The translations under genes were made by a program, and so were the position numbers. A stretch of 64,000 nucleotides of DNA from an uncultured Spirochaetia bacterium. GTDB taxonomy: Bacteria > Oederibacteriota > PGYV01. The stretch covers positions 104,418 through 168,417 of the forward strand of contig CAYQIS010000001.1 in assembly GCA_964417645.1 (NCBI GenBank), written 5' to 3'. Of this stretch, positions 1 through 64,000 are shown piece by piece; position 1 is the first letter of the stretch; every line of letters begins with the position of its first letter. Below the pieces are notes generated by a model, which searched no databases, had not been told where the DNA came from, and worked only from the letters and a program-made list of their open reading frames with translations.

Positions 1-134
1 CCTGTCACGTTTGGCGGCGGTATTACAATTGAAAAAGGCGGTTTTTCCGAGTTTTCATCGGCATGAAAATATCCGTTTTTTTCCCAAAATTCATACCACT
101 TCTGTTCGGTTTGTTTTGGCTCGTACTTATCCAA
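1..134 (-). CDS. valS: valyl-tRNA synthetase, N-terminal 44 codons; the gene runs off the window start
   Basis: Reverse-complement of 1-134 translates to (L/M)DKYEPKQTEQKWYEFWEKNGYFHADENSEKPPFSIVIPPPNVTG, which is the conserved ValRS N-terminus just before the HMGH motif. Start is TTG at 134-132, with GGAGGA four nt upstream and an in-frame TAA seven codons further upstream. It is below the ORF-track length cutoff. Confidence 0.6.
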   Translation of the reverse strand, partial: MDKYEPKQTEQKWYEFWEKNGYFHADENSEKPPFSIVIPPPNVT

Positions 135-254
135 GATTCCTCCGCTTAATAAATTTTACCTTTATAATTTAAGGCAAAAGTTTTATAAATTTATCATTTT
201 TACGGTTAAATGTCAAAAAGGAAAACAGAAATTTGAATATCTGCCGTTTTTATT

Positions 255-776
255 TCACGGTCTTAAAATGCCGGATACCTTTATGTGTCCGCCGATTGTT
301 TCAACTTCATATCCTTCAACAAGCAGCCTTACTCCGTTGATATTTTTAAAATTTTTCATTACGGTATTTACCACAGAATACACCGCAAAAAATTCATTTG
401 TCGTCCCGCCCGGAAGAGCTGTCTTAAATTTTTCCGAAAGATTCAGATAACAAGTTCCGTTTGAATCCATATAAACCGATTTTACCTCGGATCCCGCAGG
501 AACAGGAGATAAAAAGCCTTCCGGAGGTTTTGCAAACAAAATATTAAGCGCCTGTTTTACCCTGTTTTCGGGTATATCCGATTCATATACAGTTGCTTTA
601 TAAAGTTTAAAATTTTCTTTCTCTGGATTGACAAAAAATATATATGCATCCAAAGGCTTGTCACCTTTCTCGAAAAGAACTTCCGAATTTCCGGCTTTCT
701 GCTCTTTTTTGGAATCACAGGCGTATAGAAAAAACACCAAAATAAAAGACAAAATAAAAACAGCCGTTTTTCTCAT
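255..776 (-). CDS. GerMN-domain lipoprotein
   Basis: Signal peptide plus lipobox-like LYAC|D. The remainder resembles the GerMN (sporulation/germination-like) domain. There is a 4-nt overlap (ATGA) with the upstream amidase gene. Confidence 0.5.
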   Translation of the reverse strand: MRKTAVFILSFILVFFLYACDSKKEQKAGNSEVLFEKGDKPLDAYIFFVNPEKENFKLYKATVYESDIPENRVKQALNILFAKPPEGFLSPVPAGSEVKSVYMDSNGTCYLNLSEKFKTALPGGTTNEFFAVYSVVNTVMKNFKNINGVRLLVEGYEVETIGGHIKVSGILRP

Positions 777-1546
777 TTTCCAGCACCCAATCTGTTAATT
801 ATTCCTTCTTTAATATGATAAGCCGTGCTGTCCAAAAATTTATCATCCCTTATATATCCCGCATCAACCGGATTATTCATATTTCCTATCTCAATAACAA
901 CCGCCTGAGCGTTTACACCGTTTAAAGGAAATACCGGCGCGGAAAAAACACCTCGCACCGGAATCGGCAGCACATCTTTTTCATCCCCGCCTGTTTGGGT
1001 AAGCGCGTCCCTTTCAAGAATTAAAGCCGACCCAAGATATTTTGATAAGGTATGCGCTGTCTGACGGCTTGAAGCTCCGTGTCTGGACTGCGCATCTTCC
1101 CATTTAACAAGAGAACCTTCGTTCGCAGGGACAAAATATGCGGCATCAGTATAATAAATCGCAATTCCTGATATCCCTGTTTGGGGCATATAATCGCAAT
1201 GGATGCTTACAAACATATCGGCTTTTATTGAGTTTGACATACCGGCCCTTTGTTCGGCGCTTATTGTGTCATCATTTTCTCTGGTAAGAACCGCTCGTAC
1301 GCCAAGCAGCGAGGAATTAATTTTTTTCGCAATACGTTTTCCAATATCAAGTGTTATATTTTTCTCGCTTGTCATATTAACGGTTATGCCATAATCAGCG
1401 CCGCCGTGCCCGGGATCTATAACAACAATTTTCTCCGCAGAAGATACCGGTTCGCCTTCCGCCTCGGGGGGACGGGTATCAAGCCCCAATATTACAGAAT
1501 TAAACAAAAAAACAATAATAATAAACTTAGAAACTAAATTTTTCAT
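773..1546 (-). CDS. N-acetylmuramoyl-L-alanine amidase (Amidase_3, AmiC-like), secreted
   Basis: Signal peptide. Has the VIDPGHGG zinc-binding motif and a later H/E motif (SIHCD) typical of Amidase_3. Overlaps accA by 4 nt. Confidence 0.75.
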   Translation of the reverse strand: MKNLVSKFIIIVFLFNSVILGLDTRPPEAEGEPVSSAEKIVVIDPGHGGADYGITVNMTSEKNITLDIGKRIAKKINSSLLGVRAVLTRENDDTISAEQRAGMSNSIKADMFVSIHCDYMPQTGISGIAIYYTDAAYFVPANEGSLVKWEDAQSRHGASSRQTAHTLSKYLGSALILERDALTQTGGDEKDVLPIPVRGVFSAPVFPLNGVNAQAVVIEIGNMNNPVDAGYIRDDKFLDSTAYHIKEGIINRLGAGK

Positions 1547-2505
1547 ATTTTATTAAATATACCCATGTTTCTGAATTTTTCATACCTTTCATTCAAAAGG
1601 GTTTTAACATCCTTTTTTAAAAGATCGTTTATATTTCTTAAAAGCGCTTTTTTCAGGTTGGCCGCTGTGGTTTCATAATCTGTATGAGCGCCTTCCAAAG
1701 GCTCCTCAACAATCTCATCAATAACTTTTATAGACAAAAGATCGTTGGCGGTTGGTTTTAAAGCGGACGCCGCATCCGCAGCCCTGCCGCTGTCCTTCCA
1801 CAAAATTGCAGCCGCTCCTTCCGGAGATATTACACTGTAGAAACCGTATTTAAGCATAAGCACTCTGTCCCCCACTCCGATACCCAATGCCCCTCCGCTT
1901 CCGCCTTCGCCTATGATTGTAACAACTATGGGTGTCTTTAATCTTGCCATTTCATGAAGATTCCTTGCAATAGCCTCGGCAACTCCGCGTTCTTCCCCTT
2001 CAATTCCGGGGAAAGCGCCGCTGGTATCAACAAGAGTTATTACGGGCAAGCCAAATTTTTCGGCAAACTTCATAAGCCTTAAAGCCTTTCGGTACCCTTC
2101 GGGCTGCGACATGCCAAAATTCCTTAAAAGATTTTCTTTTGTGTCTTTGCCTTTTTGAAGCCCTATAACCATCACTGGTATTCCTTCAAGACTGCAAATA
2201 CCTCCGATCATCGCCTTGTCATCTCTGAAAGATCTGTCACCGTGCATCTCATTAAAATCGGTAAATATTAATTTAATATAATCAAGCGCTCTTGGTCTTG
2301 CCGGATGACGCATAATCTGCACAATATTCCAAGGCGTAAGATTCATATAAATTTCCTGTTTCATATTGTTTATCTTCTCTTCAAGAGCTTTTATTTCTTT
2401 CTCTGCATTAAGATGCTTGGAAGCTCCTGATTTTAACTTTAAGTCTTCAACCATTTTTTTGAGTTCATATATCGGCTTCTCGAACTCAAGCGGTTTTTGG
2501 GACAT
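1543..2505 (-). CDS. accA: acetyl-CoA carboxylase carboxyltransferase alpha subunit
   Basis: 320 aa, similar along its full length to AccA. Begins with a coiled-coil N-terminus and contains the GGSGGALG and GxxPEG motifs of the crotonase-fold carboxyltransferase. Confidence 0.9.
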   Translation of the reverse strand: MSQKPLEFEKPIYELKKMVEDLKLKSGASKHLNAEKEIKALEEKINNMKQEIYMNLTPWNIVQIMRHPARPRALDYIKLIFTDFNEMHGDRSFRDDKAMIGGICSLEGIPVMVIGLQKGKDTKENLLRNFGMSQPEGYRKALRLMKFAEKFGLPVITLVDTSGAFPGIEGEERGVAEAIARNLHEMARLKTPIVVTIIGEGGSGGALGIGVGDRVLMLKYGFYSVISPEGAAAILWKDSGRAADAASALKPTANDLLSIKVIDEIVEEPLEGAHTDYETTAANLKKALLRNINDLLKKDVKTLLNERYEKFRNMGIFNKI

Positions 2506-2522
2506 TATTTCCTCCTGTAAAT

Positions 2523-3209
2523 TTAAAAGTAGCTGATATAAGTTATTTTAAGAAGTCTTGCCTGTCTTATATCATAATCAGACATTCCATACTTTAACAC
2601 TATATCTATCTGTATTGGATCAAAATAATATCCTACAGAAACATTTATATGTCCTCTTTCATCCAAAATTATGCTGTCGTATTCCGCCGAAATTGTAAAT
2701 TCTCTTGTTATGGCAAGCGCAAGACCCGCCCCAATATCAATATCTCTGCCAAACGGTCTGAATGTATTTGTATATGCAGCTCCCGAAAGCTGAATATAAA
2801 CATTCCCAAAAGCCGCTTCCTTGGTTATCGCCAAAAAGGCTCCTCTTTCCTGAACATCCATATAGCGTTCGCCTTCATACCCGACGGCAATTGCAGGTAC
2901 AGCTCCGTCATCATCAGTAAATCTTACTTTTGCCAAAAATTTGGGCGGTATAACAAATTCAACATTCCCGCTTCCAATCAAATTATTTACATTAAAAGCC
3001 CCTCCAATCATCAGTCTGTCAAATATGCCCACATAAAGTTTGTTAAGTATTCCTCCTCCGGGATAAAACCTGGAATTATATCTTACTTCTCCCTTTAACA
3101 TGGAATTTCCCGTGGGAATGTCAACAAGCTCTATATTTCTTGCCTGTGCGGCAAAAAGATTTAATCCAAAAATTAATGCCGTTAAAACTGCCGCCAAAAA
3201 ATTTTTCAA
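2523..3209 (-). CDS. hypothetical outer-membrane beta-barrel protein
   Basis: The track ORF is 2523..3284. I prefer an in-frame TTG at 3209 preceded by AAGGAG, giving MKNFLAAVLTALIFGLNLFAAQA|RN, a clean signal peptide. The rest has alternating amphipathic strands and a C-terminal ...YISYF with terminal Phe, as in OM barrels. Confidence 0.4.
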   Translation of the reverse strand: MKNFLAAVLTALIFGLNLFAAQARNIELVDIPTGNSMLKGEVRYNSRFYPGGGILNKLYVGIFDRLMIGGAFNVNNLIGSGNVEFVIPPKFLAKVRFTDDDGAVPAIAVGYEGERYMDVQERGAFLAITKEAAFGNVYIQLSGAAYTNTFRPFGRDIDIGAGLALAITREFTISAEYDSIILDERGHINVSVGYYFDPIQIDIVLKYGMSDYDIRQARLLKITYISYF

Positions 3210-3298
3210 TCCATGCTCCTTGTAAAATAAATACCTAATTTTACCAAAAATATTCCGTCTGTTGAAGTAAAAATTTAAAAACACGGCGGAATTTCACA

Positions 3299-4882
3299 TT
3301 ATGGCACCGTTTTCATCAATCTTTGGGCCTTATTCATCATTATCGCCGCCTCTTCCGTTCTTCCCGCCTTAGCCAAAGCAACTGCATAATTATTAATTAA
3401 ACCATACGAATTGTCGTTCAATTCCGCAGCCCTTTCATAATAATATAATGCCTCTGAAGGCTTACCCGCCCTTAACAATGTATTTCCGGCATTAAAAAGC
3501 GCGCCATGAAAATACGGATGCAAATGTAATGAATTGTCATAAAAAAACAATGCCTTTGTATCATTGCCGGAAAGAGCATAAAATACACCCGCATAAAAAG
3601 AAATCAAATAATCGCTTTTTATGTATTCAATATTATTTTCTATATATCTTATCACCGACGGATTATTTAAAGAATTTACAGCGGCCTGCATTTTATAGCG
3701 CACATGTCCTTCCTTCAAAATAACACCCGCTGAAAAAATCATAAAAACAGCGGGTACAAGAAGTATTTTTCCCGAAATATTTTTTGTATTTATTTTCTGC
3801 CCCGCCGTTAAAACAAAAAACAAAGGGAAAACAAAAGCCATGTAAAAAGGAAAATTAAACAATGCGAACACTGCAATACCCGCGGATGACAGGAAATATG
3901 AAAATCCCAGATCATAAGACGCTTTAAGCCCAAAAATTACCCCCAAAATAAAAATAATTGACAATATTACACCGTTTTCGGCAAATATCTGGGCGTAATC
4001 ATTATGCGCATAGGCTTCATCGTGTGATTTGCCTTTATCCATATATTTTGGGGAAACTATCACATAGCTTCCAGGACCTGTGCCGCTTAATCCGGATATA
4101 CCGGCATGATATGCGGCTTTTAAAAGTGTTGTTCTTATTTCCGCCGAACCCTTCTTATCCCATACAATAAAAAAAACTCCCATAGAAACTAAAACAAAAA
4201 CCGCTATTATAGCATTAACCTTACGGTTTCCAAGCGTTTTCTCTTTTATGATTACAGCCAAAAACATTATCGCAACAATATATAAAGCGCTGAAACTTTT
4301 TGTCATAAAAAGCAGAGGAATAACAAGCATTGAGGCCAGACGCCCCGTTTTACCCGAATAAAAAGCAATCGGTATAACCACAATTAAAAATGCCGCAAAA
4401 TAGTCCGGATTTCCAAAAAGCGAATATATCCGGCCGTTGAATGCATCATTAAAAAAAATCTGATGTCCGGAAATAAAATCAACCAGCTGTATATATCCGG
4501 CAATTCCGGAAATAACAAGTGGCACGAAAGAATATCTGCTTACTTTTTCCAACAGAAAATTTCCCGCATTCAAAGCGGAAATTGATATGCAGAAAAAACA
4601 TCCAATTCTTGCAAGCTCTTTTATCTTCAAAGACAACTGGGGCAACGGAGACATAAAAGCATTTAATCCGACCAAAACAAATAAAACAAACCAAAATAAA
4701 TTTATGTAATTTATTTTCACAGAAGAGAAAGAAATTAATGTCAATCCCATAAAACATGACACACAAAGCAAAGCAAGACTTATTGTAATTAAATTCTGAT
4801 AAATTGCGGGATGCTGAATAAAAGGCACCGCAAAAACCGCGGCAAGAAGGTTTAATTCCGCGATTCTTTTTGTTGTTTTCAT
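3299..4882 (-). CDS. polytopic membrane protein with O-antigen-ligase-like (Wzy_C) core and C-terminal TPR repeats
   Basis: About 10 predicted TM helices with a Wzy_C-like periplasmic loop, then about 120 aa of TPR-like repeats ([33 protein letters not shown]). Paralog of 5340..7634. 4-nt overlap with nrdR. Confidence 0.6.
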
Positions 4883-5343
4883 TGATTTTTTTCTGTCAGA
4901 AACTTCTTTAATTCTTTTGTAAAAGCATTTACATCTTTAAACTGCCTGTAAACCGAAGCAAAACGCACATACGCAACCTGATCAAGTACGGCAAGTTTTT
5001 CCATTACAATGCTTCCTATTATTGCAGCCGGCACTTCTTTTTCCATTCTGCTGTAAAGCTGCTTTTCGATATCATCAACAACTTCTTCAAGCTGTTCAAG
5101 CGATATTGGTCTTTTCTCGCATGCCTTAATCAGACCGTTTAAAATTTTTTTTCTGTCAAAAGGCTCCCGCCTTCCGTCTTTTTTTATAACCATCGGAAGA
5201 GAATGCTCAATCTGTTCGTATGTTGTATATCGCTTTGTGCACTTTAAGCATTCCCGTCTGCGTCTTATGGCCTCTCCGTCTTTGCTTTCCCTGGAATCAA
5301 CAACTTTATCGGATTTATGGCCGCAATAAGGGCATTTCATCAT
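4879..5343 (-). CDS. nrdR: transcriptional repressor NrdR
   Basis: [43 protein letters not shown] is the NrdR zinc ribbon. It is followed by an ATP-cone domain. 154 aa. Confidence 0.9.
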
Positions 5344-7634
5344 TTACCCCCTTTTTTCAGCGTCTCTATCTTTTCAACGGGTCTGGGATCATTGGGATCT
5401 ATTTCAGCCGCACGTCTGTATGCCTCAACAGCGTTCTCTTTCTGACCCATGGTTTCATATAATATGCCAAGATTCATATAACCTTCTTTATATCTCGGCC
5501 ATTCAGTTACGGCTTTTTTGAATGTGTCCAGCGCTTTTTCCCTGTTGCCCTCATTAAAATAAATTATTGCAAGATTGCTGTATGTGGAAGACATTGACAT
5601 CAAATCTCTGAACCACTGTTTTCCGGATACAGCCAGCTCATAATACTTCTTTGCTTCGGCAATATATTTCGCGGATTCCTGCTGTCCCGCAAACTGCCTT
5701 GCCATAAGCATATTTATATACCCAAGATAACTGTACGGGGTTGCAAAATCAGGATAAATTAAAGCATACTTCATTGCAAGCTCTGCAGCTTTTGCCATTT
5801 CACCGGAATTTATATATATGGTTGCAAGATCCAATGCAAAATAAGCGTTATTCTTGTCCCTTTCTATTGCCTCGTTATAATTTTTAACAGCTTCATTATA
5901 AGCATTTCTGTCGGCAACTTCCGCATACAATTTATAAGACCTTGCAAGATTATTATAATTGTAACCGTTCATGTCATTAATTTTAAGAGTCACTTTATGC
6001 GCATTTATAGCCTGTTCGGCCAATGCCTTTTTCATATTAAAATCTTTTTCTGCTCTGCTTGAACGCTCAAATGCAATGCCGTATTTTACCCAGTAAATCT
6101 CTCTTTGCGGATTTAACGTTACCGCTCTTCCGTAATAATGAAGAGAGTCTTTTTCATATCCTGCAGGACCGTCTATTATTACATTTCCTATTTTAAAATA
6201 CATATCCGCAGCCCAATAAACCGTAAATATAACCGAAAATACAATCGCCAGCGACGAGAAAAGCATTATAAAAAATCCCTTTTTATTTTCCATTTTAAGC
6301 TTCCCGCCCAAATCAACGACATAAAATCTGCTGCCGCCGGTGTCCATAAGAATTATCATTGCAAGGGCAAGCCAGAACATCATGCCATATGCCACAACCG
6401 TGTAATTAAAAAGCCCCTGTATGAAATACGCAATTACAGCCATAAAAAAACCAAATGCCATATATCTTTTGTTTATATTTTTGTCTGTCGTGAAAATCGC
6501 GAAAGATTTTTTGAAGAAAGCAATTATAAGCAAAATATATGAACTTAATCCCACAATGCCCTGTGTTGCCAAATATTGAAGAAATATATTATGAGTTTTT
6601 TCCGGTGTTCCGTTCCATTCCAGCCTCCAATATTCCGCGGTTCTGTAATAAGGAAATGCAACCTGAAAAGAATCAAGCCCTTTGCCAAGCACAGGATTGT
6701 CCATAAACATTTTTAACGCGCTTTTAAATATGTGTGTTCTTGGAGTTTTGTCTATTCCTTCAATAAATATACGGGATATCCTTGTGGCAACATCTCCAAA
6801 CGCTTCATGAACTTTTGCCGAAAACAATAAAATTAGAATTATTATTACGGCGAAAGCAATAAACCAGGGCTTATTATGTGAAAAAAGTTCGCTTTCCTCC
6901 TTCCTTGAATCATATACTGTATATGCCGTTATAAACAAAACGGTAATCGCCATGCTTAAATATCCGGCTCTTGACTTGGTAAGAAAAAGCACCAAAACCG
7001 CCATCAAAAGCACAAAAAGAACCGTAATTTTTCTTGTTTTATTTGTTAACACAAAGAAAAGTATAAACAATATGGGTATGGTTTCAACAAGATAGGCAGC
7101 AAGAAAGTTGGGATTTCCCAGGGTCGAAAAAAATCTCCCCGGATTATATGTCTCAGGATTCCACTTTACAAAATCAACATGAAAATTTTGTGCAATTCCA
7201 TAAAGAGCAACAACAAAAGTGGCAATTGCAATTATGCCGATAACTTTTCCTGTAAAATGTTTTCCCGCCCCATAAATTACAACCACATAATAAAACAACA
7301 AATAATTAATTACGGTTAATATGCCCTCATAATCCTCATAAACTCCAAATATGGAAACATTATGGTTAATTGTAAAAATTGTGCTCAAAACGGAAGAAAC
7401 AGCCAGTGCCAGAATCGGAAAATCAAGTGCGGTTTTCATAAAAGCCAGTTTTTTTTCATACAAAGCCGCAATAAGATACATAAAAACAGCAAAAGAAGTA
7501 ATAACCCTGAATACATACATCTTGTTAATTTCAAAAACATCATTTGTTTTTGTAAAAAAAATTACCGGTACCATCAGCACTATAAACAGCACTGACAGCT
7601 CTCCGGCTTTTTTTGCAAACCTTTGAGCGTTCAC
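5340..7634 (-). CDS. polytopic Wzy_C-like membrane protein with long C-terminal TPR domain (PglL/TfpO/WaaL superfamily candidate)
   Basis: 764 aa. The N-terminal roughly 450 aa has at least 10 TM helices and Wzy_C-like features. The C-terminal roughly 300 aa is TPR-rich. Lies 16 nt downstream of a pilin-like gene. Confidence 0.6.
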
Positions 7635-7650
7635 TTTATTCCTCGCTTTT

Positions 7651-8073
7651 TCAATATGTTGAGTAGATATTGCCTTTTATATCTGTTGCGGTTGAATTTA
7701 TATAAACCCAGCCGCTTTCCTGATTATAATACCATCCTTTACCGGCAGTGGTTGGGTAAGTGTTTCCTGTTGTAACCTCATTTCCATAAGGAGGATTGGA
7801 CACAGGTTTATGGGCCTTTACATAAGGAATGCTTGCCATGCACTGTCCAAACAAAGGGTCTTTAACGTCAAGGGTGTCCGGCAGTTTTGCATAACCGCTG
7901 TAATAAACCGTTATGGCTCCCCTTATGGCCCCCATATTGCCTATGGTGGCAGCAAGATTGGCTTTTTCTATTGAATCGCCGAACTGTATAAGTCCTACCG
8001 CCGCAAGAATCGCTATAATTCCCACAACTATCATTAATTCAACCAATGTAAACCCTTTGTTCTTTTTCATCAA
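7651..8073 (-). CDS. type IV pilin-like / pseudopilin (prepilin-type N-terminal cleavage/methylation domain)
   Basis: MMKKNKG|FTLVELMIVVGIIAILAAV is a class III signal with Glu at +5. C-terminal ...IKGNIYSTY is shared with the paralog at 8672..9103. Confidence 0.7.
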   Translation of the reverse strand: MMKKNKGFTLVELMIVVGIIAILAAVGLIQFGDSIEKANLAATIGNMGAIRGAITVYYSGYAKLPDTLDVKDPLFGQCMASIPYVKAHKPVSNPPYGNEVTTGNTYPTTAGKGWYYNQESGWVYINSTATDIKGNIYSTY

Positions 8074-8663
8074 ATCTTATACCTTCCGGTTGAATTTTTT
8101 AATTTCTTAATGATTTTATGCAGACCGTTTACGGCCGCCAAAGCTTCTTTTTGCAGTTCTTTTCCTCCTGATTTTTTCTTAAGAGATTCCGCCATATTAT
8201 CAAGCTTTTCTATAATTTTTCTGTCTTCAGAAATCATATTTCTTATGCCGTTTATCATTTCATTTATTGCATCAGCCAATTCCTGCAAATCGTCATCTTT
8301 TCTGAATTTAATCACGGTTGAAAAATCACCTGTCTTAAGCTGCTCCGCAACTTTTTTTACCCTGTAAATCGGTCCCGCGATTCTGTGAGAAAGAAACACA
8401 CCCGCAACAGCGCTTAACACGCCAAGAACAACCGATGCCGCGGCAACCGTCCATGTGCTGGAAAGAAAAATATGCGACATTTTTTTTGCCGCTTCAGGCA
8501 CAAAGAAAAACTCATCAATTACCTGATTCCATATCATATAGAAGGTCGTAAAAGAAACGGTAAAAACCGAAATAAGAAGCAAAGACAAAAGAACAAAAAT
8601 ATATTTAAATTGAAATTTTCTGTCAACAATAAATATTTTTCTTCGATATTTTTGGATTGTCAT
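8070..8663 (-). CDS. small membrane protein with two TM helices and a HAMP domain, no output domain
   Basis: TM1 (about residues 20-42), a short loop, TM2, then a HAMP-like amphipathic segment (HRIAGPIYRVKKVAEQLKTGDFSTVIKFRKDDDLQELADAINEMINGI) and a coiled-coil tail. 4-nt overlap with the downstream pilin gene. Confidence 0.55.
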   Translation of the reverse strand: MTIQKYRRKIFIVDRKFQFKYIFVLLSLLLISVFTVSFTTFYMIWNQVIDEFFFVPEAAKKMSHIFLSSTWTVAAASVVLGVLSAVAGVFLSHRIAGPIYRVKKVAEQLKTGDFSTVIKFRKDDDLQELADAINEMINGIRNMISEDRKIIEKLDNMAESLKKKSGGKELQKEALAAVNGLHKIIKKLKNSTGRYKI

Positions 8664-8671
8664 ACCGCCCC

Positions 8672-9103
8672 CTAATATGTCGAATATATATTTCCGTTTA
8701 TATCAACAGCCACCGAATTTATATAAACAGAACCGTCGTTTGGTTTATAATACCAGCCTTTTCCCATTGTATTCGGCGAATCAGAACCCAAAGTAACCTG
8801 ATTTCCTGCCGGCATTGCTTCCTTTGGATACTTTGCCTTTACATAAGGAAGCTCCCCCGTGAAAACTTTTGAAAACTGAGGCTCCTGCCGGTAGTCAATG
8901 GATTTTGGCATCTCCACAAAAGTTCCATAATATATTCCCACGGCCGAACGAAGCGAGCCAAGATTTGCAATCGTTGCGCCAAGATTTGCTTTTTCCAATA
9001 ATTCGCCATATTTTGGGATTGCAATGGCCGCAAGAAGTCCCACAATAGCGACAACTATAAGAAGCTCCATTAAAGTAATCCCTCTTCTCCCCTTAATTTT
9101 CAC
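8672..9103 (-). CDS. type IV pilin-like / pseudopilin
   Basis: The track ORF starts at 9133. I prefer GTG at 9103, preceded by GGAGG plus a 7-nt spacer, giving MKIKGRRG|ITLMELLIVVAIVGLLAAIAIP (Glu at +5). The C-terminus ...INGNIYSTY is paralogous to 7651..8073. Confidence 0.7.
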   Translation of the reverse strand: MKIKGRRGITLMELLIVVAIVGLLAAIAIPKYGELLEKANLGATIANLGSLRSAVGIYYGTFVEMPKSIDYRQEPQFSKVFTGELPYVKAKYPKEAMPAGNQVTLGSDSPNTMGKGWYYKPNDGSVYINSVAVDINGNIYSTY

Positions 9104-9150
9104 GAAATAACCTCCGCAAATTTTTTGCATCATCCTTCCACTTCCGTGAA

Positions 9151-9594
9151 TTAAAAACCGCTTTCAATCTCCCTTATTTTTTGCAGCCGCTTATCATGCC
9201 TTCCTCCCTCATAAGGGGTTTCAATCCATATCTTTAATATTGCTTTTGCCAAATCCTTGCCAATAAGTCTTCCCGGCAGCACCAAAACATTGCTGTCATT
9301 ATGGCGTCTTGTCATTTCGGCCGAATATGTATTGTCAACAAGCGACGCAAGTATTCCCTTGTGTTTGTTTGCCGCAATTGACATTCCTATTCCCGTACCG
9401 CAGATTAAAATTCCTCTTTCCGCTTTTTTTTCCTGTATCATTTTACATACTGCAGCCGCAAAATCCGTATAATCAACCGGCGAATCATCATAAGGACCGC
9501 AGTCAAAAAACTCAATTTTCATTTGTTCAAGTTCTTTTTTTATTATTTCTTTTAATTCAAAACCGGCATGATCACTTCCCAGTGCTATTTTCAT
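9151..9594 (-). CDS. rpiB: ribose-5-phosphate isomerase B (RpiB/LacA/LacB family)
   Basis: MKIALGSDHAGFELKEIIKKEL... is the canonical RpiB N-terminus. 147 aa, with the conserved Cys in ...ILICGTGIGMSIAANK. Confidence 0.85.
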   Translation of the reverse strand: MKIALGSDHAGFELKEIIKKELEQMKIEFFDCGPYDDSPVDYTDFAAAVCKMIQEKKAERGILICGTGIGMSIAANKHKGILASLVDNTYSAEMTRRHNDSNVLVLPGRLIGKDLAKAILKIWIETPYEGGRHDKRLQKIREIESGF

Positions 9595-10183
9595 TAATTG
9601 TCTCCGGCAACAAGAATGTGTGTTCCGAATTATATTTTTTTACAACCTGAGGAGAAAAAATTATGTCATAAAGCCATGAAATTAAAAAAGCCCCCGTACC
9701 CGTATAAAGCATTATCCTTGGTATATTATGATCGCCGCTTTCTTTCTCCGGTGTAAGAAGCTGCTGTATGCCCACACCCATAAGTATCACGGATACGATT
9801 TCAGCCGACATCAATGACATTCCAGCATTATAATCCTTTGCATAAAAATGCCCCGCGCCATGGGTTATAAAACCCGGAAAAAGAGCTTTTTGAAAAGCAA
9901 CATCCGGAGAAAGAGGGGAAACAAGAGTTCCTACTTCAACTTCATCCTGGGTTATATATTCCTGCTCAAGCCAGCTTGAAGGCGTTGTGGTATGCTTAAT
10001 ATATTTTATTTCCTGCCAAGGAATCGATATCTCCTTTCCGTTTGAAAGTACCAATTCAACATAATAAGAATCAAAACCTTTTACTTCCGCTTCAAAAATC
10101 TGCTCGTCCTTAAGCATTATTATATCCGCATGCAGAGTTGTGACAGCGGCCAATATCAAAACAACCCATATAATTCGCTTCAT
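9572..10183 (-). CDS. hypothetical secreted/membrane protein
   Basis: N-terminal signal peptide (MKRIIWVVLILAAVTTLHA), a soluble segment, then two predicted C-terminal TM helices. No family recognised. 23-nt overlap with rpiB. Confidence 0.4.
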   Translation of the reverse strand: MKRIIWVVLILAAVTTLHADIIMLKDEQIFEAEVKGFDSYYVELVLSNGKEISIPWQEIKYIKHTTTPSSWLEQEYITQDEVEVGTLVSPLSPDVAFQKALFPGFITHGAGHFYAKDYNAGMSLMSAEIVSVILMGVGIQQLLTPEKESGDHNIPRIMLYTGTGAFLISWLYDIIFSPQVVKKYNSEHTFLLPETINENSTGK

Positions 10184-10247
10184 TTTTCACCTTTTCAATT
10201 TATATTTATTTCTAATTATATATCAAATATTATGCTTATTCCATTGC

Positions 10248-10523
10248 TTATTTTTTATCTTCCGGATAAATTGTAAGTGTAACGGCGCTTTTCCTTTCCC
10301 CGTCAATAACAAGATGGGTGAACCCGGGCTTACAATATATATCTTTATTTTCGGCCGCCATAAATTCCCTTGCTATTGCCGCAGCCTTAACAGTTTGATT
10401 CACCGCATTTGGCCCCATAGCCGTTATTTCAATATATTTTCCTTCACGTATATTATTTACAATTGATCCTGCGACCGATTTGGGATTGCTTACCGCGGAA
10501 ACTTTAAGCTTCATAAGTTCCAT
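10248..10523 (-). CDS. spoVS: stage V sporulation protein S family protein
   Basis: ...KLKVSAVSNPKSVAGSIVNNIREGKYIEITAMGPNAVNQTVKAAAIAREF... is collinear with SpoVS (about 86 aa). The start could instead be the internal Met at 10514. Confidence 0.8.
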   Translation of the reverse strand: MELMKLKVSAVSNPKSVAGSIVNNIREGKYIEITAMGPNAVNQTVKAAAIAREFMAAENKDIYCKPGFTHLVIDGERKSAVTLTIYPEDKK

Positions 10524-11367
10524 TTATTTTTTCCTCCTGTTGAGCCGTATGTGCCAATTTATAAACCCGGTTTTTGGAACAATTAAAAAAATCCGCCGTT
10601 TTTTTTATGGCGGAACTTCTTGAGTCACCGGATAAAATATATTCATTTAGCTTTTCAATTATAACATCATCTTTAATTTCCGCATTTTCAGAATAACCGC
10701 CGTCAATAACAATTACAAATTCACCTTTTTGCTTATCAGGGGTAAGTTCCTTCAACACAGAAGAAGCAGCTCCTCTGAATACACGCTCATGCACCTTTGT
10801 TATCTCTTTTATTACGCATAAACGCCTGTCAGGATATATTTTATCAACCAAAGAAAGCGTTTTTTCAATGCGCCCCGGCGCTTCAAACCACACGGAAACA
10901 ATTTCAAATTTTCCTGCAAATTTTATGTTTTCCTCGGCTTCTTTTTCCTTTTTAGGGACAAAACCCATAAAAATAAAACGTGAACAATCAAAACCGGATA
11001 CGGACAAAGCCGCCGTTACAGAGCTTGGCCCCGGTACGCTTATAACTTCAATGCCCATTTTTGCGCATTCATCCACTATTATATGTCCCGGATCTGATAT
11101 TAAAGGAGTCCCGGCATCACTTACAAGAGCCGCACTCTCTCCGTTTAAAATCTTGTCAATAATATTTTGAGTTCTGCTTTTTTCATTAAATTTATGATAA
11201 GAAATCAATTTTGCTTTTGCGGAGATGGCATTCATCAAACCCGCAGTAATTCTTGTGTCTTCGGCCAAAACAAAAGAAACAGAACCAAGAACCTCAACCA
11301 TTCTTTTCGAAATATCTGCCATATTTCCTATGGGTGTTGCAACAACATATAATTTACCTTTTCCCAA
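10504..11367 (-). CDS. rsmI: 16S rRNA (cytidine1402-2'-O)-methyltransferase
   Basis: MGKGKLYVVATPIGNMADISKRMVEVLGSVSFVLAEDTR is the RsmI/tetrapyrrole-methylase-fold N-terminus. 287 aa. Confidence 0.85.
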   Translation of the reverse strand: MGKGKLYVVATPIGNMADISKRMVEVLGSVSFVLAEDTRITAGLMNAISAKAKLISYHKFNEKSRTQNIIDKILNGESAALVSDAGTPLISDPGHIIVDECAKMGIEVISVPGPSSVTAALSVSGFDCSRFIFMGFVPKKEKEAEENIKFAGKFEIVSVWFEAPGRIEKTLSLVDKIYPDRRLCVIKEITKVHERVFRGAASSVLKELTPDKQKGEFVIVIDGGYSENAEIKDDVIIEKLNEYILSGDSRSSAIKKTADFFNCSKNRVYKLAHTAQQEEKINGTYEA

Positions 11368-11370
11368 ATT

Positions 11371-11868
11371 TCAATCCTGTAATTCCCTGCGCAGATTTTT
11401 TATTTCATCAAGAAGTCTGGCATTCTCGGCGCCTAGTGCCGATACAATCTTTCTTTCATTTTCAAGAAGCTGCTTTTGATAAGCTATCACATGTGTCTGT
11501 TTTATTTTACCCTGTCTAAACTCACCGGCACACCAGTCAAGCGCCAACGCGGAAGCCAATATAACAAAGGCTTCGGCAGCCAAAGGGGCTGTCAAATTTA
11601 AAATCTCATTCATATTAAAAGTTTTCTCGCCGTCTGAAATTACAATAAACTGTATCGCAAGAATTGAAAAGAAACCCATCATCAAAGTCAGCATAATATA
11701 CTTGCCTTCCATATGAACAAACAAAAGGGCCACAACAACCGCAAAAAGATGAAAAAAAACATGAGAGTTTGTATCCTGCTGCTGAATAAAAGCGGAAAGC
11801 GCAACACTGATAAAAAGCAGCATAAAAGCAACCGCGTTAAGAAAATTTTTATTATGCATAGTTTTCAC
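11371..11868 (-). CDS. hypothetical membrane protein with C-terminal coiled coil
   Basis: Four predicted TM helices followed by an amphipathic/coiled-coil tail (…LLENERKIVSALGAENARLLDEIKNLRRELQD). Overlaps the upstream GAF gene by 17 nt. Confidence 0.4.
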   Translation of the reverse strand: MKTMHNKNFLNAVAFMLLFISVALSAFIQQQDTNSHVFFHLFAVVVALLFVHMEGKYIMLTLMMGFFSILAIQFIVISDGEKTFNMNEILNLTAPLAAEAFVILASALALDWCAGEFRQGKIKQTHVIAYQKQLLENERKIVSALGAENARLLDEIKNLRRELQD

Positions 11869-12754
11869 CTTTTAAAACATTCGAGATAACCGCGGCCACC
11901 ATATCAAGAAATCTTAAATCTTCCTGATTGAAACCCTGCGGATCTTTTGATGAGACCCTCATAATTCCCACAACTTCATCGCCGATGAAAACCGGCACAC
12001 TGATCAACGACCTTATGTTATTTTCGTTTTCAGATTTAAACCTGACCTCTTTCGTCATATCGGTTATTATTATTGATTTTTTATTCTTAACAACCCATTC
12101 ATCAAAACTCTTAAGATAAAGAGATTCCTGGTCTCTTTCGCCAAAAGCCATATCGCTTTCTTTGTCCGCAGTAACCTTCATTGATTTATTTTCTTTTAAC
12201 AAAAACAAAGTGACACTTTGTTCAGAATGGAACATTTCAATTAAATTTCTCATTAAATATCTTAACTTTTCCGCAAAATTCCCCTGCGAAACAAGACCTT
12301 CACGAATCTGTTTAAGCTTAAGATATTTTGATAATTTTAATTTATTGAATTCAATACCTGTTTCAAGATTCTTTTTTTCTATTATAAGAGAATCATATTC
12401 GGCTTCCATTGATTTCATGGTGTCATTTAAGGAATTAATTTTATAGCTGTGCATATCCTTTCCCGCTTTTACCACCCAAAAAGCAACCAATATCACGCCA
12501 ATATCAATTAATACGGGATATAAAGGGAGAGATGCTCCCATTATCTTAAGCGTTCCAATAATAAAACCTGCTGCAGTAATCGAGAAAATCGCGGTAACCG
12601 CACCTGTTCCCATTGTTGCCGCCGATATCATAACAGGATAAGCAAAAGAAAAAAGTACAACTCCGGTCCAGCTTACAGGTACAATAAAGGCGGCAAAAAT
12701 AAACGCCGCAGCCGAAATCCACGCCGATATTCTTATCAATATACCGGCTTTCAT
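11852..12754 (-). CDS. membrane-anchored GAF-domain protein (sensor domain only)
   Basis: N-terminal roughly 100 aa of TM helices, a coiled-coil linker, and a C-terminal GAF-like fold (…LISVPVFIGDEVVGIMRVSSKDPQGFNQEDLRFLDMVAAVISNVL). No kinase, cyclase or DNA-binding output is present. Confidence 0.5.
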   Translation of the reverse strand: MKAGILIRISAWISAAAFIFAAFIVPVSWTGVVLFSFAYPVMISAATMGTGAVTAIFSITAAGFIIGTLKIMGASLPLYPVLIDIGVILVAFWVVKAGKDMHSYKINSLNDTMKSMEAEYDSLIIEKKNLETGIEFNKLKLSKYLKLKQIREGLVSQGNFAEKLRYLMRNLIEMFHSEQSVTLFLLKENKSMKVTADKESDMAFGERDQESLYLKSFDEWVVKNKKSIIITDMTKEVRFKSENENNIRSLISVPVFIGDEVVGIMRVSSKDPQGFNQEDLRFLDMVAAVISNVLKGENYA

Positions 12755-12757
12755 ATT

Positions 12758-13612
12758 TTATTCACCCATCTCATCCAGCACTTTAAGGTTTTCCCTTGCG
12801 GTTTTATCCATAGGTTTTAATTCAATTACTTTGGCCCATTGTTCTCTTGCAAGCTTATAATTGCCCATACTGAAATAAGCGTTGCCAAGATTATTAAGTA
12901 TTTCCGTTTTGTCGGGCGCAAGCTGTACAGCCTGTTTTAATACATTAACCGCATCTCCATATTTTTTCATTTTTATCAATATGCCGCCCAAATTATTATG
13001 CGCCATTGCATCGGTTGGGTTCAGCCTTATCAACTGCTCAAATGCCCTTACAGCTTCTTCAAATCTTCCTTTGGTAAAATAAGCCATGCCAAGTTTTTTA
13101 TAAACAAGATCATCGGTAGGATTCTTGTCAATCACAAACTCAAGTTCCGGTATTCCCGCATCAAGATCCTTCTCCGAAATATAAGCAAGTCCAAGCCTTT
13201 TCCTTGCTTCAATATTTCCGGGATTAAGCGCCGTACATTTTTTCCAAAGCTCTATTGCATCTTTGGTTTTGCCTTTGTCAAATTCTTCTTTACCCAAAGT
13301 AAGATAAGACGCTTCCAGTTTTGCCCTTACTTCTTCATAAGCGGGTTTTAGATTAAGCGCCACTTCCCACTCCGATATTGCTTCTATAAGCATACCTTTG
13401 TCCGCAAATACATCACCGAGTGATTTTCTCACAACAGGATCCGAAGGATTTATTGAAAGAGAAAGCTGGAATTCTTCAATTGCGTCATCAAGTTTTCCCG
13501 CATTATAGTACTCCACACCCATTTCGTAATGCGAAGCCGTTGAAGCACATCCCGAAAACAATATTGCGCCAAACAACGCCGCAACCGCGGCAATAAAAAA
13601 GCCTTTTTTCAT
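12758..13612 (-). CDS. TPR-repeat lipoprotein
   Basis: Signal peptide with lipobox (LFSGC|AS). About seven TPR units follow (…AIEEFQLSLSINPSDP…, …ALNLKPAYEE…, etc.). Confidence 0.6.
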   Translation of the reverse strand: MKKGFFIAAVAALFGAILFSGCASTASHYEMGVEYYNAGKLDDAIEEFQLSLSINPSDPVVRKSLGDVFADKGMLIEAISEWEVALNLKPAYEEVRAKLEASYLTLGKEEFDKGKTKDAIELWKKCTALNPGNIEARKRLGLAYISEKDLDAGIPELEFVIDKNPTDDLVYKKLGMAYFTKGRFEEAVRAFEQLIRLNPTDAMAHNNLGGILIKMKKYGDAVNVLKQAVQLAPDKTEILNNLGNAYFSMGNYKLAREQWAKVIELKPMDKTARENLKVLDEMGE

Positions 13613-13724
13613 AAAACCTCCATTTTATTCTCGGCTTTAAACGTTTTTTTAATCTTAACACAAGCCTTATTTTTGTCAATAAACACAAAATATGTTTATT
13701 TTTAAGCATTATGTCTTTTTACAT

Positions 13725-13754
13725 TTGACACTTATACGCACATTATGGTATAAA
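13725..13754 (+). promoter_or_regulatory. candidate sigma70 promoter for rpmB (extended -10)
   Basis: TTGACA at 13725-13730, an 18-nt spacer, TGg then TATAAA at 13746-13754. AAGGAGG RBS at about 13776-13782, 7 nt before the rpmB ATG. Confidence 0.4.
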
Positions 13755-13789
13755 TTTTAAACAATTTTAAGATAAGAAGGAGGCTTCAA

Positions 13790-13981
13790 ATGGCCAAAAA
13801 ATGCTTAATATGCGATAAACATGTGGTAACCGGGAACAATGTTTCTCACGCAAAAAACAGAACCAAAAAAAGAATACAGCCAAATTTAAAAAGAGTAAAA
13901 ATGATTGTTAACGGCAGGGTTGTTCGTGACTGGGCATGCACAAGGTGCATTCGCTCCGGCAAAGTCAAAAAAGCCGCTTAA
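13790..13981 (+). CDS. rpmB: 50S ribosomal protein L28
   Basis: MAKKCLICDKHVVTGNNVSHAKNRTKKRIQPNLKRVKMIVNGRVVRDWACTRCIRSGKVKKAA is a full-length L28. Strong RBS. Confidence 0.9.
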   Translation: MAKKCLICDKHVVTGNNVSHAKNRTKKRIQPNLKRVKMIVNGRVVRDWACTRCIRSGKVKKAA

Positions 13982-13991
13982 AAATTATAAA

Positions 13992-14029
13992 AAGCCTGTA
14001 TGCCGAAAGACATACAGGCTTTTTTATTT
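13992..14029. terminator. bidirectional Rho-independent terminator between rpmB (+) and relA (-)
   Basis: Perfect 10-bp stem agcctgtatg/catacaggct (13993-14002 and 14011-14020) with loop ccgaaaga. Flanked by an A-run upstream and TTTTTATTTT downstream, so it works in both orientations. Confidence 0.65.
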
Positions 14030-14047
14030 TAAAACCCGCGCGGCCAA

Positions 14048-16225
14048 TTAATCCTGCCTCTGCACTTCATCAACACCCTTTATTTTTTTGATGGATGTAA
14101 TCAGCTCCGAAACATGCTGCTGCCCTCTTACCTTAACGCTTACATCTATAACCATTGTATTTCCCGCATTTACCGCGGAACTCAATGAAATTATATATGC
14201 ATTATTGCCGCTTAAAGTATTAAGCACATCATGCACAACACCGTCTCTGTTCTTTGAACTTATTTTAAGCCTGCATACATAATAACTCTCCACAGATTCA
14301 TTCCACGCAACAGGAACCAAAGGCGCGCTAATTTTGTTAAGTATCAGATTTTTACAGTTTGTTCTGTGTATGGAAAGCCCCTTCTTAGTGAATACAGCCG
14401 TTATCATATCTCCCGGAACGGGCGTGCAGCATTTTGCCAATTTATAAGAAATATCAGAATATTCACCCTGTACAATTATCTCGCCTTTTAAAGCGTGTTT
14501 TTCAATCTGCTGTTTTGTTTTTTCCGAAAGCTGCTCCGGCTTTGACTCGCTTATTTCTTTCTGTCTCTTTTCTTCAACAATATACTTTTTTATATAATTC
14601 GCAACCCTGTTATCGGAAAACTCGCCGCTGCCTATACCGGAATACAAATCTTTTACATCTTTAAGATTATAATTATCCAATATTTTTTTTATAATTCCGG
14701 CGGTAACCTGCGCAGATTCAATTCCCATAGCCGCAACCCTTCTTTCAAGCATTGATTTCCCTTTTTGTATATTTTCTTCATCACCTTGATTTGTCCTTAG
14801 CCAATGCCGTATTCTGTTCTTTGCTTTTGTCGTTTTAACAAATTTAAGCCAGTCTATTGACGGGTGCTGGTTCTGTCCGGTAATTATTTCTATTATGTCC
14901 CCGTTCTTGGGCTCATATTTAAGCGTTACAAGTTTCCCGTTAACCTTTGCCCCCACGCACTTGTCCCCCAAATCCGAATGCACGCTGTACGCAAAATCCA
15001 GCACGGTGGAGCCTTTTACAAGTTCTTTAACTTCGCCTTTTGGCGTAAATACAAAAACCTCTTCGTCAAACAGGTCAACTTTAAGATCCGAAACAAAATC
15101 CTCGCTGTCACGGCCGCTTGTATTCCAGTCCAGAAGCTGTTTAACCCACATATATGCTCCGTCATTTTTGCTGTCAAATTCTCTTTCTTCCTTATAACTC
15201 CAATGGGCTGCAATTCCGTCTTCGGCAACAACATCCATTTCTTTTGTCCTTATTTGAAATTCAACAGGCCTGCCTTTTTCATCAAGCACGGTGGTATGAA
15301 GCGAACGATACATATTTTGTTTTGGCATTGCAATATAATCTTTAAACCTTCCGGGTATTGGTTTAAAAATAGTGTGAATTATTCCAAGGGCGGAATAACA
15401 CCCGGCCTGACTGTCGGTTATAACTCTTAATGCAATCAAATCGTAAATACTTTCAAAAGGTCTGTTATCCCTTGTCATCTTATTGTAAATACTGTAGAAG
15501 TGTTTTGATCTTCCGAAAACTTCGGCTTTTATTCCGGCTTTTACCAATTCCGCAATCACCGAAAGTTTTATTTTCTCTATTCTTTTTTCTCTTTCTTCCT
15601 TTTTCTCAGCCACTTTTTCCGCAATTTCCCTGTAAGCCTGCGGGTTAAGAACGGAAAAAGCGATATCTTCAAGTTCCGATTTTACTTTGCTCATTCCCAG
15701 CCTGTGCGCCAGCGGAGCATATATTCCAAGAGTTTCCTGAGCTATTATCTTACGTCTTTCTTCGGGCAGGTATTTTATGGTCCTCATATTGTGAAGCCTG
15801 TCCGCAAGCTTAATTATTATTACCCTGATATCCTTCGACATTGCCAAAAACATTTTTTTTAAGGCATCTCCAAAAACCTGGCCTTTTGACCTGAAAACCT
15901 TTGCGGTAACATGTGATACGCCTTCAACAAGAAAAGCAACCTTTTCCCCTGCAAATTTTTTTATATCGTCTATCGTATAGTTTGTGTCTTCAATAACATC
16001 ATGCAAAAAACCGGCGGCAACAGTTACCGCATCCATTTTAAGTTCTTTTAATATGCCGGCAACTTCAACGGAGTGAACAATATAAGGCTCGCCTGACATT
16101 CTTTTTTGTCCTTCATGCGCTTTTTTTGCAAAATCAAAAGATTTAAGAAGCAATTCCCTGCCTTTTATTTCAAATCCTTCAACTATCCGCGATACTTTTT
16201 GTTCAAAATCAGGTGTGTCATCCAT
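14048..16225 (-). CDS. relA: bifunctional (p)ppGpp synthetase/hydrolase RelA/SpoT family
   Basis: 725 aa. N-terminal HD hydrolase motif (…GFLHDVIEDT…), synthetase domain (…DLIALRVI…), then TGS and ACT-like C-terminal domains. Confidence 0.9.
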   Translation of the reverse strand: MDDTPDFEQKVSRIVEGFEIKGRELLLKSFDFAKKAHEGQKRMSGEPYIVHSVEVAGILKELKMDAVTVAAGFLHDVIEDTNYTIDDIKKFAGEKVAFLVEGVSHVTAKVFRSKGQVFGDALKKMFLAMSKDIRVIIIKLADRLHNMRTIKYLPEERRKIIAQETLGIYAPLAHRLGMSKVKSELEDIAFSVLNPQAYREIAEKVAEKKEEREKRIEKIKLSVIAELVKAGIKAEVFGRSKHFYSIYNKMTRDNRPFESIYDLIALRVITDSQAGCYSALGIIHTIFKPIPGRFKDYIAMPKQNMYRSLHTTVLDEKGRPVEFQIRTKEMDVVAEDGIAAHWSYKEEREFDSKNDGAYMWVKQLLDWNTSGRDSEDFVSDLKVDLFDEEVFVFTPKGEVKELVKGSTVLDFAYSVHSDLGDKCVGAKVNGKLVTLKYEPKNGDIIEIITGQNQHPSIDWLKFVKTTKAKNRIRHWLRTNQGDEENIQKGKSMLERRVAAMGIESAQVTAGIIKKILDNYNLKDVKDLYSGIGSGEFSDNRVANYIKKYIVEEKRQKEISESKPEQLSEKTKQQIEKHALKGEIIVQGEYSDISYKLAKCCTPVPGDMITAVFTKKGLSIHRTNCKNLILNKISAPLVPVAWNESVESYYVCRLKISSKNRDGVVHDVLNTLSGNNAYIISLSSAVNAGNTMVIDVSVKVRGQQHVSELITSIKKIKGVDEVQRQD

Positions 16226-16877
16226 TTACAATCTTCTCCGCCTCATCATTTAAATCTTTAAGCTCATTGATTTTTTCCATTCTTAATCTCTCCATTTCTT
16301 CATCGCTTATATCGCTTTTAACATAAAATGGTTTTCCAAAAAAAAATCCGCCCGATGAAAATGGCAGCGGGATTTCCATCCTGTCCCATGAACGAAGCTT
16401 TATTTTTTTTGCGCAGGCAAACCCCACCATAACAACAGGTTTTCCGGTTAACTTGGCAACAGCCAAAACTCCCGGTTTCACATCTCCTCTTGGTCCCCTT
16501 GGTCCGTCAACCGTAATTGCTGCATCATACCCCGCATCAATAAATTTGACAATTTCCATAATCCCTTTGGCTCCGCCCCTGGTTGTGCTTCCTCTGGCTG
16601 TCTTTATTCCAAATAAACCCGCGGCTTTTGCGGCAATTTCACCGTCTTTATGAGAAGAGGCAAGCGAAACAATTTTTCCACCCCTGTAATAATAAATTGT
16701 GGGAATAATGTGGCTGTGCATAAAGCCATAAATATACTGCCCTGTTTTGCCTTTCTTGGGTTCAGCGCCGTTTTCAGTAAATTCTTTAAATCTCCATGTA
16801 AAACCTATGAAACGAACAAACAAAGCAATTAAAGAAACCGCCATATTGATAATTGTTGTCTCAATAAAATTTTTCAT
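16218..16877 (-). CDS. DUF374 / lysophospholipid acyltransferase-family protein
   Basis: 219 aa, similar to the DUF374 family found next to lipid A/KDO genes (…GFMHSHIIPTIYYYRGGKIVSLASSHKDGEIAAKAAGLFGIKTARGSTTRGG…). Overlaps relA by 8 nt. Confidence 0.6.
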   Translation of the reverse strand: MKNFIETTIINMAVSLIALFVRFIGFTWRFKEFTENGAEPKKGKTGQYIYGFMHSHIIPTIYYYRGGKIVSLASSHKDGEIAAKAAGLFGIKTARGSTTRGGAKGIMEIVKFIDAGYDAAITVDGPRGPRGDVKPGVLAVAKLTGKPVVMVGFACAKKIKLRSWDRMEIPLPFSSGGFFFGKPFYVKSDISDEEMERLRMEKINELKDLNDEAEKIVNG

Positions 16878-16891
16878 TTTTCTCCAAAAAA

Positions 16892-16938
16892 AAAGCGACG
16901 GAGCTCAACACCAAAGTGTAAGCGCCGCCGCTTTTTTT
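16892..16938 (-). terminator. Rho-independent terminator after the LysM gene, immediately upstream of the DUF374 RBS
   Basis: Imperfect GC-rich hairpin (aaagcgacggagc / gcgccgccgcttt, 11 of 13 bp) with T-runs on both strands. On the minus strand it is followed by TTTTTTTTT and then GGAGaaaaATG of DUF374. Confidence 0.45.
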
Positions 16939-16949
16939 AAATAATAATT

Positions 16950-17681
16950 TCAGCTTAAAATGTTATCATCCTTTTTTTCCGCCGCCATATTTTCTTCTTC
17001 CTCTTCTTCTTTTTTCTTTTTCTGGAAGAAAACATACATTGCAGCAACACCGGCCACCAGAAGAAGCAGTATTATAAGTACGCCGCCGTTAATTCCGCCT
17101 TTTTTCTTGGCTTTTGCAGCCGGAGCGGCAGGCTCCGGAACTGAAGGCATTTCCTCTGAAACCTGGGTTTCACCTGCAGAAGATGATTCCTGGCGCTGTT
17201 CAATTTTTTCCGATGCAGCTTTGGATTTTTTTTCAACAATTATATCTCTGCTTTCCATCCCGGCAACAGAACCGCTTTCTATTGTTTCAGCTGATGCAGC
17301 CTCTTTTGGCGGATAATTAAGTTCTTCAGCGCGCTTTATTGCTTCTTCAATTTTTGCGGCATCAACATCTCTTGGTATTATAAGCCTTGTTCCTTCGGAA
17401 AGCTTTTCATAAGAATCAAGTATATCCCTGTTGGCATCGTATATCAAAGGCCACTGATACTTATTTCCGTATATCTCTGATTTTGCGGCAATGCCATATA
17501 TGGTGTCTCCGCTTTCAACAACATAGGTATTTGGGAGGTTTTCCTTGTTTGCCTGCTGGGCTTCACCTGCGGCCTGCCCGGCCGCATCACCTGCGCTGTT
17601 TATCTGCTGGCTGCCGCCGCATCCCGTAATAATAAATGCAGCGAAAACAGCCAGTACAGTTAAAACAAGAATTTTCTTCAT
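16950..17681 (-). CDS. LysM-domain lipoprotein with C-terminal TM segment and poly-Lys/Glu tail
   Basis: Lipobox (…IITGC|GG). LysM motif (YVVESGDTIYGIAAKS…RLIIP). Then a Pro/Ala/Glu-rich linker, a hydrophobic helix (GVLIILLLLVAGVAAMYVFF) and a KKKKEEEEEE tail. Confidence 0.65.
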   Translation of the reverse strand: MKKILVLTVLAVFAAFIITGCGGSQQINSAGDAAGQAAGEAQQANKENLPNTYVVESGDTIYGIAAKSEIYGNKYQWPLIYDANRDILDSYEKLSEGTRLIIPRDVDAAKIEEAIKRAEELNYPPKEAASAETIESGSVAGMESRDIIVEKKSKAASEKIEQRQESSSAGETQVSEEMPSVPEPAAPAAKAKKKGGINGGVLIILLLLVAGVAAMYVFFQKKKKEEEEEENMAAEKKDDNILS

Positions 17682-17779
17682 ATTTCACTGTCCTCCTCAA
17701 GGTTTAATTTAACAAAATAATAAAATTTTAACAAATTATAACACTTTGAAATATTATGTCAAGTATGCCGGCTACAAAT

Positions 17780-18781
17780 CTAGAACCTTACAAAAAGTCC
17801 AATTTTCTGATTTAATCCAAGTTCCCCGAAAGGCAATATAGTGTAATCAAATTCGTATTCTGTTGCATCAAACTTTATGCCAAGCCCAAGGCCGGCGGTA
17901 AATCCGGAAAAAGATCTTGCTTCAGGATTAAAATTGCTTCCAAACCTTATCCCAAAAGTATAATTTTCTATCTTTTGAAAGAAATCAATTCCGGCCCTTA
18001 AATTAATTCCATTTCCCAAATTGTAATCGGTGTCGGCCATAATAATCAATCTGTTATTAATGCTTACAATATTCATAAATTCGGCAGAAGCCCCAAATAC
18101 CGCGGTTAAAGGTGTAATACCCGCCGTAAAACTTGTGCCAAGATTTCTTGCCGAAAATCCCAAAAGAACTTTATGCAAAAGAAATTCCCCGCGATTTGAC
18201 ATAAAATCAGAATCTTCAATCAAAATCGTATATATGGCTCCGGCATCAAGTGAAACCGACATATTTTCATATACCCCGGCAAGCGATTCACCTGTAAATT
18301 TAAAAGCAAATCCCACATTTAAATCCTTTGTAAAATCATTATAAATCCATTTTTCAAAATCGATGCCGTAGCCCGCAGAAGCAAGATAATTAAATCCTTT
18401 TAATTCTGTTCCTCTGCCCATATAATTTCCCTGATTATCTTCAAGTGTGCTTGTTATACTTCCTGTATCAAGGTACTTTATGCTTACGGCAAAATTTCCA
18501 GCATCCCCCATTGACGAAGCGAAATAAAGCGAATCAAAAAAAGTATCCTGAAAATATAAATCATGCACAAATAAAAATTCTGATTTTTTTACAAATGATA
18601 TTCCTGCCGGATTACCGTCCAAAGAATCCGCTCCCAAAACATAAGCGGCCGAAACTCCGCCAACCGCCTGAGACCTTATACCTGCCGGAACTTTTAATAT
18701 GTCAACAGCTGCAGTTCCGGCCGCCGCTAAAGCCCAACAAGGCAGCGCAAAAACGATTAATAAAATCAAAAATTTTTTCAT
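17780..18781 (-). CDS. PorV/PorQ-family-like outer-membrane beta-barrel protein (T9SS cargo-shuttle homolog candidate)
   Basis: Signal peptide, then AGTAAVDILKVPAGIRSQAVGGVSAAYVLGADSLDGNPAGIS. This fits the conserved N-terminal motif of PorV/PorQ (UPF0164) barrels: L.I..aR..a.G..Gva...Da.s...NPAg. C-terminal ...GLFVRF ends in Phe. Its ATG overlaps the stop of the giant CTD-bearing gene (ATGA). Confidence 0.5.
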   Translation of the reverse strand: MKKFLILLIVFALPCWALAAAGTAAVDILKVPAGIRSQAVGGVSAAYVLGADSLDGNPAGISFVKKSEFLFVHDLYFQDTFFDSLYFASSMGDAGNFAVSIKYLDTGSITSTLEDNQGNYMGRGTELKGFNYLASAGYGIDFEKWIYNDFTKDLNVGFAFKFTGESLAGVYENMSVSLDAGAIYTILIEDSDFMSNRGEFLLHKVLLGFSARNLGTSFTAGITPLTAVFGASAEFMNIVSINNRLIIMADTDYNLGNGINLRAGIDFFQKIENYTFGIRFGSNFNPEARSFSGFTAGLGLGIKFDATEYEFDYTILPFGELGLNQKIGLFVRF

Positions 18782-21700
18782 TTTATCAGGTACACCTTGC
18801 CTTTTTCTTCTTCTCCGCGCTCGGGTCTGATAATATAATAATACACTCCGGGGGCTGTTTTCTCCCCTGCTTTATTTCTTCCGTTCCATTCAACCCTGCC
18901 GGATACACCCTTTGCCTCAAACATTACAAAGCCCTCAATATTATATATCGTTACATCAGCAGGCGCAGGAAGCAGTATTTTTAAAGTGCCGCCGTGAGAC
19001 TTTTCCCTGTCATACGGGTTAGGATATACAAGAATCTGCTGAATGGGTGTCTGTGTTGGGGTTACGGTTGGTGATACAGTCCAAGTTTGTGTGATAGTCC
19101 AGGTTTGTGTAATTGTCCATGTCTGTGTTATCGTCCATGTTGGCGTTATAGTGGGAGTATTTGTCTGTGTTGATGTCTGTGTATTTGTACCGGTTGCCGT
19201 TGATGTTGGGGTGCCGGTTGCCGTGGGTGTTACCGTAGGCGTCCAAGTAACCGTAACAGTGGGCGTGGACGTACCCGTAACAGTTCGTGTAGCTGTCTGC
19301 GTGTTTGTTTCGGTTACGGTTGGCGTTGATGTTTTGGTTACAGTCTGAGTGACGGAATATGTGTAAGTAATTGTTATTGTAGGTGTTACGGTTGCCGTAT
19401 GCACGGGCGTTATTGTGTGTGTCTTGGTAATTGTATGCGTTTCTGTGATTGTGGGGGAATGCGTGTGCGTCTGGGTTATTGTAAAAGACATTGTTTGAGT
19501 GGCAGTGGGCGTTACAGTGCCTGTAACCGTTTCAGTTGCAGTCTGTGTTATTGTCTGTGTTGCAGTCTGTGTTATTGTCTGTGTTGCAGTTGAAGTGTTT
19601 GTTCTTGTGACAGTCTGGGTTATTGTTTCCGTGGCAGTCTTTGTTGCGGTGCGTGTTACGGTTTCTGTCACAGTCTGCGTGCTTGTCCTTGTCACTGTTT
19701 GTGTGTTTGTTTCGGTTGCGGTTTGTGTGCTTGTCCTTGTCACTGTCTCTGTTGCAGTCTGAGTTGCGGTTCTCGTTATGGTTCCCGTAACTGTTTCGGT
19801 TGCGGTCTGTGTTATTGTCCTGGTTGCCGTTGGTGTTGAAGTCTGTGTAATTGTACGCGTAACGGTTGCCGTTACTGTAGGTGTTGCCGTAAATGTGGGC
19901 GGGTCAATGACAAGTATCTGGTTGCTTGTTCCCGCCTTGCCCGAATCAAGCGTGTCTTTGGCGGTAATTGAAACCATGCCAAGGGTTCCAAATGTTATTC
20001 CCGTAAACTGTTTTACACCAAGATCTCCCGCTGTGAATGTATAATCCGCGGGAAGTGATGCAAGCGTATCATTTGATGTAAAGTGTATTGTGCCGGTATA
20101 ATTTGTGACAGTTTGATTATATGCATCTTTTGCCCTTACTATTATACTGTAAAGATTCTGATACGGTCCGTAAGAACGGTAAGCCGTTGACGGCGCGGTA
20201 ATTGAAAAACTTATTGAAGGCTGTGATGTTATCACTCCGGAATATCCAGTATCATCCGGGTTTGCCATTGTTGCCGTCACCACATGACCAAGCCCTGAAA
20301 CAATGGACATTAAAAGGTCTGTTGTGATTCTGCCGTTTGAATCTGTCACCCCGCTCTGCGGGTTAACAGAACCGTAATTTGTGCTGAAAGTAACGGGAAT
20401 ATTTGCAATCGCCTGAGGTATGCCGTCCTGATCCACAACATATGCCGTAATCCTTACATAAGAACCTGCAGGAGCTGATGTGGCTGACGGAGGAGACACC
20501 TTTATATAATAACCGGTGCTGATATTAAGAGTGTTTCCCGAAGCAGCAAGAACAGGCGATGCGCTTGTTTCCTGTATTCGCATTATATTCTGTCCAACAT
20601 AATGGGATTTAATATATACCACGGCCTGCCCGCTTGCATTAAGATTAAAGTTAAGGCTGTTTGACCAGCTGTTCATATCCGTCGAATAAAGCACATGCGC
20701 TGTTGCTGTTGCCGGGCTTACGGTATAAATGTTAAGCCCAAAATGGCCAGTTGTTGGCGGCACATTATATCCGGCAGCATCAACAGAACTTACGTTTAAT
20801 ATGCCTATCTTATCGGCTCCGATAGACATCGGGTTCGGAACCGCCTGTATCCTTGTTGCGGCGCTTGCCGATGATATTGTAATTGTTGTTCCAAGCAATC
20901 CGCTTGAATTTATGACACAGTAATTAAGGCTTCCGGTGGTTGAGGTGCTGGTTCTGTACCATGCCGTAATCTGCCCGTTCTCAAGGGTGTTTCCCGAAGT
21001 CGGCGTTACAAAACTTGGAGCTTTTCCTGATTGTACATAGGCCGCAAAAGTTACATCCTTGTTATTGACAGGGTTCCCGTAAAGGTCCGTTACCTTAGCT
21101 GTCAGTGTCACCCACTGCCCCGCCCCTACGGCATAAAGATTTGACCACGCGCTAAGATATGCGGGGGAATTTGCAATTGTAGTCGGATATGCCTTGCCGT
21201 CCGCAAGCACTGATGCATTATCATGAGCGGTTATTGTTACAAATTTTGCCATTACCGTATCTTTATAGTACAAATAAGAAGTCCCGCTTGCAAGAGTTGT
21301 ATTTATTGTTGTAAACCAGTTAATTCCATCCGTTGAAAAACGCATTGTTGGTGAAACTGAAGAGATATTTACACTTGCGTTCGAAGATGCGTCAACTGTG
21401 CCGTTCTTTGCCTGTACCCTGATTTGTACCGGCTCCCCTGCTTTCGCGGTGGGGGAAACAGGGGTAATTGCAAGAGATGTTGCCGGCATGTCCGCAACAT
21501 AAACCATTGCAGTGCCGGTAAGCAGAGTATAAGCGTATCCTTTTATCTGGGCATTAACCGCCTGACTGTCCTTTACAAGAATTGAATTTTGGATCGCACC
21601 GCTTAAAACAAGCGTTGGAGACCATGTTACACCGTTGTTTGAACTGAACAAACTTGTGGCCGAATCTGATGTAATCGTAATTCCGCGCGCATCGGACACA

Positions 21701-24700
21701 AAATTGCCGTTTATGTCTTCAAGACGCACAAGCAAAGTTCCCGGAACATTTGTCTGAACGCTTAAATCAGAAGGCGTAATCTTAACTCTGCTGGCAGCAA
21801 GAGGCGAAAAATTAATTGATATGCTCTTGCTCATATGGCTTAAATATGCGGTAATTTGAGAAGATCCCGAAGCCGTTGAACTTATCCTTGCATAAGCATA
21901 ACCTTTCCAGTCTGTTATTGCTTTGGAGTTTCCGCTTACAGTCAAAGGAATTACTGTATCCGAGCTTCTGTTTGAAACAAAATCAATAAGCGCACCATAA
22001 ACAGGGTTTCCGTCCGGCCTTATCACACGCGCGGCAACCGTAATGTTGCTGTAGCCGTCGGCTGGAACCGATGTTGAAGGATTAGCCGAAAGTATCATGT
22101 CTTTTAAAATGAAAATGTAGTCGTCCTGTTCAAGGGAGTTCCAGGAAGCGCCAAAAGTAACGCTGGAATAAGTCATCCCGTTAATCGGCATCACATTGTT
22201 ATCGCTGAATATATTAATTTTAACAATACCAGCGGAATCGGTAAATCTTAAATTGTCATAAATTGCATTAAATGTACCCCGCATATTTGAAGCGGCGCCG
22301 TTAAAGCCAAAGTTCCCGGTATCCTGAGACAGGAAGAATTCTCTTTCATACATGCCTCCAAGACGGCTCATATCAAAACGTCTCTTATACCATTTTCCTC
22401 TTGCATAAGCGCTTATATCCATTGAAGGGTGTATTCTTATTGCATTCTGGTCAATTATATACTGCTGTGTTGCCTGTCCAAAATCCCTGTAATTGTCAAC
22501 ATAAGGCGATGGTATTGTAGCTCCTCTTCTGTCATTTTCTATCGAACAATAAAAACTTGAACTGTAATTCGGTATGAAGACATCATATTCAAGATAATAG
22601 TTGTTCGGAATCTGATGCACGTACCTTGATACGGAAAGATATGTAAACATATAGGTGTTTGCCGTAGGAAGATATGAAGTAAGAAGCATTGGCTGGCTGT
22701 ACTGTCCGCCGGTTCCCGAAACAACAATGTTGTTGCTTGTTCCGTTCACTGCAGGGTTTACGGTGTCGGTTCCCACTATCGTATAAGTTCCGGAACTGTT
22801 AATTGTCGCGGAGAATATCCTGCTGCCGTAATCCGTGGATACAAAAGTATAATCTGGAGGCAGGCTTGCCGTTGCTCCCGTGGTAAAATGTATTGTACCC
22901 GTATAGTTTTCAACTATATTCTCATAAGCATCTTTTACCGTAACGACAAAATTAAAGCTTACTCCCATATTTGCGCTAAGCGGTGCGGTTATATCATAGT
23001 GATTGGGCGCTCCTGCAATAACATTTATGCCGTTACTGGTACCGTTAATCGAAGGCGTAACGATATCGCGCGCAGATATTGTCTGTATGCCTTTTGTGCG
23101 CAACTGAACGGGTAAAATTTTACTGCCGGCATCAGAAAGCGTAAAAACAGTATCCGACGGCAAAATCGCATTGGTATCAGTTGAAGTGAACCCCACTGTT
23201 CCGGTATATCCGGTTACAACATTATTATAAGCATCCTTCGCGGTAACCGTAATGAATATCGTCTGCCCTGCGGCTGCGGTTGCAGGCGCTTCAATTGTAA
23301 AACTTACCGCATTTCCTGTTGTAAGGTTAATATTTGCATTTCCCGGAGTCAGCACTCCGTCAGATGCGGTAATTGTCTTTAACCCGGTGTTGTTAATCTG
23401 AACCCTGAACCAGCTTACACCGCCCTCACTTCCGTCAAAAACATATGATGACGGGTCAAACCAATACGAGAGCGCGTTAGAAGTCATATTTACCGTGCCT
23501 GTATAAAGCGGATAAACAAAATCTCCGTAAGATATCGGGGCTTTTGCTCTTACAGTCACATAAAATGGCACGCCGGCTATCTGCTGGGGGGTTGCTATTA
23601 TTTCAAGATGATCCGCATACATTGTTGCGGTTGCAGTTGGGCTTGCGGTTGCGGTTGCTGTTCTTGTAACAGTTGGCGTCACTGTTTGGGTTACTGACGG
23701 CGTTGAAGTCGGTGTTGATGTCCTTGTTACAGTCGGGGTTACAGTTGATGTTACAGTGCCCGTTGCAGTGCGGGTAACCGTGGGCGTGTTTGTCGGCGTG
23801 TTTGTGGCTGTTACCGTTGGGGTTACGGTTCCTGTTGCCGTTCCTGTTGCCGTACGGGTGATTGTTGCAGTAACAGTTGCGGTTGCAGTATTGGTTATTG
23901 TTGCAGTAACAGTCGGGGTTGCAGTTCGCGTTGCGGTTAAGGTTATCGTGAAAGTTATAGTTGATGTTACTGTTTGTGTAACAGTACGGGTAACTGTCTG
24001 TGTTGCTGTCTGTGTATTAGTGGGCGTAACCGTGGATGTTACGGTCTGTGTAACTGTAGGTGTGATTGTCTGCGTGCTCGTAAGGGTTATTGTGCTGGTC
24101 TGTGTAACCGTTTGTGTTACTGTCTGTGTATTTGTAGCGGTTGACGTCCTTGTAACCGAAGGAGTTGCCGTCGGAGTTGATGTTTCAGTAACTGTTCTTG
24201 TTACAGTAGGGGTTGATGTTTCTGTTGCGGTCCTTGTTATCGTTGCAGTGACTGTTTCCGTATTTGTAAGTGTAATCGACGGGGTTATACTTGGAGTTGG
24301 TGTGTCCGTATGTGTTTGTGTAATCGTTGCGGTATTCGTAAAAGTGGGGGTTATCGAAAAAGTTGGTGTAATGGTATACGTCGGTGCGGGGTATTCCGTA
24401 TAATTAATTGTTATACTGTTTATAAACGGAGATACAAAATTGTCATAAGTCCGCAGCATTGCTTTCCAAAGTATATCCTGCCCTTTATCAGAAGGCCTTG
24501 AATCAAAATGAACGCCGATTCCCGGCGTCACCTGTATCCAAGTGGTTCCGTTATTGCTTGAAATATAATAAGCTATCTCCTGCCCGTTTAAAGTATCTGA
24601 CGCATTAAGTGTAATTGACATGTAGTTTGCAAACCAATGCGCAACAGACACGGACTGAAGCCATCCTGGCGAAGTGTACGCCGCTCCGTAAATATTCAAT

Positions 24701-26712
24701 TTTGCCCTTGCGCCGGCAATAACCCAGCTTTCACCGTTAAATGTCACGGTATTAATTTGTGATGCGCCAAAATTTTCAAGCTGAGAGGTCACGTCAGTTA
24801 TAATCGCTTCGCCGTCGGTTATACTGTATATTTTCCCCGAACCTCCCGCAACATACCATTTATCCAAATTATTGTCATAATCTATTCCGTATATGTTGTT
24901 TGCTCCCATACCCGAAAGAGTTATCTGATTCCATCCTGTCCAGTCAAAAAGAAAAAGTTTTCCGCTGTCACAGCCAACAAGTATTTTGGCAAAACCCGAA
25001 TCCTGCCCGTCCCATTCAACTACATTTATACCTGTTGTGCCTCCACCTGCATAAAAGTAATCATTTGACAAATCCTGAAATATTCCGCCGGACGGTGTAT
25101 AGCTTGCAACATTTCCGCCTGCGCCGCCTATTATCCATTTATTATTGGAATTTCCCCACCATGCAGCGGCCTTAACGGCAGCGCCGCTGTCCCAGCCTGA
25201 CGCAACAAGATCCGCGCTCCTGTCCGTATAATTATGCCCATTTGCGCTTGTTGCAATTTTATTGTTGTCTCCTCCCACAAGCCACTCGCTGCCGTTCCAT
25301 TTTATTACATTTACGGCATTTGTTCCAAAGCCAAGCTCCGTTGTCTTTGATGTAAAAGAAACGCCGTCATATGCGGCTATTTTCCCGCCCTGCCCGCCAA
25401 TCAGCCAGTATGTTCCATTCCAGGCAATCGCCAAAACTCTGGATGTGCCAAAACCAAGGCTTGTTTTAAGATCGGTAAAAGTGTTTGTTGCCTGATCGTA
25501 TTTGTTAAGGCAGCCGTCATCTCCTCCAAGCAGCCAGTAACTGCCGTTCCAGCCCGAACAGTTTATGGGCTGAAAACCAAAATCCTTTACATTATCGGTA
25601 AGTTCGTTGTTAACCGGCGAATCAACACCGCCGGTTCTGTTCATAAGTCTGGCATTTAATCCGCCTATAAAATTGTTTGTTCCGTCTGTTTCTATGGCGT
25701 AAATATTGTCATTTGAAAAGAAAGCAGGGTTGGTCTGCATATAGTATGTGTTAAGATCAGTGCTTGTATAAAGCCTTGTTGTTGATCCGTCCTGCCCGCC
25801 TATCATCCAATAGCTTCCGTTATGCCGTATAGAGTAAACCCAGGACAAATTTGAAAGCGAGCTGTAAGTGAAAGACGAGCCGTTATACTTCATTATCCTG
25901 GATGAACCTCCGCCTATTGCCCATGTACTCCCGTTCCATTCAAGCGCGTATATGTCAATTGCTCCGCCTGCGGCCGTCTGAAAATCAGAAGATAAATTTG
26001 TAAAAGTTGTGCCGTCATACCTTACAAGCCTTCCGCCCGTGCCCGCTATTAAAAAGTAACTGCCGTTCCACTTTATTGCCCTTATTGAATTTGTTCCAAA
26101 AGCCGAAGTAAAATTGGAATTGTTTATAAGAGACCAGGTTGTGCCGTCAAAACTGTTTAATTTGCCTCCCGCTCCGCCAATCAGCCAAAATTGTGTGGGG
26201 GTGTCTTTATACGCAATTGCATAAATATCAACACCGCCCCAGCCAACCAGATTTGATGTATAATCAATCCAAGTGCTGTCTCCGTTCCACCTTTTAAGCA
26301 CCCCGCCATATCCGCCCACAAGCCAATATGAACCGTTGCAGTAAGCGGCAAAAATGTCATTATCAAAACCGGCTTCCGAAGTCTTATTAATATAAACAGA
26401 ACCGTTATACCTGTTTATTTTTCCGTTTCTTCCGGCAATAAGCCAGTTTCCCGCGTTTTGATGAATTGTGTATATCGCTCCGCCCCAGTTCTGAACTCCT
26501 GTTGTTTCGGCGAACCTATTGCCACGAAGCAGTGCGCCGCGATGATTTGTGGTGTCCCAATTTGCGGTTGTATTTGAAGCGTCTTTATAAGTATTGTCAT
26601 TAAAATTTTCAGTATATGTTCCGGTTGCCGCAAAGGAATTTACAAATAATAAAAGTAAAAAAAAGAAAATCCACGCCCCACTGTAAATCTTTAAACGTAA
26701 ATGCCGCATCAT
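18778..26712 (-). CDS. giant secreted multidomain surface protein (2,644 aa): 14-blade propeller repeats, Big-like Ig domains, two TxT tracts, T9SS-type C-terminal sorting domain
   Basis: Signal peptide (MMRHLRLKIYSGAWIFFFLLLLFVNSFAATG). About 14 repeats of 45 aa with core W-N-G-S-x-W-L-I-G-G-x-G-G-K-I. Big_1/Big_2-like motifs (AKDAYNNVVTGYTGTVGFTS; ADGYSNITVAARVIRPDGNPVYGALIDF). Tracts with Thr at every second position at aa 777-1030 and 2272-2556. The C-terminal 88 aa (YPNPYDREKSHGGTLKILLPAPADVTIYNIEGFVMFEAKG…WNGRNKAGEKTAPGVYYYII…KVYLIK) match Por_Secre_tail / FlgD-Ig-like consensus. Own RBS (GGAG) and a TATAAT-like box upstream. Confidence 0.85.
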   Translation of the reverse strand: MMRHLRLKIYSGAWIFFFLLLLFVNSFAATGTYTENFNDNTYKDASNTTANWDTTNHRGALLRGNRFAETTGVQNWGGAIYTIHQNAGNWLIAGRNGKINRYNGSVYINKTSEAGFDNDIFAAYCNGSYWLVGGYGGVLKRWNGDSTWIDYTSNLVGWGGVDIYAIAYKDTPTQFWLIGGAGGKLNSFDGTTWSLINNSNFTSAFGTNSIRAIKWNGSYFLIAGTGGRLVRYDGTTFTNLSSDFQTAAGGAIDIYALEWNGSTWAIGGGSSRIMKYNGSSFTYSSLSNLSWVYSIRHNGSYWMIGGQDGSTTRLYTSTDLNTYYMQTNPAFFSNDNIYAIETDGTNNFIGGLNARLMNRTGGVDSPVNNELTDNVKDFGFQPINCSGWNGSYWLLGGDDGCLNKYDQATNTFTDLKTSLGFGTSRVLAIAWNGTYWLIGGQGGKIAAYDGVSFTSKTTELGFGTNAVNVIKWNGSEWLVGGDNNKIATSANGHNYTDRSADLVASGWDSGAAVKAAAWWGNSNNKWIIGGAGGNVASYTPSGGIFQDLSNDYFYAGGGTTGINVVEWDGQDSGFAKILVGCDSGKLFLFDWTGWNQITLSGMGANNIYGIDYDNNLDKWYVAGGSGKIYSITDGEAIITDVTSQLENFGASQINTVTFNGESWVIAGARAKLNIYGAAYTSPGWLQSVSVAHWFANYMSITLNASDTLNGQEIAYYISSNNGTTWIQVTPGIGVHFDSRPSDKGQDILWKAMLRTYDNFVSPFINSITINYTEYPAPTYTITPTFSITPTFTNTATITQTHTDTPTPSITPSITLTNTETVTATITRTATETSTPTVTRTVTETSTPTATPSVTRTSTATNTQTVTQTVTQTSTITLTSTQTITPTVTQTVTSTVTPTNTQTATQTVTRTVTQTVTSTITFTITLTATRTATPTVTATITNTATATVTATITRTATGTATGTVTPTVTATNTPTNTPTVTRTATGTVTSTVTPTVTRTSTPTSTPSVTQTVTPTVTRTATATASPTATATMYADHLEIIATPQQIAGVPFYVTVRAKAPISYGDFVYPLYTGTVNMTSNALSYWFDPSSYVFDGSEGGVSWFRVQINNTGLKTITASDGVLTPGNANINLTTGNAVSFTIEAPATAAAGQTIFITVTAKDAYNNVVTGYTGTVGFTSTDTNAILPSDTVFTLSDAGSKILPVQLRTKGIQTISARDIVTPSINGTSNGINVIAGAPNHYDITAPLSANMGVSFNFVVTVKDAYENIVENYTGTIHFTTGATASLPPDYTFVSTDYGSRIFSATINSSGTYTIVGTDTVNPAVNGTSNNIVVSGTGGQYSQPMLLTSYLPTANTYMFTYLSVSRYVHQIPNNYYLEYDVFIPNYSSSFYCSIENDRRGATIPSPYVDNYRDFGQATQQYIIDQNAIRIHPSMDISAYARGKWYKRRFDMSRLGGMYEREFFLSQDTGNFGFNGAASNMRGTFNAIYDNLRFTDSAGIVKINIFSDNNVMPINGMTYSSVTFGASWNSLEQDDYIFILKDMILSANPSTSVPADGYSNITVAARVIRPDGNPVYGALIDFVSNRSSDTVIPLTVSGNSKAITDWKGYAYARISSTASGSSQITAYLSHMSKSISINFSPLAASRVKITPSDLSVQTNVPGTLLVRLEDINGNFVSDARGITITSDSATSLFSSNNGVTWSPTLVLSGAIQNSILVKDSQAVNAQIKGYAYTLLTGTAMVYVADMPATSLAITPVSPTAKAGEPVQIRVQAKNGTVDASSNASVNISSVSPTMRFSTDGINWFTTINTTLASGTSYLYYKDTVMAKFVTITAHDNASVLADGKAYPTTIANSPAYLSAWSNLYAVGAGQWVTLTAKVTDLYGNPVNNKDVTFAAYVQSGKAPSFVTPTSGNTLENGQITAWYRTSTSTTGSLNYCVINSSGLLGTTITISSASAATRIQAVPNPMSIGADKIGILNVSSVDAAGYNVPPTTGHFGLNIYTVSPATATAHVLYSTDMNSWSNSLNFNLNASGQAVVYIKSHYVGQNIMRIQETSASPVLAASGNTLNISTGYYIKVSPPSATSAPAGSYVRITAYVVDQDGIPQAIANIPVTFSTNYGSVNPQSGVTDSNGRITTDLLMSIVSGLGHVVTATMANPDDTGYSGVITSQPSISFSITAPSTAYRSYGPYQNLYSIIVRAKDAYNQTVTNYTGTIHFTSNDTLASLPADYTFTAGDLGVKQFTGITFGTLGMVSITAKDTLDSGKAGTSNQILVIDPPTFTATPTVTATVTRTITQTSTPTATRTITQTATETVTGTITRTATQTATETVTRTSTQTATETNTQTVTRTSTQTVTETVTRTATKTATETITQTVTRTNTSTATQTITQTATQTITQTATETVTGTVTPTATQTMSFTITQTHTHSPTITETHTITKTHTITPVHTATVTPTITITYTYSVTQTVTKTSTPTVTETNTQTATRTVTGTSTPTVTVTWTPTVTPTATGTPTSTATGTNTQTSTQTNTPTITPTWTITQTWTITQTWTITQTWTVSPTVTPTQTPIQQILVYPNPYDREKSHGGTLKILLPAPADVTIYNIEGFVMFEAKGVSGRVEWNGRNKAGEKTAPGVYYYIIRPERGEEEKGKVYLIK
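18781..19044 (-). other. T9SS-type C-terminal sorting domain (CTD) of the giant protein
   Basis: YPNP…hydrophobic strand…IYNIEG…WNG.N..G…GVYYY…K…L.K matches the type-A T9SS CTD (TIGR04183-like) pattern. Confidence 0.6.
19045..19899 (-). repeat. coding low-complexity tract: about 285 codons of alternating Thr (T-x-T-x), ending in WTITQT x4
   Basis: Translation of the minus strand gives PTFTATPTVTATVTRTITQTSTPTATRT…WTITQTWTITQTWTITQTWTVSPTVTPTQTP. On the plus strand it shows as a periodic GT-rich (gtN) run. The V-x-V shadow ORFs 19043..19348, 19499..19762 and 19778..20044 are artefacts of this. Confidence 0.85.
23623..24385 (-). repeat. coding low-complexity tract: about 254 codons of alternating Thr (T-x-T-x)
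   Basis: PTYTITPTFSITPTFTNTATITQTHTDTPTPSITPSITLTNTETVTATITRTATETSTPTVT…ATATASPTATAT. The plus-strand shadow ORF 23756..24403 (V-x-V) is an artefact of this. Confidence 0.85.
24640..26500 (-). repeat. about 14 tandem protein-level repeats of 45 aa (beta-propeller blades) in the giant protein N-terminus
   Basis: Recurrent units such as IYAIAWNGSYWLIGGQGGKIAAYDGVSFTS, AIKWNGSYFLIAGTGGRLVRYDGTTFTN and CSGWNGSYWLLGGDDGCLNKYD. 14 units is consistent with two 7-bladed propellers. Confidence 0.6.
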
Positions 26713-26772
26713 TTAAAACTCCGTTTATTCCGCCCCTTAAATAATTATATCAAAAAAAACGGTTAAATAAAA

Positions 26773-27303
26773 TCAATTTTTATAAGCCATACCTTCAAAA
26801 AAAGCTTTTTTATTTATCTCAAATGCATCGCATTTACCGCCAAGCATTTCATTCATAACCTTTAATGCGGCATCAACATTTAAAATTTTCTTTACATTAA
26901 AATAAGCTCCCGCGGCAACGATATTCATTGCCTTAACAAAATTTATTTTTTTTGCTATATCAGCCGCAGGAATCATCATTATATTACCTTTTATGAACGG
27001 CGTTTTGTTAATTATTGAAGAATTTATTATACTTATGGTTTTGTCCGTTGCCTTTTGGCCAAAAGTTTCCAGTGCCCTGTTGTCAAAACAAATCAGGGTG
27101 TCCGGTCTTTCAACAACAGGCGAAAATATTTCACCGTCCGATATAACTATCTGACAAAAAGAAAACCCGCCCCGTTTTTCCGCGCCATAAGACGGCAGCC
27201 ACGTTGTGTGAAGCCCCTGTTCTATGGCTGTTCTTGAAAGGAATATTCCGAGGGTCAAAACTCCCTGCCCGCCCGAACCTGCTATTATTATTTTATCTTC
27301 CAT
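26773..27303 (-). CDS. 2-oxoacid:ferredoxin oxidoreductase gamma subunit
   Basis: MEDKIIIAGSGGQGVLTLGIFLS… is the POR/KOR gamma N-terminus. 176 aa. Confidence 0.8.
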   Translation of the reverse strand: MEDKIIIAGSGGQGVLTLGIFLSRTAIEQGLHTTWLPSYGAEKRGGFSFCQIVISDGEIFSPVVERPDTLICFDNRALETFGQKATDKTISIINSSIINKTPFIKGNIMMIPAADIAKKINFVKAMNIVAAGAYFNVKKILNVDAALKVMNEMLGGKCDAFEINKKAFFEGMAYKN

Positions 27304-28049
27304 CAGTTTTCATCCTTTATTACGCCGGGCACAAAATACTCTGCCATGGCTGTATCAACAAATTTTACGGCATCAACAGGTTCCATTTTCCAGTTTGCCG
27401 GGCAGGCGCTTAAAACTTCAACAAGGGAAAACCCCTTGCCGTTTATCTGGTTTTCAAAAGCCTTTTTAATAACTTTTTTTGCCCTTATAACAGAACCCGC
27501 GTCGCTTATTTTTACGCGCGCAAGAAACTTGGCGCCCGGCAGGCTTGACAGCAATTCGGGTATTTTTATCGGAAAACCCTGGTCCGCCGATTTCCTTCCT
27601 GCAGGAGAAGTTGTTGTAACCTGGTCAATAAGTGTGGTTGGCGCCATCTGTCCGCCGGTCATTCCGTAATTTACATTGTTGATAAATATTACGGTGATGT
27701 TTTCTCCCCTGTTCGCCGTGTGCACTGTTTCTGCCATACCTATCGAAGCAAGGTCTCCGTCTCCCTGATACACAAGAACAAACTTTTCCGGATGAAGCCT
27801 TTTGATTGCGGTTGCAACGGCAGGTGCCCTGCCATGCGCGGCTTCGGTTGTGTCAAAATTAAAAAAATCATAGGCAAATACGGCGCATCCAACGGGAGCA
27901 ACCGCAATTGCTTTTTCACGCAGTTTAAACTCGTCCACAAGTTCGGCAATTATCCTGTGCACTGTTCCGTGCCCGCATCCCGGACAGTATGAAAAAGTGG
28001 TGTCTGTAAGAGATTCCGGTTTTTTATAAACTGTTTTCAAGTTGTCCAT
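27303..28049 (-). CDS. 2-oxoacid:ferredoxin oxidoreductase beta subunit (TPP-binding)
   Basis: …YCPGCGHGTVHRII… and …VLVYQGDGDLASIGMAE… TPP-binding motifs. 248 aa. ATG overlaps the gamma gene stop. Confidence 0.85.
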   Translation of the reverse strand: MDNLKTVYKKPESLTDTTFSYCPGCGHGTVHRIIAELVDEFKLREKAIAVAPVGCAVFAYDFFNFDTTEAAHGRAPAVATAIKRLHPEKFVLVYQGDGDLASIGMAETVHTANRGENITVIFINNVNYGMTGGQMAPTTLIDQVTTTSPAGRKSADQGFPIKIPELLSSLPGAKFLARVKISDAGSVIRAKKVIKKAFENQINGKGFSLVEVLSACPANWKMEPVDAVKFVDTAMAEYFVPGVIKDEN

Positions 28050-28053
28050 TATT

Positions 28054-29097
28054 TCACCGCTTTTCTTTCATAAATTCAGCAATTTCTTCGGCGGTTGGAA
28101 CTCCTCCGCCCGCCCTTCCAAGAAATTCAATTTTAGAATCATCCATAACGGCAAGCCTTACGTCCTCAACAAACTGTCCCAAAGACATCTCAACAACAAA
28201 AACTTTTTTTGCTTTTTTGGACGCTTCTTTCAACGCATCATAAGGAAACGGCCATAGTGTTTTTGGCCTGAACACAGATACATTTAAACCCGAAAGCGCA
28301 GCAGCCCCTTTGGCAATCCTTGCCGTTGTACCGTAAGCGCAAAGAATATAATCATAATCTGTATTATTTTTAAATTCCCATTTTTGTTCCTTTGATTTTA
28401 TCAGCTCAAATTTCTTTCCAAGTTTAACATTGTGCGCTTCAAGTTCGCCCGGTTTCATCATAAGGGAATTTATCCTGCGGCCCGGCCTGTCAACAGCTCC
28501 GGTTAAAGCCCACGAAGATTTATCATACTTTTTTTCCGGTCTTCTTCTTTTAAGGTCTATGTCTTCCATCATCTGTCCAAGCAGCCCGTCGGTTAAAACC
28601 ATAACAGGAACCCTGTACTCATCCGCAAGGTCAAAGGCGTCAAAGGTTTGGTCATACATTTCCTGTATTGTTGATGGGGCAAGCACAATATTTCTGTAAT
28701 CTCCATGCCCGGGTTTTACAGCCTGAAAGTAATCCGCCTGAGACGGAGAAATATTCCCAAGACCCGGGCCGCCGCGCTGTACATTCACAAGAACGCAAGG
28801 AAGTTCACATGCGGCAAGATAAGATATTCCTTCCTGCATAAGCGAAATTCCCGGAGACGAAGATGTTGTCATGCAGCGTTCACCTGTTACGGCCGCGCCA
28901 AATACCATATTAATGGCCATAAGTTCGCTCTCTGCCTGAATAAATACACCGCCCGTTGCCGGCATCATGTAAGACATCAGTTCAGGTATCTCATTTTGCG
29001 GGGTTATCGGGTATCCTGCGTAAAACCTGCAACCCGCATCAAGCGCGGCAAGCACTATTGCCTTATTTCCCTTTAAAAGCTGTGTTTTTATTTGCAT
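28054..29097 (-). CDS. 2-oxoacid:ferredoxin oxidoreductase alpha subunit
   Basis: 347 aa with similarity to KorA/OorA (…YAGYPITPQNEI…GGPGLGNISPSQADYFQAV…). Confidence 0.85.
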   Translation of the reverse strand: MQIKTQLLKGNKAIVLAALDAGCRFYAGYPITPQNEIPELMSYMMPATGGVFIQAESELMAINMVFGAAVTGERCMTTSSSPGISLMQEGISYLAACELPCVLVNVQRGGPGLGNISPSQADYFQAVKPGHGDYRNIVLAPSTIQEMYDQTFDAFDLADEYRVPVMVLTDGLLGQMMEDIDLKRRRPEKKYDKSSWALTGAVDRPGRRINSLMMKPGELEAHNVKLGKKFELIKSKEQKWEFKNNTDYDYILCAYGTTARIAKGAAALSGLNVSVFRPKTLWPFPYDALKEASKKAKKVFVVEMSLGQFVEDVRLAVMDDSKIEFLGRAGGGVPTAEEIAEFMKEKR

Positions 29098-29321
29098 GTT
29101 TCCTTTTCCTTTAATGCAAACACTTCTATTGCTGCATCAGGGCAGACGGCGGCACAAAGCGTACAGGCTGTACATTTGCCGTCTTTGTTATTAAAATCAA
29201 CAATAAAATAGCCCATTCTGTTAATTCTGCTTCCCTGACTTATTAATTTTGCCGGACAAGCCTTTACACAAAGCAGGCAGGCCTTGCACCTGTCGGCGTT
29301 TATTTTTATTGTTCCTTTCAT
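29088..29321 (-). CDS. 2x[4Fe-4S] ferredoxin delta subunit of 2-oxoacid:ferredoxin oxidoreductase
   Basis: CKACLLCVKACP… and CTACTLCAAVCP give two CxxCxxCxxxCP motifs. 77 aa. Overlaps the alpha gene by 10 nt. The delta-alpha-beta-gamma order matches OorDABC-type 2-oxoglutarate:ferredoxin oxidoreductases. Confidence 0.8.
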   Translation of the reverse strand: MKGTIKINADRCKACLLCVKACPAKLISQGSRINRMGYFIVDFNNKDGKCTACTLCAAVCPDAAIEVFALKEKETCK

Positions 29322-29483
29322 GGAAAGCTCCTTCCTGATTAAGTCATTTTTTATTATTACATAAAAGGGAAATTATTACAACCACATTATTGATAAGGAC
29401 AGCTTTTACAGGCATAAACACTTGTGCCGTATTACAAAACTTTTTACTTTTTATTTGTATATTAGTAATGTATAATAATTATT

Positions 29484-30698
29484 ATGACAAAAAACAATAA
29501 ATTTAATCTTTTGGTATTAATAACCGCTCTTTTCGGAATAGGTATGGTCCTTTCCGATATTTATGTGAACATATTTATCTGGCGGCTAAAAAATAACTTT
29601 TCAATGATATGCGTTTATCTTATGGCAACTTATGCCGTTATACCTTTATTTTTCTACATAAACGGAATTCTGGCGCGAAAAGTGGACAGGGTTATAATCT
29701 ATAAATCAGGAATAGCGTTTTATGCAGCTTTTTATTTAAGCGTTATTATGCTTGGAGAAAAAGTATCGCATCACCTTATTGAAATAGGAATTTTAAAAGG
29801 TCTTGCCATGGGATTTTACTGGTTCGGGTATCACATATTAACTTTTGACTACACAAACGAAAAAAACAGAGACAAATTTTACGGACAAATAAGCGCCATT
29901 TCGGCCGCAAGTTCAATGATAGCGCCTCCTGTCGCAGGATACATTATAGTAAAAATGTCCGGCTTTACAGGTTATTATATTGTATTCGGTCTTACTTCAA
30001 TTCTGTTTATTGCCGCCGTTATACTTGCCTCTGCACTTAAATCAGATCCTGTAAGCTATCCATATAAAATATTGGATCTTATCTTTCCGAAAAATAAAAG
30101 ATGGCGGGGAGTTATGCTTGGGTTTCTTTTTATATCAGTAAGAGATGCCATAACAATGTTTATATTTGCCGTTTTAATTGTAAAAGTCACCGGCAGCGAA
30201 TTTACTTTGGGGAAAATAGCAATGTTTTTCTCGGTTGTCGGCATAATATCCGCCTGGTTAATCAGCAAAAAAGGAAGCCCCCAAAAAAGGCTTAATTATA
30301 TTCTTTACGGAAGTATAATACAATTTTTATCTTCTCTTTTGCTTGTTTATAAGATAGATTTTACCACTCTGCTGATAAACGCTTTCTTTACCCCTATAGC
30401 GGATAATCTGATAAGAATACCTCTTAACGCCCATTCTCTGGACGTGATAGCGGAGGATGCAAACTCGGAGAAAAGGAAAATGGAATATATAGCGGCAAGG
30501 GATTTCCCGATAGCCGCGGGAAGAATTGCAATACTGGCAATTTTCATGTGGCTGATAAACAAAATTCCCGGAGAAGCCGTAAAAACAATAATATTAATTG
30601 TATCGCTTGTGCCTTTTGGAATATGGCTTTCTTTGATATCAGCGCCTCCGGCACATCCAAGCCGGCACACGGAATCCGTCAATTATCAGGAAGCATAA
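29484..30698 (+). CDS. MFS-type transporter
   Basis: 404 aa with about 12 predicted TM helices in a 6+6 arrangement. TATAAT at 29471-29476 lies only about 7 nt before the ATG, so the transcript may be leaderless. Confidence 0.6.
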   Translation: MTKNNKFNLLVLITALFGIGMVLSDIYVNIFIWRLKNNFSMICVYLMATYAVIPLFFYINGILARKVDRVIIYKSGIAFYAAFYLSVIMLGEKVSHHLIEIGILKGLAMGFYWFGYHILTFDYTNEKNRDKFYGQISAISAASSMIAPPVAGYIIVKMSGFTGYYIVFGLTSILFIAAVILASALKSDPVSYPYKILDLIFPKNKRWRGVMLGFLFISVRDAITMFIFAVLIVKVTGSEFTLGKIAMFFSVVGIISAWLISKKGSPQKRLNYILYGSIIQFLSSLLLVYKIDFTTLLINAFFTPIADNLIRIPLNAHSLDVIAEDANSEKRKMEYIAARDFPIAAGRIAILAIFMWLINKIPGEAVKTIILIVSLVPFGIWLSLISAPPAHPSRHTESVNYQEA

Positions 30699-31005
30699 AA
30701 TCCTGAATAAATGAATCTTTTTCAGGCACATTTTGCGGAATATTTTCTTTCATATCAAAAACATCAAGATAAAAATCATAAATAAATCCCGCAATTCCGG
30801 CGCATCCAATTGCAGTCAGCACGGAAACAGCCGCAGCTGACTTTTCATCGGATATTTCCGCACCCAAAAAAGCCCCGCCAATTGCGGCTCCGGTTATAAT
30901 AAAAGCGCCCGCCGCCTGTTGAGTTGATGATATCCTTTTATTTGTAGTGGCACAGGAAACAAACAAAAAAGAAGCCAGAACAATTATAAAAAAATTATTT
31001 CTCAT
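30679..31005 (-). CDS. small lipoprotein with glycine-zipper TM motif
   Basis: Lipobox (LFVSC|AT). GAAIGGAFLGAEIS and AIGCAGIAGFIY are glycine-zipper-like. Its 3' end overlaps the convergent MFS gene by 20 nt. Confidence 0.4.
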   Translation of the reverse strand: MRNNFFIIVLASFLFVSCATTNKRISSTQQAAGAFIITGAAIGGAFLGAEISDEKSAAAVSVLTAIGCAGIAGFIYDFYLDVFDMKENIPQNVPEKDSFIQDFMLPDN

Positions 31006-32360
31006 TCAATTATCCTCTTTTTTATTGTCTCAGAATACCATTCACCGCTTTTTTTTATTGTTCTTTTCTGTGTTTCATAATTAACCCTTACCAAACCAAA
31101 CCTGTAGTCATATCCTGCCGCCCATTCAAAATTATCCAGCAAAGACCAATAATAATATCCTTTAAGATTTATTCCGCTGTTAACCGCCCTTACGCATTGA
31201 AGCAAATGCTCTCTTATATAATCTAATCTGTCATCATCTTTTACATATTCTTCTTCAATATTATCGTCAAACATGGCGGCTCCATTTTCCATTATATAAA
31301 GCTCAATATTGCCATAATCTTTTCTTATTCTTTCAAGAAGCAAATAAAGGCCTTCCGGATATACTTCCCAGTTGTTCTTTGTATACTTGGCGCCCGGCTG
31401 AGGTTTTATATTATTGCATTTAGCCCAATTAAAAGGCTCATTCTCAGGCGTGCTGAATATCCTGAACCTAAAATAGTAATTAATCCCTATAAAATCGCAT
31501 TTTGCGGATTTTATTTCTTCCATATCTTCTTTTGTAATAACAGGAAGCGTTCCCCTTTTTTCGTGAAACTCAATCATATCTTCGGGATATTTTCCCAAAG
31601 TAACCGGCTCTATATACCAGCGGTTCCACAGTCCGTCAACAATACGTGCGTTCTCGCGGCATTGTTTGGTATCCTCCATGGCAACAACCGGCGACATGCA
31701 CAGCACGGTGCCTATTTTACCTTCCATGCCCATTTCTTTAAAAAGTTTGACCGTTCTTGCATGCGCAAGATTTAGGTTATGCGACACTTCAATATCAGCT
31801 TTGGGATCGGCAATCCCGGGAGCAAATCTTCCGGTTCCATACCCAAGATTTGCAACAACATACGCTTCATTGAATGTTGACCATAATTTTACTTTTCCGC
31901 CAAGAGCTTCAAACATAACCCTTGCATATTCAACAAAGGCGTCAACTGTATTCCTGCTCTGCCAGCCCCCCCACTTATCCTGCAGCGCCTGAGGCAAGTC
32001 CCAGTGATAAAGTGTAAGACACGGCTCAATTCCCGCTTCCAGCAAGGCATCAACAAGCGTAATGTAAAAATTAAGCCCTTCCTTATTTATCCTTCCCGTT
32101 CCTTCCGGAATAATCCTTGGCCAGGAAACCGAAAAACGATAAGATTGAAGATTTAAAGCCTGCATTATTTTTATATCTTCGGCAAATCTGTTATAGTGGT
32201 CGCATGCCACATCACCGGTATCATTGTTTCTGATTTTTCCGGGTATGCGCACAAAAGTATCCCAAATAGAAAGTCCTTTGCCGTCTTCTTTATAAGCGCC
32301 CTCTATCTGATAAGCAGAAGTTGCGGAACCAAGAATAAAATTATCGGGTATTTTTACCAT
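31002..32360 (-). CDS. GH1-family beta-glucosidase
   Basis: …NFILGSATSAYQIEGA… is the GH1 N-terminal signature. …TFNEAY… carries the acid/base Glu and …YIMENGAA… the nucleophile Glu. 452 aa. Confidence 0.9.
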   Translation of the reverse strand: MVKIPDNFILGSATSAYQIEGAYKEDGKGLSIWDTFVRIPGKIRNNDTGDVACDHYNRFAEDIKIMQALNLQSYRFSVSWPRIIPEGTGRINKEGLNFYITLVDALLEAGIEPCLTLYHWDLPQALQDKWGGWQSRNTVDAFVEYARVMFEALGGKVKLWSTFNEAYVVANLGYGTGRFAPGIADPKADIEVSHNLNLAHARTVKLFKEMGMEGKIGTVLCMSPVVAMEDTKQCRENARIVDGLWNRWYIEPVTLGKYPEDMIEFHEKRGTLPVITKEDMEEIKSAKCDFIGINYYFRFRIFSTPENEPFNWAKCNNIKPQPGAKYTKNNWEVYPEGLYLLLERIRKDYGNIELYIMENGAAMFDDNIEEEYVKDDDRLDYIREHLLQCVRAVNSGINLKGYYYWSLLDNFEWAAGYDYRFGLVRVNYETQKRTIKKSGEWYSETIKKRIIE

Positions 32361-32424
32361 TTAAAATCTCCTTGTAAAATTTCCCGATATTTTAACAAAA
32401 AGAAGAAAAAGCTTAAATGATATT

Positions 32425-32829
32425 TTAATCCGTTATACGCAGATCAAATACAGGCACTATTCCTTTTGCATAAGCTTCATTTATTCTTAATATTTCCTCA
32501 TCCGTAAGTTCTATCATTCCCTTAAAAGCCGTTCCATGATGAAAGTCACCCACAAAAAGCGGATCACCTTCTTTTGTGTTATAAACAGACTTTCCGTTTT
32601 TCTGCCAGGAAACAAATATAAATTCAGCCTTTTGTTTCCTTATTGTTTCCGCTATCTCCAATTCACGCCCGTCAAACTTGTACTCTTTCCCGTCTATATC
32701 AATTGTAAATACCCCAAGATAAATATCTTTTATAAATCCTTCTTTGCCTATGATGCTTTTTGGCCTTTTATCATCATCGCCTTCATAAAAATCAAGATTT
32801 TTAACTCTTACTCTTTGTCCTTTTTTCAT
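32425..32829 (-). CDS. hypothetical protein (134 aa), no family recognised
   Basis: The ORF has its own terminator upstream (32896..32935) and a short gap before the beta-glucosidase gene. Sequence MKKGQRVRVKNLDFYEGDDDKRPKSIIGKEGFIKDI…. Confidence 0.4.
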   Translation of the reverse strand: MKKGQRVRVKNLDFYEGDDDKRPKSIIGKEGFIKDIYLGVFTIDIDGKEYKFDGRELEIAETIRKQKAEFIFVSWQKNGKSVYNTKEGDPLFVGDFHHGTAFKGMIELTDEEILRINEAYAKGIVPVFDLRITD

Positions 32830-32895
32830 TTTAATCCCCCTGTATCAAACTTTTTAAGTTTATAAAATTATACCCTGCAGTTTTAAGATGTCAAC

Positions 32896-32935
32896 AAAAA
32901 CAAAAAGCCCGCACAACAAAGTATGCGGGCTTTTA
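32896..32935 (-). terminator. Rho-independent terminator at the end of the rpsP-trmD-rplS operon (bidirectional hairpin)
   Basis: 8-bp stem agcccgca/tgcgggct (32906-32913 and 32924-32931) with loop caacaaagta. A-run on one side and T-run on the other. On the minus strand it reads …GCCCGCAUACUUUGUUGUGCGGGCUUUUUGUUUUUG. Confidence 0.6.
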
Positions 32936-32954
32936 AGATTTTATATTTTTTATT

Positions 32955-33377
32955 TTATTCGGCTTTTTTTTCCGAAACAGACTGAGACGCAGAATCTTCC
33001 GAATTTGACCCTGAGGCATCAAATTTCATAACTTCTTTTCTTGCTTTTCTTCCAAAACTTTCCCTTATATAGAAAAGTTTTGCTCTTTTTGCTTTCCCTT
33101 CTTTAATTACTTTTATTGATTCAATCACCGGAGAATTGATGGGAAAAGTTCTTTCAACTCCTATCCCTCCGGCTCCAATTTTTCTTACGGTAAACATGGC
33201 ATCCAAACCGCGGCCTTTTTTTGAAATTACAACGCCTTCAAATGCCTGTATTCTTTCTTTATTCCCCTCTTTTATTTTTGTGTTTACCCTTAAAGTGCTG
33301 CCGACATTAATCTTTTTTATGTCAGCGCCTTTTTTAGCATATTGTTTTTCCACCACTTCTTTAATTCTTGTGTTCAT
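32955..33377 (-). CDS. rplS: 50S ribosomal protein L19
   Basis: [31 protein letters not shown]…[27 protein letters not shown]…[16 protein letters not shown]… matches L19. The ATG at 33377 is preceded by GAAGGAG. The track's longer ORF (to 33407) begins at a TTG with no RBS. The tail is Lys/Ser-rich. Confidence 0.85.
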
Positions 33378-34116
33378 TTTTTTCTCCTTCTTTAATAATG
33401 CTTTCAAGTATTGTTTTCTGTTCTTCGCTTAAAACAGCACCGTCAATCAATTCCGGCCTGTTTTTTAATGTTTTTTTTAACGCTTCCTTGATTCTGAATT
33501 TTCTTATTTCCTCATGATTTCCGGATAATAACACCTCCGGAACCTTATATCCGGCAAATTCCCTCGGCTTTGTGTATTGAGGGAAGTCAAGAATTCCTTT
33601 TGTATGACTTTCATAAACAGCTGACTCTTCATTTCCCAGCGCACCCGGCAAAAGTCTTATTATGCCCTCAGTAATAACCATCGCAGGGAATTCACCGCCG
33701 CTTAGAACATAATCTCCAATGCATATTTCTTCATCCACAAATTCAAGAACTCTCTCATCAACGCCCTCGTATCTTCCGCATACAATAGCAAGCGAATCAA
33801 GTTTCGAATATTCTTGAAGTTTTTTCTGCGTAAGTTTTTTCCCGGCAGCGCTCATAAGCAGCGACTTATGCTTTTCGGATTTAACTTCCGCTTTTACGGC
33901 CTGAAGCGCTCTGTATATCGGTTCCGGCTTCATTATCATACCGCCGCTTCCTCCATACGGAGTATCATCCGTCATCTTATGTTTATCATCTGTATAATCC
34001 CTTATGTTAAGAGCATTTATTGTAACCAAACCGCGCTCAACTGCGCGTTTTATTATACTAAAATCCGACGCCTTTAATATGACTTCGGGAAATATTGTAA
34101 GTATTGATATTTTCAT
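33361..34116 (-). CDS. trmD: tRNA (guanine37-N1)-methyltransferase
   Basis: [11 protein letters not shown]… is the TrmD SPOUT-fold N-terminus. 251 aa. Confidence 0.9.
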
Positions 34117-34361
34117 TAAATTTCAGTTATCTCAACCGGTATCTTTTGCCTTATTCCTTTATTTATCGCAGCCATTGATACCAAACTTCTTATGGCTTTT
34201 ATTGTTTTGCCTTCTTTTCCAATCACAGCCTTTGTGTCATTTTTCGAGACTTCAATCAAGTACTTATTAATGTTGCCAAGGCCGTCTTCCTGTCCTATTA
34301 CTTTAACTTTTTCCGGCTCACTTACAAGAAGATTTACCGCATATAAAAGCAGATCTTTCAT
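34116..34361 (-). CDS. KH-domain RNA-binding protein (YlqC/UPF0109-like)
   Basis: 81 aa. VIGKEGKTIKAIRSLVSMAA is a GxxG KH motif. Sits between rpsP and trmD where rimM is usually found. Confidence 0.7.
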   Translation of the reverse strand: MKDLLLYAVNLLVSEPEKVKVIGQEDGLGNINKYLIEVSKNDTKAVIGKEGKTIKAIRSLVSMAAINKGIRQKIPVEITEI

Positions 34362-34685
34362 TTATTTTGCCTTTTTGGCCGTCTTTTCTTTCTTGGATTT
34401 TTTATTTTTTGCTTTTTTCGGCGGCATTACTTCGGCAAATATTCCCGCTTCTTTAAGAATTCCTTTTGCGGTATCGGATAAGCCGGCTCCGTTTCTAAGC
34501 CATTTTGCTATTTTTTCTTTATCAACTTTTATTATTGCGGGATTCTTAACAGGATTTATCGAGCCAAGCTCTTCAATATAAGCTCCTCCTTTTGCCGCAC
34601 CTCTTTCGTCACATACAACAAGCCTGTAAAAAGCCGTATTCTTTCTTCCCATTCTTTTAAGCCTTATAGTAATTGCCACCTGCAC
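34362..34685 (-). CDS. rpsP: 30S ribosomal protein S16
   Basis: …ITIRLKRMGRKNTAFYRLVVCDERGAAKGGAYIEELGSINPV… is collinear with S16. It has a Lys-rich C-terminal extension. Confidence 0.85.
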   Translation of the reverse strand: MQVAITIRLKRMGRKNTAFYRLVVCDERGAAKGGAYIEELGSINPVKNPAIIKVDKEKIAKWLRNGAGLSDTAKGILKEAGIFAEVMPPKKAKNKKSKKEKTAKKAK

Positions 34686-34718
34686 TACCTCCTGATATAT
34701 TTCATGTTTGTGTACTAT

Positions 34719-34793
34719 GGAGCCGATGACCGGGATTGAACCGGTGACCTAACGATTACGAATCGTTTGCTCTACCACTGAGCTACATCGGCC
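34719..34793 (-). tRNA. tRNA-Thr (anticodon CGU)
   Basis: Reverse complement gccgatgtagctcagtggtagagcaaacgattcgtaatcgttaggtcaccggttcaatcccggtcatcggctcca. 7-bp acceptor stem, D arm, anticodon stem aacga/tcgtt with loop ttCGTaa, T arm ccggttcaatcccgg, encoded CCA. 75 nt. Confidence 0.85.
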
Positions 34794-34824
34794 AAAAAAA
34801 ATCCGCTTAAAGCGGATTAAAATA

Positions 34825-34900
34825 TGGTGGCGAGAGACGGAATTGAACCGCCGACACGACGATTTTCAGTCGTCTGCTCTACCGACTGAGCTATCTCGCC
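34825..34900 (-). tRNA. tRNA-Phe (anticodon GAA)
   Basis: Reverse complement ggcgagatagctcagtcggtagagcagacgactgaaaatcgtcgtgtcggcggttcaattccgtctctcgccacca. Anticodon loop ctGAAaa, discriminator A, encoded CCA. 76 nt. Confidence 0.85.
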
Positions 34901-34994
34901 ACTTATTCATGTCATTATGGCTTTTTTAGCCGTATACAAAAATGCTTAAATATATTAATAAAAGCAAGTATTATTGTCAACTTAAAATTGGTAA

Positions 34995-36029
34995 TTATTG
35001 CCCGTATCCGTCCCTGTTTTTTATTGCAGTTTTTCCTGTAATTTTCACTCGGATAAACTCATATGAATATATGAAAAAAGTAGCAAGACAAACCGGAATA
35101 TGCCAAATCCAAAAAATTCCAGGTTTGCGAAAAAAACCAACAAAAGTCTGAAATATTAAAGGCAGAACTGTTATACAAGAAACAACGAACATCAAAATGC
35201 CTTTTAAAGGAAATTTTTTCCAAGGATATTTTCTATGTCCATACGAACTAAAATACATAAAATCTTTAACACGTCGATCCTGTTTTTTAAGAAACAATCT
35301 GAATTCAGGAGAATAAATATGTATTATTCCTATATTAACTTTTGCAAACTTCTTTAAACCCTTCTCCATCATTTGATATACTGCATCTATATCAAAAAGA
35401 TAAGGAGAATATGATGTTGCTTTCAAAATATCGGCTCTCAAAAAAGTTCCATTTGCCCCTATTGTCGGCATTCTATTTTTTTCTAATTCAATCAATATGT
35501 ATCCTTCCATTTGCTTAGTCTTAAGTTTCATCCCTGTCCATTTCCCCGTAATATAACTATATCTGTCATAATTTCCTATAAAAAGGCACAAAGGATCATT
35601 GATTCCGGCACATGCAAAATATTTTGTAAGACTTTTATTTTTTTCGTTATATGTAAAATATATTGGCTCACTTCCTAAAATTTCCGGTTCTTCAAGAAAA
35701 GGCAATACCATTTTACTTATAAAAGAAGTTTCCGGCATTATGTTGTCGCTATCTATGAATGCAAGTAATTCTCCAACAGAAATCTTTACAGCCTCGGCCT
35801 TTCCTGCTTCACCGGTTTGAAGCGGATTTGAAATTATTCTTATTTTCAATTTATCCATAAAACTCTTTATAATCTGAATTGTTCTGTCTTTTGAACCTGC
35901 GTCCGCAATGACCACTTCAAAAAGCTCTTTAGGATAATCTTGCAGGCATATTGCCTCTAAGCATTGACCTATAACACTCTCTGAATTATAAACAGGCGTA
36001 ATAATAGAAACAAAAGGTAATTTTTTCAT
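34995..36029 (-). CDS. family-2 glycosyltransferase (GT-A fold)
   Basis: N-terminus …PFVSIITPVYNSESVIGQCLEAICLQDYPKELFEVVIADAGSKDRT… plus a DxD-like motif (…AFIDSDN…). 344 aa with a C-terminal hydrophobic segment. Confidence 0.6.
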   Translation of the reverse strand: MKKLPFVSIITPVYNSESVIGQCLEAICLQDYPKELFEVVIADAGSKDRTIQIIKSFMDKLKIRIISNPLQTGEAGKAEAVKISVGELLAFIDSDNIMPETSFISKMVLPFLEEPEILGSEPIYFTYNEKNKSLTKYFACAGINDPLCLFIGNYDRYSYITGKWTGMKLKTKQMEGYILIELEKNRMPTIGANGTFLRADILKATSYSPYLFDIDAVYQMMEKGLKKFAKVNIGIIHIYSPEFRLFLKKQDRRVKDFMYFSSYGHRKYPWKKFPLKGILMFVVSCITVLPLIFQTFVGFFRKPGIFWIWHIPVCLATFFIYSYEFIRVKITGKTAIKNRDGYGQ

Positions 36030-37474
36030 TTCCTAATCTTCATAAAATCAAGAATATGCCCCGTAACCGCTTTACCCGCCTTAAACAAGAAACTTAAATC
36101 TTCAAAAGACCTTATTGAAAAAAGCTGGCGCAGCATAAAACGCGGCGTCATGAAAGCTCTGTATATACTGTTACACATGGCTACAACTTCTTCATCTGTC
36201 ATGTCCGGTGTTTTAAATACGGGTTCTGTCATATCAAATTTTTCCCATTCACCCGGTTTTATCTTCAGCCAGCCATTTTGAACCGCCTGATCGTAAAGCG
36301 GTGTTCCCGGATATGCCGTAACAACAGTTGCCTGAAGCATATCGGCAAGCCCTTTATCAAGAAGCTTTCTGGCAAGATCAAGGGTCCGCTGAGCGTCTGC
36401 CTTTGTTTCCCAAGGATATCCCACCATTACGGTTAAATGCACTCCAAGTCCGGCGTCTTTTGCCGTTCTGCAACCCTTCTCTATATCTTCGACCTTTGTC
36501 CCCTTGCACAGCCTGTCCAACGTTTCCTGATTTGCAGACTCAAGACCGAATTTCATAAGTCTAAAACCCGCTTTTTTCATAAGAGGCGCTATTGAAGGAT
36601 TTATATAATCAAACCTGAAATTACACATCAAAGAAATCTTATAGTCTCTTTGTATCATTCCTTCACAAAATTTTTTAAGCCATTCTCCCCTGGGAAATGT
36701 TCCTGTGTCATCAAATATTTCCCTTATTCCGTATCTCCTTACAAGCATATCTATCTCGGAAAGCAGACTTTCCGGGCTTCTTGTGCGAAACTTTGGAAAC
36801 AAACCTGTCCATGCACAAAAAGTACATTTGCCCCAAGGGCAGTCGCGTCCTACCATTGTATATGTATAAGGCGCATATTTAAAAAATTTTTCCCCGTATA
36901 ATTTCCACTTTGTGAGATCGCGGTCTATAAACGGAAGCGAATTTAAATCATATTTAAGCTCAAATCTGCCGGTATCCTTTATGGTTCCATTATCCCTGTA
37001 CCACGTACCCGGTTCAAGAGCCGCTTTACCGTTTAAGTTTTCCGCCACGCCAAGAAGCATAAAATCAAAATCTCCGCCTGTTATAACATAATCAAATGTT
37101 GAGTTCTGCATTGTTTCCAAAGGAAAAGCCGTTACATGATCTCCCATAATAACTGTTTTTACATTTGGCAGTATTTCCTTTATTTTGGCTTCTATCCGCC
37201 ATATCTGCCTTACAACAGGAGTCTTTGTTTCAATGGCTATAAGATCCGGCTTTTCCTCAATCAAAAGCTTCTCATAACTTTCCCAATTCATGAACTCCGC
37301 AATGGAGTCATTATAAATTACATCATAACCTTTGTTTTTAAGCAAAGTGGCGGCAGAAGCCGGCACCATCGGATAAATAAAAGAAGGATTATGAAACCAC
37401 TGAAACTGCCTGTTCTGCCCAAGAGTCGGAGTTCCTTTGCCTTTAAGCGGCGGGTATGATATCATTACCTTCAT
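36026..37474 (-). CDS. B12-binding-domain radical SAM protein
   Basis: N-terminal Rossmann-like cobalamin-binding region (…KPDLIAIETKTPVV…VIMGDHVTA…), then a radical-SAM core with a cysteine triad reading GRDCPWGKCTFCAW (C-x4-C-x2-C spacing as translated). 482 aa. 4-nt overlaps with both neighbouring genes. Confidence 0.7.
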   Translation of the reverse strand: MKVMISYPPLKGKGTPTLGQNRQFQWFHNPSFIYPMVPASAATLLKNKGYDVIYNDSIAEFMNWESYEKLLIEEKPDLIAIETKTPVVRQIWRIEAKIKEILPNVKTVIMGDHVTAFPLETMQNSTFDYVITGGDFDFMLLGVAENLNGKAALEPGTWYRDNGTIKDTGRFELKYDLNSLPFIDRDLTKWKLYGEKFFKYAPYTYTMVGRDCPWGKCTFCAWTGLFPKFRTRSPESLLSEIDMLVRRYGIREIFDDTGTFPRGEWLKKFCEGMIQRDYKISLMCNFRFDYINPSIAPLMKKAGFRLMKFGLESANQETLDRLCKGTKVEDIEKGCRTAKDAGLGVHLTVMVGYPWETKADAQRTLDLARKLLDKGLADMLQATVVTAYPGTPLYDQAVQNGWLKIKPGEWEKFDMTEPVFKTPDMTDEEVVAMCNSIYRAFMTPRFMLRQLFSIRSFEDLSFLFKAGKAVTGHILDFMKIRK

Positions 37475-38454
37475 CTTTTTTCCTCTTCTTTTAGCCTGCC
37501 TTTTAAAAGCCCGGCAATGAAATATGTCCCATAAACAATATGATTTATAAATATTCCAGGAATCAAAAGCATTGCCCTTACAAAAGATCTCAGTTTTATG
37601 GCGTCAATCAAAATAAGTATAGCATACAAAAGCAAAGGCAAAGACCACCAAAGAATATATTGTTTTAACCATATAAAAACAGGTATAAAACTCAAAAGAT
37701 AAAGCAAAAACATTGTTGGAATAAAATACGCAGGTCTAAGAGATGTTTCCGGAAACTTTTTTACAAAGTATCCCCTGTGAAGCGCGTAACTTTTTACCTG
37801 TTTTATATGGCCAAAAGGAAAATCCCGCCTGTGATGGTATACAAATACATCAGGGTCATAAGCAATCTTCATTTTGTGGTCCCTTGTTATTTTAAGACAA
37901 ATCACCGTGTCCTCACCCGGCCAGAATTCCGTGTTAAAACCTCCTATTTTATCCAATACATCTCGCCTTATAAGAAGGTTGCAGGAAGGATAATCGTCCA
38001 CAAAACGCGCGTGTTCCGGAATATAACGGTAGCGGTAGCTTCCTCCGCCCATAAAAGAGGCGTAAATATCTCCGCTAACCTTTTTTAACAGAGAATCATT
38101 TTTCGGAGTAACTGCCGGGCCGCCAACAGCCGCTATATCTTCCGAACTTTCAAATATTTCAACAGCCTTTTTAAGCCATTGGGATTCAGGAAAAACATCA
38201 TCGTCTATGAATGCCACTATCTCGCCTTTACTCAGATTTATGCCCCTGTCGCGCTTTTCCCCCGGATATATGTGAGTGGTCGGGACAATTTTAAGGTCAA
38301 AACTGAATTTTTCTTCAATTTTCTCGTCATTATCAGGCAGCACTATTACCTCAATTTTGGACTTATCGTAATCCAATGCATCTATATAAGGAAGCGACTC
38401 CCTTATGTAATCATTTATCTCTTTAACAGGTATTATAATGCTTACTGTTTTCAT
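37471..38454 (-). CDS. family-2 glycosyltransferase with C-terminal TM helices
   Basis: …VSIIIPVKEINDYIRESLPYIDALDY… and …VAFIDDDVFP… (DxD). C-terminal roughly 90 aa has 2-3 TM helices. 327 aa. Confidence 0.7.
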   Translation of the reverse strand: MKTVSIIIPVKEINDYIRESLPYIDALDYDKSKIEVIVLPDNDEKIEEKFSFDLKIVPTTHIYPGEKRDRGINLSKGEIVAFIDDDVFPESQWLKKAVEIFESSEDIAAVGGPAVTPKNDSLLKKVSGDIYASFMGGGSYRYRYIPEHARFVDDYPSCNLLIRRDVLDKIGGFNTEFWPGEDTVICLKITRDHKMKIAYDPDVFVYHHRRDFPFGHIKQVKSYALHRGYFVKKFPETSLRPAYFIPTMFLLYLLSFIPVFIWLKQYILWWSLPLLLYAILILIDAIKLRSFVRAMLLIPGIFINHIVYGTYFIAGLLKGRLKEEEKR

Positions 38455-39185
38455 CAGACCTTCTTATCGTAATACTTAAGTATATGCAGCCGGTAAAAAA
38501 CTGCCAGCGTGTCCCACAGCATCCTGAAAATGGTCTTAAACTTTATATGACCGTATTTCCCCTTAAAATCCACGACAACAGGGGCTTCGGATATTTTATA
38601 TCCGTAATGATGGGCAAGAATAAGAAGTTCCAGGTCAAAAGCATAACGTTTAATAAGCACCTTATGGAAAATGTTTTTTAAAACCTCTGCCTTAAAAAGC
38701 TTTATTCCAGTCTGGGTGTCTTTAAGCGGAAGACCAAATAAAATCTTTACAAGAAAAAAATAAACAGCGGACATTATTCGCCTGCTCCTTGGATAGTGAA
38801 GTACCGACCTTTTATGACGTTTGCTGCCAATTACAACATCAGCGTTTTCGTTTTTTAAAACCTCAAACAGCACCTCGAACTGCCTTGGGTGTATATCAAG
38901 GTCGCCGTCAAGGAACATTATCAAGTCTCCTTCGCAGTGCTTGAACCCTTCCTTTAATGCCTGTCCTTTGCCTTCGTTTTTTAAAAGCTTTATAACCTTA
39001 ACCCTTGGATTGTTAAGTTCCTTTATTATTTCCGAAGTTTTGTCGGACGAACCGTCATCAGCAACAACTATCTCATAATCTATTCCAAGTTTTTTAAAAA
39101 AATCATCGGTTTCAAGAATACTTGCAGCCGCTCTTAATTCTTCATTATACATTGGCATTAAAACAGACAATTTTAAAAATTTCAT
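38454..39185 (-). CDS. GT2 polyprenyl-phosphate sugar synthase-like glycosyltransferase (DPM1/ArnC/GtrB-like)
   Basis: …LSVLMPMYNEE…IVVADDGSSDKT…LIMFLDGDLDIHP… (DxD), with C-terminal amphipathic/TM helices. 243 aa, matching the size and architecture of Und-P/Dol-P-sugar synthases. Confidence 0.6.
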   Translation of the reverse strand: MKFLKLSVLMPMYNEELRAAASILETDDFFKKLGIDYEIVVADDGSSDKTSEIIKELNNPRVKVIKLLKNEGKGQALKEGFKHCEGDLIMFLDGDLDIHPRQFEVLFEVLKNENADVVIGSKRHKRSVLHYPRSRRIMSAVYFFLVKILFGLPLKDTQTGIKLFKAEVLKNIFHKVLIKRYAFDLELLILAHHYGYKISEAPVVVDFKGKYGHIKFKTIFRMLWDTLAVFYRLHILKYYDKKV

Positions 39186-40429
39186 GTTTTTTTCCTTAAC
39201 GGCACATACACAAGCGCCGTGCTTCCCGCGAATATAAAAAATGTCACAATAAACATTATTGTAATTACAGTTTTGAAATCATTATGAAAATTCCACAACA
39301 AAGCGGCATATAATATAGTACCCAAAATCATAACATAAATAAAACCGTATTTTTTTATGGCAAGGCCGTAATTTATAACCACATTAAGAAGCACCAAAGG
39401 AAGTATTGCAGCTCCAAATATCCTTACTATATCCGTAATTGCGTAATATTTTTCACCGCCTGTTAGCGCCCAAAGCACAAATTTCGGAAAAACAGCGCAA
39501 AAAACAATTCCCAGCAGCGATATTCCGGCTGTAAGAAATATGCTCTTCATCAGCAGTTTTTTAGTGTCTTCATTTAATTCATGCATGGAAGCGGCTTTCG
39601 GAAACAGGCTCATAACAACAGCGCTCGGAAAAAAAAGAAAAGCTTTCCCTATTATTGAAGTTACCGCGTAAAATCCGGCTTCCTCCGCATTAAAAAAATG
39701 TTTTACCATAAGCAAATCCATATAACTTAAAACGGAAAAAAATACCATTGCAAAAAACACAGGCAAAGCATATTTAACCAATTCCCTTTTGCTTATATCG
39801 CCTCTTTTATCCTCCTTATAACCGAATATCCATTTAAATCCCATAATACCTGCCGCAAAAGCGCACAACGCAGCAAAAAATGATGAAGCCAATGCTCCTC
39901 TTACCCCAAAACCCATATTTACAAAAATAACCAAAAACATAAATCTGAGACCGGTATCAAGAACATTATTCATTCCCAATGCAAGAAACTTCTGCATACC
40001 TTGAAGTATTCCTCTTACAAGAGGCATCATTATTGACATCATTGCAATTGCACCCAAAATAAAAACAAGCATTTTATCCTTTATATTAAAAAAAGACGAT
40101 ATCAATTCCGCAGATAAAGCAAAAAAAAGAAAATATCCAAAACCAAGCACAAGGAAACCCAAAAAAGTGTGTTTAAAAAGAGCTTCAACGCCTCCGGGAT
40201 TATTATGCGCAATGCATACGCTTGTTTTTCTTACTATCGACATCTGCAGAGCGTTTGCAGGCATACCGGCTATTATCAGCATTGCCAGCATGGTGGCAAG
40301 TATACCGTACCCTTCAGGCCCAATTGTACGGGTTGCATACATATGAAAAATAAAATTCACGGCATTCGCCACGCTGGTTGTTGCGAACAAGATTGCGGAA
40401 TCTCTTACCAGCCCGTCTTTATGGGACAT
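39182..40429 (-). CDS. Wzx-like (MOP-superfamily) oligosaccharide/polysaccharide flippase
   Basis: 415 aa with about 12-14 TM helices and a typical N-terminal …ILFATTSVANAVNFIFHMYATRTIGPEGYGILATMLAMLII… segment. 4-nt overlaps with neighbours. Confidence 0.6.
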   Translation of the reverse strand: MSHKDGLVRDSAILFATTSVANAVNFIFHMYATRTIGPEGYGILATMLAMLIIAGMPANALQMSIVRKTSVCIAHNNPGGVEALFKHTFLGFLVLGFGYFLFFALSAELISSFFNIKDKMLVFILGAIAMMSIMMPLVRGILQGMQKFLALGMNNVLDTGLRFMFLVIFVNMGFGVRGALASSFFAALCAFAAGIMGFKWIFGYKEDKRGDISKRELVKYALPVFFAMVFFSVLSYMDLLMVKHFFNAEEAGFYAVTSIIGKAFLFFPSAVVMSLFPKAASMHELNEDTKKLLMKSIFLTAGISLLGIVFCAVFPKFVLWALTGGEKYYAITDIVRIFGAAILPLVLLNVVINYGLAIKKYGFIYVMILGTILYAALLWNFHNDFKTVITIMFIVTFFIFAGSTALVYVPLRKKT

Positions 40430-40431
40430 TA

Positions 40432-41463
40432 TTATTTTTGGGCCTCATATAAAGGTTTAATCTTTACTATTGTACCTTTGTTAACCTCTGATATATATAT
40501 ATTGTCTTCCTTATCTATGGCTATACCCAAAGGATCGGCAAACAGAGGTCTGTTATCCCTGCCTGTTTTAATTGTTCCTATGTATTTAAATTTAGGATGT
40601 TTTGTGTTATAAACCCAAATCTCTTTTGTCCCGGACGATACAGCATATAATCTGTCCTGAGAGTCCACCGCAACATGCGGCCACATCGGCGCAGCTTCCT
40701 GCCATGCCTTAACCTCTATTTGGCCTATGGGATTAAGGTCAGATGATAATATATCAATTCTTCTGTTCCCGGGATCACCAACATACACACGATTTTGGGA
40801 ATCAAATGCGATTCCAAAGACTTCCTGAAAATTTCCAAGCGATTTACCGCGCGCTCCGAAAGGTTTCCCTATCCTGTTTCCGTCAACATCAAAACGATGT
40901 ATTCTGCTTGTGCCCGTATCCGCAACAAACATTACGCCGTATTGATTTATGGCAACATTTCTGGGACTGTAAAATCCGGCTTTTTCACCGCCCACCTCAA
41001 GAAGAAACTTGCCGTCTTTGTCAAATTTTTGTATCCTTCCGTTCCACGCGTCAGCAACATAAAAATTTCCGTCTCTGTCAACAGACACACCGGAAGGCTC
41101 CTTAAACTGGCCTTTCTTATCCCCTTTTTCCCCGTAGCTTGCAACATATTCTCCGTTAAGTTTAAACCGGTCTATCCTGTTATTATTCAAACTGGCAACA
41201 AGCAATGTGTTATCCGGGGCCACTGCAATTCCTCTCGGCGAATTTAAACTGCCCTTTTTTTCTCCGTGTCCTCCAAATTCCGCCAATTTGTCAGCTTTAA
41301 TATATTTAACCGGCTCTCCTCTTTTAAAAAACCCTATCATAATAACGGCGGCAACAACCGCAACCGCTATCAGCAGTCCCTTAAATCCGCCTTTTTTCTT
41401 TTTTCCTTTTTTTGCTTTTTTACCTTTTTTCTTTGTTTTTTTAACAACTTTTTTCTTGGCCAT
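40432..41463 (-). CDS. membrane-anchored NHL-repeat beta-propeller protein
   Basis: Lys-rich N-terminus plus a TM helix (LLIAVAVVAAVIMIGFF). Six NHL-like units (…SPRGIAVAPDNTLLVASLNNNRIDRF…, …PSGVSVDRDGNFYVADAWNGRIQKF…, …GIAFDSQNRVYVGDPGNRRIDI…). Confidence 0.7.
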   Translation of the reverse strand: MAKKKVVKKTKKKGKKAKKGKKKKGGFKGLLIAVAVVAAVIMIGFFKRGEPVKYIKADKLAEFGGHGEKKGSLNSPRGIAVAPDNTLLVASLNNNRIDRFKLNGEYVASYGEKGDKKGQFKEPSGVSVDRDGNFYVADAWNGRIQKFDKDGKFLLEVGGEKAGFYSPRNVAINQYGVMFVADTGTSRIHRFDVDGNRIGKPFGARGKSLGNFQEVFGIAFDSQNRVYVGDPGNRRIDILSSDLNPIGQIEVKAWQEAAPMWPHVAVDSQDRLYAVSSGTKEIWVYNTKHPKFKYIGTIKTGRDNRPLFADPLGIAIDKEDNIYISEVNKGTIVKIKPLYEAQK

Positions 41464-41475
41464 TTTTTCCTCCGC

Positions 41476-42444
41476 TTAATCCGCATCCGTATATGCGATT
41501 AACTTCCCTGTTGCCGAATCAGTTGCCATAATCCTTCCTCCGCCAAGCGAAACAACAGAAACAGGGCAGTTAATAAGCTTATTGCCGTTTGCATCTGTTT
41601 CAATAACTTTTGACAGTTTGCCTTGTATTGTATATCTTAATATCCTGTGTTTGGGAGAGTCTGTTATATATATATATCCCCTCTGGGCATCAATTGTAAA
41701 ATACGGTTCCATAAGGCATCCCTCAACAATCTGAGGCTCAGCCCAGCCGTCAACTTTAAAAGTCCTCACAAAAACTCCGTCCGGATTCATGACCACAATT
41801 CTGAAATTCTTTCTGTCGGCAATATAAATATTTCCGTCAGGTCCTTCCTGCATCCCAAAAGGTTCCTGAAATTCCATATTACCGCTGCCGCGTTTTCCAA
41901 ATGTGGCAATATGTCTGCCGTCTTTGTCAAATTTCTCTATTTTACAATTGCCTGTATCCGCAACATATACGTTTAAATTTTTGTCAACACATAAATCCCT
42001 CGGGCCCCACATTCCGCGTTCTTTTCCAAAAGCTTTTAAAAACTTGCCGTTCTTATCAAAAACCTGCACCCTTCCGTTCCATGTGTCTGCCACATAAATA
42101 TTCCCGTCTTTGCCGATATCAATGCCGCACGGTTCCTTCAAAGCGCCGTTGGTTTCGCCGCCTTTTCCGAACATCATTTTTGCATTTCCGTTGCCGTCAA
42201 ACTTTTGTATTCTGTTATTTTTAGAATCAACAACATATATATAGCCGTCCCCGGATACCGCAAGGTCACGAGGGGTATTAAGCTGGCCTTTTCTGGCAAG
42301 CGAAGAAGTGCTTTTGGGCATTTTTTCTTTTTTGCCAAACTTATCCGGCGTTGTCATCAGAAATACGGCAACTATCAGAAGAATTACTCCTCCTATCACC
42401 AGTATCACTATTTCCTGCCTTGAGAGTTTCGAAAAGTTAAACAT
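41476..42444 (-). CDS. membrane-anchored NHL-repeat beta-propeller protein (paralog)
   Basis: TM helix (IVILVIGGVILLIVAVFLM), then six NHL units (…TPRDLAVSGDGYIYVVDSKNNRIQKF…, …PCGIDIGKDGNIYVADTWNGRVQVF…, …IYIADRKNFRIVVM…). Confidence 0.7.
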   Translation of the reverse strand: MFNFSKLSRQEIVILVIGGVILLIVAVFLMTTPDKFGKKEKMPKSTSSLARKGQLNTPRDLAVSGDGYIYVVDSKNNRIQKFDGNGNAKMMFGKGGETNGALKEPCGIDIGKDGNIYVADTWNGRVQVFDKNGKFLKAFGKERGMWGPRDLCVDKNLNVYVADTGNCKIEKFDKDGRHIATFGKRGSGNMEFQEPFGMQEGPDGNIYIADRKNFRIVVMNPDGVFVRTFKVDGWAEPQIVEGCLMEPYFTIDAQRGYIYITDSPKHRILRYTIQGKLSKVIETDANGNKLINCPVSVVSLGGGRIMATDSATGKLIAYTDAD

Positions 42445-42468
42445 TTTCTCCTCCTTAATAATTATTCA

Positions 42469-44397
42469 TTACTGTTCCCAATATTTTTCAAGGTCTTTTC
42501 TTACATATACAACAAAATCATACGAACCCAATTCATTCCACACATCCCTGTACATAAACCTTTTCCACAGCATATCAATCTGAGTGGCTCTGTCTGCGTC
42601 CCACCACTTGCCTTCATCAGGCGCCCACCACTCCCTAAGCTTATATCTGTAATAAACATAGTCCTTTTCCAATTTTTTTCTGACACGCTCATCATGCCCC
42701 ACATTGGCCTCTTCAATACCGGAAAAAATGAGAGGCTTTCCTATATCAGAATCAGGAATATCCCTTGGAGGATATCCTATTTTTTTGAATTCCCTGAAAT
42801 ACCACGCAAAAGGCCACGAACAATAATCTTCAATGGTCATCTCCATATCATACATATCGTAGCTTCTGAAAGCCGCGCTGTCCCATTTAAGAGTTTTTAA
42901 TCTAAATGCCAATTTTTCCGTGCTTCTTACAACTTTGGTTGCATCTGTTGATGTCTGAACATAAATAAGCGATTCTTTCGGCGAAGCGCCTTCGCCGTAA
43001 AAACAAACATTAACCGCTCCGTGAATCATACCAAGAGAAAGCACAATAAAAATTGCCATGCTTATGTCCTTCACTATTCCCTTAATGCCTTCACCGGTTG
43101 AGACAAATATATCGGAAAGAAATTTTGCCGAAAGCATAAGCAAAGGAAGCAGCGGATGAAGAACAAGCCATGGCATCTTTTCTCCGGCCCACGAATAAAT
43201 AATTGTAGCCATAATCCACCAGTATATAAGGAAAAGATTATAATGGGTTCTTTTCCCGGGCATCAGCAGATAATAAAAAGTTGCCAGCAAACCAAAGAAA
43301 ACAGGCACAAGTTCATAGAAAGGCATCAGAAGTATGTAAAAGTACCATGGCTGACTTCCGCGTTCCACCCCGTGCTGTCCAAGCCAGTATACTATGGCTT
43401 CAATGTATCCGTCTTTTACATATTTAAGATTCTGCCAAAATGTATTTCCCGGTTCCTTTCCAAAATAAAGATACCCGTGTATCAGAACAAATACAAGTAA
43501 AGCATAAACAAAGTGTTTCCATCCTTCCCCAAACCAAAACTTAAGCGTGCGGTGAACATCTCCTTCTCTTTCAAATTTTTCAGGTTCGGATTTTTCTATA
43601 ACCCATTCCCAGAGCCACCTTAAAGAAAAGAAAGTAAAGAAGATAAAAACTGTAATATATGTCACTTCTTTGGTCGCCCAAGAAAGCGCAAGCCCGACAG
43701 ACGCCAGAATAAGCCAGCTCAATTTTTTATTTTCAAAATATTTAAACAGCCCAAGTACAACAAAAAGGGTGTCAAGCGCAATGTATATATCGTTTCTTAT
43801 AAATCTTGACTGATACATAAAAGAAGGCGAAATAGCAAGAAGGAACGCGGCAATCAATGCTCCCCAGCGCCCCATATAAGGCCTGAAATACCACATAATC
43901 CATACGCATGCCGTTCCATAAATTGCAGGCAATACCCTTGCCGTATAATCAGTGGTTCCAAAAAGGAAATAAATTAACGCATTGGAATGGAACAGAAATG
44001 GACCGTGAAGCATAGGATTATAAAGATATCCCTGGCCTTTAAACAATTTCCAGGCATAAAAGGCATGCATTGATTCATCATGATGCAGGGGCTTTGTACC
44101 GAGATCCGCAAACCTGCTTATTATGGTCAATATCATTATCGTAATCCATGCCATCATTTCCCAATCAATTACAATGCCCTGCCCCGGCTGATAATTTACC
44201 GGACCTTGTATTTGTTCAGTTATCTTCTCTTCTTTAATTTTTGGCTGTTTTTCCTGCTTTACAGTCTCTTTTTTTACAACAGGCGCAGACTGCTGAGCAG
44301 AAGGTGCCGCCGCCAATTTTGCCCCGCAGCTGTCGCAGAACTTATTGGATTTCGGATTATCCGAACCGCACTTTGCGCACTTGATATTATCTGCCAT
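42469..44397 (-). CDS. N-terminal zinc-ribbon fused to a large GT-C-like polytopic membrane protein (PMT_2/ArnT-like; TIGR03663-like)
   Basis: Opens with CAKCGSDNPKSNKFCDSCGAKL (Cys4 ribbon), a Gln/Lys-rich linker, then about 12 TM helices. The first periplasmic loop reads …TKPLHHDESMHAFYAW…, a DE-type motif as in GT-C glycosyltransferases. 642 aa. Confidence 0.5.
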   Translation of the reverse strand: MADNIKCAKCGSDNPKSNKFCDSCGAKLAAAPSAQQSAPVVKKETVKQEKQPKIKEEKITEQIQGPVNYQPGQGIVIDWEMMAWITIMILTIISRFADLGTKPLHHDESMHAFYAWKLFKGQGYLYNPMLHGPFLFHSNALIYFLFGTTDYTARVLPAIYGTACVWIMWYFRPYMGRWGALIAAFLLAISPSFMYQSRFIRNDIYIALDTLFVVLGLFKYFENKKLSWLILASVGLALSWATKEVTYITVFIFFTFFSLRWLWEWVIEKSEPEKFEREGDVHRTLKFWFGEGWKHFVYALLVFVLIHGYLYFGKEPGNTFWQNLKYVKDGYIEAIVYWLGQHGVERGSQPWYFYILLMPFYELVPVFFGLLATFYYLLMPGKRTHYNLFLIYWWIMATIIYSWAGEKMPWLVLHPLLPLLMLSAKFLSDIFVSTGEGIKGIVKDISMAIFIVLSLGMIHGAVNVCFYGEGASPKESLIYVQTSTDATKVVRSTEKLAFRLKTLKWDSAAFRSYDMYDMEMTIEDYCSWPFAWYFREFKKIGYPPRDIPDSDIGKPLIFSGIEEANVGHDERVRKKLEKDYVYYRYKLREWWAPDEGKWWDADRATQIDMLWKRFMYRDVWNELGSYDFVVYVRKDLEKYWEQ

Positions 44398-44418
44398 TAT
44401 ATCCTCCTTAAAAAGGTT

Positions 44419-46827
44419 TTACTTTTTTTTGTATATTGTCACATCGCCTTTTGCATATACAACATCCATAAATTCCGCAAATTTTAAAAAATTCGCTTGA
44501 GGATATTTAATTCTTTCAAGCGGACCCACATAAACATATGTCACTCCGTATTGTTCAATCAATGCCTTTGCTTCCATTATGTTTGATGTATTATATATTG
44601 TGTCCACAACACCCTGTCTGCGTGCCGCTTCATCGCCCGTACCTCTCCATTGATATTCATGTCCGGGCCAGCCAATAACCGTCGGAAGCCCCGTAAAAGA
44701 AGTTATCCTTGCATAATCCGTATATTCTCCGCCCCATGCCTCAAGTATTACAGGATATCCCTTTACATTTTGATTAAGCCAATGTATTGCATCATAATCG
44801 TATGCGGCCGGCGCTTTACCCTCATAAACCCTGTTTCGAAGAAAATCAGAGCCGTCAAGCGTAAAGGAACTTCCATACTGGGTTTTTGTGATAAAAGCAT
44901 TTACGGTATAAAATAATCCGAGTATCATAAGGATAACCGCAACAGAAATCCATGTTATTTCAGCCCACAACGGTTTGTTTCGCAGGTAAAAAGTCCTTGT
45001 CCAGAAAAACCCGTATGCAGCGGCAATCGAAAGCATTATCCATGCCTGATAATAAAACTTAAATACCGTATTCATCCTTTCAAGTGGTTCGTGAGTTCCG
45101 GGTCTTGAAAAAGAATCAATTATATGAAATATATCGCAAACCCAAATCATAAGAAAAGCCGTAAATATAATAATAATTACAAACTGATTTTCTTTATGCT
45201 CGGATTTTGTGATGCCCATTACGGCAATATATGCAAGCGCCAAAAACATAAACGCGCCGAACAAACCTGTTCCCTTTCCGTCAAAAAGTGTCTTAAACAA
45301 AAACAGCGCTGTAGCCGCAACCAAAACCGCGGAAATAAAAAATATTAATTTTCGGTCTTTTATCAGCCCCGGATTGGAAATAAATTTAAAAAAAGATACG
45401 CTAAATGTATTCGATTTCTTAAGATTTATTTCTTCGCCCCCAAGCTTTAATTCCGCGCCTGATACCAGATAACCGCAGTTTCCGCAAATCACTTTTCCTT
45501 CCCTAATTTCTTTTCCGCATTTGGGACATATTTCTTTTACCTTTTTGATCTTAGCCGAAGACCCTAGTGCACCTGTCCAATTCAAAGTTCTTGTGATTAT
45601 AAAAGAAACGACCGGATAAAGAAGTATTCCAAAAATCACAAGGAAATCCGTTATTCTTGTGTTTGCCTTTACAAGTCCTATGCCCTTTGCCTGCGAACCG
45701 AAAAAAAGCGTAAAAGGCAGATACATAACAACCGCAACAGCAAGTATAAATGTGACAGCCAGGGCAAAATCAACAAGCCATTCATTAAATTTCTCAAATC
45801 TTGAATATTTATATGCGGCAATACAAAGAACCGTTACAAAAAAGTACGTGGGAAGATCCCAGCTGTTTAAAAACCAAAGACCCCCAAGCAGAAGTCCGGC
45901 AAAAAAAATCCTGATAATTTTATACGGATTTGCTTCAACAAGATTGTCCTCATCCGTTTTAAGAAACACAAATGCCGTATTTAACGCAAGAAGCACAAAA
46001 GGTATGGCCATTTGATGCGGATGAAGGTCCCCAAGAAGAAAAGAAAAATACGGGAACTCATTTATTGTAACATCATAACCGGGATGGTCTATTATTCTGC
46101 TGCTTGTCCACCAATTTAACTGGTCAGGAGGGACCCCTTTTAAAAACTGCAAAAAGCCGTCAATGTTTCCGATAATTAATAAGAATGCTATTCCTAAAAA
46201 CCCGGTAAAATATCTTTTTGTAAGATTATAAAGAATTCCAAATATTCCTGTGGCGGCAAGCGCAACAGTATAAGACAAAGCAAGGTTATATCCTATCGTA
46301 TTCATAACGCCGGTCAGTTTAAACATTATTGCCATCATAAGATATCCAAAATAATAATAACTTATATAAAGCCCTTCGCCATACATCCAAGGGTCATAAG
46401 GAGGCATTTTATCAGCCCTGGAAATCGAATTCATAAATGCAAAATCCATAAATTTTTCCGTTCCAACGATATCAGGCTGATACATCCTGAATCTTGCATA
46501 AATTACAAAAGCCGCAATGAAAATTATTTCCGCCATAAATATGAAAATTATATTGTTGGCAAAGAAATCCGATATCTCATCTTTATTTTTAACATAAGCC
46601 CATGCAGAAAGCGCCGATATTATCAGCATAACAATTATTACCGTAACAGTTGAAAAATGTATAAAACCCAGCAGCCATGAAAAATAAGATATCAAAAATA
46701 TTCCGGTTATCTTGGAAAAAATATAGCCCTTATCGTTGCTTTTTCTGAACAAAATAAAATTAACAGGAAAAGCAATTAAACCCAGTAAAACCGCAACAAA
46801 CCACCACTTTATGATGTCAATTCCCAA
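44419..46827 (-). CDS. DUF2298 / Chlor_Arch_YYY-family giant polytopic membrane protein with internal zinc ribbon
   Basis: 802 aa, more than 16 TM helices. …MPPYDPWMYGEGLYISYYYFGYLMM… carries the YYY motif of that family. An internal CPKCGKEIREGKVICGNCGYLV Cys4 ribbon. The C-terminal roughly 200 aa is soluble. Confidence 0.5.
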   Translation of the reverse strand: MGIDIIKWWFVAVLLGLIAFPVNFILFRKSNDKGYIFSKITGIFLISYFSWLLGFIHFSTVTVIIVMLIISALSAWAYVKNKDEISDFFANNIIFIFMAEIIFIAAFVIYARFRMYQPDIVGTEKFMDFAFMNSISRADKMPPYDPWMYGEGLYISYYYFGYLMMAIMFKLTGVMNTIGYNLALSYTVALAATGIFGILYNLTKRYFTGFLGIAFLLIIGNIDGFLQFLKGVPPDQLNWWTSSRIIDHPGYDVTINEFPYFSFLLGDLHPHQMAIPFVLLALNTAFVFLKTDEDNLVEANPYKIIRIFFAGLLLGGLWFLNSWDLPTYFFVTVLCIAAYKYSRFEKFNEWLVDFALAVTFILAVAVVMYLPFTLFFGSQAKGIGLVKANTRITDFLVIFGILLYPVVSFIITRTLNWTGALGSSAKIKKVKEICPKCGKEIREGKVICGNCGYLVSGAELKLGGEEINLKKSNTFSVSFFKFISNPGLIKDRKLIFFISAVLVAATALFLFKTLFDGKGTGLFGAFMFLALAYIAVMGITKSEHKENQFVIIIIFTAFLMIWVCDIFHIIDSFSRPGTHEPLERMNTVFKFYYQAWIMLSIAAAYGFFWTRTFYLRNKPLWAEITWISVAVILMILGLFYTVNAFITKTQYGSSFTLDGSDFLRNRVYEGKAPAAYDYDAIHWLNQNVKGYPVILEAWGGEYTDYARITSFTGLPTVIGWPGHEYQWRGTGDEAARRQGVVDTIYNTSNIMEAKALIEQYGVTYVYVGPLERIKYPQANFLKFAEFMDVVYAKGDVTIYKKK

Positions 46828-46873
46828 TTGCGACCTCCGGCAAAAAGCCCGTTAAAATAAAGATAAAAACTCA

Positions 46874-46901
46874 TTGACAATGCAAATGATTATACTTTAA
46901 T
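46874..46901 (+). promoter_or_regulatory. candidate sigma70 promoter upstream of the PASTA-rpe-ffh genes
   Basis: TTGACA (46874-46879), 16-nt spacer, TTTAAT (46896-46901), in a 217-nt AT-rich intergenic region. This would give a leader of about 140 nt. Confidence 0.3.
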
Positions 46902-47044
46902 AAAATACCCGTGTCAATACGGGCATTATAAAGCTTTTGCCGATATAAATTTTATAAAAAAATTACGTCATTATTTTTTTATTGTATATTGCCCTTTTGC
47001 GTGTTTTAATTATAATGTTTAAAATAAAATATTAAGGATTTGCT

Positions 47045-48016
47045 ATGGCTTATAACAAAACAACATTCATTATTAAACTGCTTTTTACAGGTTTAATGCT
47101 TGCAATATTTACGGCTTTATTTACTTTCAAGTTTGTGTCATCTTTCGGCACAATCAATATGCCTGATTTAACCGGAATGGACCAGGAAAAAGCAAAAGCC
47201 GTATGCGCCAAACTTAAAATAGAATTTAAAATCAGCGATACTGTATACAGCTCCATTTACGAATCGGGAAAGGTAATAAATCAATCAATAAAACCAAAAA
47301 TGCCCATTAAAAAAGGAAGAACCGTATATGTTACCGTCAGCAAAGGCTCAAAAATGGTTGTTGTGCCGGATATAAGAGGAACCCTTAAATCCAAAGCACT
47401 CTTAACCCTTAAAAACGCCGATTTAAGCTATGGGACCGAATGTTCCGTAAAATCTCAAATTTATCCCGAAAATGTAATAATAAGTCAGTGGCCCGCTCCC
47501 GGAACCGAAGTCCCTTTTGATTATCCGATTAATACGGTAAGAAGTATTGGCCGCGGCACTGATAATTATATAATGCCTGACTGGAAAGGCGCATCGGTTA
47601 ACGATATATATAAATCCTTAAGAAAAACCGGTCTTTATATAAGTAAATTGGAAGTAAAAAACGACCCTAATCTTGCATCAGGAACTGTAATTTCACAATC
47701 TCCTTCTCCCGGATATATTGTAAACAAGGATATTCCGATTATTCTTACGGTAAGCAAAATAGACACAGACCAAACTTTAAAGAAAAGATTAATCAGGATT
47801 ACTTATGCGGTTACTTCTCCGGATAATGTCCCAAAACTTGTAAAAATAAACCTTTTAAGCCTGAACGGAAGCGAGACAGTTTACAACAAAATGACATCTC
47901 CTTCGGAAAAGATCGATATAATGGCAGGTGTCAGGGGCGATGCTTACGCCCAAATTTTTGTAAACGGCATTCTGGAATCCGAACAGGAATATAAGAATTC
48001 CGTTTCGCGGGAATAA
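47045..48016 (+). CDS. membrane-anchored protein with three PASTA domains, no kinase or PBP domain
   Basis: N-terminal TM helix, then three units beginning …MPDLTGMDQEKAKAVCAKL…, …VPDIRGTLKSKALLTLKNADL…, …MPDWKGASVNDIYKSLRKTGL… (PASTA signature: x-P-D-h-x-G, beta3-alpha). A C-terminal domain of about 90 aa of unknown type. Confidence 0.6.
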   Translation: MAYNKTTFIIKLLFTGLMLAIFTALFTFKFVSSFGTINMPDLTGMDQEKAKAVCAKLKIEFKISDTVYSSIYESGKVINQSIKPKMPIKKGRTVYVTVSKGSKMVVVPDIRGTLKSKALLTLKNADLSYGTECSVKSQIYPENVIISQWPAPGTEVPFDYPINTVRSIGRGTDNYIMPDWKGASVNDIYKSLRKTGLYISKLEVKNDPNLASGTVISQSPSPGYIVNKDIPIILTVSKIDTDQTLKKRLIRITYAVTSPDNVPKLVKINLLSLNGSETVYNKMTSPSEKIDIMAGVRGDAYAQIFVNGILESEQEYKNSVSRE

Positions 48017-48020
48017 TTTT

Positions 48021-48668
48021 ATGTGGTCGCCTTCCATTCTTGATTCTGACTTTACAGATATCAAAAACACTCTGCTGTTTTTGGAAAATGAAAAAGCGGA
48101 TTTTGTACACCTTGACATAATGGACGGTAATTTTGTCCCTAACATAACTTTTGGCCCCAAAATAATTAAATGGTTCAGGCCCTGTACAAAATTGCCGTTC
48201 GATGCCCACCTTATGATAGAAAAACCGGAACGCTATATAGATAACTTTATTGAGGCCGGATGTGATTATATTACATTTCATACCGAGGCAACAAATAATA
48301 CCGAATCAATAATAGACCGCATAATTAAAGCCGGCAAGAAACCGGGATTAAGCATAAAACCCGGAACCGGCGTTGAAGCCGTAATTCCCTTCATTCATAA
48401 ATTATCAATGATTCTTGTTATGAGCGTTGAACCCGGGTTTGGTGGGCAAAAATTTATGGAAAATATGCTTGATAAAGTAAAAACTTTAAGGTCTATAATA
48501 GACAAAAACGCTCTGCCTTGTCTTATCGAAATAGACGGAGGTATTAATACAACAACCGCTCCACTTGCCCGCTCTGCCGGAGTTGACGTATTTGTGGCCG
48601 GCAATGCCATTTTCGGAGCGCCTGACAAAATAAAAGCATTTAATTTGCTTAAGGAGTCCGTAAAATAA
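48021..48668 (+). CDS. rpe: ribulose-phosphate 3-epimerase
   Basis: …SPSILDSDFTDI…HLDIMDGNFVPNITFGP…DAHLMIE…DGGIN… are Rpe TIM-barrel motifs. 215 aa. Confidence 0.9.
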   Translation: MWSPSILDSDFTDIKNTLLFLENEKADFVHLDIMDGNFVPNITFGPKIIKWFRPCTKLPFDAHLMIEKPERYIDNFIEAGCDYITFHTEATNNTESIIDRIIKAGKKPGLSIKPGTGVEAVIPFIHKLSMILVMSVEPGFGGQKFMENMLDKVKTLRSIIDKNALPCLIEIDGGINTTTAPLARSAGVDVFVAGNAIFGAPDKIKAFNLLKESVK

Positions 48669-50017
48669 TGTTTGATTCAATATCAAAAAAATTCGGCGAA
48701 ATAATACGCAAAATAAAAGGAACCGGCACAATAACACAGACAAACATTGAAGATGCTCTTAAACAAATACGTTTGTCTCTTCTGGAAGCCGATGTAAATT
48801 ATAAAGTTGTAAAAGAATTTACCGAGAAAGTCAGACAAAAAGCTCTCGGCGAATATGTCTTAAACTCTTTAACCCCCGATCAGCAGTTCATTAAAATCGT
48901 GCATGATGAACTGGTGGATTTTCTGGGCAGCAACGCTTCAACAATTGACATTTCCAAACGTCCTGTTCTTATTATGCTGTGCGGACTTCAGGGATCCGGC
49001 AAAACAACGACAGCCGCAAAACTGGCCAAATATTTTCTTGAAACACGCGGTTTAAAACGCGTGCTGCTGGTCGGCGCCGACACCTACAGGCCGGCCGCCA
49101 AAGAGCAGCTTGCAAAGCTTGCCTCACAAGTTAATTGTGATTATTTCACTTTACCGGTGAACGATGCGATAAAAATTGTTTCCGAGGCTTATGAAAAAAC
49201 CAAAGAAACGGTTTATGATTCCGTAATATTTGACACTGCCGGAAGACTGCACATAGACGAAGAAATGCTTGTCGAATTGAAAAAAATGAAATCCATCGTC
49301 CCTTTCCATGAAATACTGCTTGTTGCCGATTCCATGCTTGGCCAGGAATCGGTTAATGTTGCAAAAAGCTTTAACGAAGCTCTGGGTATAACAGGACTTA
49401 TACTTACAAAAACAGACGGGGATGCCAGAGGCGGTGCCGCTCTTTCAATGAAATACACCGCAAATGTACCGATTAAATTTACCGGGACCGGCGAAAAACT
49501 GGAAAGATTGGAGCCTTTCCACCCTGACAGAGCCGCAGGCAGAATACTTGGTATGGGAGACATAGTTACACTGGTTGAAAAAGTACAGCAGAACATAACA
49601 GAAGAAGAAGCAAGAAAAACCGAAGAAAAATTAAGAAAAGGAAGTTTTACCCTTAATGATTTTCTCGAGCAGATGAGAGCAATGAAAAAAATGGGGCCTC
49701 TGGAAGAAATATTAAAAATGCTTCCCGGAACGCCCAATATCGATATAGGAAGCATCAAAATTGATGAAAACGAAATAAAGAAAACCGAAGCCATAATACT
49801 TTCAATGACGCCAAAAGAAAGAAATCGCCCGGAAATCATAACCGAAAGCCGCAAGAAAAGAATTGCAAGAGGTTCAGGTACAACAGTTGACAAAGTAAGC
49901 AGACTGCTTAAGCAGTTTAATAACGCAAAAAAGATGATGAAAAAAATGGGCAAAGGAGGGAGACACTCTCAAAAATTATCTTTTGGAAATTTACAAAACC
50001 GATTTAAAGGGTTTTAA
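48668..50017 (+). CDS. ffh: signal recognition particle protein Ffh
   Basis: N domain, then G domain with GLQGSGKTTTAAKLA, DTAGR and TKTDGDARGG motifs, then a Met-rich M domain. 449 aa. Confidence 0.9.
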   Translation: MFDSISKKFGEIIRKIKGTGTITQTNIEDALKQIRLSLLEADVNYKVVKEFTEKVRQKALGEYVLNSLTPDQQFIKIVHDELVDFLGSNASTIDISKRPVLIMLCGLQGSGKTTTAAKLAKYFLETRGLKRVLLVGADTYRPAAKEQLAKLASQVNCDYFTLPVNDAIKIVSEAYEKTKETVYDSVIFDTAGRLHIDEEMLVELKKMKSIVPFHEILLVADSMLGQESVNVAKSFNEALGITGLILTKTDGDARGGAALSMKYTANVPIKFTGTGEKLERLEPFHPDRAAGRILGMGDIVTLVEKVQQNITEEEARKTEEKLRKGSFTLNDFLEQMRAMKKMGPLEEILKMLPGTPNIDIGSIKIDENEIKKTEAIILSMTPKERNRPEIITESRKKRIARGSGTTVDKVSRLLKQFNNAKKMMKKMGKGGRHSQKLSFGNLQNRFKGF

Positions 50018-50792
50018 AACCACATTCCGGTATGGCTCTTAACATCTCTTTAAGGTATTCGGTCTTCGGATCAAAAAATATATTCTGAACATCCCCTCTT
50101 TCACAAACAATCCCGTCTTTCATAACAATTACCGTTTGGGCGAAATTTCTCACAACACGGAGATCATGTGTAATAAAAATAAGGGAAAGTTTTTCCTTTT
50201 CATTTAAATTCTGCAAAAGTTTTATCACCTGTGCCTGAACGGAAACATCCAAAGAACTCACAGGCTCATCGGCAACCAGTATTTTCGGTTTCACAGACAA
50301 TGCCCTTGCAATTCCCACTCTTTGCCTTTGCCCGCCTGATAATTCATGGGGATATTTAACGGCAATTTCCGGATTTAAGCCCGTTTTTTTTATAAGCTCA
50401 TCCACATAGCAATCCAGAACGCTTTTTCCCATCTTAAAGTGCTTTGCTGCCGGTTCGGATAATGTTTGCCTTATTGTGTGCCTTGGATTAAGGGCATTAA
50501 AAGTGTCCTGAAAAACATATTGTATTTCACGCCTTGTAATTTCATTTTTATAATCAACAGGTGTCCCTTTATATAAAACAGTTCCCGAGTCCTGCTTTTC
50601 AATGCCGGAAATAATTCTGGCCGCCGTTGTTTTCCCCGATCCGCTTTCACCCACAACCGCAAGTATTTCCGAATCATTCAGGGATAAAGAAAAATCCTTC
50701 AGCGCCTGTTTTTCATATTTTTTACCCGTAATATGATTTTTCAAAATAAATTTCTTATTTAAATTTTCAGCAGCTAATATTTCTTTCATCAT
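50004..50792 (-). CDS. ABC transporter ATP-binding protein (OppF/DppF-like)
   Basis: Walker A GESGSGKTT, signature LSGGQRQRV, Walker B ILVADEPVSSLD. 262 aa. Confidence 0.8.
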   Translation of the reverse strand: MMKEILAAENLNKKFILKNHITGKKYEKQALKDFSLSLNDSEILAVVGESGSGKTTAARIISGIEKQDSGTVLYKGTPVDYKNEITRREIQYVFQDTFNALNPRHTIRQTLSEPAAKHFKMGKSVLDCYVDELIKKTGLNPEIAVKYPHELSGGQRQRVGIARALSVKPKILVADEPVSSLDVSVQAQVIKLLQNLNEKEKLSLIFITHDLRVVRNFAQTVIVMKDGIVCERGDVQNIFFDPKTEYLKEMLRAIPECGFKTL

Positions 50793-51745
50793 TTATCCGC
50801 CGGGTTAAAGCATTTATAAGAACCTTTTTCGTAATAAAACATTTCCGGTTTTTCTTTGTGACATATTTCCAAAGCCGCAGAACATCGATTGGCAAAAGAG
50901 CAGCAAGAAATTTTTTCCGGATTATCCGGAACTTCCCCCGGAATTACATTAAATTCCTTTTTGCTTCGGCTTATTACGGGTATCACATCAAACAAAGCTT
51001 TTGTATAGCGATGTTTCGGTTTTTCTCCCCGCATAAAACTTTCAACAACCTCGCCCGCATACATAATAATCATCCTCTCACAAAGCATTTCGGCGAAATG
51101 CAAATCATGGGTAACAAGAATCAATGTAAGATTATTTTGTTTTTGCAGCTTTTCCAGCATTAACGATATCTGCGCCTGAACAGTTGTGTCAAGAGCTGTT
51201 GTAGGCTCATCGGCAATCAATATTTCAGGATTCATACACAAAGCCAAAGCGGTCATTACTCTTTGCTGCATACCGCCCGAAAGCTGGTGAGGATATGATT
51301 CGTAGACTCTTTCAGTGTCTTTTATTCCGGTTTGTTGAAAATGATCGGTCGCAATTGAACGTATTTTCAAAGAAGAAGCTGATTTATCATGAGCATGTAC
51401 TGCCGCTTCAAAATGGTCCTTTATCCTGAAAAGCGGATTTAAAGAAGCTCCCGGGTCCTGAAATATCATTCCAAACTTTGTGCCGCGGGCATTTCTTAAA
51501 GTTTCCCTGTCGGCCGAATATATATCAATACCTGCAGTAATTACAGTTCCCCTTACAACGGCATTTTCATTTAAAAGTCCGGTAATTGCAAGAGCCAATG
51601 TTGATTTTCCGCACCCTGATTCGCCCACAATTGCCGCTTTTTCACCCTCAAAAAATGATAAATTTATATCCCTGACGGCATTTTTTACTGACCTGCGGGA
51701 TTTATAATCAACACTCAATCCATTAATTTTTATTATTTCATTCAT
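50789..51745 (-). CDS. ABC transporter ATP-binding protein (OppD/DppD-like) with Cys-rich C-terminal oligopeptide-ABC domain
   Basis: Walker A GESGCGKST, signature LSGGMQQRV, Walker B ILIADEPTTALD. The C-terminus …EKISCCSFANRCSAALEICHKEKPEM… is the typical Opp C-terminal domain. 318 aa. Confidence 0.8.
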   Translation of the reverse strand: MNEIIKINGLSVDYKSRRSVKNAVRDINLSFFEGEKAAIVGESGCGKSTLALAITGLLNENAVVRGTVITAGIDIYSADRETLRNARGTKFGMIFQDPGASLNPLFRIKDHFEAAVHAHDKSASSLKIRSIATDHFQQTGIKDTERVYESYPHQLSGGMQQRVMTALALCMNPEILIADEPTTALDTTVQAQISLMLEKLQKQNNLTLILVTHDLHFAEMLCERMIIMYAGEVVESFMRGEKPKHRYTKALFDVIPVISRSKKEFNVIPGEVPDNPEKISCCSFANRCSAALEICHKEKPEMFYYEKGSYKCFNPADK

Positions 51746-52541
51746 TTTTCATCCTGGGGTCAAGTAAATCTCTGATTCCCTCGCCCAAAAGATTAAATCC
51801 CAAAACCGCAAAAAATATAAATATTCCGGGAAACAGCACAAGCCACCATGCCGTATCAATATAATCTTTTCCTGAAGTTAACATGTTTCCCCAGCTTGGT
51901 TCCGGCGGCTGTACGCCAAGCCCCAGAAAAGACAGTCCTGATTCCGCCAATATGGCTCCTGATACCCCAAATGTTATGTAAACAAAAGCCGGAGAAATCG
52001 CATTGGGCATTATATGCTTTAACAATATATTTTTTTTCTCCAAACCAAGCACTGCCGCGGCCTCAATATAAGGAAGAGATTTTATCCTCATTACTTCAGC
52101 TCTGATTATTCTTGCTATGTCGGTCCATGAGGTTATTCCAATTATTACAATTATATTTACAATTGACGGCCCTAAAAATACAACAAGAATCAATATCAGA
52201 AACAAAACAGGAATTGTAAGCATTATATCCGTAAAACGCATAAGAATACCGTCTATCCTTCCTCCAAAATATCCTGATATCAATCCTATAATTATTCCAA
52301 GAATTGAAGCAATGGATACCGATGTAATTCCGACGCTCATCGAAACACCTGAAGCCTTTATTATTCTTGAAAAAACATCCCTGCCCAACTCATCAGTTCC
52401 CATAATATGCCCAAAAGAAGGAGGCTGAAGCCTGGAATATATTTCCTGTTCTTTATATCTGTCCGAAGAAATCAATGAAAGCAATGCCATTATCATTAAT
52501 AAGCCAATAATAATGCCGCCGGACAATATATTCTTATTCAT
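51738..52541 (-). CDS. ABC transporter permease (OppC/DppC-like)
   Basis: 6 TM helices with the binding-protein-dependent EAA-like loop (…IEAAAVLGLEKKNILLKHIMPNA…). 267 aa. Confidence 0.75.
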   Translation of the reverse strand: MNKNILSGGIIIGLLMIMALLSLISSDRYKEQEIYSRLQPPSFGHIMGTDELGRDVFSRIIKASGVSMSVGITSVSIASILGIIIGLISGYFGGRIDGILMRFTDIMLTIPVLFLILILVVFLGPSIVNIIVIIGITSWTDIARIIRAEVMRIKSLPYIEAAAVLGLEKKNILLKHIMPNAISPAFVYITFGVSGAILAESGLSFLGLGVQPPEPSWGNMLTSGKDYIDTAWWLVLFPGIFIFFAVLGFNLLGEGIRDLLDPRMKNE

Positions 52542-53505
52542 ATCTTACTCTCGGATCTATGATTGCATATGATATATCCGCCAAAAGATTGCCAAGAAGG
52601 GTAAGAACGGCCCCTATTGTGACAACTCCCATTATTACAGGGTAATCAAACCGCATGGCGGCATCATAAGCAAGTCTTCCCATGCCAGGCCAGGCAAAAA
52701 TTGTTTCAAAAATAAAACTCCCGCCTATTAAACCCGGCAATGACAATCCAAGAAGGGTAATAACAGGCATCATGGAATTTTTCAATGCAAATTTAAAGAT
52801 GATTTTATTTTCCTGTATACCCATGGCTCTTGCGCTTCTTATGTAATCTTTTGAAAGGGCTTCAATCATTCCGTTTTTTACATATCTTGACATATACGCA
52901 ATTCCGCCCGCCGATGTTACAATTACAGGCAAAATCATATGCGATATTATATCTTTAACTTTCTCAAAAAAATTCATATATTCATAATTAAAACTTGTCA
53001 TTCCGGATACCGGCAGCACTCTCAAAATTACTCCGAATATAAGCATAAGCATAAGCGCCAGCCAAAAAGAAGGAATTGAATATATAAAAAAAGAGGCCGC
53101 GGTTATCAGCTTGTCAGGTAGTTTTCCTTTGTAAACAGCGCAATAAACTCCGGATATTGTTCCTATTATAAAAACAAAAGAAAGCGAAGTTATATTAAGA
53201 AGCAAAGTGGCGGGCAGCCTTTCCAGAATAATATTAATTACCGGCCTTTGATCAATAAATGACTCTCCAAAATCAAAAAAAACCATTCTTTTCAGCCACT
53301 TAAAATATCTTATGTGTATCGGCTGATTTAATCCGTACAGCTCTTTCATTTTATTTGTTGAATCGGGTGACACCCTGGGATCCATCTGCATATTAACCGC
53401 AGTAAATCCTCCCGGAGTGATATGTATAACCGAAAAAGTTATTATTGTAATGCCCAAAAGCACAGGTATTGAGAAAATAATTCTTTTTAAAATATAATTT
53501 TTCAT
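52534..53505 (-). CDS. ABC transporter permease (OppB/DppB-like)
   Basis: 323 aa, 6 TM helices, with the …DYIRSARAMGIQENKIIFKFALKN… EAA loop. Confidence 0.75.
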   Translation of the reverse strand: MKNYILKRIIFSIPVLLGITIITFSVIHITPGGFTAVNMQMDPRVSPDSTNKMKELYGLNQPIHIRYFKWLKRMVFFDFGESFIDQRPVINIILERLPATLLLNITSLSFVFIIGTISGVYCAVYKGKLPDKLITAASFFIYSIPSFWLALMLMLIFGVILRVLPVSGMTSFNYEYMNFFEKVKDIISHMILPVIVTSAGGIAYMSRYVKNGMIEALSKDYIRSARAMGIQENKIIFKFALKNSMMPVITLLGLSLPGLIGGSFIFETIFAWPGMGRLAYDAAMRFDYPVIMGVVTIGAVLTLLGNLLADISYAIIDPRVRYE

Positions 53506-53577
53506 TTTAATTCAGAAAATAAAAAACCCGCCTTAGCCGCAAAAAGCCAAGGCGGGTTTTAAACATTTGCGCTTTAT

Positions 53578-54837
53578 TTATCCTTTCAAACCGCTTGTGG
53601 CAACACCTTCAATGAAATACCTCTGACCAAAGAAGAACACAATAAGTATGGGCAAAAGAACTATTGTTGAAGCGGCCATCATAAGATGATAATAAGATCC
53701 ATACATTGTTGTAAAAGTCTGTAATCCAAGCGCAAGAGTATAATTGCTTGCGCTGTTAAGATAAATCAACGGGTTCATGAAATCATTCCAGTTATAAACA
53801 AACCCAAATATTGCTATTGTAACAAGTGCCGGCTTTACAAGCGGAAGAAGAATTATCCAAAATACCTGGAAATAATTACATCCGTCTATCCTGGCTGCCT
53901 CATCAAGTTCAATGGGTATGGTCAGGAAAAACTGCCTCATCAAGAAAATGTTAAAAGCACCTCCGCCAAAAAATGCCGGAACTATAAGAGGATAAAATGT
54001 GTCTATCCATCCCATATATTTAAAAAGAATAAATGTTGGAATCATTGTAACCTGAGCCGGTATCATCATTGTGGATATCATAAGTAAAAACATAATGTTC
54101 TTTCCGGGGAAGCTGAACCTTGCAAAACCATATGCAACAAAACTTGAACTTAACAATACTCCAAGTATACCGAATACGGTAATTATTATGGTATTGGTAA
54201 GGAACCTGGTAAAACTTTCCGGTTTTAATGCCTGAGGGAACCATGCATCTATATAATTTCTCCACTGCGGCGGAATTGTGGCCAATTTGGCGCCAACTTT
54301 AACTACAGATCCGTCTGATACGGCAAAATTTACATCCCTGGGAAGCGGTTTTTCATCAATTAGCCTTCCCTCATTATCAAGTATTTTTACCATTTTTGAA
54401 CCGTCATCTTCTTCAACTATTTTTACTTTTCCCTGCTCAGGCATTTTGGCAAGCAACTGACCTTTTTGAACAAAATCATTTTTTCTTACCTGAAGCGTGC
54501 CGGACACAGGAACAACGTGAGATTTAACAATAACTTTATCCTGTATTATGTCAATTACCGTGCTTCCGTCTTCGCCTTCACTTATTGTTACTTTACCCGA
54601 AGCGCCTGCTTCAATTTTTGTGTTGTAATTCCAATATACATGTGAAACAGGTATCCACTTTGGCGGAATTGTAAAAATATCGGTTGGTGTTTTAAGCGAA
54701 GTGCTTATCATCCAAACCAAAGGAACCACAAATATAGCCGCTCCCAAAAGAGCAATTATATACAAAACCAAACTTACCGCGGCTTCCTGCCTTCTTTTAC
54801 TGGCCCAGAAATTTTTTTCCGGCTCTTTTATTTCCAT
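53578..54837 (-). CDS. carbohydrate ABC transporter permease (MalG/UgpE-like) carrying a roughly 140-aa periplasmic insertion
   Basis: TM1, then an inserted soluble segment (…KVTISEGEDGSTVIDIIQDKVIVKSHVVPVSGTLQVRKNDFVQKGQLLAKMPEQGKVKIVEEDDGSKMVKILDNEGRLIDEKP…), then the canonical 5-TM MalG core with an EAA loop (…DEAARIDGCNYFQVFWIILLP…). 419 aa against about 280 aa for a typical MalG. Confidence 0.7.
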   Translation of the reverse strand: MEIKEPEKNFWASKRRQEAAVSLVLYIIALLGAAIFVVPLVWMISTSLKTPTDIFTIPPKWIPVSHVYWNYNTKIEAGASGKVTISEGEDGSTVIDIIQDKVIVKSHVVPVSGTLQVRKNDFVQKGQLLAKMPEQGKVKIVEEDDGSKMVKILDNEGRLIDEKPLPRDVNFAVSDGSVVKVGAKLATIPPQWRNYIDAWFPQALKPESFTRFLTNTIIITVFGILGVLLSSSFVAYGFARFSFPGKNIMFLLMISTMMIPAQVTMIPTFILFKYMGWIDTFYPLIVPAFFGGGAFNIFLMRQFFLTIPIELDEAARIDGCNYFQVFWIILLPLVKPALVTIAIFGFVYNWNDFMNPLIYLNSASNYTLALGLQTFTTMYGSYYHLMMAASTIVLLPILIVFFFGQRYFIEGVATSGLKG

Positions 54838-54865
54838 TTATTAAACCTCCGGTTATTTTACTTTT

Positions 54866-55786
54866 TTATTTTTTTAATTCACCTTCATAATGAACCCAAC
54901 CTCCGGCAAATTTAAACTGGAGGATTGTAAATATCATTATAATAATGAAAAGAGCCCATGCAAGAGCTGAGGCATATCCCATATGATGATACTTAAACGC
55001 CATTTGATATATATAAAGAACCATAACCAGTGTTGAGTCTGCAGGTCCTCCCTGTCCTCCTGTCATTACATATACCTGGGTAAATATCTGGAAAGACCAT
55101 ACTATACTCATAATCAGATTAAAGAATATTACAGGTGTAAGCATGGGCAGTGTTACATATCTGAATTTATGCCAAAGTCCAGCTCCGTCTATATCCGCGG
55201 CTTCATAAAGCTGTCTCGGAACGCCCTGCAATCCCGCAAGATAAATAATCATATTTCCGCCAACACCCCATAAACTCATTATTATCAGCGCGGGTTTTGA
55301 CCATGTTTCATCGGCAAGCCAAAGCGGCCCTTTGATGCCAAATAAGCTTAAGCCGTAGTTAATCAATCCAAAATCCGGATTAAAAAGCCACATCCAAATT
55401 ATCGCAGATGCAACACCCGCGGTAACCGAAGGCAGATAATAAATTGTTCTTAATATTCTTACTGTTTTCCATTCCTGATTCATTAATAAAGCGACTATTA
55501 TTGAACCGACTATGCCAAGAGGCACCGAAAACAAAGTATAATAAAAAGTGTTATATAAACTTTTCCCGAATTTTACATCAGAGAACATCTTAATAAAATT
55601 ATCAAACCCCACAAATTTCGGGGGCGTCAAAAGGTCCCACTCGCAAAAAGCAAGTCCAAGCGAAGCCAAAATCGGACCGCCCGTGAACAATATCATACCC
55701 AGAATCCACGGGCTTAAAAACACATATGCCCATAAAGCCTCATGGGCAGACATACTCATAGCCTTTTTCCCGGTTTTATTGGTCAT
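54866..55786 (-). CDS. carbohydrate ABC transporter permease (MalF/UgpA-like)
   Basis: 6 TM helices with EAA loop …YEAADIDGAGLWHKFRYVTLPML… 306 aa. Confidence 0.75.
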   Translation of the reverse strand: MTNKTGKKAMSMSAHEALWAYVFLSPWILGMILFTGGPILASLGLAFCEWDLLTPPKFVGFDNFIKMFSDVKFGKSLYNTFYYTLFSVPLGIVGSIIVALLMNQEWKTVRILRTIYYLPSVTAGVASAIIWMWLFNPDFGLINYGLSLFGIKGPLWLADETWSKPALIIMSLWGVGGNMIIYLAGLQGVPRQLYEAADIDGAGLWHKFRYVTLPMLTPVIFFNLIMSIVWSFQIFTQVYVMTGGQGGPADSTLVMVLYIYQMAFKYHHMGYASALAWALFIIIMIFTILQFKFAGGWVHYEGELKK

Positions 55787-55818
55787 CAGTAATTTTCCTC
55801 CACGGTTTACTTTATTAT

Positions 55819-57117
55819 TTAATTACTTTCCGAAAAAAAGCTTTCATTAATTTCTTCCGTAAGAGGCTTCATTATTTCTTCGGCTTTTGCTTTCCCGTTC
55901 CAGATTTTATCAAAAGCAGGAGCTATCATACTTACGTTTATTTCTTCCCAATTGCTTAACAAAGGCATGAATTTGGCGTATTCAACGCCATCAAGAACAA
56001 TTTTCTTGCGTGACGGGGCTTTACCGTCAAGGAAAGCTTCAGATTCCGCAATTTTTATCATTGCCGGCTGTGCAAGCCCTGTCTGAGCAAGCTGTGTCTG
56101 TCCTTCAATACCCGCCAAATATGTAACAAGTTTCCATGCCGCTTCTTTATTTTTTGAAGATTTTACAACAGAATATCCGGAACCGCCTGAAGTGAAAGCT
56201 CTTATGCCTGTTGGCCCTTTTGGAAACATTACAACATCCCATTTGAAGTCTTTTATCTGTCTGAAAGTCGGCGTTTTCCAAATGCCCGAGAAGAACATTC
56301 CCACCTTGCCTGACATAAACATATCACCCGTTCCCATACCGCCCATTGCAGTTTGCTGCGAAGGAGACGGCATCACTTTATACTTGTGTATCATATCAGC
56401 CCTGAACTGTACTGCTTCAATGGCTTTTTTGGAATCAAGCGTGCATCTTGTGGGATTCTTTATGTCATTAACAAGCGAACCGCCAAAAGAAAGAACCCAA
56501 GGTTCCCAAAGAGGCCAATCATCAACAAAACCAAACTGTATCACTTTTCCGTTTGAATCTTTTTTTGTCAGCTTTTGCGCTTTAAGAAGGAATTCCTTAA
56601 CATTCCAGTTATCCGTAGGATACTTAATTCCGGCTTCATCAAACAAATTTTTATTGTAATAAACCACGCAAATCGGGGCTATGTCTCTTGGCAATACATA
56701 AAGTTTGTTGTCAACCGTAAATCTGTCTATTATTTGAGGATAAAAATCTTCTTTTTTAAACGCGGTTTCATTCTCCAGATAAGGGGTAAGATCTTCAAGA
56801 ATATCCTTTTCCGCAAACTTTTTAAAATTATTAACCTCTATAAAAAGCACATCAGGCGCGCTTCCGCCTGCAAATTGAGTGAGTACTTTTTCCATATAAG
56901 GAGGCCCGGAAGGAGCTCTTTCCGCGCTTACTTTAATGCCTGTATCTTTTGTAAATTTTGCTATCTGATTGTTTATAATTTCAATTTCGGCAACATCACC
57001 CCAGTACATAAACCTCAGGGTTCCTCCTCCAAATCCTTTTTTGCCGCAACCGCTGAACGCAAAAGCAACAGCAATAACCGTTAAAACAGTCACACCTAAC
57101 AACAAAAATTTCCTCAC
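55819..57117 (-). CDS. extracellular solute-binding lipoprotein (carbohydrate ABC family 1)
   Basis: Lipobox (AFSGC|GK). 432 aa with the SBP_bac_1-like fold (…LRFMYWGDVAEIEI…). Confidence 0.75.
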   Translation of the reverse strand: MRKFLLLGVTVLTVIAVAFAFSGCGKKGFGGGTLRFMYWGDVAEIEIINNQIAKFTKDTGIKVSAERAPSGPPYMEKVLTQFAGGSAPDVLFIEVNNFKKFAEKDILEDLTPYLENETAFKKEDFYPQIIDRFTVDNKLYVLPRDIAPICVVYYNKNLFDEAGIKYPTDNWNVKEFLLKAQKLTKKDSNGKVIQFGFVDDWPLWEPWVLSFGGSLVNDIKNPTRCTLDSKKAIEAVQFRADMIHKYKVMPSPSQQTAMGGMGTGDMFMSGKVGMFFSGIWKTPTFRQIKDFKWDVVMFPKGPTGIRAFTSGGSGYSVVKSSKNKEAAWKLVTYLAGIEGQTQLAQTGLAQPAMIKIAESEAFLDGKAPSRKKIVLDGVEYAKFMPLLSNWEEINVSMIAPAFDKIWNGKAKAEEIMKPLTEEINESFFSESN

Positions 57118-57188
57118 GTTCCGTCCTCCTTATGTAATTTTGATATTTTTTGCAATGATTTATTATTTTACTACTTTAGCCGTTAAAG

Positions 57189-58229
57189 TCAAGGTGTTTT
57201 GAATTCGTGTTTGTTATAGCCGGCGGCAAGCTGCCCGCACGCGGCTTTTATGTCGTCCCCTTTTTCCTTTCTGAAAAATGCCTTTATTCCCGCAGATTTA
57301 AGTTTTTTCTGAAAAAGCAGTCCTTTTGTTTCCAAACCGGACAACTCCATGTGTTTCCCCGCTTCATTATAAGGGATGATATTTACCATTGCCTTTATCC
57401 CCGATATCAATTTAACAAGCTTCTCCGCCCTTTCTTCAGTGTCAGTTTTACCCGCCATAAGAATATATTCAAAAGTCACTTCCCTGCCTGTTTTTTCAAA
57501 AAAATAAGACGCTGCATTAATTATTTCTTTAAGGCTGTATTTCCCGGCCATTGGAACCATTTGCTTTCTTTCATCCTCATCGGAAGTTACAAGAGAAACC
57601 GCAAGATAACAATTTAAACCGCTGTCCGCAAGCTTTATTATTCCCGGCACTATTCCCACGGTTGATATCGTAAAACGGGTCTGCGAGAATCCAAGTCCTT
57701 CCGGATGAGACAAAATTTCAATTGTTTTAACCACGTTATCATAATTAAGCATTGGTTCTCCCATGCCCATAAATACCGCATTATCCGGCTTTCTTCCTTT
57801 GGAAGCTCCGGCATGAACAAACTGCCCTATTATTTCGGATGGGTTTAAATTCCTTATAAATCCAATTTCTCCCGTTGAACAAAACGTGCATCCGCAAGGG
57901 CATCCCGCCTGCGAAGAAAGACAAATTGTCAGTCTGCCTTTATCAAAAAGCGCAACGGTTTCGATGCGAACTTTGTCATTTAATTCCAGCAAATATTTTT
58001 CGGTGCCGTCAATGTCGGAACGGCAAAAACCCTTCTCGGCCGGAATATCAAAAGAAAAATTTAAAGATATCATTTTTATCAATTCCGCGGGAAGATTTTT
58101 CATGTCATAAAAAGATAAAATATTTTTTTTATATAACCACCCAAATATTTGCTTCGCCCTGAAAACAGGCAGATTATTTTTAATCATAAAAGTCTTCAGT
58201 TCTTCAAAAGAAAGATCCCTTATGTCCAT
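57189..58229 (-). CDS. rlmN: 23S rRNA/tRNA (adenine-C2)-methyltransferase RlmN (radical SAM)
   Basis: …CLSSQAGCPCGCTFCSTG… is the radical-SAM triad (CxxxCxxC with a preceding Cys), and …MGMGEPMLN… follows. I prefer the start MDIRDLSFEELK at 58229 (ATG preceded by GGAG). The track's longer ORF to 58409 would overlap mnmG and has no homology support. Confidence 0.85.
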   Translation of the reverse strand: MDIRDLSFEELKTFMIKNNLPVFRAKQIFGWLYKKNILSFYDMKNLPAELIKMISLNFSFDIPAEKGFCRSDIDGTEKYLLELNDKVRIETVALFDKGRLTICLSSQAGCPCGCTFCSTGEIGFIRNLNPSEIIGQFVHAGASKGRKPDNAVFMGMGEPMLNYDNVVKTIEILSHPEGLGFSQTRFTISTVGIVPGIIKLADSGLNCYLAVSLVTSDEDERKQMVPMAGKYSLKEIINAASYFFEKTGREVTFEYILMAGKTDTEERAEKLVKLISGIKAMVNIIPYNEAGKHMELSGLETKGLLFQKKLKSAGIKAFFRKEKGDDIKAACGQLAAGYNKHEFKTP

Positions 58230-58286
58230 TTTTCTCCATATTGTTGTATAATCATCATTGTTTAAAAATATTATAAAGGATAATTT

Positions 58287-60167
58287 ATGCAAAATGAAAT
58301 GAAATATGACATTATTGTTGTCGGCGGAGGGCATGCCGGAATAGAAGCCGCGCTTGCAGGCGCCAGAACAGGCCTTAAAACCTGTCTTTTTACAATTAAC
58401 ATAGACCATATAGGGCAGCTTTCCTGTAATCCGTCAATAGGCGGCCTTGCCAAAGGGCAACTTGTAAGAGAAATAGACGCATTAGGCGGAGAAATGGCAA
58501 AAGCCGCGGACGCCACATGCATACAGTTTAAAGTTTTAAATTCAAATAAAGGGCCCGCGGTACGCGGATTGCGTGCTCAGGCGGATAAAATCACTTATCC
58601 GATTTATATGCGAAAAACTCTCCATAACACAGAGAACCTTCATATAAGACAGGCAAATGTCTGTGAAATACTTACAGACGATAAAAAGGTATCCGGCATT
58701 ATTACGGATACAGGAGCAAAATATTCATGCAGGGCTCTTATAATAACAACCGGCACATTTCTTTCGGGTAAAATATATATCGGGCTTCAATCTTTTTCAG
58801 GCGGCAGGCTTGGCGATCCTTCTTCGGATTCCCTGCCTGAATCAATACGAAAACTGGGCATTAAGACCGGACGTATGAAAACCGGAACAAACCCCAGAGT
58901 GGACAGACGCTCTCTTGATTTTTCAAAATTTATAGAGCAGCCCGGAGATCCCGTTCCGGAGCCATTTTCATTTTCAACCGATTCAATTAACAGGCCCCAG
59001 GCAATGTGCTGGCTTGTTAACACCAACGAAGAAACCGCCCGCGTAATATTAAACAATCTTGACAGATCCCCTCTTTACAGCGCCGATAAACGAATGATAT
59101 TCGGCGTAGGACCGAGATATTGCCCCTCAATAGAAGACAAAATAGTAAAATTCCCGGATAAAAAAACGCATCAGGTGTTTATTGAGCCCGAAGCGGAGGA
59201 ATCATTTGAAATGTATTTAAACGGGCTTTCGACTTCTCTGCCGCTTGACGTTCAATATATGTATCTCCGCACAATACCGGGTTTCTCCAACGTTGTTATT
59301 ACGCGTCCCGGTTACGGGATTGAATATGACTATGTGCCTCCCACTCAAATACACTCAACGCTTGAAAGCAGAACGGTTCCCGGCCTCTATTTTGCAGGCC
59401 AAATTAACGGAACTTCGGGCTATGAAGAAGCCGCAGGCCAGGGACTTTTGGCCGGTTTAAACGCTTCCCTCAAAATAAGAAATATGGAGCCGATACTCCC
59501 CAAAAGAAGCGAATCATATCTTGGCGTAATGGTTGATGATATTGTGACCCTAGGAGTTGAAGAACCTTACAGACTTTTCTCTTCAAGAGCGGAGCACAGA
59601 CTTATACTGCGCAATGACAACGCCGACATAAGACTTTCTCATTACGGTTTTAAAGCGGGACTTATCACACAAGAACAATATGACAATGTAAAAAGAAAAT
59701 CGGAATTTTTTGAATTGGAGAAAAAAAGACTTTCGTCATTCCATATACATCCCGGCCCCGAAACAGACGATAAATTAAAAAAACTTGGTTTAAACCCCAT
59801 AAATACAGAAACCAATCTTCTTAAGCTTTTAAAAAGGCCGGAATTTTCATATGAAAACATATCTTTTTTTGTTTCTGTTCCCAATGTTCCTCTTCATTTC
59901 AGGCAATACTTTGAAGCCGAAATAAAATATGAAGGCTATATAAAAAAACAAAATGAGGATATTCAAAGATTCATTAAATTCGAATCCGAATTAATTCCAC
60001 ACGATTTTAATTATTACGAAATCAAAGGTCTTCCCATGGAAGCAAAACAACGGCTGTCCGAAGCCTCCCCGCTCACAATAGGCCAGGCATCAAGAGTGAG
60101 GGGAGTCACCCCTGCCGACATAAATGTACTGCTTATTTACCTTAAAAAATACCGGGAAATAAAATAA
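58287..60167 (+). CDS. mnmG: tRNA uridine-5-carboxymethylaminomethyl modification enzyme MnmG (GidA)
   Basis: MQNEMKYDIIVVGGGHAGIEAALAGARTG… is the FAD-binding N-terminus. Collinear with GidA along its full 626-aa length. Confidence 0.9.
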   Translation: MQNEMKYDIIVVGGGHAGIEAALAGARTGLKTCLFTINIDHIGQLSCNPSIGGLAKGQLVREIDALGGEMAKAADATCIQFKVLNSNKGPAVRGLRAQADKITYPIYMRKTLHNTENLHIRQANVCEILTDDKKVSGIITDTGAKYSCRALIITTGTFLSGKIYIGLQSFSGGRLGDPSSDSLPESIRKLGIKTGRMKTGTNPRVDRRSLDFSKFIEQPGDPVPEPFSFSTDSINRPQAMCWLVNTNEETARVILNNLDRSPLYSADKRMIFGVGPRYCPSIEDKIVKFPDKKTHQVFIEPEAEESFEMYLNGLSTSLPLDVQYMYLRTIPGFSNVVITRPGYGIEYDYVPPTQIHSTLESRTVPGLYFAGQINGTSGYEEAAGQGLLAGLNASLKIRNMEPILPKRSESYLGVMVDDIVTLGVEEPYRLFSSRAEHRLILRNDNADIRLSHYGFKAGLITQEQYDNVKRKSEFFELEKKRLSSFHIHPGPETDDKLKKLGLNPINTETNLLKLLKRPEFSYENISFFVSVPNVPLHFRQYFEAEIKYEGYIKKQNEDIQRFIKFESELIPHDFNYYEIKGLPMEAKQRLSEASPLTIGQASRVRGVTPADINVLLIYLKKYREIK

Positions 60168-60221
60168 CAGCTTTATTGACTATACTGTTTTACACTGTTA
60201 TAATTACGACTGTTTTGAACT

Positions 60222-60307
60222 GCCGGGATGACGAAATGGTAGACGTAGTGGACTTAAAATCCACGGGGCGAAAGCCCATGCCGGTTCGAGTCCGGCTCCC
60301 GGCACCA
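60222..60307 (+). tRNA. tRNA-Leu (anticodon UAA), type II with long variable arm
   Basis: gccgggatgacgaaatggtagacgtagtggacttaaaatccacggggcgaaagcccatgccggttcgagtccggctcccggcacca. Anticodon stem gtgga/tccac with loop ctTAAaa. Variable-arm hairpin ggggcgaaagccc. 86 nt with encoded CCA. Confidence 0.85.
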
Positions 60308-60378
60308 AAACAAATTGCAATATTGACTTTATTAAAACTTTATGCGAATATCAATGATGTTTATAATACCTAAAATAT

Positions 60379-60453
60379 CGCGGGGTGGAGCAGTGGCAGC
60401 TCGTTGGGCTCATAACCCAAAGGTCGTTGGTTCAAATCCAACCCCCGCAACCA
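60379..60453 (+). tRNA. initiator tRNA-fMet (anticodon CAU)
   Basis: cgcggggtggagcagtggcagctcgttgggctcataacccaaaggtcgttggttcaaatccaacccccgcaacca. C1·A72 mismatch at the top of the acceptor stem and three consecutive G-C pairs in the anticodon stem (ggg/ccc), both initiator hallmarks. Loop ctCATaa. Encoded CCA. Confidence 0.8.
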
Positions 60454-60456
60454 AAT

Positions 60457-60497
60457 AAAACGACAGGTAAAGGAAAAACTTACCTGTCGTTTTTCAT
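60457..60497 (+). terminator. Rho-independent terminator after the tRNA-Leu/tRNA-fMet pair
   Basis: 12-bp stem aacgacaggtaa/ttacctgtcgtt with loop aggaaaaac, followed by TTTTCATTT. Confidence 0.65.
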
Positions 60498-60551
60498 TTA
60501 TCCGGACAGGTTATATGTCCAATATCTGATTAACGCGGCCGGGCAAGGAAA

Positions 60552-60623
60552 ATGAATAAGATTTACATCAAAGGTTTTGAGCGGTATCTGAAATTAAAAG
60601 GAATAAAGGATAATACTGTCTAA
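60552..60623 (+). pseudogene. possible remnant of a tyrosine-recombinase (integrase) N-terminus next to tRNA-fMet
   Basis: A 23-codon ORF, MNKIYIKGFERYLKLKGIKDNTV*, resembling the start of the integrase core-binding (SAM-like) domain (…F..YL…kG.s.nTi…). It ends in a stop after 23 codons. The evidence is weak because the ORF is so short. Confidence 0.2.
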
Positions 60624-60715
60624 ATATCCCAAATCACATCCTGGTATATTGATTTTGTAAGTTATCGAACAATTCAATATGCCGGTCTAATAAAAAAAAT
60701 ATTTTTCGCTTAAAT

Positions 60716-61627
60716 TTATTTCCAGCTATTGGGATAAATGAATTCATCAAAGTTATTCACCGTCAATCTCTTCAGGTTATTCCCGGTTAAATCTATCGTA
60801 TATATCTGAGAATTTCCGGACATTTCACTTAGAAAGACTATTCTTGTTCCGTCAGGCGACCAGCTCGGATTTTCTACATATGCGCCATTATTAGTAAGAT
60901 TTATTTGATTGCTTCCGTCAGCGTTCATCACATATATATCAGAATCTCTTTTGAACACAATCTTTGAACCATCAGGCGACCAACTCGGCCTGCTGTCATT
61001 TGCAATGTTATTTGTCAGGTTTATTTGATCGCTTCCGTCCGCGTCCATCACATATATCTGACTTTTGCCGCCTATCTCCCTTACAAACGCTATCTTTGTG
61101 CCGTCAGGCGACCAGTTCGGGGCCGAGTCATATCCGCCATAATTTGACAAGTTTATTTGATTACTTCCATCAGCGTTCATCACATATATATCATAGTTGC
61201 CGCCTCTATTGCTTACAAACGCTATCTTTGAACCGTCAGGCGACCAACTTGGAGCTCCATCATATCCGCCGTAATTTGTTGTCAGGTTTATTTGATTACT
61301 TCCGTCAGAGTTCATCACATATATATCATAGTTGCCGCTTATCTCCTTTATAAACGCTATTTTTGAACCGTCAGGCGACCAACTCGGACTGTAATCATTT
61401 ACGCTGTTATTTGTAAGATTTGTTTGATTGCTTCCGTCAGCGTTCATCACATATATATCTTCATCACCGTCTCTATTACTTGTAAATATTATCTTTTTTT
61501 GTCCCCCTCCCACAATCGTCGGCACAGCTGTAGGTGCAGGGGCAACAGGTGATTTTGTCTTAACACATGACTGTAAAAATATAAGAATAAAAAGTGTAAG
61601 CATTGAAAACACCAATGTTTTTTTCAT
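60716..61627 (-). CDS. PD40 (TolB-type) beta-propeller repeat lipoprotein
   Basis: Lipobox (FLQSC|VK). Six or more PD40 units (…[14 protein letters not shown]…YDIYVMNSDGSNQINLT…). 303 aa. Confidence 0.75.
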   Translation of the reverse strand: MKKTLVFSMLTLFILIFLQSCVKTKSPVAPAPTAVPTIVGGGQKKIIFTSNRDGDEDIYVMNADGSNQTNLTNNSVNDYSPSWSPDGSKIAFIKEISGNYDIYVMNSDGSNQINLTTNYGGYDGAPSWSPDGSKIAFVSNRGGNYDIYVMNADGSNQINLSNYGGYDSAPNWSPDGTKIAFVREIGGKSQIYVMDADGSDQINLTNNIANDSRPSWSPDGSKIVFKRDSDIYVMNADGSNQINLTNNGAYVENPSWSPDGTRIVFLSEMSGNSQIYTIDLTGNNLKRLTVNNFDEFIYPNSWK

Positions 61628-61746
61628 GTTTTTACTCCTGAATTATAATAAAAATTTATGAATTATTTTAACTTTTTAAGGTTTAATAAATCAAACAATA
61701 TTCGAAGATATGCCTTCAAAAATCATTTAATTTTAACATAAAACTT

Positions 61747-62799
61747 TTATTTCCAGCAGCCAAAATTTACTTTATCCGAATCCGTATTGTTTGTAAGTCC
61801 TGTTAAACCTGTTCCGTCTTCATTCATAACAAATACTTCTTCATTCATATTTCTAAAACTTATAAAAACTATTTTTTTCCCGTCCGGCGACCATGACGCA
61901 GTATTGTCATCATCAGAATAATTGGTCAGTCTCGTTTGTCCGCTTCCGTCAGGATTCATGGCATATATTTCGCCGTTTCCGTCCCTCGCGCTTACAAACA
62001 ATATTTTGTTTCCTCCGGAAGAAAACACCGGGGAATAATCCGCGTTTGCATTATTGCTTAAATTTATTACACTGCTCCCTTCGGCATTCATTATGTATAT
62101 CTCCTGATTTCCGTGCCTTGTGCTTACAAATAATATTTTAGTTCCGTCGGGCGACCATGACGCCGAATAATCCAAAGCGGAATTATTTGTAATATTTGTC
62201 TGATTGTTTCCGTCAGAATCCATTACATATATTTCGCTGTTTCCGTCCCTGTCGCTTAAAAATAAAATTTTCGATCCGTCCGGCGACCACACAGGATTAT
62301 AATCTCCCCCTGTATTATTGGTTAATCTCACCTGATTGCTGCCGTCAATGTTCATTTTATATATTTCCACATTTCCGTGCCTGTTCGTCTGAAATGCAAT
62401 TTTTGTTCCGTCAGGAGACCATGAAGGACTGCTGTCATAACCGGGGTTATTTGTTAAATTCGTCTGCCCTGTTCCGTCAGGTTTCATTATATATATTTAA
62501 TTATCGCCGTCCCTTATCGATTCAAATAAAATTTTGGATCCATCCGGAGACCATTTTGCGTTTTTATCAGTTACAATATTGTTTGTTAATCTGGTTTGAT
62601 TGCTGCCGTCCGCATTCATTATATATATTTCAAAATTACCGTCTCTTTCGCTTTCAAATAATATTTTGCCGATTCCGCCGCCTGTAATTGTCGGCGTTGA
62701 TGTTGGCGCAGGTGCGGCGGGAACATTTGCCTTTTTACACGATGAAATTATTAATAAAAATAAAATAAACAGACTAAAATATACAAGGTATTTTTTCAT
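61747..62799 (-). pseudogene. PD40-repeat lipoprotein paralog interrupted by a single in-frame TAA stop
   Basis: The 5' piece 62497..62799 ([74 protein letters not shown]…ESIRDGDN*) and the 3' piece 61747..62487 (MKPDGTGQTNLTNN… PD40 x5) are in the same frame. A TAA sits where the paralog has a sense codon (…DGDN * IYIMKPDGTG… compared with …GNSQIYVMDADGS…). Confidence 0.5.
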
Positions 62800-62872
62800 G
62801 TTGCTTTCCTTCCTTTTTTTATTATTTAATTTTTAAGAAAAATTTCTATAATTTTAATTTATTTCCATATAA

Positions 62873-63196
62873 TTACTCATCCACCATTATAAAAACCGTT
62901 TCCCCCTGCCTTACCAGATTCAGCCTTTCCCTTGCGAACTTTTCAATATACTGCCTGTCATTGACAAAATTATTTATCTTTGCCTGTATTTTTGCATTTT
63001 CTTCTTTCAAATTTTCTATTTCTTCGGCTATTGATTTCTTTTGATAATTCAAAGAAACAAATTTTATTATATTTTTTATCATGCCAATTGTAAAACCCGC
63101 CAGCATTATAACAAGTATTATATTTATTCCCTTTTTTCCTTTTTGGATTACGGAATGCCTTACTCTGAACAACGGCATTATTTTTTTGTCTCCCAT
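62873..63196 (-). CDS. septum-formation initiator family protein (FtsB/DivIC-like)
   Basis: N-terminal TM helix (INIILVIMLAGFTIGMI), a coiled coil (…IAEEIENLKEENAKIQAKINNFVNDRQYIEKFARERL…) and a C-terminal …GETVFIM… 107 aa. Confidence 0.6.
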   Translation of the reverse strand: MGDKKIMPLFRVRHSVIQKGKKGINIILVIMLAGFTIGMIKNIIKFVSLNYQKKSIAEEIENLKEENAKIQAKINNFVNDRQYIEKFARERLNLVRQGETVFIMVDE

Positions 63197-64000
63197 GGCT
63201 TAAAGAAATTTGAAATTCCTCTGTTTTCCCATATTTCAGACAGGTCAGGCATAACTCCGTGTTTTTCATAAACCAAAACAGCCGCATTTACCTGCACAAC
63301 CATTATCCAACTTATTGTTATAAAAGGCATAAAAAATAAAGGAAAAAGTCCAAGCAGCTGCACAAAAGTTGAAACATGAGCCCCCAAAAAATGTAATCCT
63401 ATATAAAAAACAAGCGTAAGATAGCCAAACATCAAGGTAATAAACAATGAACCAAAAGGCACCGAAAGCAGCATAATAAAGGCTTTTTTATAAGATACAA
63501 ATATTCTTTTTTTATCATCCAAAACAAGAATGGGCAAAACAAATATTTGAGCCATTAAAAACATTAAAAAAAGCCAGATGCCTATTCCTCCGGCAATCCA
63601 TATAAATTGCCCCAAATGCATTAAAGATTTATAAAAATTAATTGCGGCAATTCCCAAAACGACTGCAGTTAAATTAATTATCCCAATAAATATTCCTTTA
63701 ATCCCAAATTCTTTCATACCCCGTATAACAAGCGCAAACACAGTTTCTTCCTGCTCATCGTCTTTTAAAACTCTTATCCAATAATACATATAAGCGGGAG
63801 TTATAAAATGCCAAAGTATTGAAATTAAGGCAATTACTCCAAAAAAAGAAGCATAATCAGCATAAAGCCTGAATTTAAGCATCATTAAAAATATTAAAAG
63901 CAAGGGAACAAAAAGCAGGAAATTTAATGTAATACCCTTAAAAAAATTGTCATACAAAAGCCAAAACGATCTTGTAAGAAGCCTTGCGGAAAAAGGAGGA
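63178..64000 (-). CDS. hypothetical polytopic membrane protein, probably 5'-partial (continues past the window end)
   Basis: At least 8 TM helices. The track start at 63957 is a TTG. The reading frame stays open upstream to position 64000, so the true start may be outside the window. Overlaps the ftsB-like gene by 19 nt. Confidence 0.45.
   Translation of the reverse strand, partial: PPFSARLLTRSFWLLYDNFFKGITLNFLLFVPLLLIFLMMLKFRLYADYASFFGVIALISILWHFITPAYMYYWIRVLKDDEQEETVFALVIRGMKEFGIKGIFIGIINLTAVVLGIAAINFYKSLMHLGQFIWIAGGIGIWLFLMFLMAQIFVLPILVLDDKKRIFVSYKKAFIMLLSVPFGSLFITLMFGYLTLVFYIGLHFLGAHVSTFVQLLGLFPLFFMPFITISWIMVVQVNAAVLVYEKHGVMPDLSEIWENRGISNFFKPWETKK

Follow-up and report, generated by a model that had tools for sequence, protein, structure and literature searches.

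Linkers of the (PT)n kind in secreted glycoside hydrolases, among them the cellulases of Cellulomonas fimi and Caldicellulosiruptor, are (T-x)n sequences in which x is Pro; they are extended, variable in length and, where studied, O-glycosylated. TxT beta-solenoids and the fish antifreeze glycoproteins, (AAT)n chains in which every Thr is glycosylated, carry their hydroxyls or glycans on one face, and T-x-T is also the ice-binding motif of insect antifreeze proteins. The SRR regions of the serine-rich repeat glycoproteins (SRRPs) of Gram-positive bacteria show a dipeptide S-x periodicity. In these proteins (GspB, Fap1, PsrP, Srr1/2) two repeat regions lie by the binding modules, the long one near the C-terminal anchor forming an extended stalk on which the binding region projects, and the repeats differ in length and have little sequence in common (PMC7661464). 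Bacterial extracytoplasmic S/T-rich disordered regions were typically glycosylated in experiments, and pairs of GT-A and GT-C enzymes were found to glycosylate such regions and to shield them from proteolysis (PMC12041528). In a study on Haloarcula, Agl23 is said to handle hexose-P-dolichol, the donor for extracellular N- and O-glycans, and is described as a flippase, not a transferase (PMC11182771). A literature search on alternating-threonine (Thr-X) tracts, Goldbacteria included, returned nothing relevant, and the text that reports cellulose degradation by Goldbacteria makes no mention of linkers or T9SS (PMC7031533).

We analysed a 64,000-nt stretch of DNA (the window) from an uncultured bacterium, in which one giant gene encodes two long (T-x)n tracts (Table 1). 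The encoded protein consists of a putative signal peptide, a ~770-aa 'WNGSYWLIGG' repeat region, tract 1, Ig-like and Big_1 modules (Pfam Big_1, 62.8 bits, above the cut-off), tract 2 and a T9SS-type C-terminal domain (CTD). The putative signal peptide was recognised by eye from a basic n-region, a 14-aa hydrophobic core and an SFA-A site. The CTD matched Pfam CHU_C with 31.0 bits against a cut-off of 27 (aa 2585-2641), and the NCBIfam T9SS CTD models gave no match in the giant protein at E<=0.01. Its AlphaFold model was all-beta (pLDDT 69-81, block means); the top Foldseek match was the PorZ entry 5m11 (69 columns, rmsd 2.2 A, E 8.4e-4), and 8glk_D, a 75-residue chain of a T9SS NucA-substrate complex entry, was also matched (TM 0.66). 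The overlapping downstream gene scored 57 bits with NCBIfam NF033709, under the cut-off of 90, while its equivalent at the comparison locus L004 reached 111 bits. A gene of 334-336 aa comes after the (T-x)n protein gene (the cargo) in L006, L008 and L009; altogether, four loci other than the window have a same-sized gene after the cargo. Apart from the PorV-like gene, no T9SS core genes were found among the scanned ORFs of the window. Taken together, the putative signal peptide, the CHU_C-passing CTD, its structural match to 5m11 and the overlapping PorV-like gene bear out an earlier reading, made from the letters and ORF translations only, that the protein is exported.

Table 1. Coordinates of the features discussed, in positions of the window
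Feature	Position	Strand	Details
PorV/PorQ-family-like gene	17780..18781	-	Start codon overlaps giant gene stop by 4 nt
Giant gene	18778..26712	-	2,644-aa ORF, exported surface protein
C-terminal sorting domain	18781..19047	-	aa 2556-2644, PIQQILVYPNPYDREK...KVYLIK; Pfam, AlphaFold, Foldseek
(T-x)n tract 2	19048..19896	-	aa 2273-2555, 283 aa; between last Ig-like domain and CTD
Aromatic-rich end of tract 2	19067..19152	-	WTITQT x3 + WTVSPT; TRF: 18-nt period, 4.8 copies, 77% matches
Conserved ~35-aa island in tract 2	19348..19455	-	aa ~2420-2455, SPTITETHTITKTHTITPVHTATVTPTITITYT
24-nt tandem duplication (ATQTITQT twice)	19535..19590	-	k-mer scan; includes the only exact repeat above 25 nt; short-read assembly break point
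(T-x)n tract 1	23623..24381	-	aa 778-1030, 253 aa; between N-terminal repeat region and Ig-like modules
Putative signal-peptide-like segment	26629..26712	-	MMRHLRLKIYSGAWIFFFLLLLFVNSFA / ATGTY; read from sequence
V-x-V shadow ORFs, not genes	19043..19348 and 23756-24403	+	Mechanical complement of (ACN NNN)n
Nine-gene glycosylation-type island	34995..46827	-	Candidate tract modifier; Pfam, NCBIfam, PDB searches
GT2	34995-36029	-	
B12/radical-SAM	36026-37474	-	
GT2	37471-38454	-	
Polyprenol-P-sugar-synthase-like GT2	38454-39185	-	
Polysacc_synt flippase	39182-40429	-	
Two NHL-repeat proteins	40432-41463 and 41476-42444	-	
Agl23/PMT-like GT-C	42469-44397	-	TIGR03663
DUF2298/Chlor_Arch_YYY	44419-46827	-	

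Tract 2, encoded by about 850 bases of GT-periodic DNA, was found to carry Thr at 137 of its 142 alternate positions (the others being four Ser and one Val), with no frame or phase slip over 283 residues; given a Thr content of 10% outside the tracts, the binomial P of this pattern is ~10^-128. In tract 1 the alternate positions hold Thr (121/127) or Ser (6/127). At the intervening x positions Thr was never observed (0/141 in tract 2 and 0/126 in tract 1, 267 positions in total), a feature that an earlier reading, made from the sequence only, had missed. Fourier power at period 2 was 36-50x the mean within both tracts and at most 7x elsewhere. The four Thr codons all occur, in proportions that match those outside the tracts, which places the signal at the protein level. 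These results confirm the alternating-Thr tract as a real coding feature, with a periodicity far beyond what chance would produce. The sequence-only reading had recognised both tracts, setting the limits of tract 2 within 3 nt of those given here, had suggested the Fourier analysis, and had rightly taken the opposite-strand V-x-V frames for shadows of the tracts.

The x positions of tract 2 are occupied by Q21 V20 A17 I16 P15 R8 S8 E8 and others, 33% of them hydrophobic (V/I/W/F/Y/M). Pro, at 15 of 141 x positions or 5% of residues, is as sparse as had been stated. The tract ends in TWTITQTWTITQTWTITQTWTVSPT, where four WTITQT units had been counted; three of these are exact but the fourth has diverged to WTVSPT. 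The Trp residues are spaced by six residues, which would be ~2 nm in an extended chain. PIQQIL comes after the tract, and then the CTD, which begins with VYPNP; the sequence-only reading had likewise placed the tract just ahead of the sorting domain.

Both tracts recur at the same two positions in 15 of 15 architectural homologues and in the L007 orthologue. It is the position of the tracts that is conserved, while their sequence is mostly not: lengths range over 43-381 aa for tract 1 and 121-445 aa for tract 2, with Pro at 4-23%. Between the window protein and L007, identity is 46-53% in the folded parts, 64% in the CTD and 35-40% at tract x positions, and the tracts differ in length by about 39 and 61 residues. 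The start of tract 1, PAPTYTITPT, is kept in homologues, and the CTD is kept in all of them, one (P0002) having Por_Secre_tail in its precomputed Pfam annotation. The x positions are 33-54% hydrophobic, and the closest homologues show an additional T-h-T-p period of 4 (z 4-6). Distant members of the family (P0009-P0015) contain 10-23% Pro and grade towards PT linkers. Several homologues have aromatic-rich x positions just ahead of the CTD, in varied patterns; the WTITQT amplification is specific to the window protein. Similar tracts were detected in 2,892 representative protein clusters of public data (E<=1e-3), nearly all of exported proteins. The unrelated proteins that bear them include T9SS or FlgD-Ig CTD proteins, an M4 protease, and TadE-like, CAP and DUF11 proteins. 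Activated sludge and other mesophilic metagenomes are the source of the relatives.

Tract 2 is most likely a long, extended and probably sugar-coated stalk between domains, an unusual form of a known linker type and not a new type of system. When AlphaFold was given a 477-aa context, the Ig domain and the CTD were modelled with confidence and tract 2 had a pLDDT of 22-36, i.e. no predicted fold; such runs, made on 4-10 sequences, are weak evidence in either direction. We infer an extended conformation and a role as spacer. In the host, a Goldbacteria-like diderm, the protein would cross the inner membrane via Sec and its globular modules would fold, after which the T9SS-type CTD and the co-encoded PorV-like protein would carry it across and onto the outer membrane. 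Tract 2, the membrane-proximal of two long (T-x)n spacers, would not fold into a domain but form an extended stalk of up to about 70-95 nm, at the far side of which the Ig-like and repeat modules would stand clear of the anchor. Its Thr side chains would probably be O-glycosylated in the periplasm by a lipid-phosphate-sugar/GT-C system such as the one encoded by the nine-gene island, and the glycans would stiffen, hydrate and protease-proof the stalk.

The tandem repeats that TRF reported inside the tracts have periods of 6, 12, 18, 24, 36, 48 and 84 nt, all multiples of 6, and the arrays are irregular (66-86% matches). On the stalk account the tracts would grow through local tandem duplications whose lengths are multiples of 6 nt, so that the Thr register is kept, with selection in addition barring Thr from x. 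As a whole, an exported extended stalk, built by such duplications and probably O-glycosylated in the periplasm, is in our view the best explanation and a somewhat probable one. A generic mucin-like spacer leaves three features unexplained: Thr is barred from x altogether although Ser is tolerated, x has a large hydrophobic share (33-54%), and a ~35-aa island within tract 2 is conserved.

The window does contain a large glycosylation-type gene island, as had been pointed out, with GT2, GT-C, DUF2298 and flippase genes; by its annotation it is of a kind that could act on an exported protein. Its lipid-phosphate-sugar-synthase-like GT2 has Dol-P-Man synthase 5mlz as best PDB match (1.4e-20) and matches PgfS weakly, and the GT-C scored 288 bits with TIGR03663 'Agl23' (cut-off 126). 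Against solved structures, phmmer found nothing for the GT-C, a 4-sequence profile gave only a weak ArnT match (E 0.005), and the DUF2298 protein returned zinc-ribbon noise only. In one related genome (L004) the island directly follows a gene pair composed of a (T-x)n cargo (tract of more than 544 aa) and a PorV-family protein. Its gene order, annotated in L004, is matched by ORF sizes in L003 (L005 left out). In the window ~8 kb lie between the cargo gene and the island (26712 to 34995). In the five other loci examined the two are not close to each other: in L006, L008 and L009 the 10 kb around the cargo contain no such island, and in L003 and L005 the 10 kb around the island contain no (T-x)n gene. 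The surrounding genes of the window (TrmD, MFS) show partial synteny with L009, so the proximity of cargo and island may be incidental. With adjacency at L004 but not at these five loci, glycosylation of the tract Thr, which is the most conditional part of the stalk account, remains plausible, as the sequence-only reading had put it.

The inconsistent linkage to glycosylation genes would also suit a spacer without glycans, a low-complexity linker that arises by duplication of 6-nt units and in which Thr is kept as a polar, beta-branched residue with little tendency to aggregate. The unconstrained length and sequence of the tracts between species, the lack of a predicted fold in context and the wide occurrence of this tract type in unrelated exported proteins are consistent with such a linker. 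We nevertheless consider it fairly unlikely. A bare 283-residue chain on the surface, with 33% hydrophobic x positions, should invite proteolysis and aggregation, and the strict exclusion of Thr from x (0/267) implies selection on more than composition. Moreover, extracytoplasmic S/T-rich disordered regions of bacteria are typically glycosylated (PMC12041528).

A structured alternative was suggested by the conserved island, which includes the only conserved non-Thr position of the Thr phase. In an ungapped alignment of the island from 10 family members (A4), conservation is at least 90% at the x positions I35, P37, P43 and I53 and complete at P51; column 45 always holds an aromatic residue or His, and Thr never occurs in column 44. 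For an 80-aa fragment around the island, the top AlphaFold model was a single hairpin (strands 5-38 and 46-79, pLDDT 77) with its turn exactly on the island. This hairpin model sits badly with an unfolded stalk.

According to this alternative, each tract would fold back at the P-[PEVD]-aromatic island into a very long two-stranded beta-ribbon, or stack with other copies as cross-beta, to give a rigid fibre or lattice with an all-Thr face. Besides the hairpin model, it could draw on the composition rich in beta-branched residues, the strict period of 2 with no Thr at x, the T-h-T-p period in the closest homologues, and the place of the island, which is near the tract centre in 6 of 11 members and is followed by a C-terminal arm of 83-139 aa in all 11. 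Against it, the other four fragment models reached only 64, 62, 46 and 35 (pTM 0.36), the same residues had a pLDDT of 22-36 in the 477-aa context, and the N-terminal arm beside the island has anything between 69 and 327 aa. When every possible centre in 11 tracts was scanned for cross-strand x-x complementarity, the island ranked first in only one and was not singled out as the place of a fold-back. AlphaFold also tends to draw hairpins for alternating low-complexity sequence. We regard a structured beta form as improbable, and a beta-strand stalk with one all-Thr face, the other possibility raised by the sequence-only reading, was not upheld: a weak hint in one of five fragment models stands against the absence of a fold in context.

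In another, similarly doubtful reading, the tracts would be a Thr-based diderm counterpart of the SRR stalks, with the Agl23-like GT-C and the DUF2298 protein forming a Thr-specific periplasmic O-glycosylation system that decorates every second residue on one face of an extended chain, and with selection forbidding Thr at x. The P-[PEVD]-aromatic island would then be a docking site or hinge.

Ligand binding, in which the flat Thr array or the spaced Trp residues would contact ice, mineral or a crystalline polysaccharide such as cellulose, appears very unlikely. T-x-T does recall the insect antifreeze motif, and Trp recurs every six residues, ~2 nm apart in an extended chain. Goldbacteria are, in addition, reported cellulose degraders (PMC7031533). 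However, the WTITQT amplification is confined to the window protein while the aromatic patterns of homologues vary, and proteases, TadE-like and CAP proteins carry tracts of this type too. Ice binding in particular was rejected: TRF found no regular solenoid-like coil repeat of 12-19 aa, AlphaFold gave no fold in context and no solenoid, and the sources of the relatives, activated sludge and other metagenomes, are mesophilic.

At the DNA level, two independent Logan assemblies show 100% identity with the window as far as position 19564; both end there, inside tract 2. At this point a 32-nt exact tandem duplication, the sole exact repeat of at least 25 nt in the tract, breaks k=31 assemblies. 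The orthologue in L006 and L007, from two unrelated metagenomes, shows 0 mismatches over 7,590 nt. Independent assemblies of one organism thus gave no sign of a difference in length, as far as the window could be compared with the two Logan contigs, which end within the tract, and L006 with L007, which are identical to each other. It had been proposed that the DNA of the tract is prone to slippage and variable in length between strains. The proposal holds in part: the repeat is not a clean one and assemblies of the same organism are alike, but between species the tract length ranges widely (121-445 aa), and all tandem periods are multiples of 6 nt. An assembly or annotation artefact, either a collapsed repeat or non-coding GT-rich simple sequence, was rejected and is effectively refuted: short-read contigs do break within tract 2, but the 7.9-kb ORF runs without interruption and homologues match it from end to end, independent assemblies agree fully with the window as far as the break, two unrelated metagenomes yield the same orthologue sequence, and Thr codon usage is diverse.

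If the stalk reading is true, it would explain how uncultured diderms, Goldbacteria among them, present very large modules of adhesin- or enzyme-like type at tens of nm from the outer membrane. Thr at every second residue and never at x, ahead of a T9SS-type CTD, could serve as a signature for surface-displayed proteins in metagenomes. The tracts break short-read assemblies, and metagenome-assembled genomes (MAGs) probably contain too few of these giant genes. Should the link to glycosylation also hold, the tracts would be a first bacterial substrate class for the TIGR03663/Agl23-like and DUF2298/Chlor_Arch_YYY families, widespread membrane proteins of obscure function in bacteria. A true counterpart of the SRR stalks would mean that both the protein-glycosylation system and the class of cell-surface glycoprotein stalk are new, in Goldbacteria, Chloroflexi-type and other uncultured lineages. 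If neither the stalk nor the glycosylation reading is true, the tract is an unusually regular low-complexity linker.

Compared with known systems, the giant protein resembles T9SS cargo of Bacteroidota in its signal peptide (putative here), its ~90-aa C-terminal beta-sandwich and its PorV-family neighbour; it differs in that the host lies outside Bacteroidota, the NCBIfam CTD models are silent and the PorV-like protein scores below the family cut-off. TxT solenoids and antifreeze glycoproteins likewise have regular Thr arrays on a periodic backbone, but the tract period is 2, not 3 or 12-19, and there is no cold-environment context. With the SRRPs the protein shares two hydroxy-amino-acid repeat regions, the long one by the C-terminal anchor. 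Its tract 2 is, however, Thr-based (Ser 4/142), the host is a diderm, and a T9SS-type CTD takes the place of LPxTG and sortase. SRRP accessory genes (SecA2/Y2, GtfA/B) were absent among the annotated neighbours in the window, and while SRRPs are glycosylated in the cytoplasm, the candidate enzymes of the window would act outside it.

The streptococcal GtrB/PgtC2 and PgfS/PgfM1 pairs and the actinobacterial Ppm1/Pmt pairs combine a GT-A with a GT-C enzyme and act on exported S/T-rich regions without a fold; in streptococci the glycans guard such a region against proteolysis (PMC12041528). The window likewise encodes a GT2 that resembles lipid-phosphate-sugar synthases and a multi-span protein of GT-C type. 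In the window the candidate GT-C is TIGR03663/PMT-like and not of the YfhO family, and the tracts are ~10x longer than those substrates and strictly periodic. The same GT-C shares with Haloarcula hispanica Agl22/Agl23 the TIGR03663 family named after Agl23. The host here is bacterial, and Agl23 is reported as flippase-type and not as a proven protein O-glycosyltransferase. PT linkers, like the window tracts, lie between folded modules of exported proteins and are poorly conserved in length and sequence. That tract 2 is not a typical Pro/Thr linker, as first proposed, agrees with its few Pro residues and with the lack of a match to the Pfam PT-repeat family in the giant protein at E<=0.01. Classical linkers are tens of residues long, whereas the window tracts extend over 250-280 aa, and tract 2 contains 5% Pro, x positions that are mostly Q/V/A/I/R/E (33% hydrophobic) and Thr never at x.

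Translation placed both alternating-Thr spacers, (T-x)n, within one giant open reading frame of 2,644 aa (see the table). In tract 2 the Thr phase, i.e. the positions expected to hold Thr, contained Thr at 137 of 142 sites, Ser at four and Val at one, and the register ran through without any slip; in tract 1 it contained 121 Thr and 6 Ser at 127 sites. Given a Thr content of 10% in the protein outside the tracts, the binomial probabilities are ~10^-128 (tract 2) and ~10^-111 (tract 1). A sequence-only reading had proposed Thr at every second position at ~19045-19899, with a second tract near 23623-24385. Both were borne out by translation, and the Fourier check it had suggested gave power at period 2 of 36-50 times the mean within the tracts, against at most 7 times elsewhere. 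The positions between (x) in tract 2 are filled by Q (21), V (20), A (17), I (16), P (15), R, S and E (8 each) and others. Of the four WTITQT units described at the end of this tract, three were exact and the fourth had diverged. Open V-x-V frames on the plus strand were found to be mechanical shadows of the tracts, as had been supposed, and a six-frame scan of the 64-kb window found no further (T-x)n tracts.

Coordinates of the tracts, their host protein and associated genes
Feature	Locus	Position	Strand	Basis or remark
Giant ORF, 2,644 aa	window	18778-26712	minus	translation; contains the whole region
Tract 2	window	19048-19896	minus	aa 2273-2555; translation
Tract 1	window	23623-24381	minus	aa 778-1030; translation
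Conserved ~35-aa island in tract 2	window	19348-19455	minus	aa ~2420-2455; ungapped alignment, 10 family members
24-nt tandem duplication	window	19535-19590		32-nt exact repeat
N-terminal repeat region	window	24382-26628		aa ~29-777
PorV/PorQ-like gene	window	17780-18781	minus	family match below cut-off; 4-nt overlap with the giant gene's stop codon
Giant surface protein (cargo)	L004	3-2309		MAG ELA348, JBAXIL010000002.1; cut by contig end
PorV-like gene after cargo	L004	2263-3648
PorV-like gene after cargo	L006	7648-8655
PorV-like gene after cargo	L008	17950-18954
PorV-like genes after cargo	L009	15204-16211 and 25088 onward
Wzy_C + TPR membrane proteins	window	3299-4882 and 5340-7634	minus	tandem
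Glycosylation-type gene island	window	34995-46827		family and PDB matches
B12-binding radical-SAM enzyme	window	36026-37474		island member
NHL-repeat beta-propeller proteins	window	40432-41463 and 41476-42444		island members

Thr was entirely excluded from x (0/141 in tract 2 and 0/126 in tract 1, 0/267 together), and neither tract contains a TT dipeptide, unlike mucin-type regions. Ser occurs at x 18 times in the two tracts, and codons for A, I, P, S, N, K, R and M each lie one substitution from ACN. That Thr is missing in spite of both suggests that purifying selection maintains the strict alternation. In the tracts of homologues, Thr made up 1.3% of x positions (41/3,050).

At the DNA level, all four Thr codons are in use (ACA 62, ACG 27, ACT 25, ACC 23), in proportions matching those outside the tracts. 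TRF arrays within the tracts were weak (66-86% matches), with periods that are all multiples of 6 nt (6, 12, 18, 24, 36, 48 and 84), and the only exact repeat of at least 25 nt lies in the tandem duplication of tract 2. The tract is thus a feature of the protein, neither a DNA simple repeat nor an artefact, and it grows by local duplication of whole (T-x) units. Such duplication alone would keep the Thr register but does not account for zero Thr at x. An assembly artefact was ruled out: two independent Logan assemblies were 100% identical to the window up to 19564, and the Thr codons are diverse. Both Logan contigs stop at 19564, inside that duplication, as would be expected of a k=31 assembler. 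Several of the retrieved homologues and (T-x)n matches are fragments ending in a tract, and genes of this type are probably truncated systematically in short-read MAGs. The suggestion that the tract is slippage-prone and variable in length held only in part: tract lengths differ among homologues, but the arrays are weak, and the Logan contigs (both ending at 19564) showed no strain-level difference from the window, nor did the homologous loci L006 and L007 from each other.

The N-terminus of the giant protein reads as a Sec signal peptide, and Pfam detected Big_1 Ig-like domains and, above cut-off, a CHU_C type IX secretion (T9SS) sorting domain at aa 2585-2641. AlphaFold modelled the last Ig-like domain and this C-terminal sorting domain (CTD) at pLDDT about 70-89. 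The top Foldseek PDB match of the model was the T9SS component PorZ (5m11; 69 columns, rmsd 2.2 A), and 8glk_D, a 75-residue chain of a T9SS NucA-substrate complex entry, was also matched. The signal-peptide-like N-terminus, CHU_C and the PorZ-like model support the earlier view that the protein is exported. In L006, L008 and L009 a gene of 334-336 aa comes after the cargo gene, and its L004 equivalent, called as a 461-aa ORF, exceeds the PorV-family cut-off; by gene prediction the PorV-like genes are ~335 aa. L009 carries two cargo and PorV-like pairs in tandem. A cargo gene paired with its own PorV-like gene seems to form a dedicated cargo-shuttle module in organisms outside Bacteroidota.

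The ~770-aa N-terminal region of the giant protein consists of 'WNGSYWLIGG'-type repeats every ~45-50 aa. It had no Pfam match but was weakly similar to very large repeat-containing proteins of other origin (P0020, P0022, P0024, P0027), which suggests a widespread, unannotated and possibly propeller-like repeat.

A whole-protein search retrieved 15 proteins of the same architecture: 'WNGSYWLIGG' repeats, tract 1, middle modules, tract 2 and a CTD with [VI][YF]PNP. Both tracts were found in 15/15, at 43-381 aa (tract 1) and 121-445 aa (tract 2) and with 4%-23% Pro. At the orthologous locus, represented by L006 and L007 (identical over 7,590 nt, from unrelated metagenomes), the protein is 2,731 aa long and its tracts measure 292 and about 344 aa. 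Downstream of its gene in L006 come PorV-like, DUF374-sized and RelA-sized genes, as in the window, the last judged from its size and N-terminal sequence. The orthologue is 46-53% identical to the window protein in folded regions, 64% in the CTD and 35-40% at x positions. Candidatus Goldiibacteriota is the name given to cluster mates of P0005, one of the homologues, and to several further matches; going by these names, the window organism probably lies in or near that group.

Searched alone by word index, tract 2 gave 354 matches at E<=1e-3 among 8,000 candidates scored. They lay in unrelated proteins (T9SS type A, FlgD-Ig CTD, TadE-like, CAP, DUF11, PPC), with Goldiibacteriota, Anaerolineales, Oligoflexia and Deltaproteobacteria among the named taxa. 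An N-terminal hydrophobic segment was present in 19 of 26 fetched matches, at least three of the remaining seven being partial or starting inside the tract, and several of the 26 carried C-terminal sorting domains. With HMMER run exhaustively over 1.84 billion representatives, 2,892 proteins passed E<=1e-3, of which 496 reached 1e-10 and 32 reached 1e-30; T9SS or FlgD-Ig CTD signatures occurred in 4/9 strong matches scanned, one of them an M4 protease. This makes the window tract a long and Pro-poor case of a recurrent linker type. Our literature search found no description of such an alternating-Thr linker, which is apparently undescribed. In three Goldiibacteriota proteins of ~250 aa (P0043, P0045, P0062), an acidic (T-E/V/A)n tract is joined to nothing but a signal peptide and a T9SS type A sorting domain; from their sequences, these 'stalk-only' proteins suggest that the tract itself may be a functional surface component.

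In an AlphaFold model of the 477-aa C-terminal piece (4-sequence alignment), the tract had pLDDT of 22-36 (10-residue block means), and residues 105-408 were all below 50. The beta-strand-rich stalk considered earlier finds no support in this model. Tract 2 does contain a conserved island, close to the tract centre in 6/11 proteins, with the rest unconserved. Its consensus is I-[TS]-P-T-x-T-x-[TS]-P-[PEVD]-[FYWH]-T-x-T-x-[TS]-P-[TS]-I-[TS]; conservation reaches 90% or more at x positions I35, P37, P43 and I53, P51 is invariant and column 45 is aromatic or His. One Thr-phase column, never Thr in the 10 members, holds the window's single Val exception. A minority alternative is that the tract might fold back at this island as a long hairpin, forming a beta-ribbon. 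The best AlphaFold model of an 80-aa fragment did take the form of a single long hairpin (strands 5-38 and 46-79, turn at the island, pLDDT 77), but the other four models reached 64, 62, 46 and 35, with pTM 0.36, and the island was not picked out as fold-back centre by a cross-strand complementarity scan. A secondary period of 4, T-hydrophobic-T-polar (T-[I/V/A]-T-[Q/E/R/K/P]), was significant in homologues P0001-P0004 (z 4-6), where hydrophobic and polar residues take turns at adjacent x positions much more frequently than in shuffled sequences; it is weak in the window tracts (z 1.0-2.7). Three features of the tract, namely the lack of Thr at x, this island and the period of 4, go unexplained.

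The glycosylation island proposed for the window is real by family and PDB matches. It holds two generic GT2 enzymes and a third GT2, of 243 aa, which has Pyrococcus Dol-P-Man synthase as top PDB match (1.4e-20) and matches PgfS and AglJ weakly, together with a Polysacc_synt flippase, a PMT-like GT-C protein (TIGR03663 'Agl23' family, 288 bits) and a DUF2298/Chlor_Arch_YYY protein (534 bits). Counterparts of the GT-C protein with 55-63% identity turned up at three loci in a genome scan (L003, L004, L005). The order of the island genes was confirmed in L004 by annotation and in L003 by matching ORF sizes. The L004 island starts directly after a PorV-family gene and a cargo with the same CTD type and a Pro-poor (T-x)n tract of >544 aa, Phe-rich at x (TFTQTFTKTFTDT...). 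Against a link between island and tracts, no (T-x)n gene lay within 10 kb in L003 or L005, and no island within 10 kb of the cargo in L006, L008 or L009. The radical-SAM enzyme and NHL-repeat proteins are conserved island members: annotation shows their counterparts in L004, and L003 has ORFs of like size and order. Might they serve in sugar methylation or as periplasmic partners? Near pilin-like (N_methyl) genes lie two O-antigen-ligase-like Wzy_C proteins; this family takes in PglL/PilO-type protein O-oligosaccharyltransferases, so they offer a second candidate route for protein glycosylation. With candidate enzymes present, glycosylation of the Thr tracts is plausible, though we put it somewhat short of an even chance. 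Haloarcula Agl23 is described as acting on hexose-P-dolichol serving extracellular N- and O-glycans (PMC11182771), and disordered Ser/Thr-rich regions outside the streptococcal cytoplasm are glycosylated by pairs of a GT-A and a GT-C enzyme, which guards them against proteolysis (PMC12041528).

We propose that Sec would export the giant protein and its modules would fold in the periplasm, the unfolded Thr tracts then probably being O-glycosylated from lipid-phosphate-sugar donors. The CTD and the PorV-like partner would take the protein through the outer membrane and anchor it there, with the tracts as spacers; at 0.25-0.34 nm per residue, tract 1 would span about 63-86 nm and tract 2 about 71-96 nm. 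In this scheme the sequence features, architecture, pattern of conservation, export signals and candidate enzymes are observed, and the tracts' conformation, spacer role and modification are inferred from them. The closest mechanistic analogues are PT linkers, streptococcal serine-rich-repeat stalks, which have two repeat regions with the longer adjoining the anchor (PMC7661464), and glycosylated S/T-rich disordered regions. Unlike PT linkers the window tract is Pro-poor, and unlike serine-rich-repeat stalks it is based on Thr and lacks an LPxTG anchor or accessory Sec system, so it falls outside the defining features of each family. It is best filed as a variant hydroxy-amino-acid-rich surface stalk: real, recurrent in public data and unusually regular, rather than a new type of system.

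Follow-up and report, generated by a model that had tools for sequence, protein, structure and literature searches.

A nine-gene operon at positions 34995–46827 of the window (the whole 64,000-nt stretch of DNA analysed here) probably encodes a machinery for extracytoplasmic glycosylation from a polyprenyl-phosphate-linked sugar. On balance, we favor an elaborated "three-component" system with two GT-C proteins and NHL propellers as acceptor-side modules. The operon is conserved in several uncultured bacterial lineages. Of the two enzyme families that it brings together, the Agl23-like one has hardly been studied, and the large DUF2298 family not at all.

Organization and boundaries of the operon

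The nine genes are co-directional on the minus strand (Table 1), and all nine ORFs of the initial annotation were recovered in the window at exactly the same coordinates. Starting from the 802-aa gene, they are separated by gaps of 21, 24, 12 and 2 nt and then joined by overlaps of 4, 1, 4 and 4 nt. The tight packing that had been described stands, with three 4-nt overlaps counted rather than "many". The gene set is a genuine operon. Its candidate promoter is a consensus match, the sole perfect one among 40 promoter-like sites in the region, a number no higher than in shuffled sequences (41.0). Beyond the downstream terminator lie tRNA-Thr and then rpsP, a KH protein gene, trmD and rplS, with rpsP and the KH protein called by direct reading of the sequence. 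The upstream side is occupied by a divergent PASTA–rpe–ffh set.

Table 1. Features of the operon and its boundaries, in transcriptional order.
Feature	Coordinates	Strand	Evidence
Candidate sigma-70 promoter	46889..46917	(-)	TTGACA-17-TATAAT, 12/12 match; 62 nt upstream of first start codon
802-aa DUF2298/TIGR03662 (Chlor_Arch_YYY) polytopic membrane protein, predicted GT-C fold	44419..46827	(-)	PF10060, TIGR03662, AlphaFold model
Internal Cys4 zinc ribbon of DUF2298 protein, residues 434–451	45475..45528	(-)	PF13240 26.7 bits
642-aa TIGR03663 (Agl23-family) protein, predicted GT-C fold	42469..44397	(-)	TIGR03663, PMT, PMT_2, AlphaFold model
N-terminal Cys4 zinc ribbon of Agl23-like protein, residues 7–24	44326..44379	(-)	PF13240 24.8 bits, DZR 23.6 bits; just below Pfam cut-offs (25 and 27.3)
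322-aa NHL beta-propeller, one N-terminal membrane anchor (12–30)	41476..42444	(-)	NHL 117.6 bits
343-aa NHL beta-propeller, membrane anchor 27–45	40432..41463	(-)	NHL 94 bits
415-aa MOP-superfamily (Wzx/Rft1-type) candidate flippase	39182..40429	(-)	PF01943 Polysacc_synt 60.5 bits
243-aa GT2, like polyprenyl-phosphate sugar synthases	38454..39185	(-)	PF00535 111 bits
327-aa GT2, two C-terminal TM helices	37471..38454	(-)	Glyco_tranf_2_3 53.2 bits, PF00535 48.4 bits
482-aa B12-binding radical SAM enzyme	36026..37474	(-)	PF04055 62.6 bits, PF02310 37.2 bits
344-aa GT2, C-terminal TM segment, last gene	34995..36029	(-)	PF00535 77 bits
Downstream boundary	34800..34900	(-)	tRNA-Phe 34825–34900, then hairpin terminator 34818–34800

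Conservation across genomes

The first eight genes occur in the same order in five loci of other assemblies (L014, L082, L083, L087 and L089), over which the identity of the DUF2298 protein drops from 58% to 39%. The flanks differ in most of these loci, while L082 retains the same upstream genes. Recurrence of the gene order, raised in the initial annotation for all nine genes, extends to these eight as a block and not to the ninth: the 344-aa GT2 is absent in L083, lies on the opposite strand with 28–30% identity in L014 and L087, and is replaced in L082 by a different GT2 of 305 aa, which the 344-aa protein does not match in tblastn. L084 retains both GT-Cs, the NHL proteins, the flippase and the small GT2; L088 retains the GT-Cs and NHL proteins, with a flippase-like gene further downstream. 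In these two loci the tails are exchanged for SAM methyltransferases plus GT4/GT2, or a PMT_2+PA14 protein, as would be expected if a constant transfer machine served a variable glycan.

Of 80 genome loci from species representatives (GTDB), 54 have an Agl23-like match within 10 kb, in agreement with the conserved DUF2298/TIGR03663 pairing of the initial annotation. Most Chloroflexota loci show clustering of the GT-C genes alone, with neither a GT2 nor a flippase, so the complete pathway is an operon only in the present clade; this observation counts against our preferred reading.

The synteny also bears on the possibility that the island belongs to a conventional O-antigen/EPS pathway, in which Wzy_C-type proteins encoded elsewhere would take up the unit flipped by Wzx and the GT-Cs would only decorate the polymer. 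Such a pathway would account for a Wzx-type protein and three GT2s in one island, and GT-Cs classically serve three-component systems in the side-chain glycosylation of polysaccharides (PMC11127046). Furthermore, a large sugar-nucleotide/GT locus (L086) has close homologs of the small GT2, the Wzx protein, the 327-aa GT2 and the radical SAM enzyme. We nevertheless consider this quite unlikely. No Wzy, Wzz, Wza or Wzc is encoded within or adjoining the island, and no initiating phosphoglycosyltransferase, chain-length regulator or ABC exporter either; the same holds for L082–L084 and L087–L089, the six syntenic loci with annotated flanks. The flanks, where Wzy or Wzc would have pointed to a conventional EPS locus, turned out to be housekeeping genes. 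The earlier statement that these components are missing is correct for the island and its neighbors. Elsewhere the window contains two Wzy_C+TPR proteins (3299–4882 and 5340–7634). These lie 27–31 kb away, with unrelated operons in between, and it is the GT-C pair together with NHL, rather than the glycosyltransferases, that forms the conserved core.

Two large GT-C-like membrane proteins

The families proposed for the two large proteins were recovered by HMM searches. The 802-aa protein matches PF10060 with 352.8 bits and TIGR03662 with 533.8 bits (cut-off 300), while the 642-aa protein matches TIGR03663 with 288 bits (cut-off 126), as well as PMT and PMT_2. The GT-C-like character claimed for both agrees with their AlphaFold models, which are confident and have GT-C glycosyltransferases as their only PDB matches. 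The PDB contains no sequence relative of the DUF2298 protein, whose GT-C fold is assigned from the model. Its likely layout has three additional TM helices at the N-terminus, a core of 13 TM segments and, at the C-terminus, an alpha/beta domain in the periplasm (~652–802). The YYY motif predicted for the protein (YYY157–159) is invariant in 69 relatives, and the loop assigned as the first outer loop keeps invariant acidic and basic residues. Giant proteins found elsewhere contain a PMT_2-type GT-C and two copies of DUF2298 in a single chain, some with TPR repeats and some lacking them.

The Agl23-like protein consists of an N-terminal zinc ribbon, a disordered linker (residues 32–65), a TM domain and an alpha/beta C-terminal domain. 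The DE loop motif anticipated for a PMT_2/ArnT-like protein is present as HHDE (H105-H106-D107-E108), which opens the first outer loop and is invariant in 55 relatives. ArnT is the sole PDB sequence relative of the family; the family profile aligns with it at an E value of 1.5e-8, placing D107-E108 on the first-loop DE of ArnT. Compared with ArnT/PMT-family GT-Cs (5ezm/5f15, 6p2r and 9e61), pairwise identity in structural alignments is 10–15% and the C-terminal domain differs; a MIR domain is absent, and a separate or fused NHL propeller stands in place of the acceptor-binding module. 

In contrast to the oligosaccharyltransferases STT3, AglB and PglB, the WWDYG motif occurs in 0 of 120 relatives and there is no match to the STT3 Pfam, nor a sequence-profile match of the C-terminal domain to any oligosaccharyltransferase in the PDB.

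Zinc ribbons and NHL propellers

The two Cys4 ribbons, expected at the N-terminus of one GT-C-like protein and internally in the other, were both located by their cysteines (C7/C10/C21/C24 in the Agl23-like protein and C434/C437/C448/C451 in the DUF2298 protein). A Cys4 ribbon is found in 69 of 120 relatives of the former and 57 of 120 relatives of the latter. The ribbons align to each other with a probability of 90.6% (hhalign) and are, judging by this alignment, mutually homologous. By GT-C topology the ribbon of the Agl23-like protein is cytoplasmic, and that of the DUF2298 protein would sit in a cytoplasmic loop.

HMM searches also recovered both NHL propellers of the initial annotation. 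The 322-aa protein has a single hydrophobic segment and a propeller predicted to be periplasmic; the 343-aa protein is its paralog (35% identity) with a lysine-rich cytoplasmic tail. Among the 120 best matches of the Agl23-like protein, 41 bear a C-terminal NHL propeller. In Chloroflexota the Agl23-like protein carries the propeller as a C-terminal fusion, and residues 55–318 of the 322-aa protein align with residues 684–953 of one such 957-aa Agl23::NHL fusion (P0207). Of the roles suggested earlier for the NHL proteins, this fusion favors a scaffold or specificity function and makes that of a substrate unlikely.

Transferase or flippase activity of the Agl23-like protein

NCBIfam names TIGR03663 "flippase activity-associated protein Agl23". 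Haloarcula Agl23 is the only TIGR03663 protein known to have been studied, and the initial description of the pair as functionally uncharacterized no longer holds wholly for TIGR03663. The purified archaeal protein flipped M5GN2-PP-Dol in proteoliposomes and rescued yeast rft1-delta, and it is described as a putative hexose-P-dolichol flippase and not as a transferase (PMC11182771), an observation that counts against our preferred reading. Given this reported flipping of a lipid-linked oligosaccharide, flippase activity may replace, or be added to, transferase activity in one of the two "transferases".

The Agl23-like protein, which passes the cut-off of a family named for this activity, would then be the flippase or scramblase for the lipid-linked sugar, with DUF2298 as the lone transferase and the MOP protein flipping a second intermediate or being redundant. 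We regard this as rather unlikely. The protein has the fold and sequence of ArnT/PMT-type transferases and shares the invariant first-loop DE with them, and the periplasmic NHL fusion fits with acceptor handling but does not fit with lipid flipping. Downstream of the Agl23-like gene, past the NHL genes, the operon already has a dedicated MOP flippase. In addition, archaeal Agl23 genetics, as far as described in PMC11182771, does not appear to separate lost flipping from lost transfer. We infer that the Agl23-like protein acts as a transferase rather than as a flippase.

Flippase, glycosyltransferases and radical SAM enzyme

The Wzx-type flippase and three GT2s named in the initial annotation were found with the expected Pfam matches, as was the B12-radical SAM gene among the GT2s. 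The PF01943 match of the 415-aa protein spans profile positions 1–271 of 274. This protein has 11 hydrophobic segments and is kept at the same position in L014, L082, L083, L084, L087 and L089.

The 243-aa GT2 resembles ArnC, PgfS, AglJ, Dol-P-hexose transferase and PpgS in NCBIfam. Four of its five best matches (ArnC, AglJ, Dol-P-hexose transferase and PgfS, the second best with 70.8 bits) and also PpgS are lipid-phosphate sugar transferases. All scores are far below the equivalog cut-offs, which weighs against our preferred reading and makes both the sugar and the lipid acceptor putative. The protein is 69–80% identical in the four closest syntenic loci and 54–56% in L084 and L089. From its relatives, we propose that it may be the initiating enzyme of the pathway. 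The 327-aa GT2, with TM segments at 245–285, has MftF and AglG as top NCBIfam matches, both sub-threshold.

No other protein of the operon is as conserved as the radical SAM enzyme (73–81% identity in the four closest syntenic loci), whose cluster motif Cx4Cx2C (C212, C217 and C220) has the same spacing in 120/120 homologs. The best curated matches are HpnJ (164 bits over nearly the full length; cut-off 577.6) and BchE (136 bits), and the top PDB match is AprD4 (6fd2, 1.5e-13). None of these is a methylase, and C-methylation, earlier called typical of such enzymes, is not the best prior. The 327-aa GT2 and radical SAM genes stand alone as a pair in L085 and lie inside another sugar locus in L086; we read them as a separable tailoring module. 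We propose that the radical SAM enzyme would tailor a lipid-linked sugar.

A GT2 gene directly followed by that of a B12-domain radical SAM enzyme is also found in the HpnI–HpnK–HpnJ and calditol synthase (Cds) systems, where the substrate is a lipid-linked sugar and ring contraction has been proposed for HpnJ and Cds (PMC13459092). By analogy, a membrane lipid could be modified here, with the GT2 glycosylating the lipid, the radical SAM enzyme rearranging the sugar and the GT-Cs acting like ArnT, itself a lipid A-modifying enzyme, on an outer-leaflet lipid. The self-standing pair in L085 resembles HpnI–HpnJ in this respect, and the identity of the top curated match (HpnJ) and of the sole PDB sequence relative of the Agl23-like family (ArnT) also speak for this alternative. 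However, it appears very unlikely to us: the HpnJ score is far under its cut-off, and no hopanoid genes occur among the scanned window ORFs of at least 150 aa (plus a few shorter ones). The locus also differs from those systems in the Cx4Cx2C Fe–S motif of all 120 homologs and in lacking a deacetylase. The tail genes are interchangeable with ordinary glycosyltransferases and methyltransferases, and the NHL and TPR fusions to GT-C proteins suggest macromolecular acceptors.

Proposed pathway

In the glycosylation pathway that we favor, the soluble 243-aa GT2 would work at the cytoplasmic face, transferring a sugar from a nucleotide sugar to polyprenyl phosphate. Extension or chemical tailoring of the lipid-linked sugar would fall to the membrane-anchored 327-aa GT2 and the radical SAM enzyme, joined in the present genome by the 344-aa GT2, and the MOP-family protein would flip this lipid-linked sugar. 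At the periplasmic face, the Agl23-like and DUF2298 GT-Cs would move the sugar from the lipid donor to the acceptor, for which we lean towards a protein or another envelope glycoconjugate. The membrane-anchored NHL propellers may serve the Agl23-like enzyme as periplasmic modules for acceptor binding or specificity. On the cytoplasmic side, the two zinc ribbons probably dock a partner shared by both GT-Cs or keep the pair together.

Comparison with known systems

The streptococcal Pgf operon (PgfS, PgfM1 and PgfM2), whose one GT-A and two GT-C enzymes serve the O-glycosylation of proteins outside the cytoplasm (PMC12041528), likewise combines one small GT2 with two GT-Cs. In contrast to the present locus, its GT-Cs are YfhO-type, it has no NHL protein, zinc ribbon, MOP flippase or radical SAM enzyme, and, unlike those of the candidate pathway, its substrates are known Ser/Thr-rich regions.

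Agl22 of Haloarcula hispanica reportedly makes Dol-P-hexose, a part that the 243-aa GT2 could play here. In PMC11182771, which cites Lu et al. 2020 on Agl22/Agl23, Agl22 is called a glycosyltransferase of the N-glycosylation pathway; the likeness to Agl23 is that the 642-aa protein passes the Agl23-family cut-off. Unlike the archaeal protein, described as a flippase, the window protein comes from a bacterium, has a zinc ribbon at its N-terminus and is encoded together with DUF2298, NHL proteins and a MOP flippase in one operon, and its fold and motifs point to a transferase.

Three-component periplasmic glycosylation systems include GtrB/GtrA/Gtr* and ArnC/ArnEF/ArnT. As in these, a synthase-like GT2, a flippase candidate and a GT-C-fold transferase are encoded together. 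The present locus differs in having two unrelated GT-C families instead of one, two membrane-anchored NHL propellers, cytoplasmic ribbons on both GT-Cs, extra GT2s and a B12-radical SAM enzyme, and in not being embedded in a polysaccharide locus. Its MOP/MATE-type flippase candidate matches the system of Kelly et al. 2024, which consists of a polyprenyl-phosphoribose synthase, a MATE flippase and a GT136 GT-C (PMC11127046).

Organization and boundaries of the operon

The nine minus-strand genes most likely constitute an operon for extracytoplasmic glycosylation from polyprenyl-phosphate sugars. Their open reading frames, whose coordinates match the initial annotation exactly, encode in transcription order proteins of 802, 642, 322, 343, 415, 243, 327, 482, and 344 amino acids, with gaps of 21, 24, 12, and 2 nt at the first four junctions and overlaps of 4, 1, 4, and 4 nt at the remaining ones. 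A putative promoter and a terminator are found at the two ends, together with two tRNA genes (Table). Beyond the second tRNA gene lie rpsP and a KH-domain gene, which were recognized in the sequence itself, followed by trmD and rplS, while a PASTA-rpe-ffh set occupies the other flank and is transcribed divergently. Because housekeeping genes are present on both sides, the nine genes form a discrete unit.

The ffh gene and the rpsP-KH-trmD-rplS genes usually make up one conserved cluster. Here, the operon and PASTA-rpe part ffh, which is on the opposite strand, from rpsP-KH-trmD-rplS (window 34115-34685 and 48668-50017). In L083, a locus from another assembly, the operon likewise ends directly 5' of rpsP-KH-trmD, and the insertion point is therefore common to relatives whose DUF2298 protein is 54% identical.

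Coordinates of features in the window and in loci of related genomes (L numbers)
Location	Feature	Coordinates	Strand	Remark
Window	Wzy_C (O-antigen ligase/PglL-type) + TPR membrane protein, 527 aa	3299-4882	minus	
Window	Wzy_C (O-antigen ligase/PglL-type) + TPR membrane protein, 764 aa	5340-7634	minus	
Window	Gene with prepilin-type N-methylation motif	8672-9133	minus	
Window	Giant protein, 2644 aa	18778-26712	minus	Big_1 Ig-like domains and CHU_C (T9SS-type) C-terminal sorting domain
Window	tRNA-Thr	34718-34792		Beyond the terminator
Window	Hairpin terminator	34818-34800		Downstream of tRNA-Phe
Window	tRNA-Phe	34825-34900		Downstream of the last gene
Window	Nine-gene operon	34995-46827	minus	
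Window	B12-radical SAM, 482 aa	36026-37474	minus	
Window	NHL protein, 343 aa	40432-41463	minus	
Window	Sigma-70 consensus TTGACA-17-TATAAT	46917..46889	minus	Perfect match, just 5' of the first start codon
Window	PD40 (TolB-like) beta-propeller protein	60716-61627	minus	
Window	PD40 (TolB-like) beta-propeller protein	61747-62487	minus	Adjacent to the preceding one
L083	Operon end and rpsP-KH-trmD	21311-22430		
L008	PMT_2-type GT-C gene	12490-14232		Between DUF2298 and Agl23::NHL
L009	PMT_2-type GT-C gene	13356-15143		Between DUF2298 and Agl23::NHL
L021	PMT_2-type GT-C gene	12572-14899		Between DUF2298 and Agl23::NHL
L084	TMEM260_N-type protein	2465-4867		
L088	TMEM260_N-type protein	5651-7921		
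L089	TMEM260_N-type protein	165-2423		
L085	GT2 (~325 aa) and B12-radical SAM pair	9027-11452		Isolated pair
L086	GT2 (581 aa) and B12-radical SAM pair	8272-11455		Inside a large sugar-nucleotide/GT locus

Conservation of gene order

Synteny was analyzed in 80 species-representative genome loci (GTDB), mostly from Chloroflexota, that encode a relative of the 802-aa DUF2298 protein. An Agl23-like (TIGR03663) match lies within 10 kb in 54 of the 80 and an NHL match in 24; with a threshold of at least 100 bits, the counts are 38 and 23. The 54 loci support the initial view of the DUF2298/TIGR03663 pairing as conserved, and the family descriptions of TIGRFAMs have long mentioned it. Dictyobacter species (loci L021, L062, and L064) and Haloarcula are cultured organisms that carry the pair.

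A recurring order of DUF2298, Agl23-like, NHL (two genes, three in L089), Wzx, GT2 (~245 aa), GT2 (~326 aa), and B12-radical SAM is present in five loci of other assemblies (L014, L082, L083, L087, and L089), across which identity of the DUF2298 protein falls from 58% to 39%. L014 belongs to candidate division FCPU426. L082 is Goldbacteria-like and has the PASTA-rpe-ffh neighbors of the window, whereas L083 has different upstream genes and rpsP-KH-trmD downstream. Of the nine-gene order proposed for comparison, the first eight genes thus recur, but the ninth, encoding the 344-aa GT2, is not conserved. Other loci keep less: L084 retains the DUF2298/Agl23-like GT-C pair, the NHL genes, Wzx, and the small GT2, followed by a tail of SAM methyltransferases, a GT4, and a GT2; L088 retains the GT-C pair and NHL genes, followed by a 1210-aa PMT_2+PA14 protein and a Polysacc_synt_3 (flippase-like) gene.

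Sequence conservation in L014, L082, L083, and L087, the four syntenic loci closest to the window operon, is far higher for the cytoplasmic enzymes than for the proteins of the membrane and periplasm. The B12-radical SAM protein is the most conserved of the operon (73-81% identity), followed by the 243-aa GT2 (69-80%) and the 327-aa GT2 (66-79%), while the GT-C proteins, NHL proteins, and Wzx are mostly 46-63% identical (one NHL protein, 72%). The conservation pattern is that of a fixed transfer machine with its initiating enzyme and flippase, and a variable glycan-building tail. The closest named relatives, at 57-58% identity, are from Candidatus Goldiibacteriota, and a Logan assembly and an NCBI metagenome contig of 248 kb encode identical proteins.

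In the Chloroflexota loci examined, a further PMT_2-type GT-C gene is often found between the DUF2298 and Agl23-like genes, and L008, L009, and L021 have three GT-C genes consecutively. A few kb upstream, the more distant syntenic loci encode a 750-800-aa protein of the TMEM260_N type, another GT-C family, next to SpoIID. L088 and L089 also encode proteins of ~1200 aa with PMT_2 and PA14 near the operon.

Two large membrane proteins with a GT-C fold

The 802-aa protein matches TIGR03662 (Chlor_Arch_YYY) with 533.8 bits (cut-off 300.25) and PF10060 (DUF2298) with 352.8 bits (cut-off 27.8), as the initial annotation had expected, and the 642-aa protein matches TIGR03663 with 288 bits (cut-off 126.25) over profile positions 3-432 of 435, again as anticipated, in addition to PMT and PMT_2. 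AlphaFold2 yielded confident models of both, with pLDDT 89.7 and pTM 0.92 for the 802-aa protein (alignment of 69 relatives) and pLDDT 88.7 and pTM 0.85 for the 642-aa protein (55 relatives). Both have the GT-C fold, which is characterized by a polytopic transmembrane core and by juxtamembrane helices within the first outer loop, in agreement with the GT-C-like character first ascribed to them.

In structural comparison, the 642-aa model matches ALG12 (27.6), ArnT (26.3), Pmt4 (25.9), AglB (25.3), and STT3B (24.4). ArnT is also retrieved at the sequence level with the Agl23-like family profile (E 1.5e-8). The invariant H105-H106-D107-E108 lines up with the 'GPDEG' of the first ArnT loop, so that the DE loop motif reported earlier for this PMT_2/ArnT-like protein corresponds to the first-loop DE of ArnT. 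The TIGRFAMs description of TIGR03663 lists, in the N-terminal region, an invariant DE dipeptide, the tripeptide HGP, and a pair of Arg residues. D107, E108, H131, G132, P133, R154, R198, and R201 are invariant in the 55 relatives, and HHDE and HGP each occur in 118 of 120 Agl23-like matches.

The family has a competing functional assignment. In NCBIfam, TIGR03663 now bears the name 'flippase activity-associated protein Agl23', and purified Haloarcula Agl23, the only member for which flipping of lipid-linked sugars is reported, flipped M5GN2-PP-lipid in proteoliposomes and rescued a yeast rft1-delta strain (PMC11182771). The DUF2298/TIGR03663 pair can thus no longer be called wholly uncharacterized in function as far as TIGR03663 is concerned; for DUF2298 the description stands, and literature searches for DUF2298, TIGR03662, and TIGR03663 returned nothing functional. 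A role as a flippase only is nevertheless unlikely for the Agl23-like protein, given its ArnT/PMT-like fold, the invariant first-loop DE, the periplasmic propeller fused to Agl23-like proteins, and the dedicated MOP flippase already present in the same operon. We favor a transferase role, possibly with scrambling activity as well. If the Agl23 family does act as a transferase, the 'flippase' annotation and its use in the Rft1 debate need revisiting.

For the DUF2298 protein, the model helices and the hydropathy profile suggest three extra N-terminal TMHs preceding a 13-TMH core, whose first outer loop would span residues 117-175. This loop carries P118, [D/E]119, E124-K125, D145-P146-W147, and YYY157-159. 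The YYY motif pointed out earlier is indeed invariant as Y157-Y158-Y159-F-G161 in the 69 aligned relatives, and YYYxG is found in all 120 DUF2298 matches. Position 119 is Asp or Glu in 97% of relatives, and E124 and D145 are invariant; with the predicted topology, these three positions are candidate counterparts of the GT-C catalytic acids. The zinc-ribbon loop would be cytoplasmic and the C-terminal domain periplasmic.

A search of solved structures with the full-length DUF2298 profile matched zinc-ribbon ribosomal proteins only, and the C-terminal-domain profile gave only chance matches in the PDB, such as triosephosphate isomerase, and no oligosaccharyltransferase. The link of DUF2298 to GT-C enzymes and to the C-terminal domain of AglB is therefore purely structural. 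An assignment as an STT3/AglB/PglB oligosaccharyltransferase (GT66) was rejected, as there is no WWDYG motif and no STT3 Pfam match; WWD[YWN]G is absent from 120 DUF2298 and 120 Agl23-like relatives, and the likeness to oligosaccharyltransferases is limited to the fold of the C-terminal domain. DUF2298 comprises 5,213 representatives of 50%-identity clusters (E <= 1e-30), and the operon sets this large family without known function in a complete, conserved context beside an Agl23-family protein. It is thus a testable lead both into the 5,000-cluster family and into the Agl23 flippase-versus-transferase question.

Zinc ribbons, propellers, and fusions

HMM searches located the zinc ribbons noted earlier at residues 434-453 of the 802-aa protein (internal) and 6-28 of the 642-aa protein (N-terminal). 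When the two family alignments were compared with hhalign, the ribbons alone aligned (probability 90.6%), with no detectable homology between the transmembrane domains. The two ribbons are thus homologous to each other despite their loop and N-terminal placements. Cys4 ribbons are present in 69 of 120 Agl23-like and 57 of 120 DUF2298 relatives.

The 322-aa and 343-aa proteins are 35% identical, and each consists of NHL repeats with one N-terminal hydrophobic anchor. In the 343-aa protein, the anchor is preceded by an extremely lysine-rich tail of ~27 residues (residues 1-27, MAKKKVVKKTKKKGKKAKKGKKKKGG). NHL repeats also occur in 41 of the best 120 Agl23-like matches, in proteins of ~860-1100 aa. 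One of these is P0207, a 957-aa protein from Chloroflexota, in which residues 24-639 align with the entire transmembrane and C-terminal part of the 642-aa protein, and residues 684-953 with the entire propeller of the 322-aa protein. In other lineages, the enzyme hence carries the propeller as a C-terminal, and so periplasmic, appendage. Of the roles first considered for the NHL proteins, this fusion favors scaffold or specificity factor and disfavors substrate.

DUF2298 proteins of 1.3-2.7 kaa contain two DUF2298 copies (P0361, P0362, P0364-P0369, and similar proteins). P0361 has an N-terminal PMT_2/PMT domain besides the pair, with a weak, sub-threshold TIGR03663 match, and other giants have C-terminal TPR repeats. 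A PMT_2-type domain with two DUF2298 copies gives up to three GT-C modules per polypeptide. The Agl23::NHL and PMT_2::DUF2298x2::TPR fusions and the common ribbons provide testable predictions of a multi-GT-C complex with acceptor-binding modules.

Candidate flippase, GT2 enzymes, and a radical SAM module

The 415-aa protein matches Polysacc_synt (PF01943; MOP/Wzx type) with 60.5 bits. All searches suggested for the GT2s (PF00535) and the radical SAM protein (PF02310 and PF04055) were positive. The best NCBIfam matches of the 243-aa GT2 include ArnC, PgfS, AglJ, a haloarchaeal Dol-P-hexose transferase, and PpgS, at 45-72 bits and thus far below the equivalog cut-offs of 325-529 for these lipid-phosphate sugar transferases. 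The 327-aa and 344-aa proteins are GT2s with C-terminal TM segments.

The 482-aa protein contains the N-terminal B12 domain (PF02310, 37.2 bits; cut-off 32.1), radical SAM core (PF04055, 62.6 bits), and three-Cys motif of a Class B (cobalamin-binding) radical SAM enzyme. The motif, CPWGKCTFC at residues 212-220, has a non-canonical Cx4Cx2C spacing that is found in all 120 homologs retrieved (consensus CPW[AG][KR]CTFC). The nearest curated families are HpnJ (TIGR03471; 164.2 bits, cut-off 577.6) and then BchE, and the best PDB relative is the diol-dehydratase AprD4. Identification as HpnJ or a known methylase was rejected, all 23 NCBIfam matches being far below cut-offs. The C-methylation initially described as typical of such enzymes finds no support in these nearest relatives, none of which is a methylase.

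Radical SAM homologs at 62-66% identity, some named Latescibacterota, were examined in two loci, L085 (Latescibacterota) and L086, where the gene overlaps one for a 327-aa-type GT2 by 4 and 17 nt, respectively. The L086 sugar locus also contains close homologs of the 243-aa GT2 (54% identity) and of Wzx. As the GT2/radical SAM pair is isolated in L085 and part of another sugar locus in L086, it is a separable, independent two-gene module. In the HpnI-HpnK-HpnJ system, in which HpnI is a glycosyltransferase, a lipid is glycosylated and the sugar ring is then, by proposal, contracted; the same is proposed for calditol synthase (PMC13459092). These systems set a precedent for lipid-linked sugars as substrates of a glycosyltransferase together with a radical SAM enzyme, and are no proof of the chemistry here. 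The pair is 62-81% identical among the relatives studied, Latescibacterota included, and is a candidate source of novel chemistry for tailoring lipid-linked sugars.

Proposed pathway

In the proposed pathway, the 243-aa GT2 would charge polyprenyl phosphate, and the lipid-linked sugar would be extended or tailored by the radical SAM enzyme together with the 327-aa and the variable last GT2. After flipping by the MOP protein, the sugar would be transferred on the periplasmic side by the two GT-C proteins, and the NHL propellers would handle the acceptor. We propose a polyprenyl-phosphate-linked donor for the GT-C proteins on the basis of genomic context, a synthase-like GT2 and a flippase being encoded in the same operon. 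The synthase-like GT2, flippase, and GT-C genes are also co-linear in six further loci.

The proposed steps are in keeping with the logic of three-component systems, in which a synthase of lipid-phosphate sugars works with a flippase and a GT-C enzyme; one such system uses a MATE-family flippase (PMC11127046). The combination of genes also resembles the streptococcal Pgf operon, in which one GT-A and two GT-C enzymes serve extracellular protein O-glycosylation (PMC12041528). The operon is not a categorically new system. In literature searches of incomplete coverage, no description came to light of the eight-gene bacterial operon, the NHL and PMT_2 fusions, the common zinc ribbons, or the DUF2298 GT-C fold, which is absence of evidence only.

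Neither the nine genes nor their flanks encode a phosphoglycosyltransferase, and any oligosaccharide would therefore be monophosphate-linked, unless the donors are monosaccharides. In euryarchaeal N-glycosylation, the oligosaccharide is monophosphate-linked. A conventional polysaccharide locus, which would share the glycosyltransferases and flippase, is improbable, more so than a flippase-only Agl23-like protein, as the initiating phosphoglycosyltransferase, Wzy, a chain-length regulator, and an outer-membrane export protein are all missing from the nine genes and flanks. The earlier statement that Wzy and WaaL are absent is correct for the operon and its flanks, but not for the whole window, where two Wzy_C+TPR genes lie within 3299-7634. 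From the NHL, TPR, and PA14 sequences fused to GT-C families, we lean toward a macromolecular acceptor, protein or glycan; modification of a lipid is about as improbable as a polysaccharide locus. The organism is probably diderm, as judged from a window protein with a T9SS-type C-terminal domain and LptD in the locus of a relative.

More speculatively, a single membrane complex might unite the NHL propellers with DUF2298 and the Agl23-like protein, as an unrecognized bacterial (and archaeal/Chloroflexota) protein-glycosylation machine. DUF2298 would then be a novel family of GT-C enzymes whose C-terminal domain resembles that of oligosaccharyltransferases, transferring a short radical-SAM-tailored glycan en bloc from polyprenyl monophosphate, in archaeal style and with no phosphoglycosyltransferase, onto propeller-selected proteins, and the paired cytoplasmic ribbons would connect this complex with the assembly enzymes in the cytoplasm. 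We regard this full scheme as a long shot.

Acceptor candidates and other genes of the window

Three candidates for an operon-linked substrate were rejected. The 2644-aa Big_1/CHU_C protein and the pilin-like gene are 8 and 26 kb away, respectively, behind unrelated operons, with no demonstrable link. The neighboring PASTA protein has no Ser/Thr-rich region and is syntenic in L082 only, not in L083, L084, or L087-L089. PFOR, MFS, and GH1 genes lie between the 2644-aa giant and the operon, and two PD40 proteins are encoded elsewhere in the window (Table). The two Wzy_C+TPR genes flank nrdR, ~1 kb from the prepilin-motif gene, and together with the latter could form a pilin O-glycosylation or ligase set.

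Follow-up and report, generated by a model that had tools for sequence, protein, structure and literature searches.

Two adjoining genes at the head of a nine-gene operon on the minus strand (46827 to 34995) encode large membrane proteins of 802 and 642 aa, both with a GT-C fold and both carrying a predicted cytoplasmic C4 zinc ribbon, and the two ribbons were found together or not at all in the loci surveyed. The pair of ribbon-bearing proteins is genuine, and both ORFs lie exactly where an earlier note on this DNA had put them, with the ribbons that it had quoted (Table 1). The identity, fold, topology and evolutionary pattern of the two proteins, as described below, are held with high confidence. 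The ribbons were gained together in one lineage and have been kept since, which suggests that they hold a still uncharacterized glycosylation machine of the cell surface together; the combined account, in which an envelope glycosylation operon would use a lipid-linked sugar donor and the ribbons would serve as docking modules, has in our estimate an even chance of being right.

Operon and glycosylation context

The 802-aa and 642-aa genes are separated by 21 bp, and both are preceded by strong Shine–Dalgarno sequences (GGAGG with a TTG start and AAGGAGG with an ATG start, respectively). The description of the locus as a clear glycosylation context was borne out by the three GT2 genes, the Wzx-like flippase and the B12-binding radical SAM protein (B12-rSAM) encoded in the same tight operon. 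The best matches of the 243-aa GT2, all of them sub-threshold, were polyprenyl-phosphate sugar synthases (ArnC, PgfS, AglJ, Dol-P-hexose transferase and PpgS), and the match to the longer ArnC, PgfS and AglJ profiles covered only their N-terminal two-thirds or so. With such an ArnC/AglJ/PpgS-like GT2 in the operon, the GT-C pair may use a polyprenyl-phosphate-linked sugar donor. The GtrA/GtrB/GtrC and ArnC/ArnE-F/ArnT systems work on the same principle: one operon supplies a polyprenyl-P-sugar synthase of the GT2 type, a flippase and a GT-C transferase acting in the periplasm. Unlike these three-component Und-P-sugar systems, the present locus encodes a pair of GT-C proteins, two NHL propellers, extra GT2s, the B12-rSAM and zinc ribbons, and the profile match of its short GT2 to ArnC is confined to the N-terminal portion of the model.

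Table 1. Coordinates of the operon genes and of the features of the two ribbon-bearing proteins
Feature	Coordinates	Strand	Remarks
802-aa YYY protein (TIGR03662 / DUF2298)	44419..46827	-	GT-C fold, polytopic, 16 predicted TM helices, N-out, C-out
YYY motif, Y157-Y159	46351..46359	-	In periplasmic loop 117-175, with invariant E124, K125 and D145
Cytoplasmic loop of YYY protein, residues 423-491	45355..45561	-	K/R-rich (11-15 K+R); ribbon and amphipathic helix 474-484
C4 zinc ribbon of YYY protein CPKCGKEIREGKVICGNCGYLV, residues 434-455	45463..45528	-	Predicted
Periplasmic C-terminal globular domain of YYY protein, residues 651-802	44422..44877	-	AglB/STT3-like; invariant GWxGHExQWRG at 719-729
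642-aa Agl23-like protein (TIGR03663; PMT/PMT_2)	42469..44397	-	GT-C fold, ~11 TM helices, N-in, C-out
N-terminal C4 zinc ribbon of Agl23-like protein CAKCGSDNPKSNKFCDSCGAKL, residues 7-28	44314..44379	-	Predicted
Disordered Q/K/P-rich cytoplasmic tether of Agl23-like protein, residues 29-78	44164..44313	-	Ribbon to TM1
HHDE motif of Agl23-like protein, residues 105-108	44074..44085	-	First periplasmic loop, position of GT-C catalytic acid
NHL beta-propeller protein 1, 322 aa	41476..42444	-	N-terminal membrane anchor and periplasmic propeller
NHL beta-propeller protein 2, 343 aa	40432..41463	-	Lys-rich cytoplasmic tail, membrane anchor, periplasmic propeller
Wzx-like (Polysacc_synt) flippase, 415 aa	39182..40429	-	
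Short GT2, 243 aa	38454..39185	-	Apparently without TM segment
Distal operon genes: membrane GT2 (327 aa), B12-binding radical SAM (482 aa), membrane GT2 (344 aa)	34995..38454	-	

Families, folds and motifs of the two GT-C proteins

HMM searches assigned the 802-aa protein to TIGR03662 (533.8 bits, cutoff 300.25, residues 4–801) and PF10060 (352.8 bits, cutoff 27.8, E=4.5e-105) and the 642-aa protein to TIGR03663 (288 bits, cutoff 126.25, residues 83–539). The larger, hydrophobic protein had been credited with the YYY motif of Chlor_Arch_YYY/DUF2298, and it indeed contains YYYxG, with Y157, Y158, Y159 and G161 invariant in 66 homologues; at 802 aa it falls within the 700–900 aa of this highly hydrophobic family. 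Both families scored above their curated cutoffs and the motifs were invariant, so that the YYY and DE motifs are not chance matches lacking HMM support, as the earlier note had thought conceivable. The two families had also been described as a conserved pair, in agreement with the presence of a TIGR03663-type gene within 10 kb of the YYY gene in 55 of the surveyed loci with sufficient flank.

The AF2 model of the YYY protein has 16 TM helices, and its architecture is that of an STT3/AglB-like TM core followed by an AglB-like periplasmic globular domain, as in the catalytic subunit of oligosaccharyltransferases (OSTs; STT3/AglB/PglB, GT-C, GT66). OST catalytic subunits have 13 TM helices and, to our knowledge, no cytoplasmic zinc ribbon. 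The YYY protein differs from them further in its YYY motif loop and in lacking sequence-level similarity: WW[DE] is absent from the whole protein, so that the OST motif WWDYG is missing from the C-terminal domain; there was no Pfam match to STT3 (PF02516); and neither profile nor single-sequence searches matched the OSTs in the PDB. The YYY protein was not assigned to the OSTs because WW[DE] is missing and residues 719–729 read GWPGHEYQWRG instead.

The 642-aa protein is a PMT/ArnT-like member of the Agl23 family. Its AF2 model (pLDDT 89.1) has about 11 TM helices rather than the 12 counted previously; the protein matched the ArnT structure 5ezm (E=6e-8), and Foldseek returned STT3, AglB, Pmt4 and ArnT. 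TIGR03663 proteins are characterized by an invariant DE dipeptide, an HGP tripeptide and two Arg residues near the N terminus, and the corresponding D107 E108, H131 G132 P133, R198 and R201 were invariant in 56 sequences, as was HHDE as a whole. Both proteins combine a GT-C membrane fold with conserved acidic residues in the first extracytoplasmic loop, namely HHDE 105–108 in the Agl23-like protein and E124/D145 in the YYY protein, all of them invariant and predicted to be periplasmic.

For TIGR03663, the statement that no function is assigned to the families no longer applies: purified Agl23 of Haloarcula hispanica moved a lipid-linked oligosaccharide across the membrane of liposomes (PMC11182771), and the NCBIfam name of the family is now 'flippase activity-associated protein Agl23'. 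Like Agl23 of H. hispanica, the 642-aa protein scores above the TIGR03663 cutoff, keeps the invariant DE, HGP and Arg residues, and its surroundings point to lipid-linked glycosylation, with a GT2 resembling Dol-P/Und-P-hexose synthases, as in Agl22/Agl23. It differs in being bacterial (Goldbacteria-like) and in having a separate Wzx-like flippase alongside, and it may also differ in its N-terminal cytoplasmic ribbon and disordered tether; its fold and intact HHDE are of the GT-C transferase type. With a separate flippase at hand, there is less need for the protein to be a flippase only, and it may act as flippase, as transferase or in both ways.

Position and distribution of the ribbons

The spacing C-x2-C-x10-C-x2-C is shared by both ribbons. 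Zn_Ribbon_1 (PF13240) scored 26.7 bits in the 802-aa protein (GA 25) and 24.8 bits, 0.2 below GA, in the 642-aa protein, and precomputed PF13240 matches are present on nearly all ribbon-bearing homologues of the latter. Both ribbons were modelled by AF2 as β-hairpin strands (pLDDT 73–88). Composition-preserving shuffling of the two proteins yielded the C4 motif in 1 and 2 of 20,000 sequences (about 1 in 10,000), and no other membrane protein encoded in the window, the whole 64-kb stretch of DNA analysed, has the motif. The number of K and R residues per loop was about 0 in the short predicted outer loops, 0.8–2.3 in the inner loops and 11–15 in the ribbon loop. By the positive-inside rule and the GT-C orientation both ribbons are predicted to be cytoplasmic, and all conserved acidic and His motifs, like the C-terminal domains of the two proteins, periplasmic. 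This agrees with the earlier placement of one ribbon at the very N terminus of the 642-aa protein, ahead of a Q/K-rich linker, and of the other in a cytoplasmic loop of the 802-aa protein, and disagrees with a periplasmic position of the Cys clusters. The ribbons are mounted differently, on an approximately 45-aa disordered N-terminal tether in the Agl23-like protein (pLDDT <50 over residues 32–64, poorly conserved sequence) and by short linkers within the K/R-rich loop of the YYY protein.

The description of such ribbons as unusual held in part: they are rare in the DUF2298 family (8 of 150 nearest cluster representatives), but they are a fixed trait of their clade, and PF13240 ribbons at the N terminus of bacterial membrane proteins had been described before (PMC3355149). 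In N-terminal PF13240/DZR membrane proteins, for example those with a YARHG domain, a C4 ribbon from this Pfam family likewise lies in the cytoplasm, ahead of a TM segment and an extracytoplasmic functional domain; those proteins are single-pass, with paired ribbons and a hypothesized signalling role, whereas here single ribbons occur on two polytopic enzymes, once within an internal loop. Such ribbons have been proposed to make single-pass proteins membrane-tethered transcription factors, itself only a hypothesis (PMC3355149). The ribbons of the present pair could correspondingly be zinc or redox sensors, or membrane-tethered nucleic-acid-binding modules, that tune activity or expression rather than assembly. 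Nucleic-acid binding is common among zinc ribbons, and K and R are abundant in and around both ribbons; yet a lone 22-residue ribbon that lies in a loop of an enzyme with 16 TM helices, and is joined by no other DNA-binding domain, would make an unlikely transcription factor, and the surveyed loci showed neither a conserved DNA target nor a release protease. We consider this regulatory role very improbable.

A ribbon occurred at the same position in 57 of the 120 YYY homologues and 69 of the 120 Agl23-like homologues listed. It was as well conserved as the catalytic body in both families (0.66 versus 0.59 in YYY, 0.69 versus 0.60 in Agl23-like proteins), with linkers at 0.43–0.45. A survey of homologous pairs gave strict co-occurrence: 22 loci had both ribbons (20 surveyed loci, the window and locus L013), 35 had neither and none was discordant. 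Each ribbon mapped as a single gain in its own protein tree, both on one deep clade (Goldbacteria/FCPU426-like); two apparent losses were rejected as miscalled starts. The co-occurrence is therefore effectively one evolutionary event followed by long co-retention, not many independent replicates, and could reflect phylogenetic inertia if the ribbons were merely zinc-stabilized knuckles that rigidify the loop or N terminus, or aid membrane insertion or topogenesis, and bind no partner. Consistent with this structural role, the clade member P0051 has a decayed ribbon and an intact enzyme body, and the ribbon residues conserved besides Cys (NP..FC, GK.IC) resemble general determinants of the fold in ribbons of this type and are no proof of a specific interface. 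Against it, all four Cys residues were kept, with that single decay, in over 55 YYY and some 75 Agl23-like sequences whose identity falls to about 32–36 %; a ribbon on a 45-aa disordered tether cannot rigidify anything; and, if no function were shared, it would be difficult to see why neighbouring partner genes should each have acquired a ribbon independently at the same node. A purely structural role is accordingly judged quite unlikely.

Possible roles of the ribbons

We tentatively propose, at rather less than an even chance, that the ribbons are cytoplasmic docking or assembly modules. Against this, PF13240-type ribbons sit on many unrelated bacterial membrane proteins without a known role. 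In the envelope glycosylation machine envisaged here, fed by a lipid-linked sugar donor, the 243-aa GT2 would put a sugar on polyprenyl phosphate at the inner membrane face, the loaded lipid would be translocated by the Wzx-like protein, the Agl23-like protein or both, and on the periplasmic side YYY, possibly with the Agl23-like protein, would transfer the sugar to an acceptor bound by the two membrane-anchored NHL propellers. Protein–protein docking through the ribbons would keep this multi-subunit machine together. They might clasp each other, and a YYY/Agl23-like heterodimer is suggested by analogy with the GT-C heterodimers among the structural matches (Pmt1-Pmt2, 6p25/6p2r; EmbA-EmbB, 7bvc), in which two paralogous or related GT-C proteins are likewise encoded or act together. 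Those complexes are held by TM and lumenal contacts, and we know of no cytoplasmic zinc modules in them; they carry extracytoplasmic acceptor-binding domains (MIR, CBM), to which the free or fused NHL propellers would be equivalent. Alternatively, the ribbons might bring the short GT2 to the GT-C pair. This GT2 was present in 15/15 ribbon loci and 2/35 non-ribbon loci, and the Wzx-like flippase in 11/15 and 0/35, an association that is confounded by the same phylogeny as the ribbons, and non-ribbon loci may have these genes elsewhere in the genome.

The ribbons could instead be independent adaptors for a host factor outside the operon (SecYEG or the ribosome, the divisome or elongasome, or a regulator) that positions or gates the two GT-C enzymes, for instance to link glycosylation with acceptor secretion, much as the eukaryotic OST is coupled to Sec61. 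Both ribbons are cytoplasmic, conserved, co-gained and co-retained; no other conserved neighbour in the loci carries a C4 motif as a dedicated partner; the long disordered tether of the Agl23-like protein would suit the capture of a soluble partner; and OST–translocon structures were among the fold matches, which means that the principle of GT-C/translocon coupling exists. However, no candidate partner was found, the S27ae match (E=0.0018) reflecting only generic ribbon similarity, and the only Sec or division gene near the locus was an unrelated ffh on the other strand. We regard a host-factor adaptor as unlikely.

A wider proposal, which we also think doubtful, is that YYY is the catalytic subunit of an unrecognized, widespread bacterial OST-like machine (YYY, an Agl23-like GT-C/flippase and NHL acceptor-binding propellers), acting on protein or polymer, en bloc or with single sugars, and coupled in Goldbacteria/FCPU426 to cytoplasmic donor synthesis by paired zinc-ribbon adaptors. 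If true, bacteria would have their own equivalent of the anchoring of TM-less DPM1 to the membrane, and the ribbons would be the first cytoplasmic zinc modules organizing GT-C enzymes.

The NHL propellers also differed between the two kinds of locus. Ribbon loci always had two free membrane-anchored propellers, whereas NHL–Agl23-like fusions were frequent in non-ribbon (Chloroflexi) loci; a C-terminally fused NHL domain was found in 59 of 163 Agl23-like proteins and never in one with a ribbon.

The paired genes, their ribbons and predicted topology

The two ORFs described in the earlier note were found where it had placed them: a TIGR03662/DUF2298 protein (YYY) and a TIGR03663 protein (Agl23-like), separated by a gap of 21 bp and each preceded by a strong Shine–Dalgarno sequence. 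The possibility that the motifs by which they had been recognized were chance matches does not hold, because the TIGR and Pfam scores were strong and above the cutoffs, and the motifs themselves were invariant: Y157-Y158-Y159-x-G161 in an alignment of 66 YYY homologues and H105-H106-D107-E108 (HHDE) in one of 56 Agl23-like homologues. Both alignments contained further invariant acidic, histidine and arginine positions.

Features of the window discussed in the text
Feature	Coordinates	Strand	Description
YYY	44419-46827	-	802 aa; TIGR03662 ('chlor_Arch_YYY') 533.8 bits (cutoff 300.25); PF10060/DUF2298 E=4.5e-105
YYY periplasmic C-domain (predicted)	44422-44877	-	invariant GWxGHExQWRG at 719-729
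Agl23-like	42469-44397	-	642 aa; TIGR03663 288 bits (cutoff 126.25); also PMT and PMT_2 matches
Agl23-like periplasmic C-domain (predicted)	42472-43002	-	invariant Trp-rich WWxPD at W589-W590
NHL1	41476-42444	-	NHL beta-propeller, N-terminal membrane anchor
NHL2	40432-41463	-	NHL beta-propeller, N-terminal membrane anchor
Wzx-like flippase	39182-40429	-	
243-aa GT2	38454-39185	-	
B12-binding radical SAM enzyme	36026-37474	-	between GT2 genes; HpnJ/BchE-like, sub-threshold; position kept in 7/15 ribbon loci
PASTA-only membrane protein	47045-48016	+	three PASTA repeats, no kinase domain; divergent from the operon
2644-aa ORF	18778-26712	-	signal-like N-terminus; no NCBIfam match; GC-rich island (GC 0.43-0.45 vs ~0.38 elsewhere)
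Two pilin-like ORFs	7651-8073; 8672-9133	-	type IV pilin-like N-termini (GFTLVELMIVV / GITLMELLIVV)
154-aa ORF	4879-5343	-	N-terminal C4 ribbon; presumably NrdR-like

Both zinc ribbons quoted in the earlier note were present, as residues 7–28 of the Agl23-like protein (CAKCGSDNPKSNKFCDSCGAKL) and residues 434–455 of YYY (CPKCGKEIREGKVICGNCGYLV), with the same cysteine spacing, C-x2-C-x10-C-x2-C. Such a C4 motif arose by chance once and twice per 20,000 shuffles of each protein. The Zn_Ribbon_1 model (PF13240) scored 26.7 bits on YYY (GA 25) and 24.8 bits on the Agl23-like protein. An N-terminus of the form M-x-[DE]-x-x-K-C was kept in dozens of Agl23-like homologues, so a wrongly chosen start codon does not account for this ribbon. 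Of the approximately 60 genes of the window, just one more, the 154-aa ORF, encodes a real C4 protein, and the idea that ribbons are a general habit of the membrane proteins of this genome was rejected.

Topology was derived from the helices of AF2 models, built from the homologue alignments, together with family-averaged K+R counts, simple hydropathy calling of transmembrane (TM) helices being too crude for these proteins. In the sole consistent model, YYY has its two ends outside and crosses the membrane in 16 TM helices; K+R counts were close to zero in the short predicted outer loops and 0.8–2.3 in the short inner ones, and the ribbon loop (residues 423–491) contains 11 K+R in the window protein. 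In this model the C-terminal domain is periplasmic, and so are E124/K125/D145/YYY, E257/D267/H269/H271, D324 and D571/R584, in agreement with the periplasmic motifs that GT-C logic requires. In the Agl23-like protein the ribbon is followed by a disordered tether of about 45 residues (pLDDT <50 at 32–64, 12 K+R) and then by TM1, with HHDE in the first outer loop. About 11 helices were counted, rather than the 12 given in the earlier note, and the arrangement, with a periplasmic C-terminal domain, matches that of PMT/ArnT. The active-site-type motifs of both proteins are thus periplasmic in the models, and from the same models, by topology rules and homology, we infer that both ribbons are cytoplasmic, as had been supposed.

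The AF2 models had a pLDDT of 89.1 and pTM of 0.86 for the Agl23-like protein, and 89.9 and 0.93 for YYY. The Agl23-like model matched STT3, AglB, PglB, Pmt4, ArnT and ALG9 (Foldseek probability 1.0), and its sequence profile matched ArnT (5ezm) directly at E=6e-8. Neither YYY nor its C-terminal domain found a match to solved structures by sequence, and fold comparison alone was successful. The predicted structures give both proteins a common GT-C fold and YYY an architecture like that of the oligosaccharyltransferases (OSTs). YYY was nevertheless not filed as an OST, since it has no sequence homology to them and lacks WWDYG, carrying the invariant GWxGHExQWRG in its stead. At the position of the OST WWDYG site both C-terminal domains have Trp-rich motifs, WWxPD and GWxGHExQWRG, which could be acceptor-binding motifs.

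Distribution and conservation of the ribbons

The survey of homologous pairs proposed in the earlier note covered 136 loci, drawn from genomes, metagenomes and contigs with exact matches, and ribbon state was counted only where both genes were complete enough to judge. The ribbons occurred strictly together: both proteins carried one in 20 loci, in addition to the window and L013, neither did in 35 loci, and there was no locus with a ribbon on one partner only. The ribbon loci comprised several sequence types, whose YYY proteins were between 80% and about 32% identical to that of the window, and included metagenome-assembled genomes labelled Goldbacteria and FCPU426.

Among the 120 best YYY homologues, CPxCGxx[IF]REGKxICGxC was found at the same position in all of the top 50 (to 39% identity). 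A second group, at about 35% identity, had CVxCGRExxGKKFCGxC, a few more divergent homologues also had a C4 insert there and 63 were without one. DUF2298/YYY is a large family (5,513 clusters at 50% identity, E<=1e-10), and the insert was present in eight of the 150 nearest cluster representatives. The Agl23-like ribbon, CxKCGxxNPxxNxFC[DE]xC from residue 3–10, was found in 69 of the 120 best homologues.

Neighbour-joining trees indicated a single gain of each ribbon. The only loss in YYY was in P0051 (L081:946-3348), where a decayed remnant, CSRC...GKCG, has one cysteine gone; its contig stops short of the partner gene, so it is uninformative on co-loss. Apparent losses in two Agl23-like proteins, P0194 and P0229, were considered as a natural experiment and ruled out: their start codons had been miscalled and the ribbon lies in-frame upstream. 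The public gene calls begin too late (L088:1000-1122 and L089:2277-2423), dropping the N-terminal ribbon, and similar miscalls could mask ribbons in database surveys.

The sequence comparisons thus indicate that the ribbons were co-gained and co-retained. Since the trees place a single gain of each in one and the same clade, the pattern fits best a joint acquisition that happened once, after which purifying selection long kept the two together, rather than many independent correlated events, the comparative signals being all of one phylogenetic origin. Mean conservation per column in the ribbon clade was 0.66 for the YYY ribbon and 0.69 for the Agl23-like ribbon, compared with 0.59 and 0.60 for the whole proteins, whereas the flanking linkers were poorly conserved (0.43–0.45). 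A purely structural role of the ribbons is one rival reading of them.

The conserved, putative glycosylation module

Two genes for NHL beta-propeller proteins, absent from the earlier account, follow the pair directly on its downstream side. The order YYY, Agl23-like, NHL, NHL was found in all ribbon loci with enough flank. In 59 of 163 Agl23-like proteins, from Chloroflexi (for example P0184, P0210 and L002:17049-20120), an NHL domain is fused C-terminally, after the periplasmic domain; NHL fusion and ribbon never occurred in one Agl23-like protein. As a Rosetta-stone link, the fusion speaks for a periplasmic partnership of the free NHL proteins with the Agl23-like GT-C protein. The propellers would most plausibly be acceptor-binding modules, as MIR and CBM domains are elsewhere among GT-C enzymes.

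The 243-aa GT2 was present in 15 of 15 ribbon loci compared with two of 35 non-ribbon loci, and the Wzx-like flippase in 11 of 15 compared with none of 35. The GT2 resembles enzymes that make polyprenyl-phosphate sugars, namely ArnC, PgfS, AglJ, haloarchaeal Dol-P-hexose transferase and PpgS, all below the equivalog cutoffs, and aligns only to the N-terminal two-thirds or so of the longer ArnC, AglJ and PgfS profiles; the regions without a counterpart are where the TM helices of those enzymes lie. The conserved module is YYY, Agl23-like and NHL, to which the ribbon clade adds an Und-P-sugar-synthase-like GT2 and a Wzx-like flippase. In the window the nine-gene operon is tight (gaps <=24 bp or overlaps) and goes on with two membrane GT2s and the B12-binding radical SAM enzyme, the placement of which suggests that the sugar or lipid carrier is modified in an unusual way.

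PASTA and ribulose-phosphate-epimerase neighbours stood beside the module both in the window and in L107. Many loci had a giant YYY paralogue of 1,500–2,700 aa directly upstream of the single-domain YYY gene (L002:1466-6238, L003:4355-10597 and L070:6020-13468; representatives P0242-P0248), and the several matched stretches of the longest suggest more than one YYY unit. Between YYY and the gene for the Agl23-like/NHL fusion there was often a small PMT_2 paralogue with a low score.

Possible roles of the ribbons and of the two families

TIGR03663 is now named 'flippase activity-associated protein Agl23' in NCBIfam. Haloarcula hispanica Agl23 is introduced in PMC11182771, in a passage citing Lu et al. 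2020, as a proposed hexose-P-dolichol flippase, and the purified protein moves Man5GlcNAc2-PP-dolichol across liposome membranes and rescues yeast rft1-delta; that paper remarks only that Agl23 and Rft1 are dissimilar. Because of this activity in liposomes, the earlier statement that the family has no assigned function is outdated for TIGR03663, a family with one characterised member only. No functional work on DUF2298, PF10060 or TIGR03662/TIGR03663, and none linking a GT-C enzyme to a zinc ribbon, was found in the literature searched. Given the predicted GT-C fold and the intact catalytic-type motifs here, Agl23 family members may be flippases, transferases or both, a matter on which the ribbons bear.

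In the mechanism that we propose, the 243-aa GT2 would make a polyprenyl-P-sugar, the Wzx-like and/or Agl23-like protein would flip it, and YYY, perhaps with the Agl23-like protein, would transfer the sugar to an acceptor held out by the NHL propellers. The ribbons would be cytoplasmic docking modules that hold this machine together, either by binding each other, in which case the N-terminal ribbon would extend on its tether to the one in the loop, or by recruiting the short GT2. Recruitment would parallel DPM1, which has no TM helix and needs a membrane tether. When a dedicated partner was sought among the conserved neighbours, no other C4-bearing one was found; docking of the ribbons to an unlinked host factor is a rival explanation. 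Another is that they are regulatory or bind nucleic acid, the latter already suggested in the earlier note. The YARHG proteins, with a cytoplasmic PF13240 ribbon, a TM helix and an extracellular domain, are a precedent for the arrangement, and a signalling role has been hypothesised for them (PMC3355149). The observation made in the earlier note stands, and its interpretation is partly supported.

TIGR03662, TIGR03663 and the GT-C families were known; what is new is the clade-specific, paired elaboration by predicted cytoplasmic zinc ribbons within a conserved, putative glycosylation module. The module and the OST-like build predicted for YYY lead to concrete, testable hypotheses for both families, and the paired ribbons are a handle for experiments on the physical coupling of donor synthesis in the cytoplasm, flipping, and transfer in the periplasm in GT-C pathways. 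With the NHL fusion link added to that architecture and handle, the function of both families becomes directly testable.

The 2644-aa ORF elsewhere in the window could encode a giant surface protein and possible glycosylation target. GC skew changes sign in the island in which it lies.
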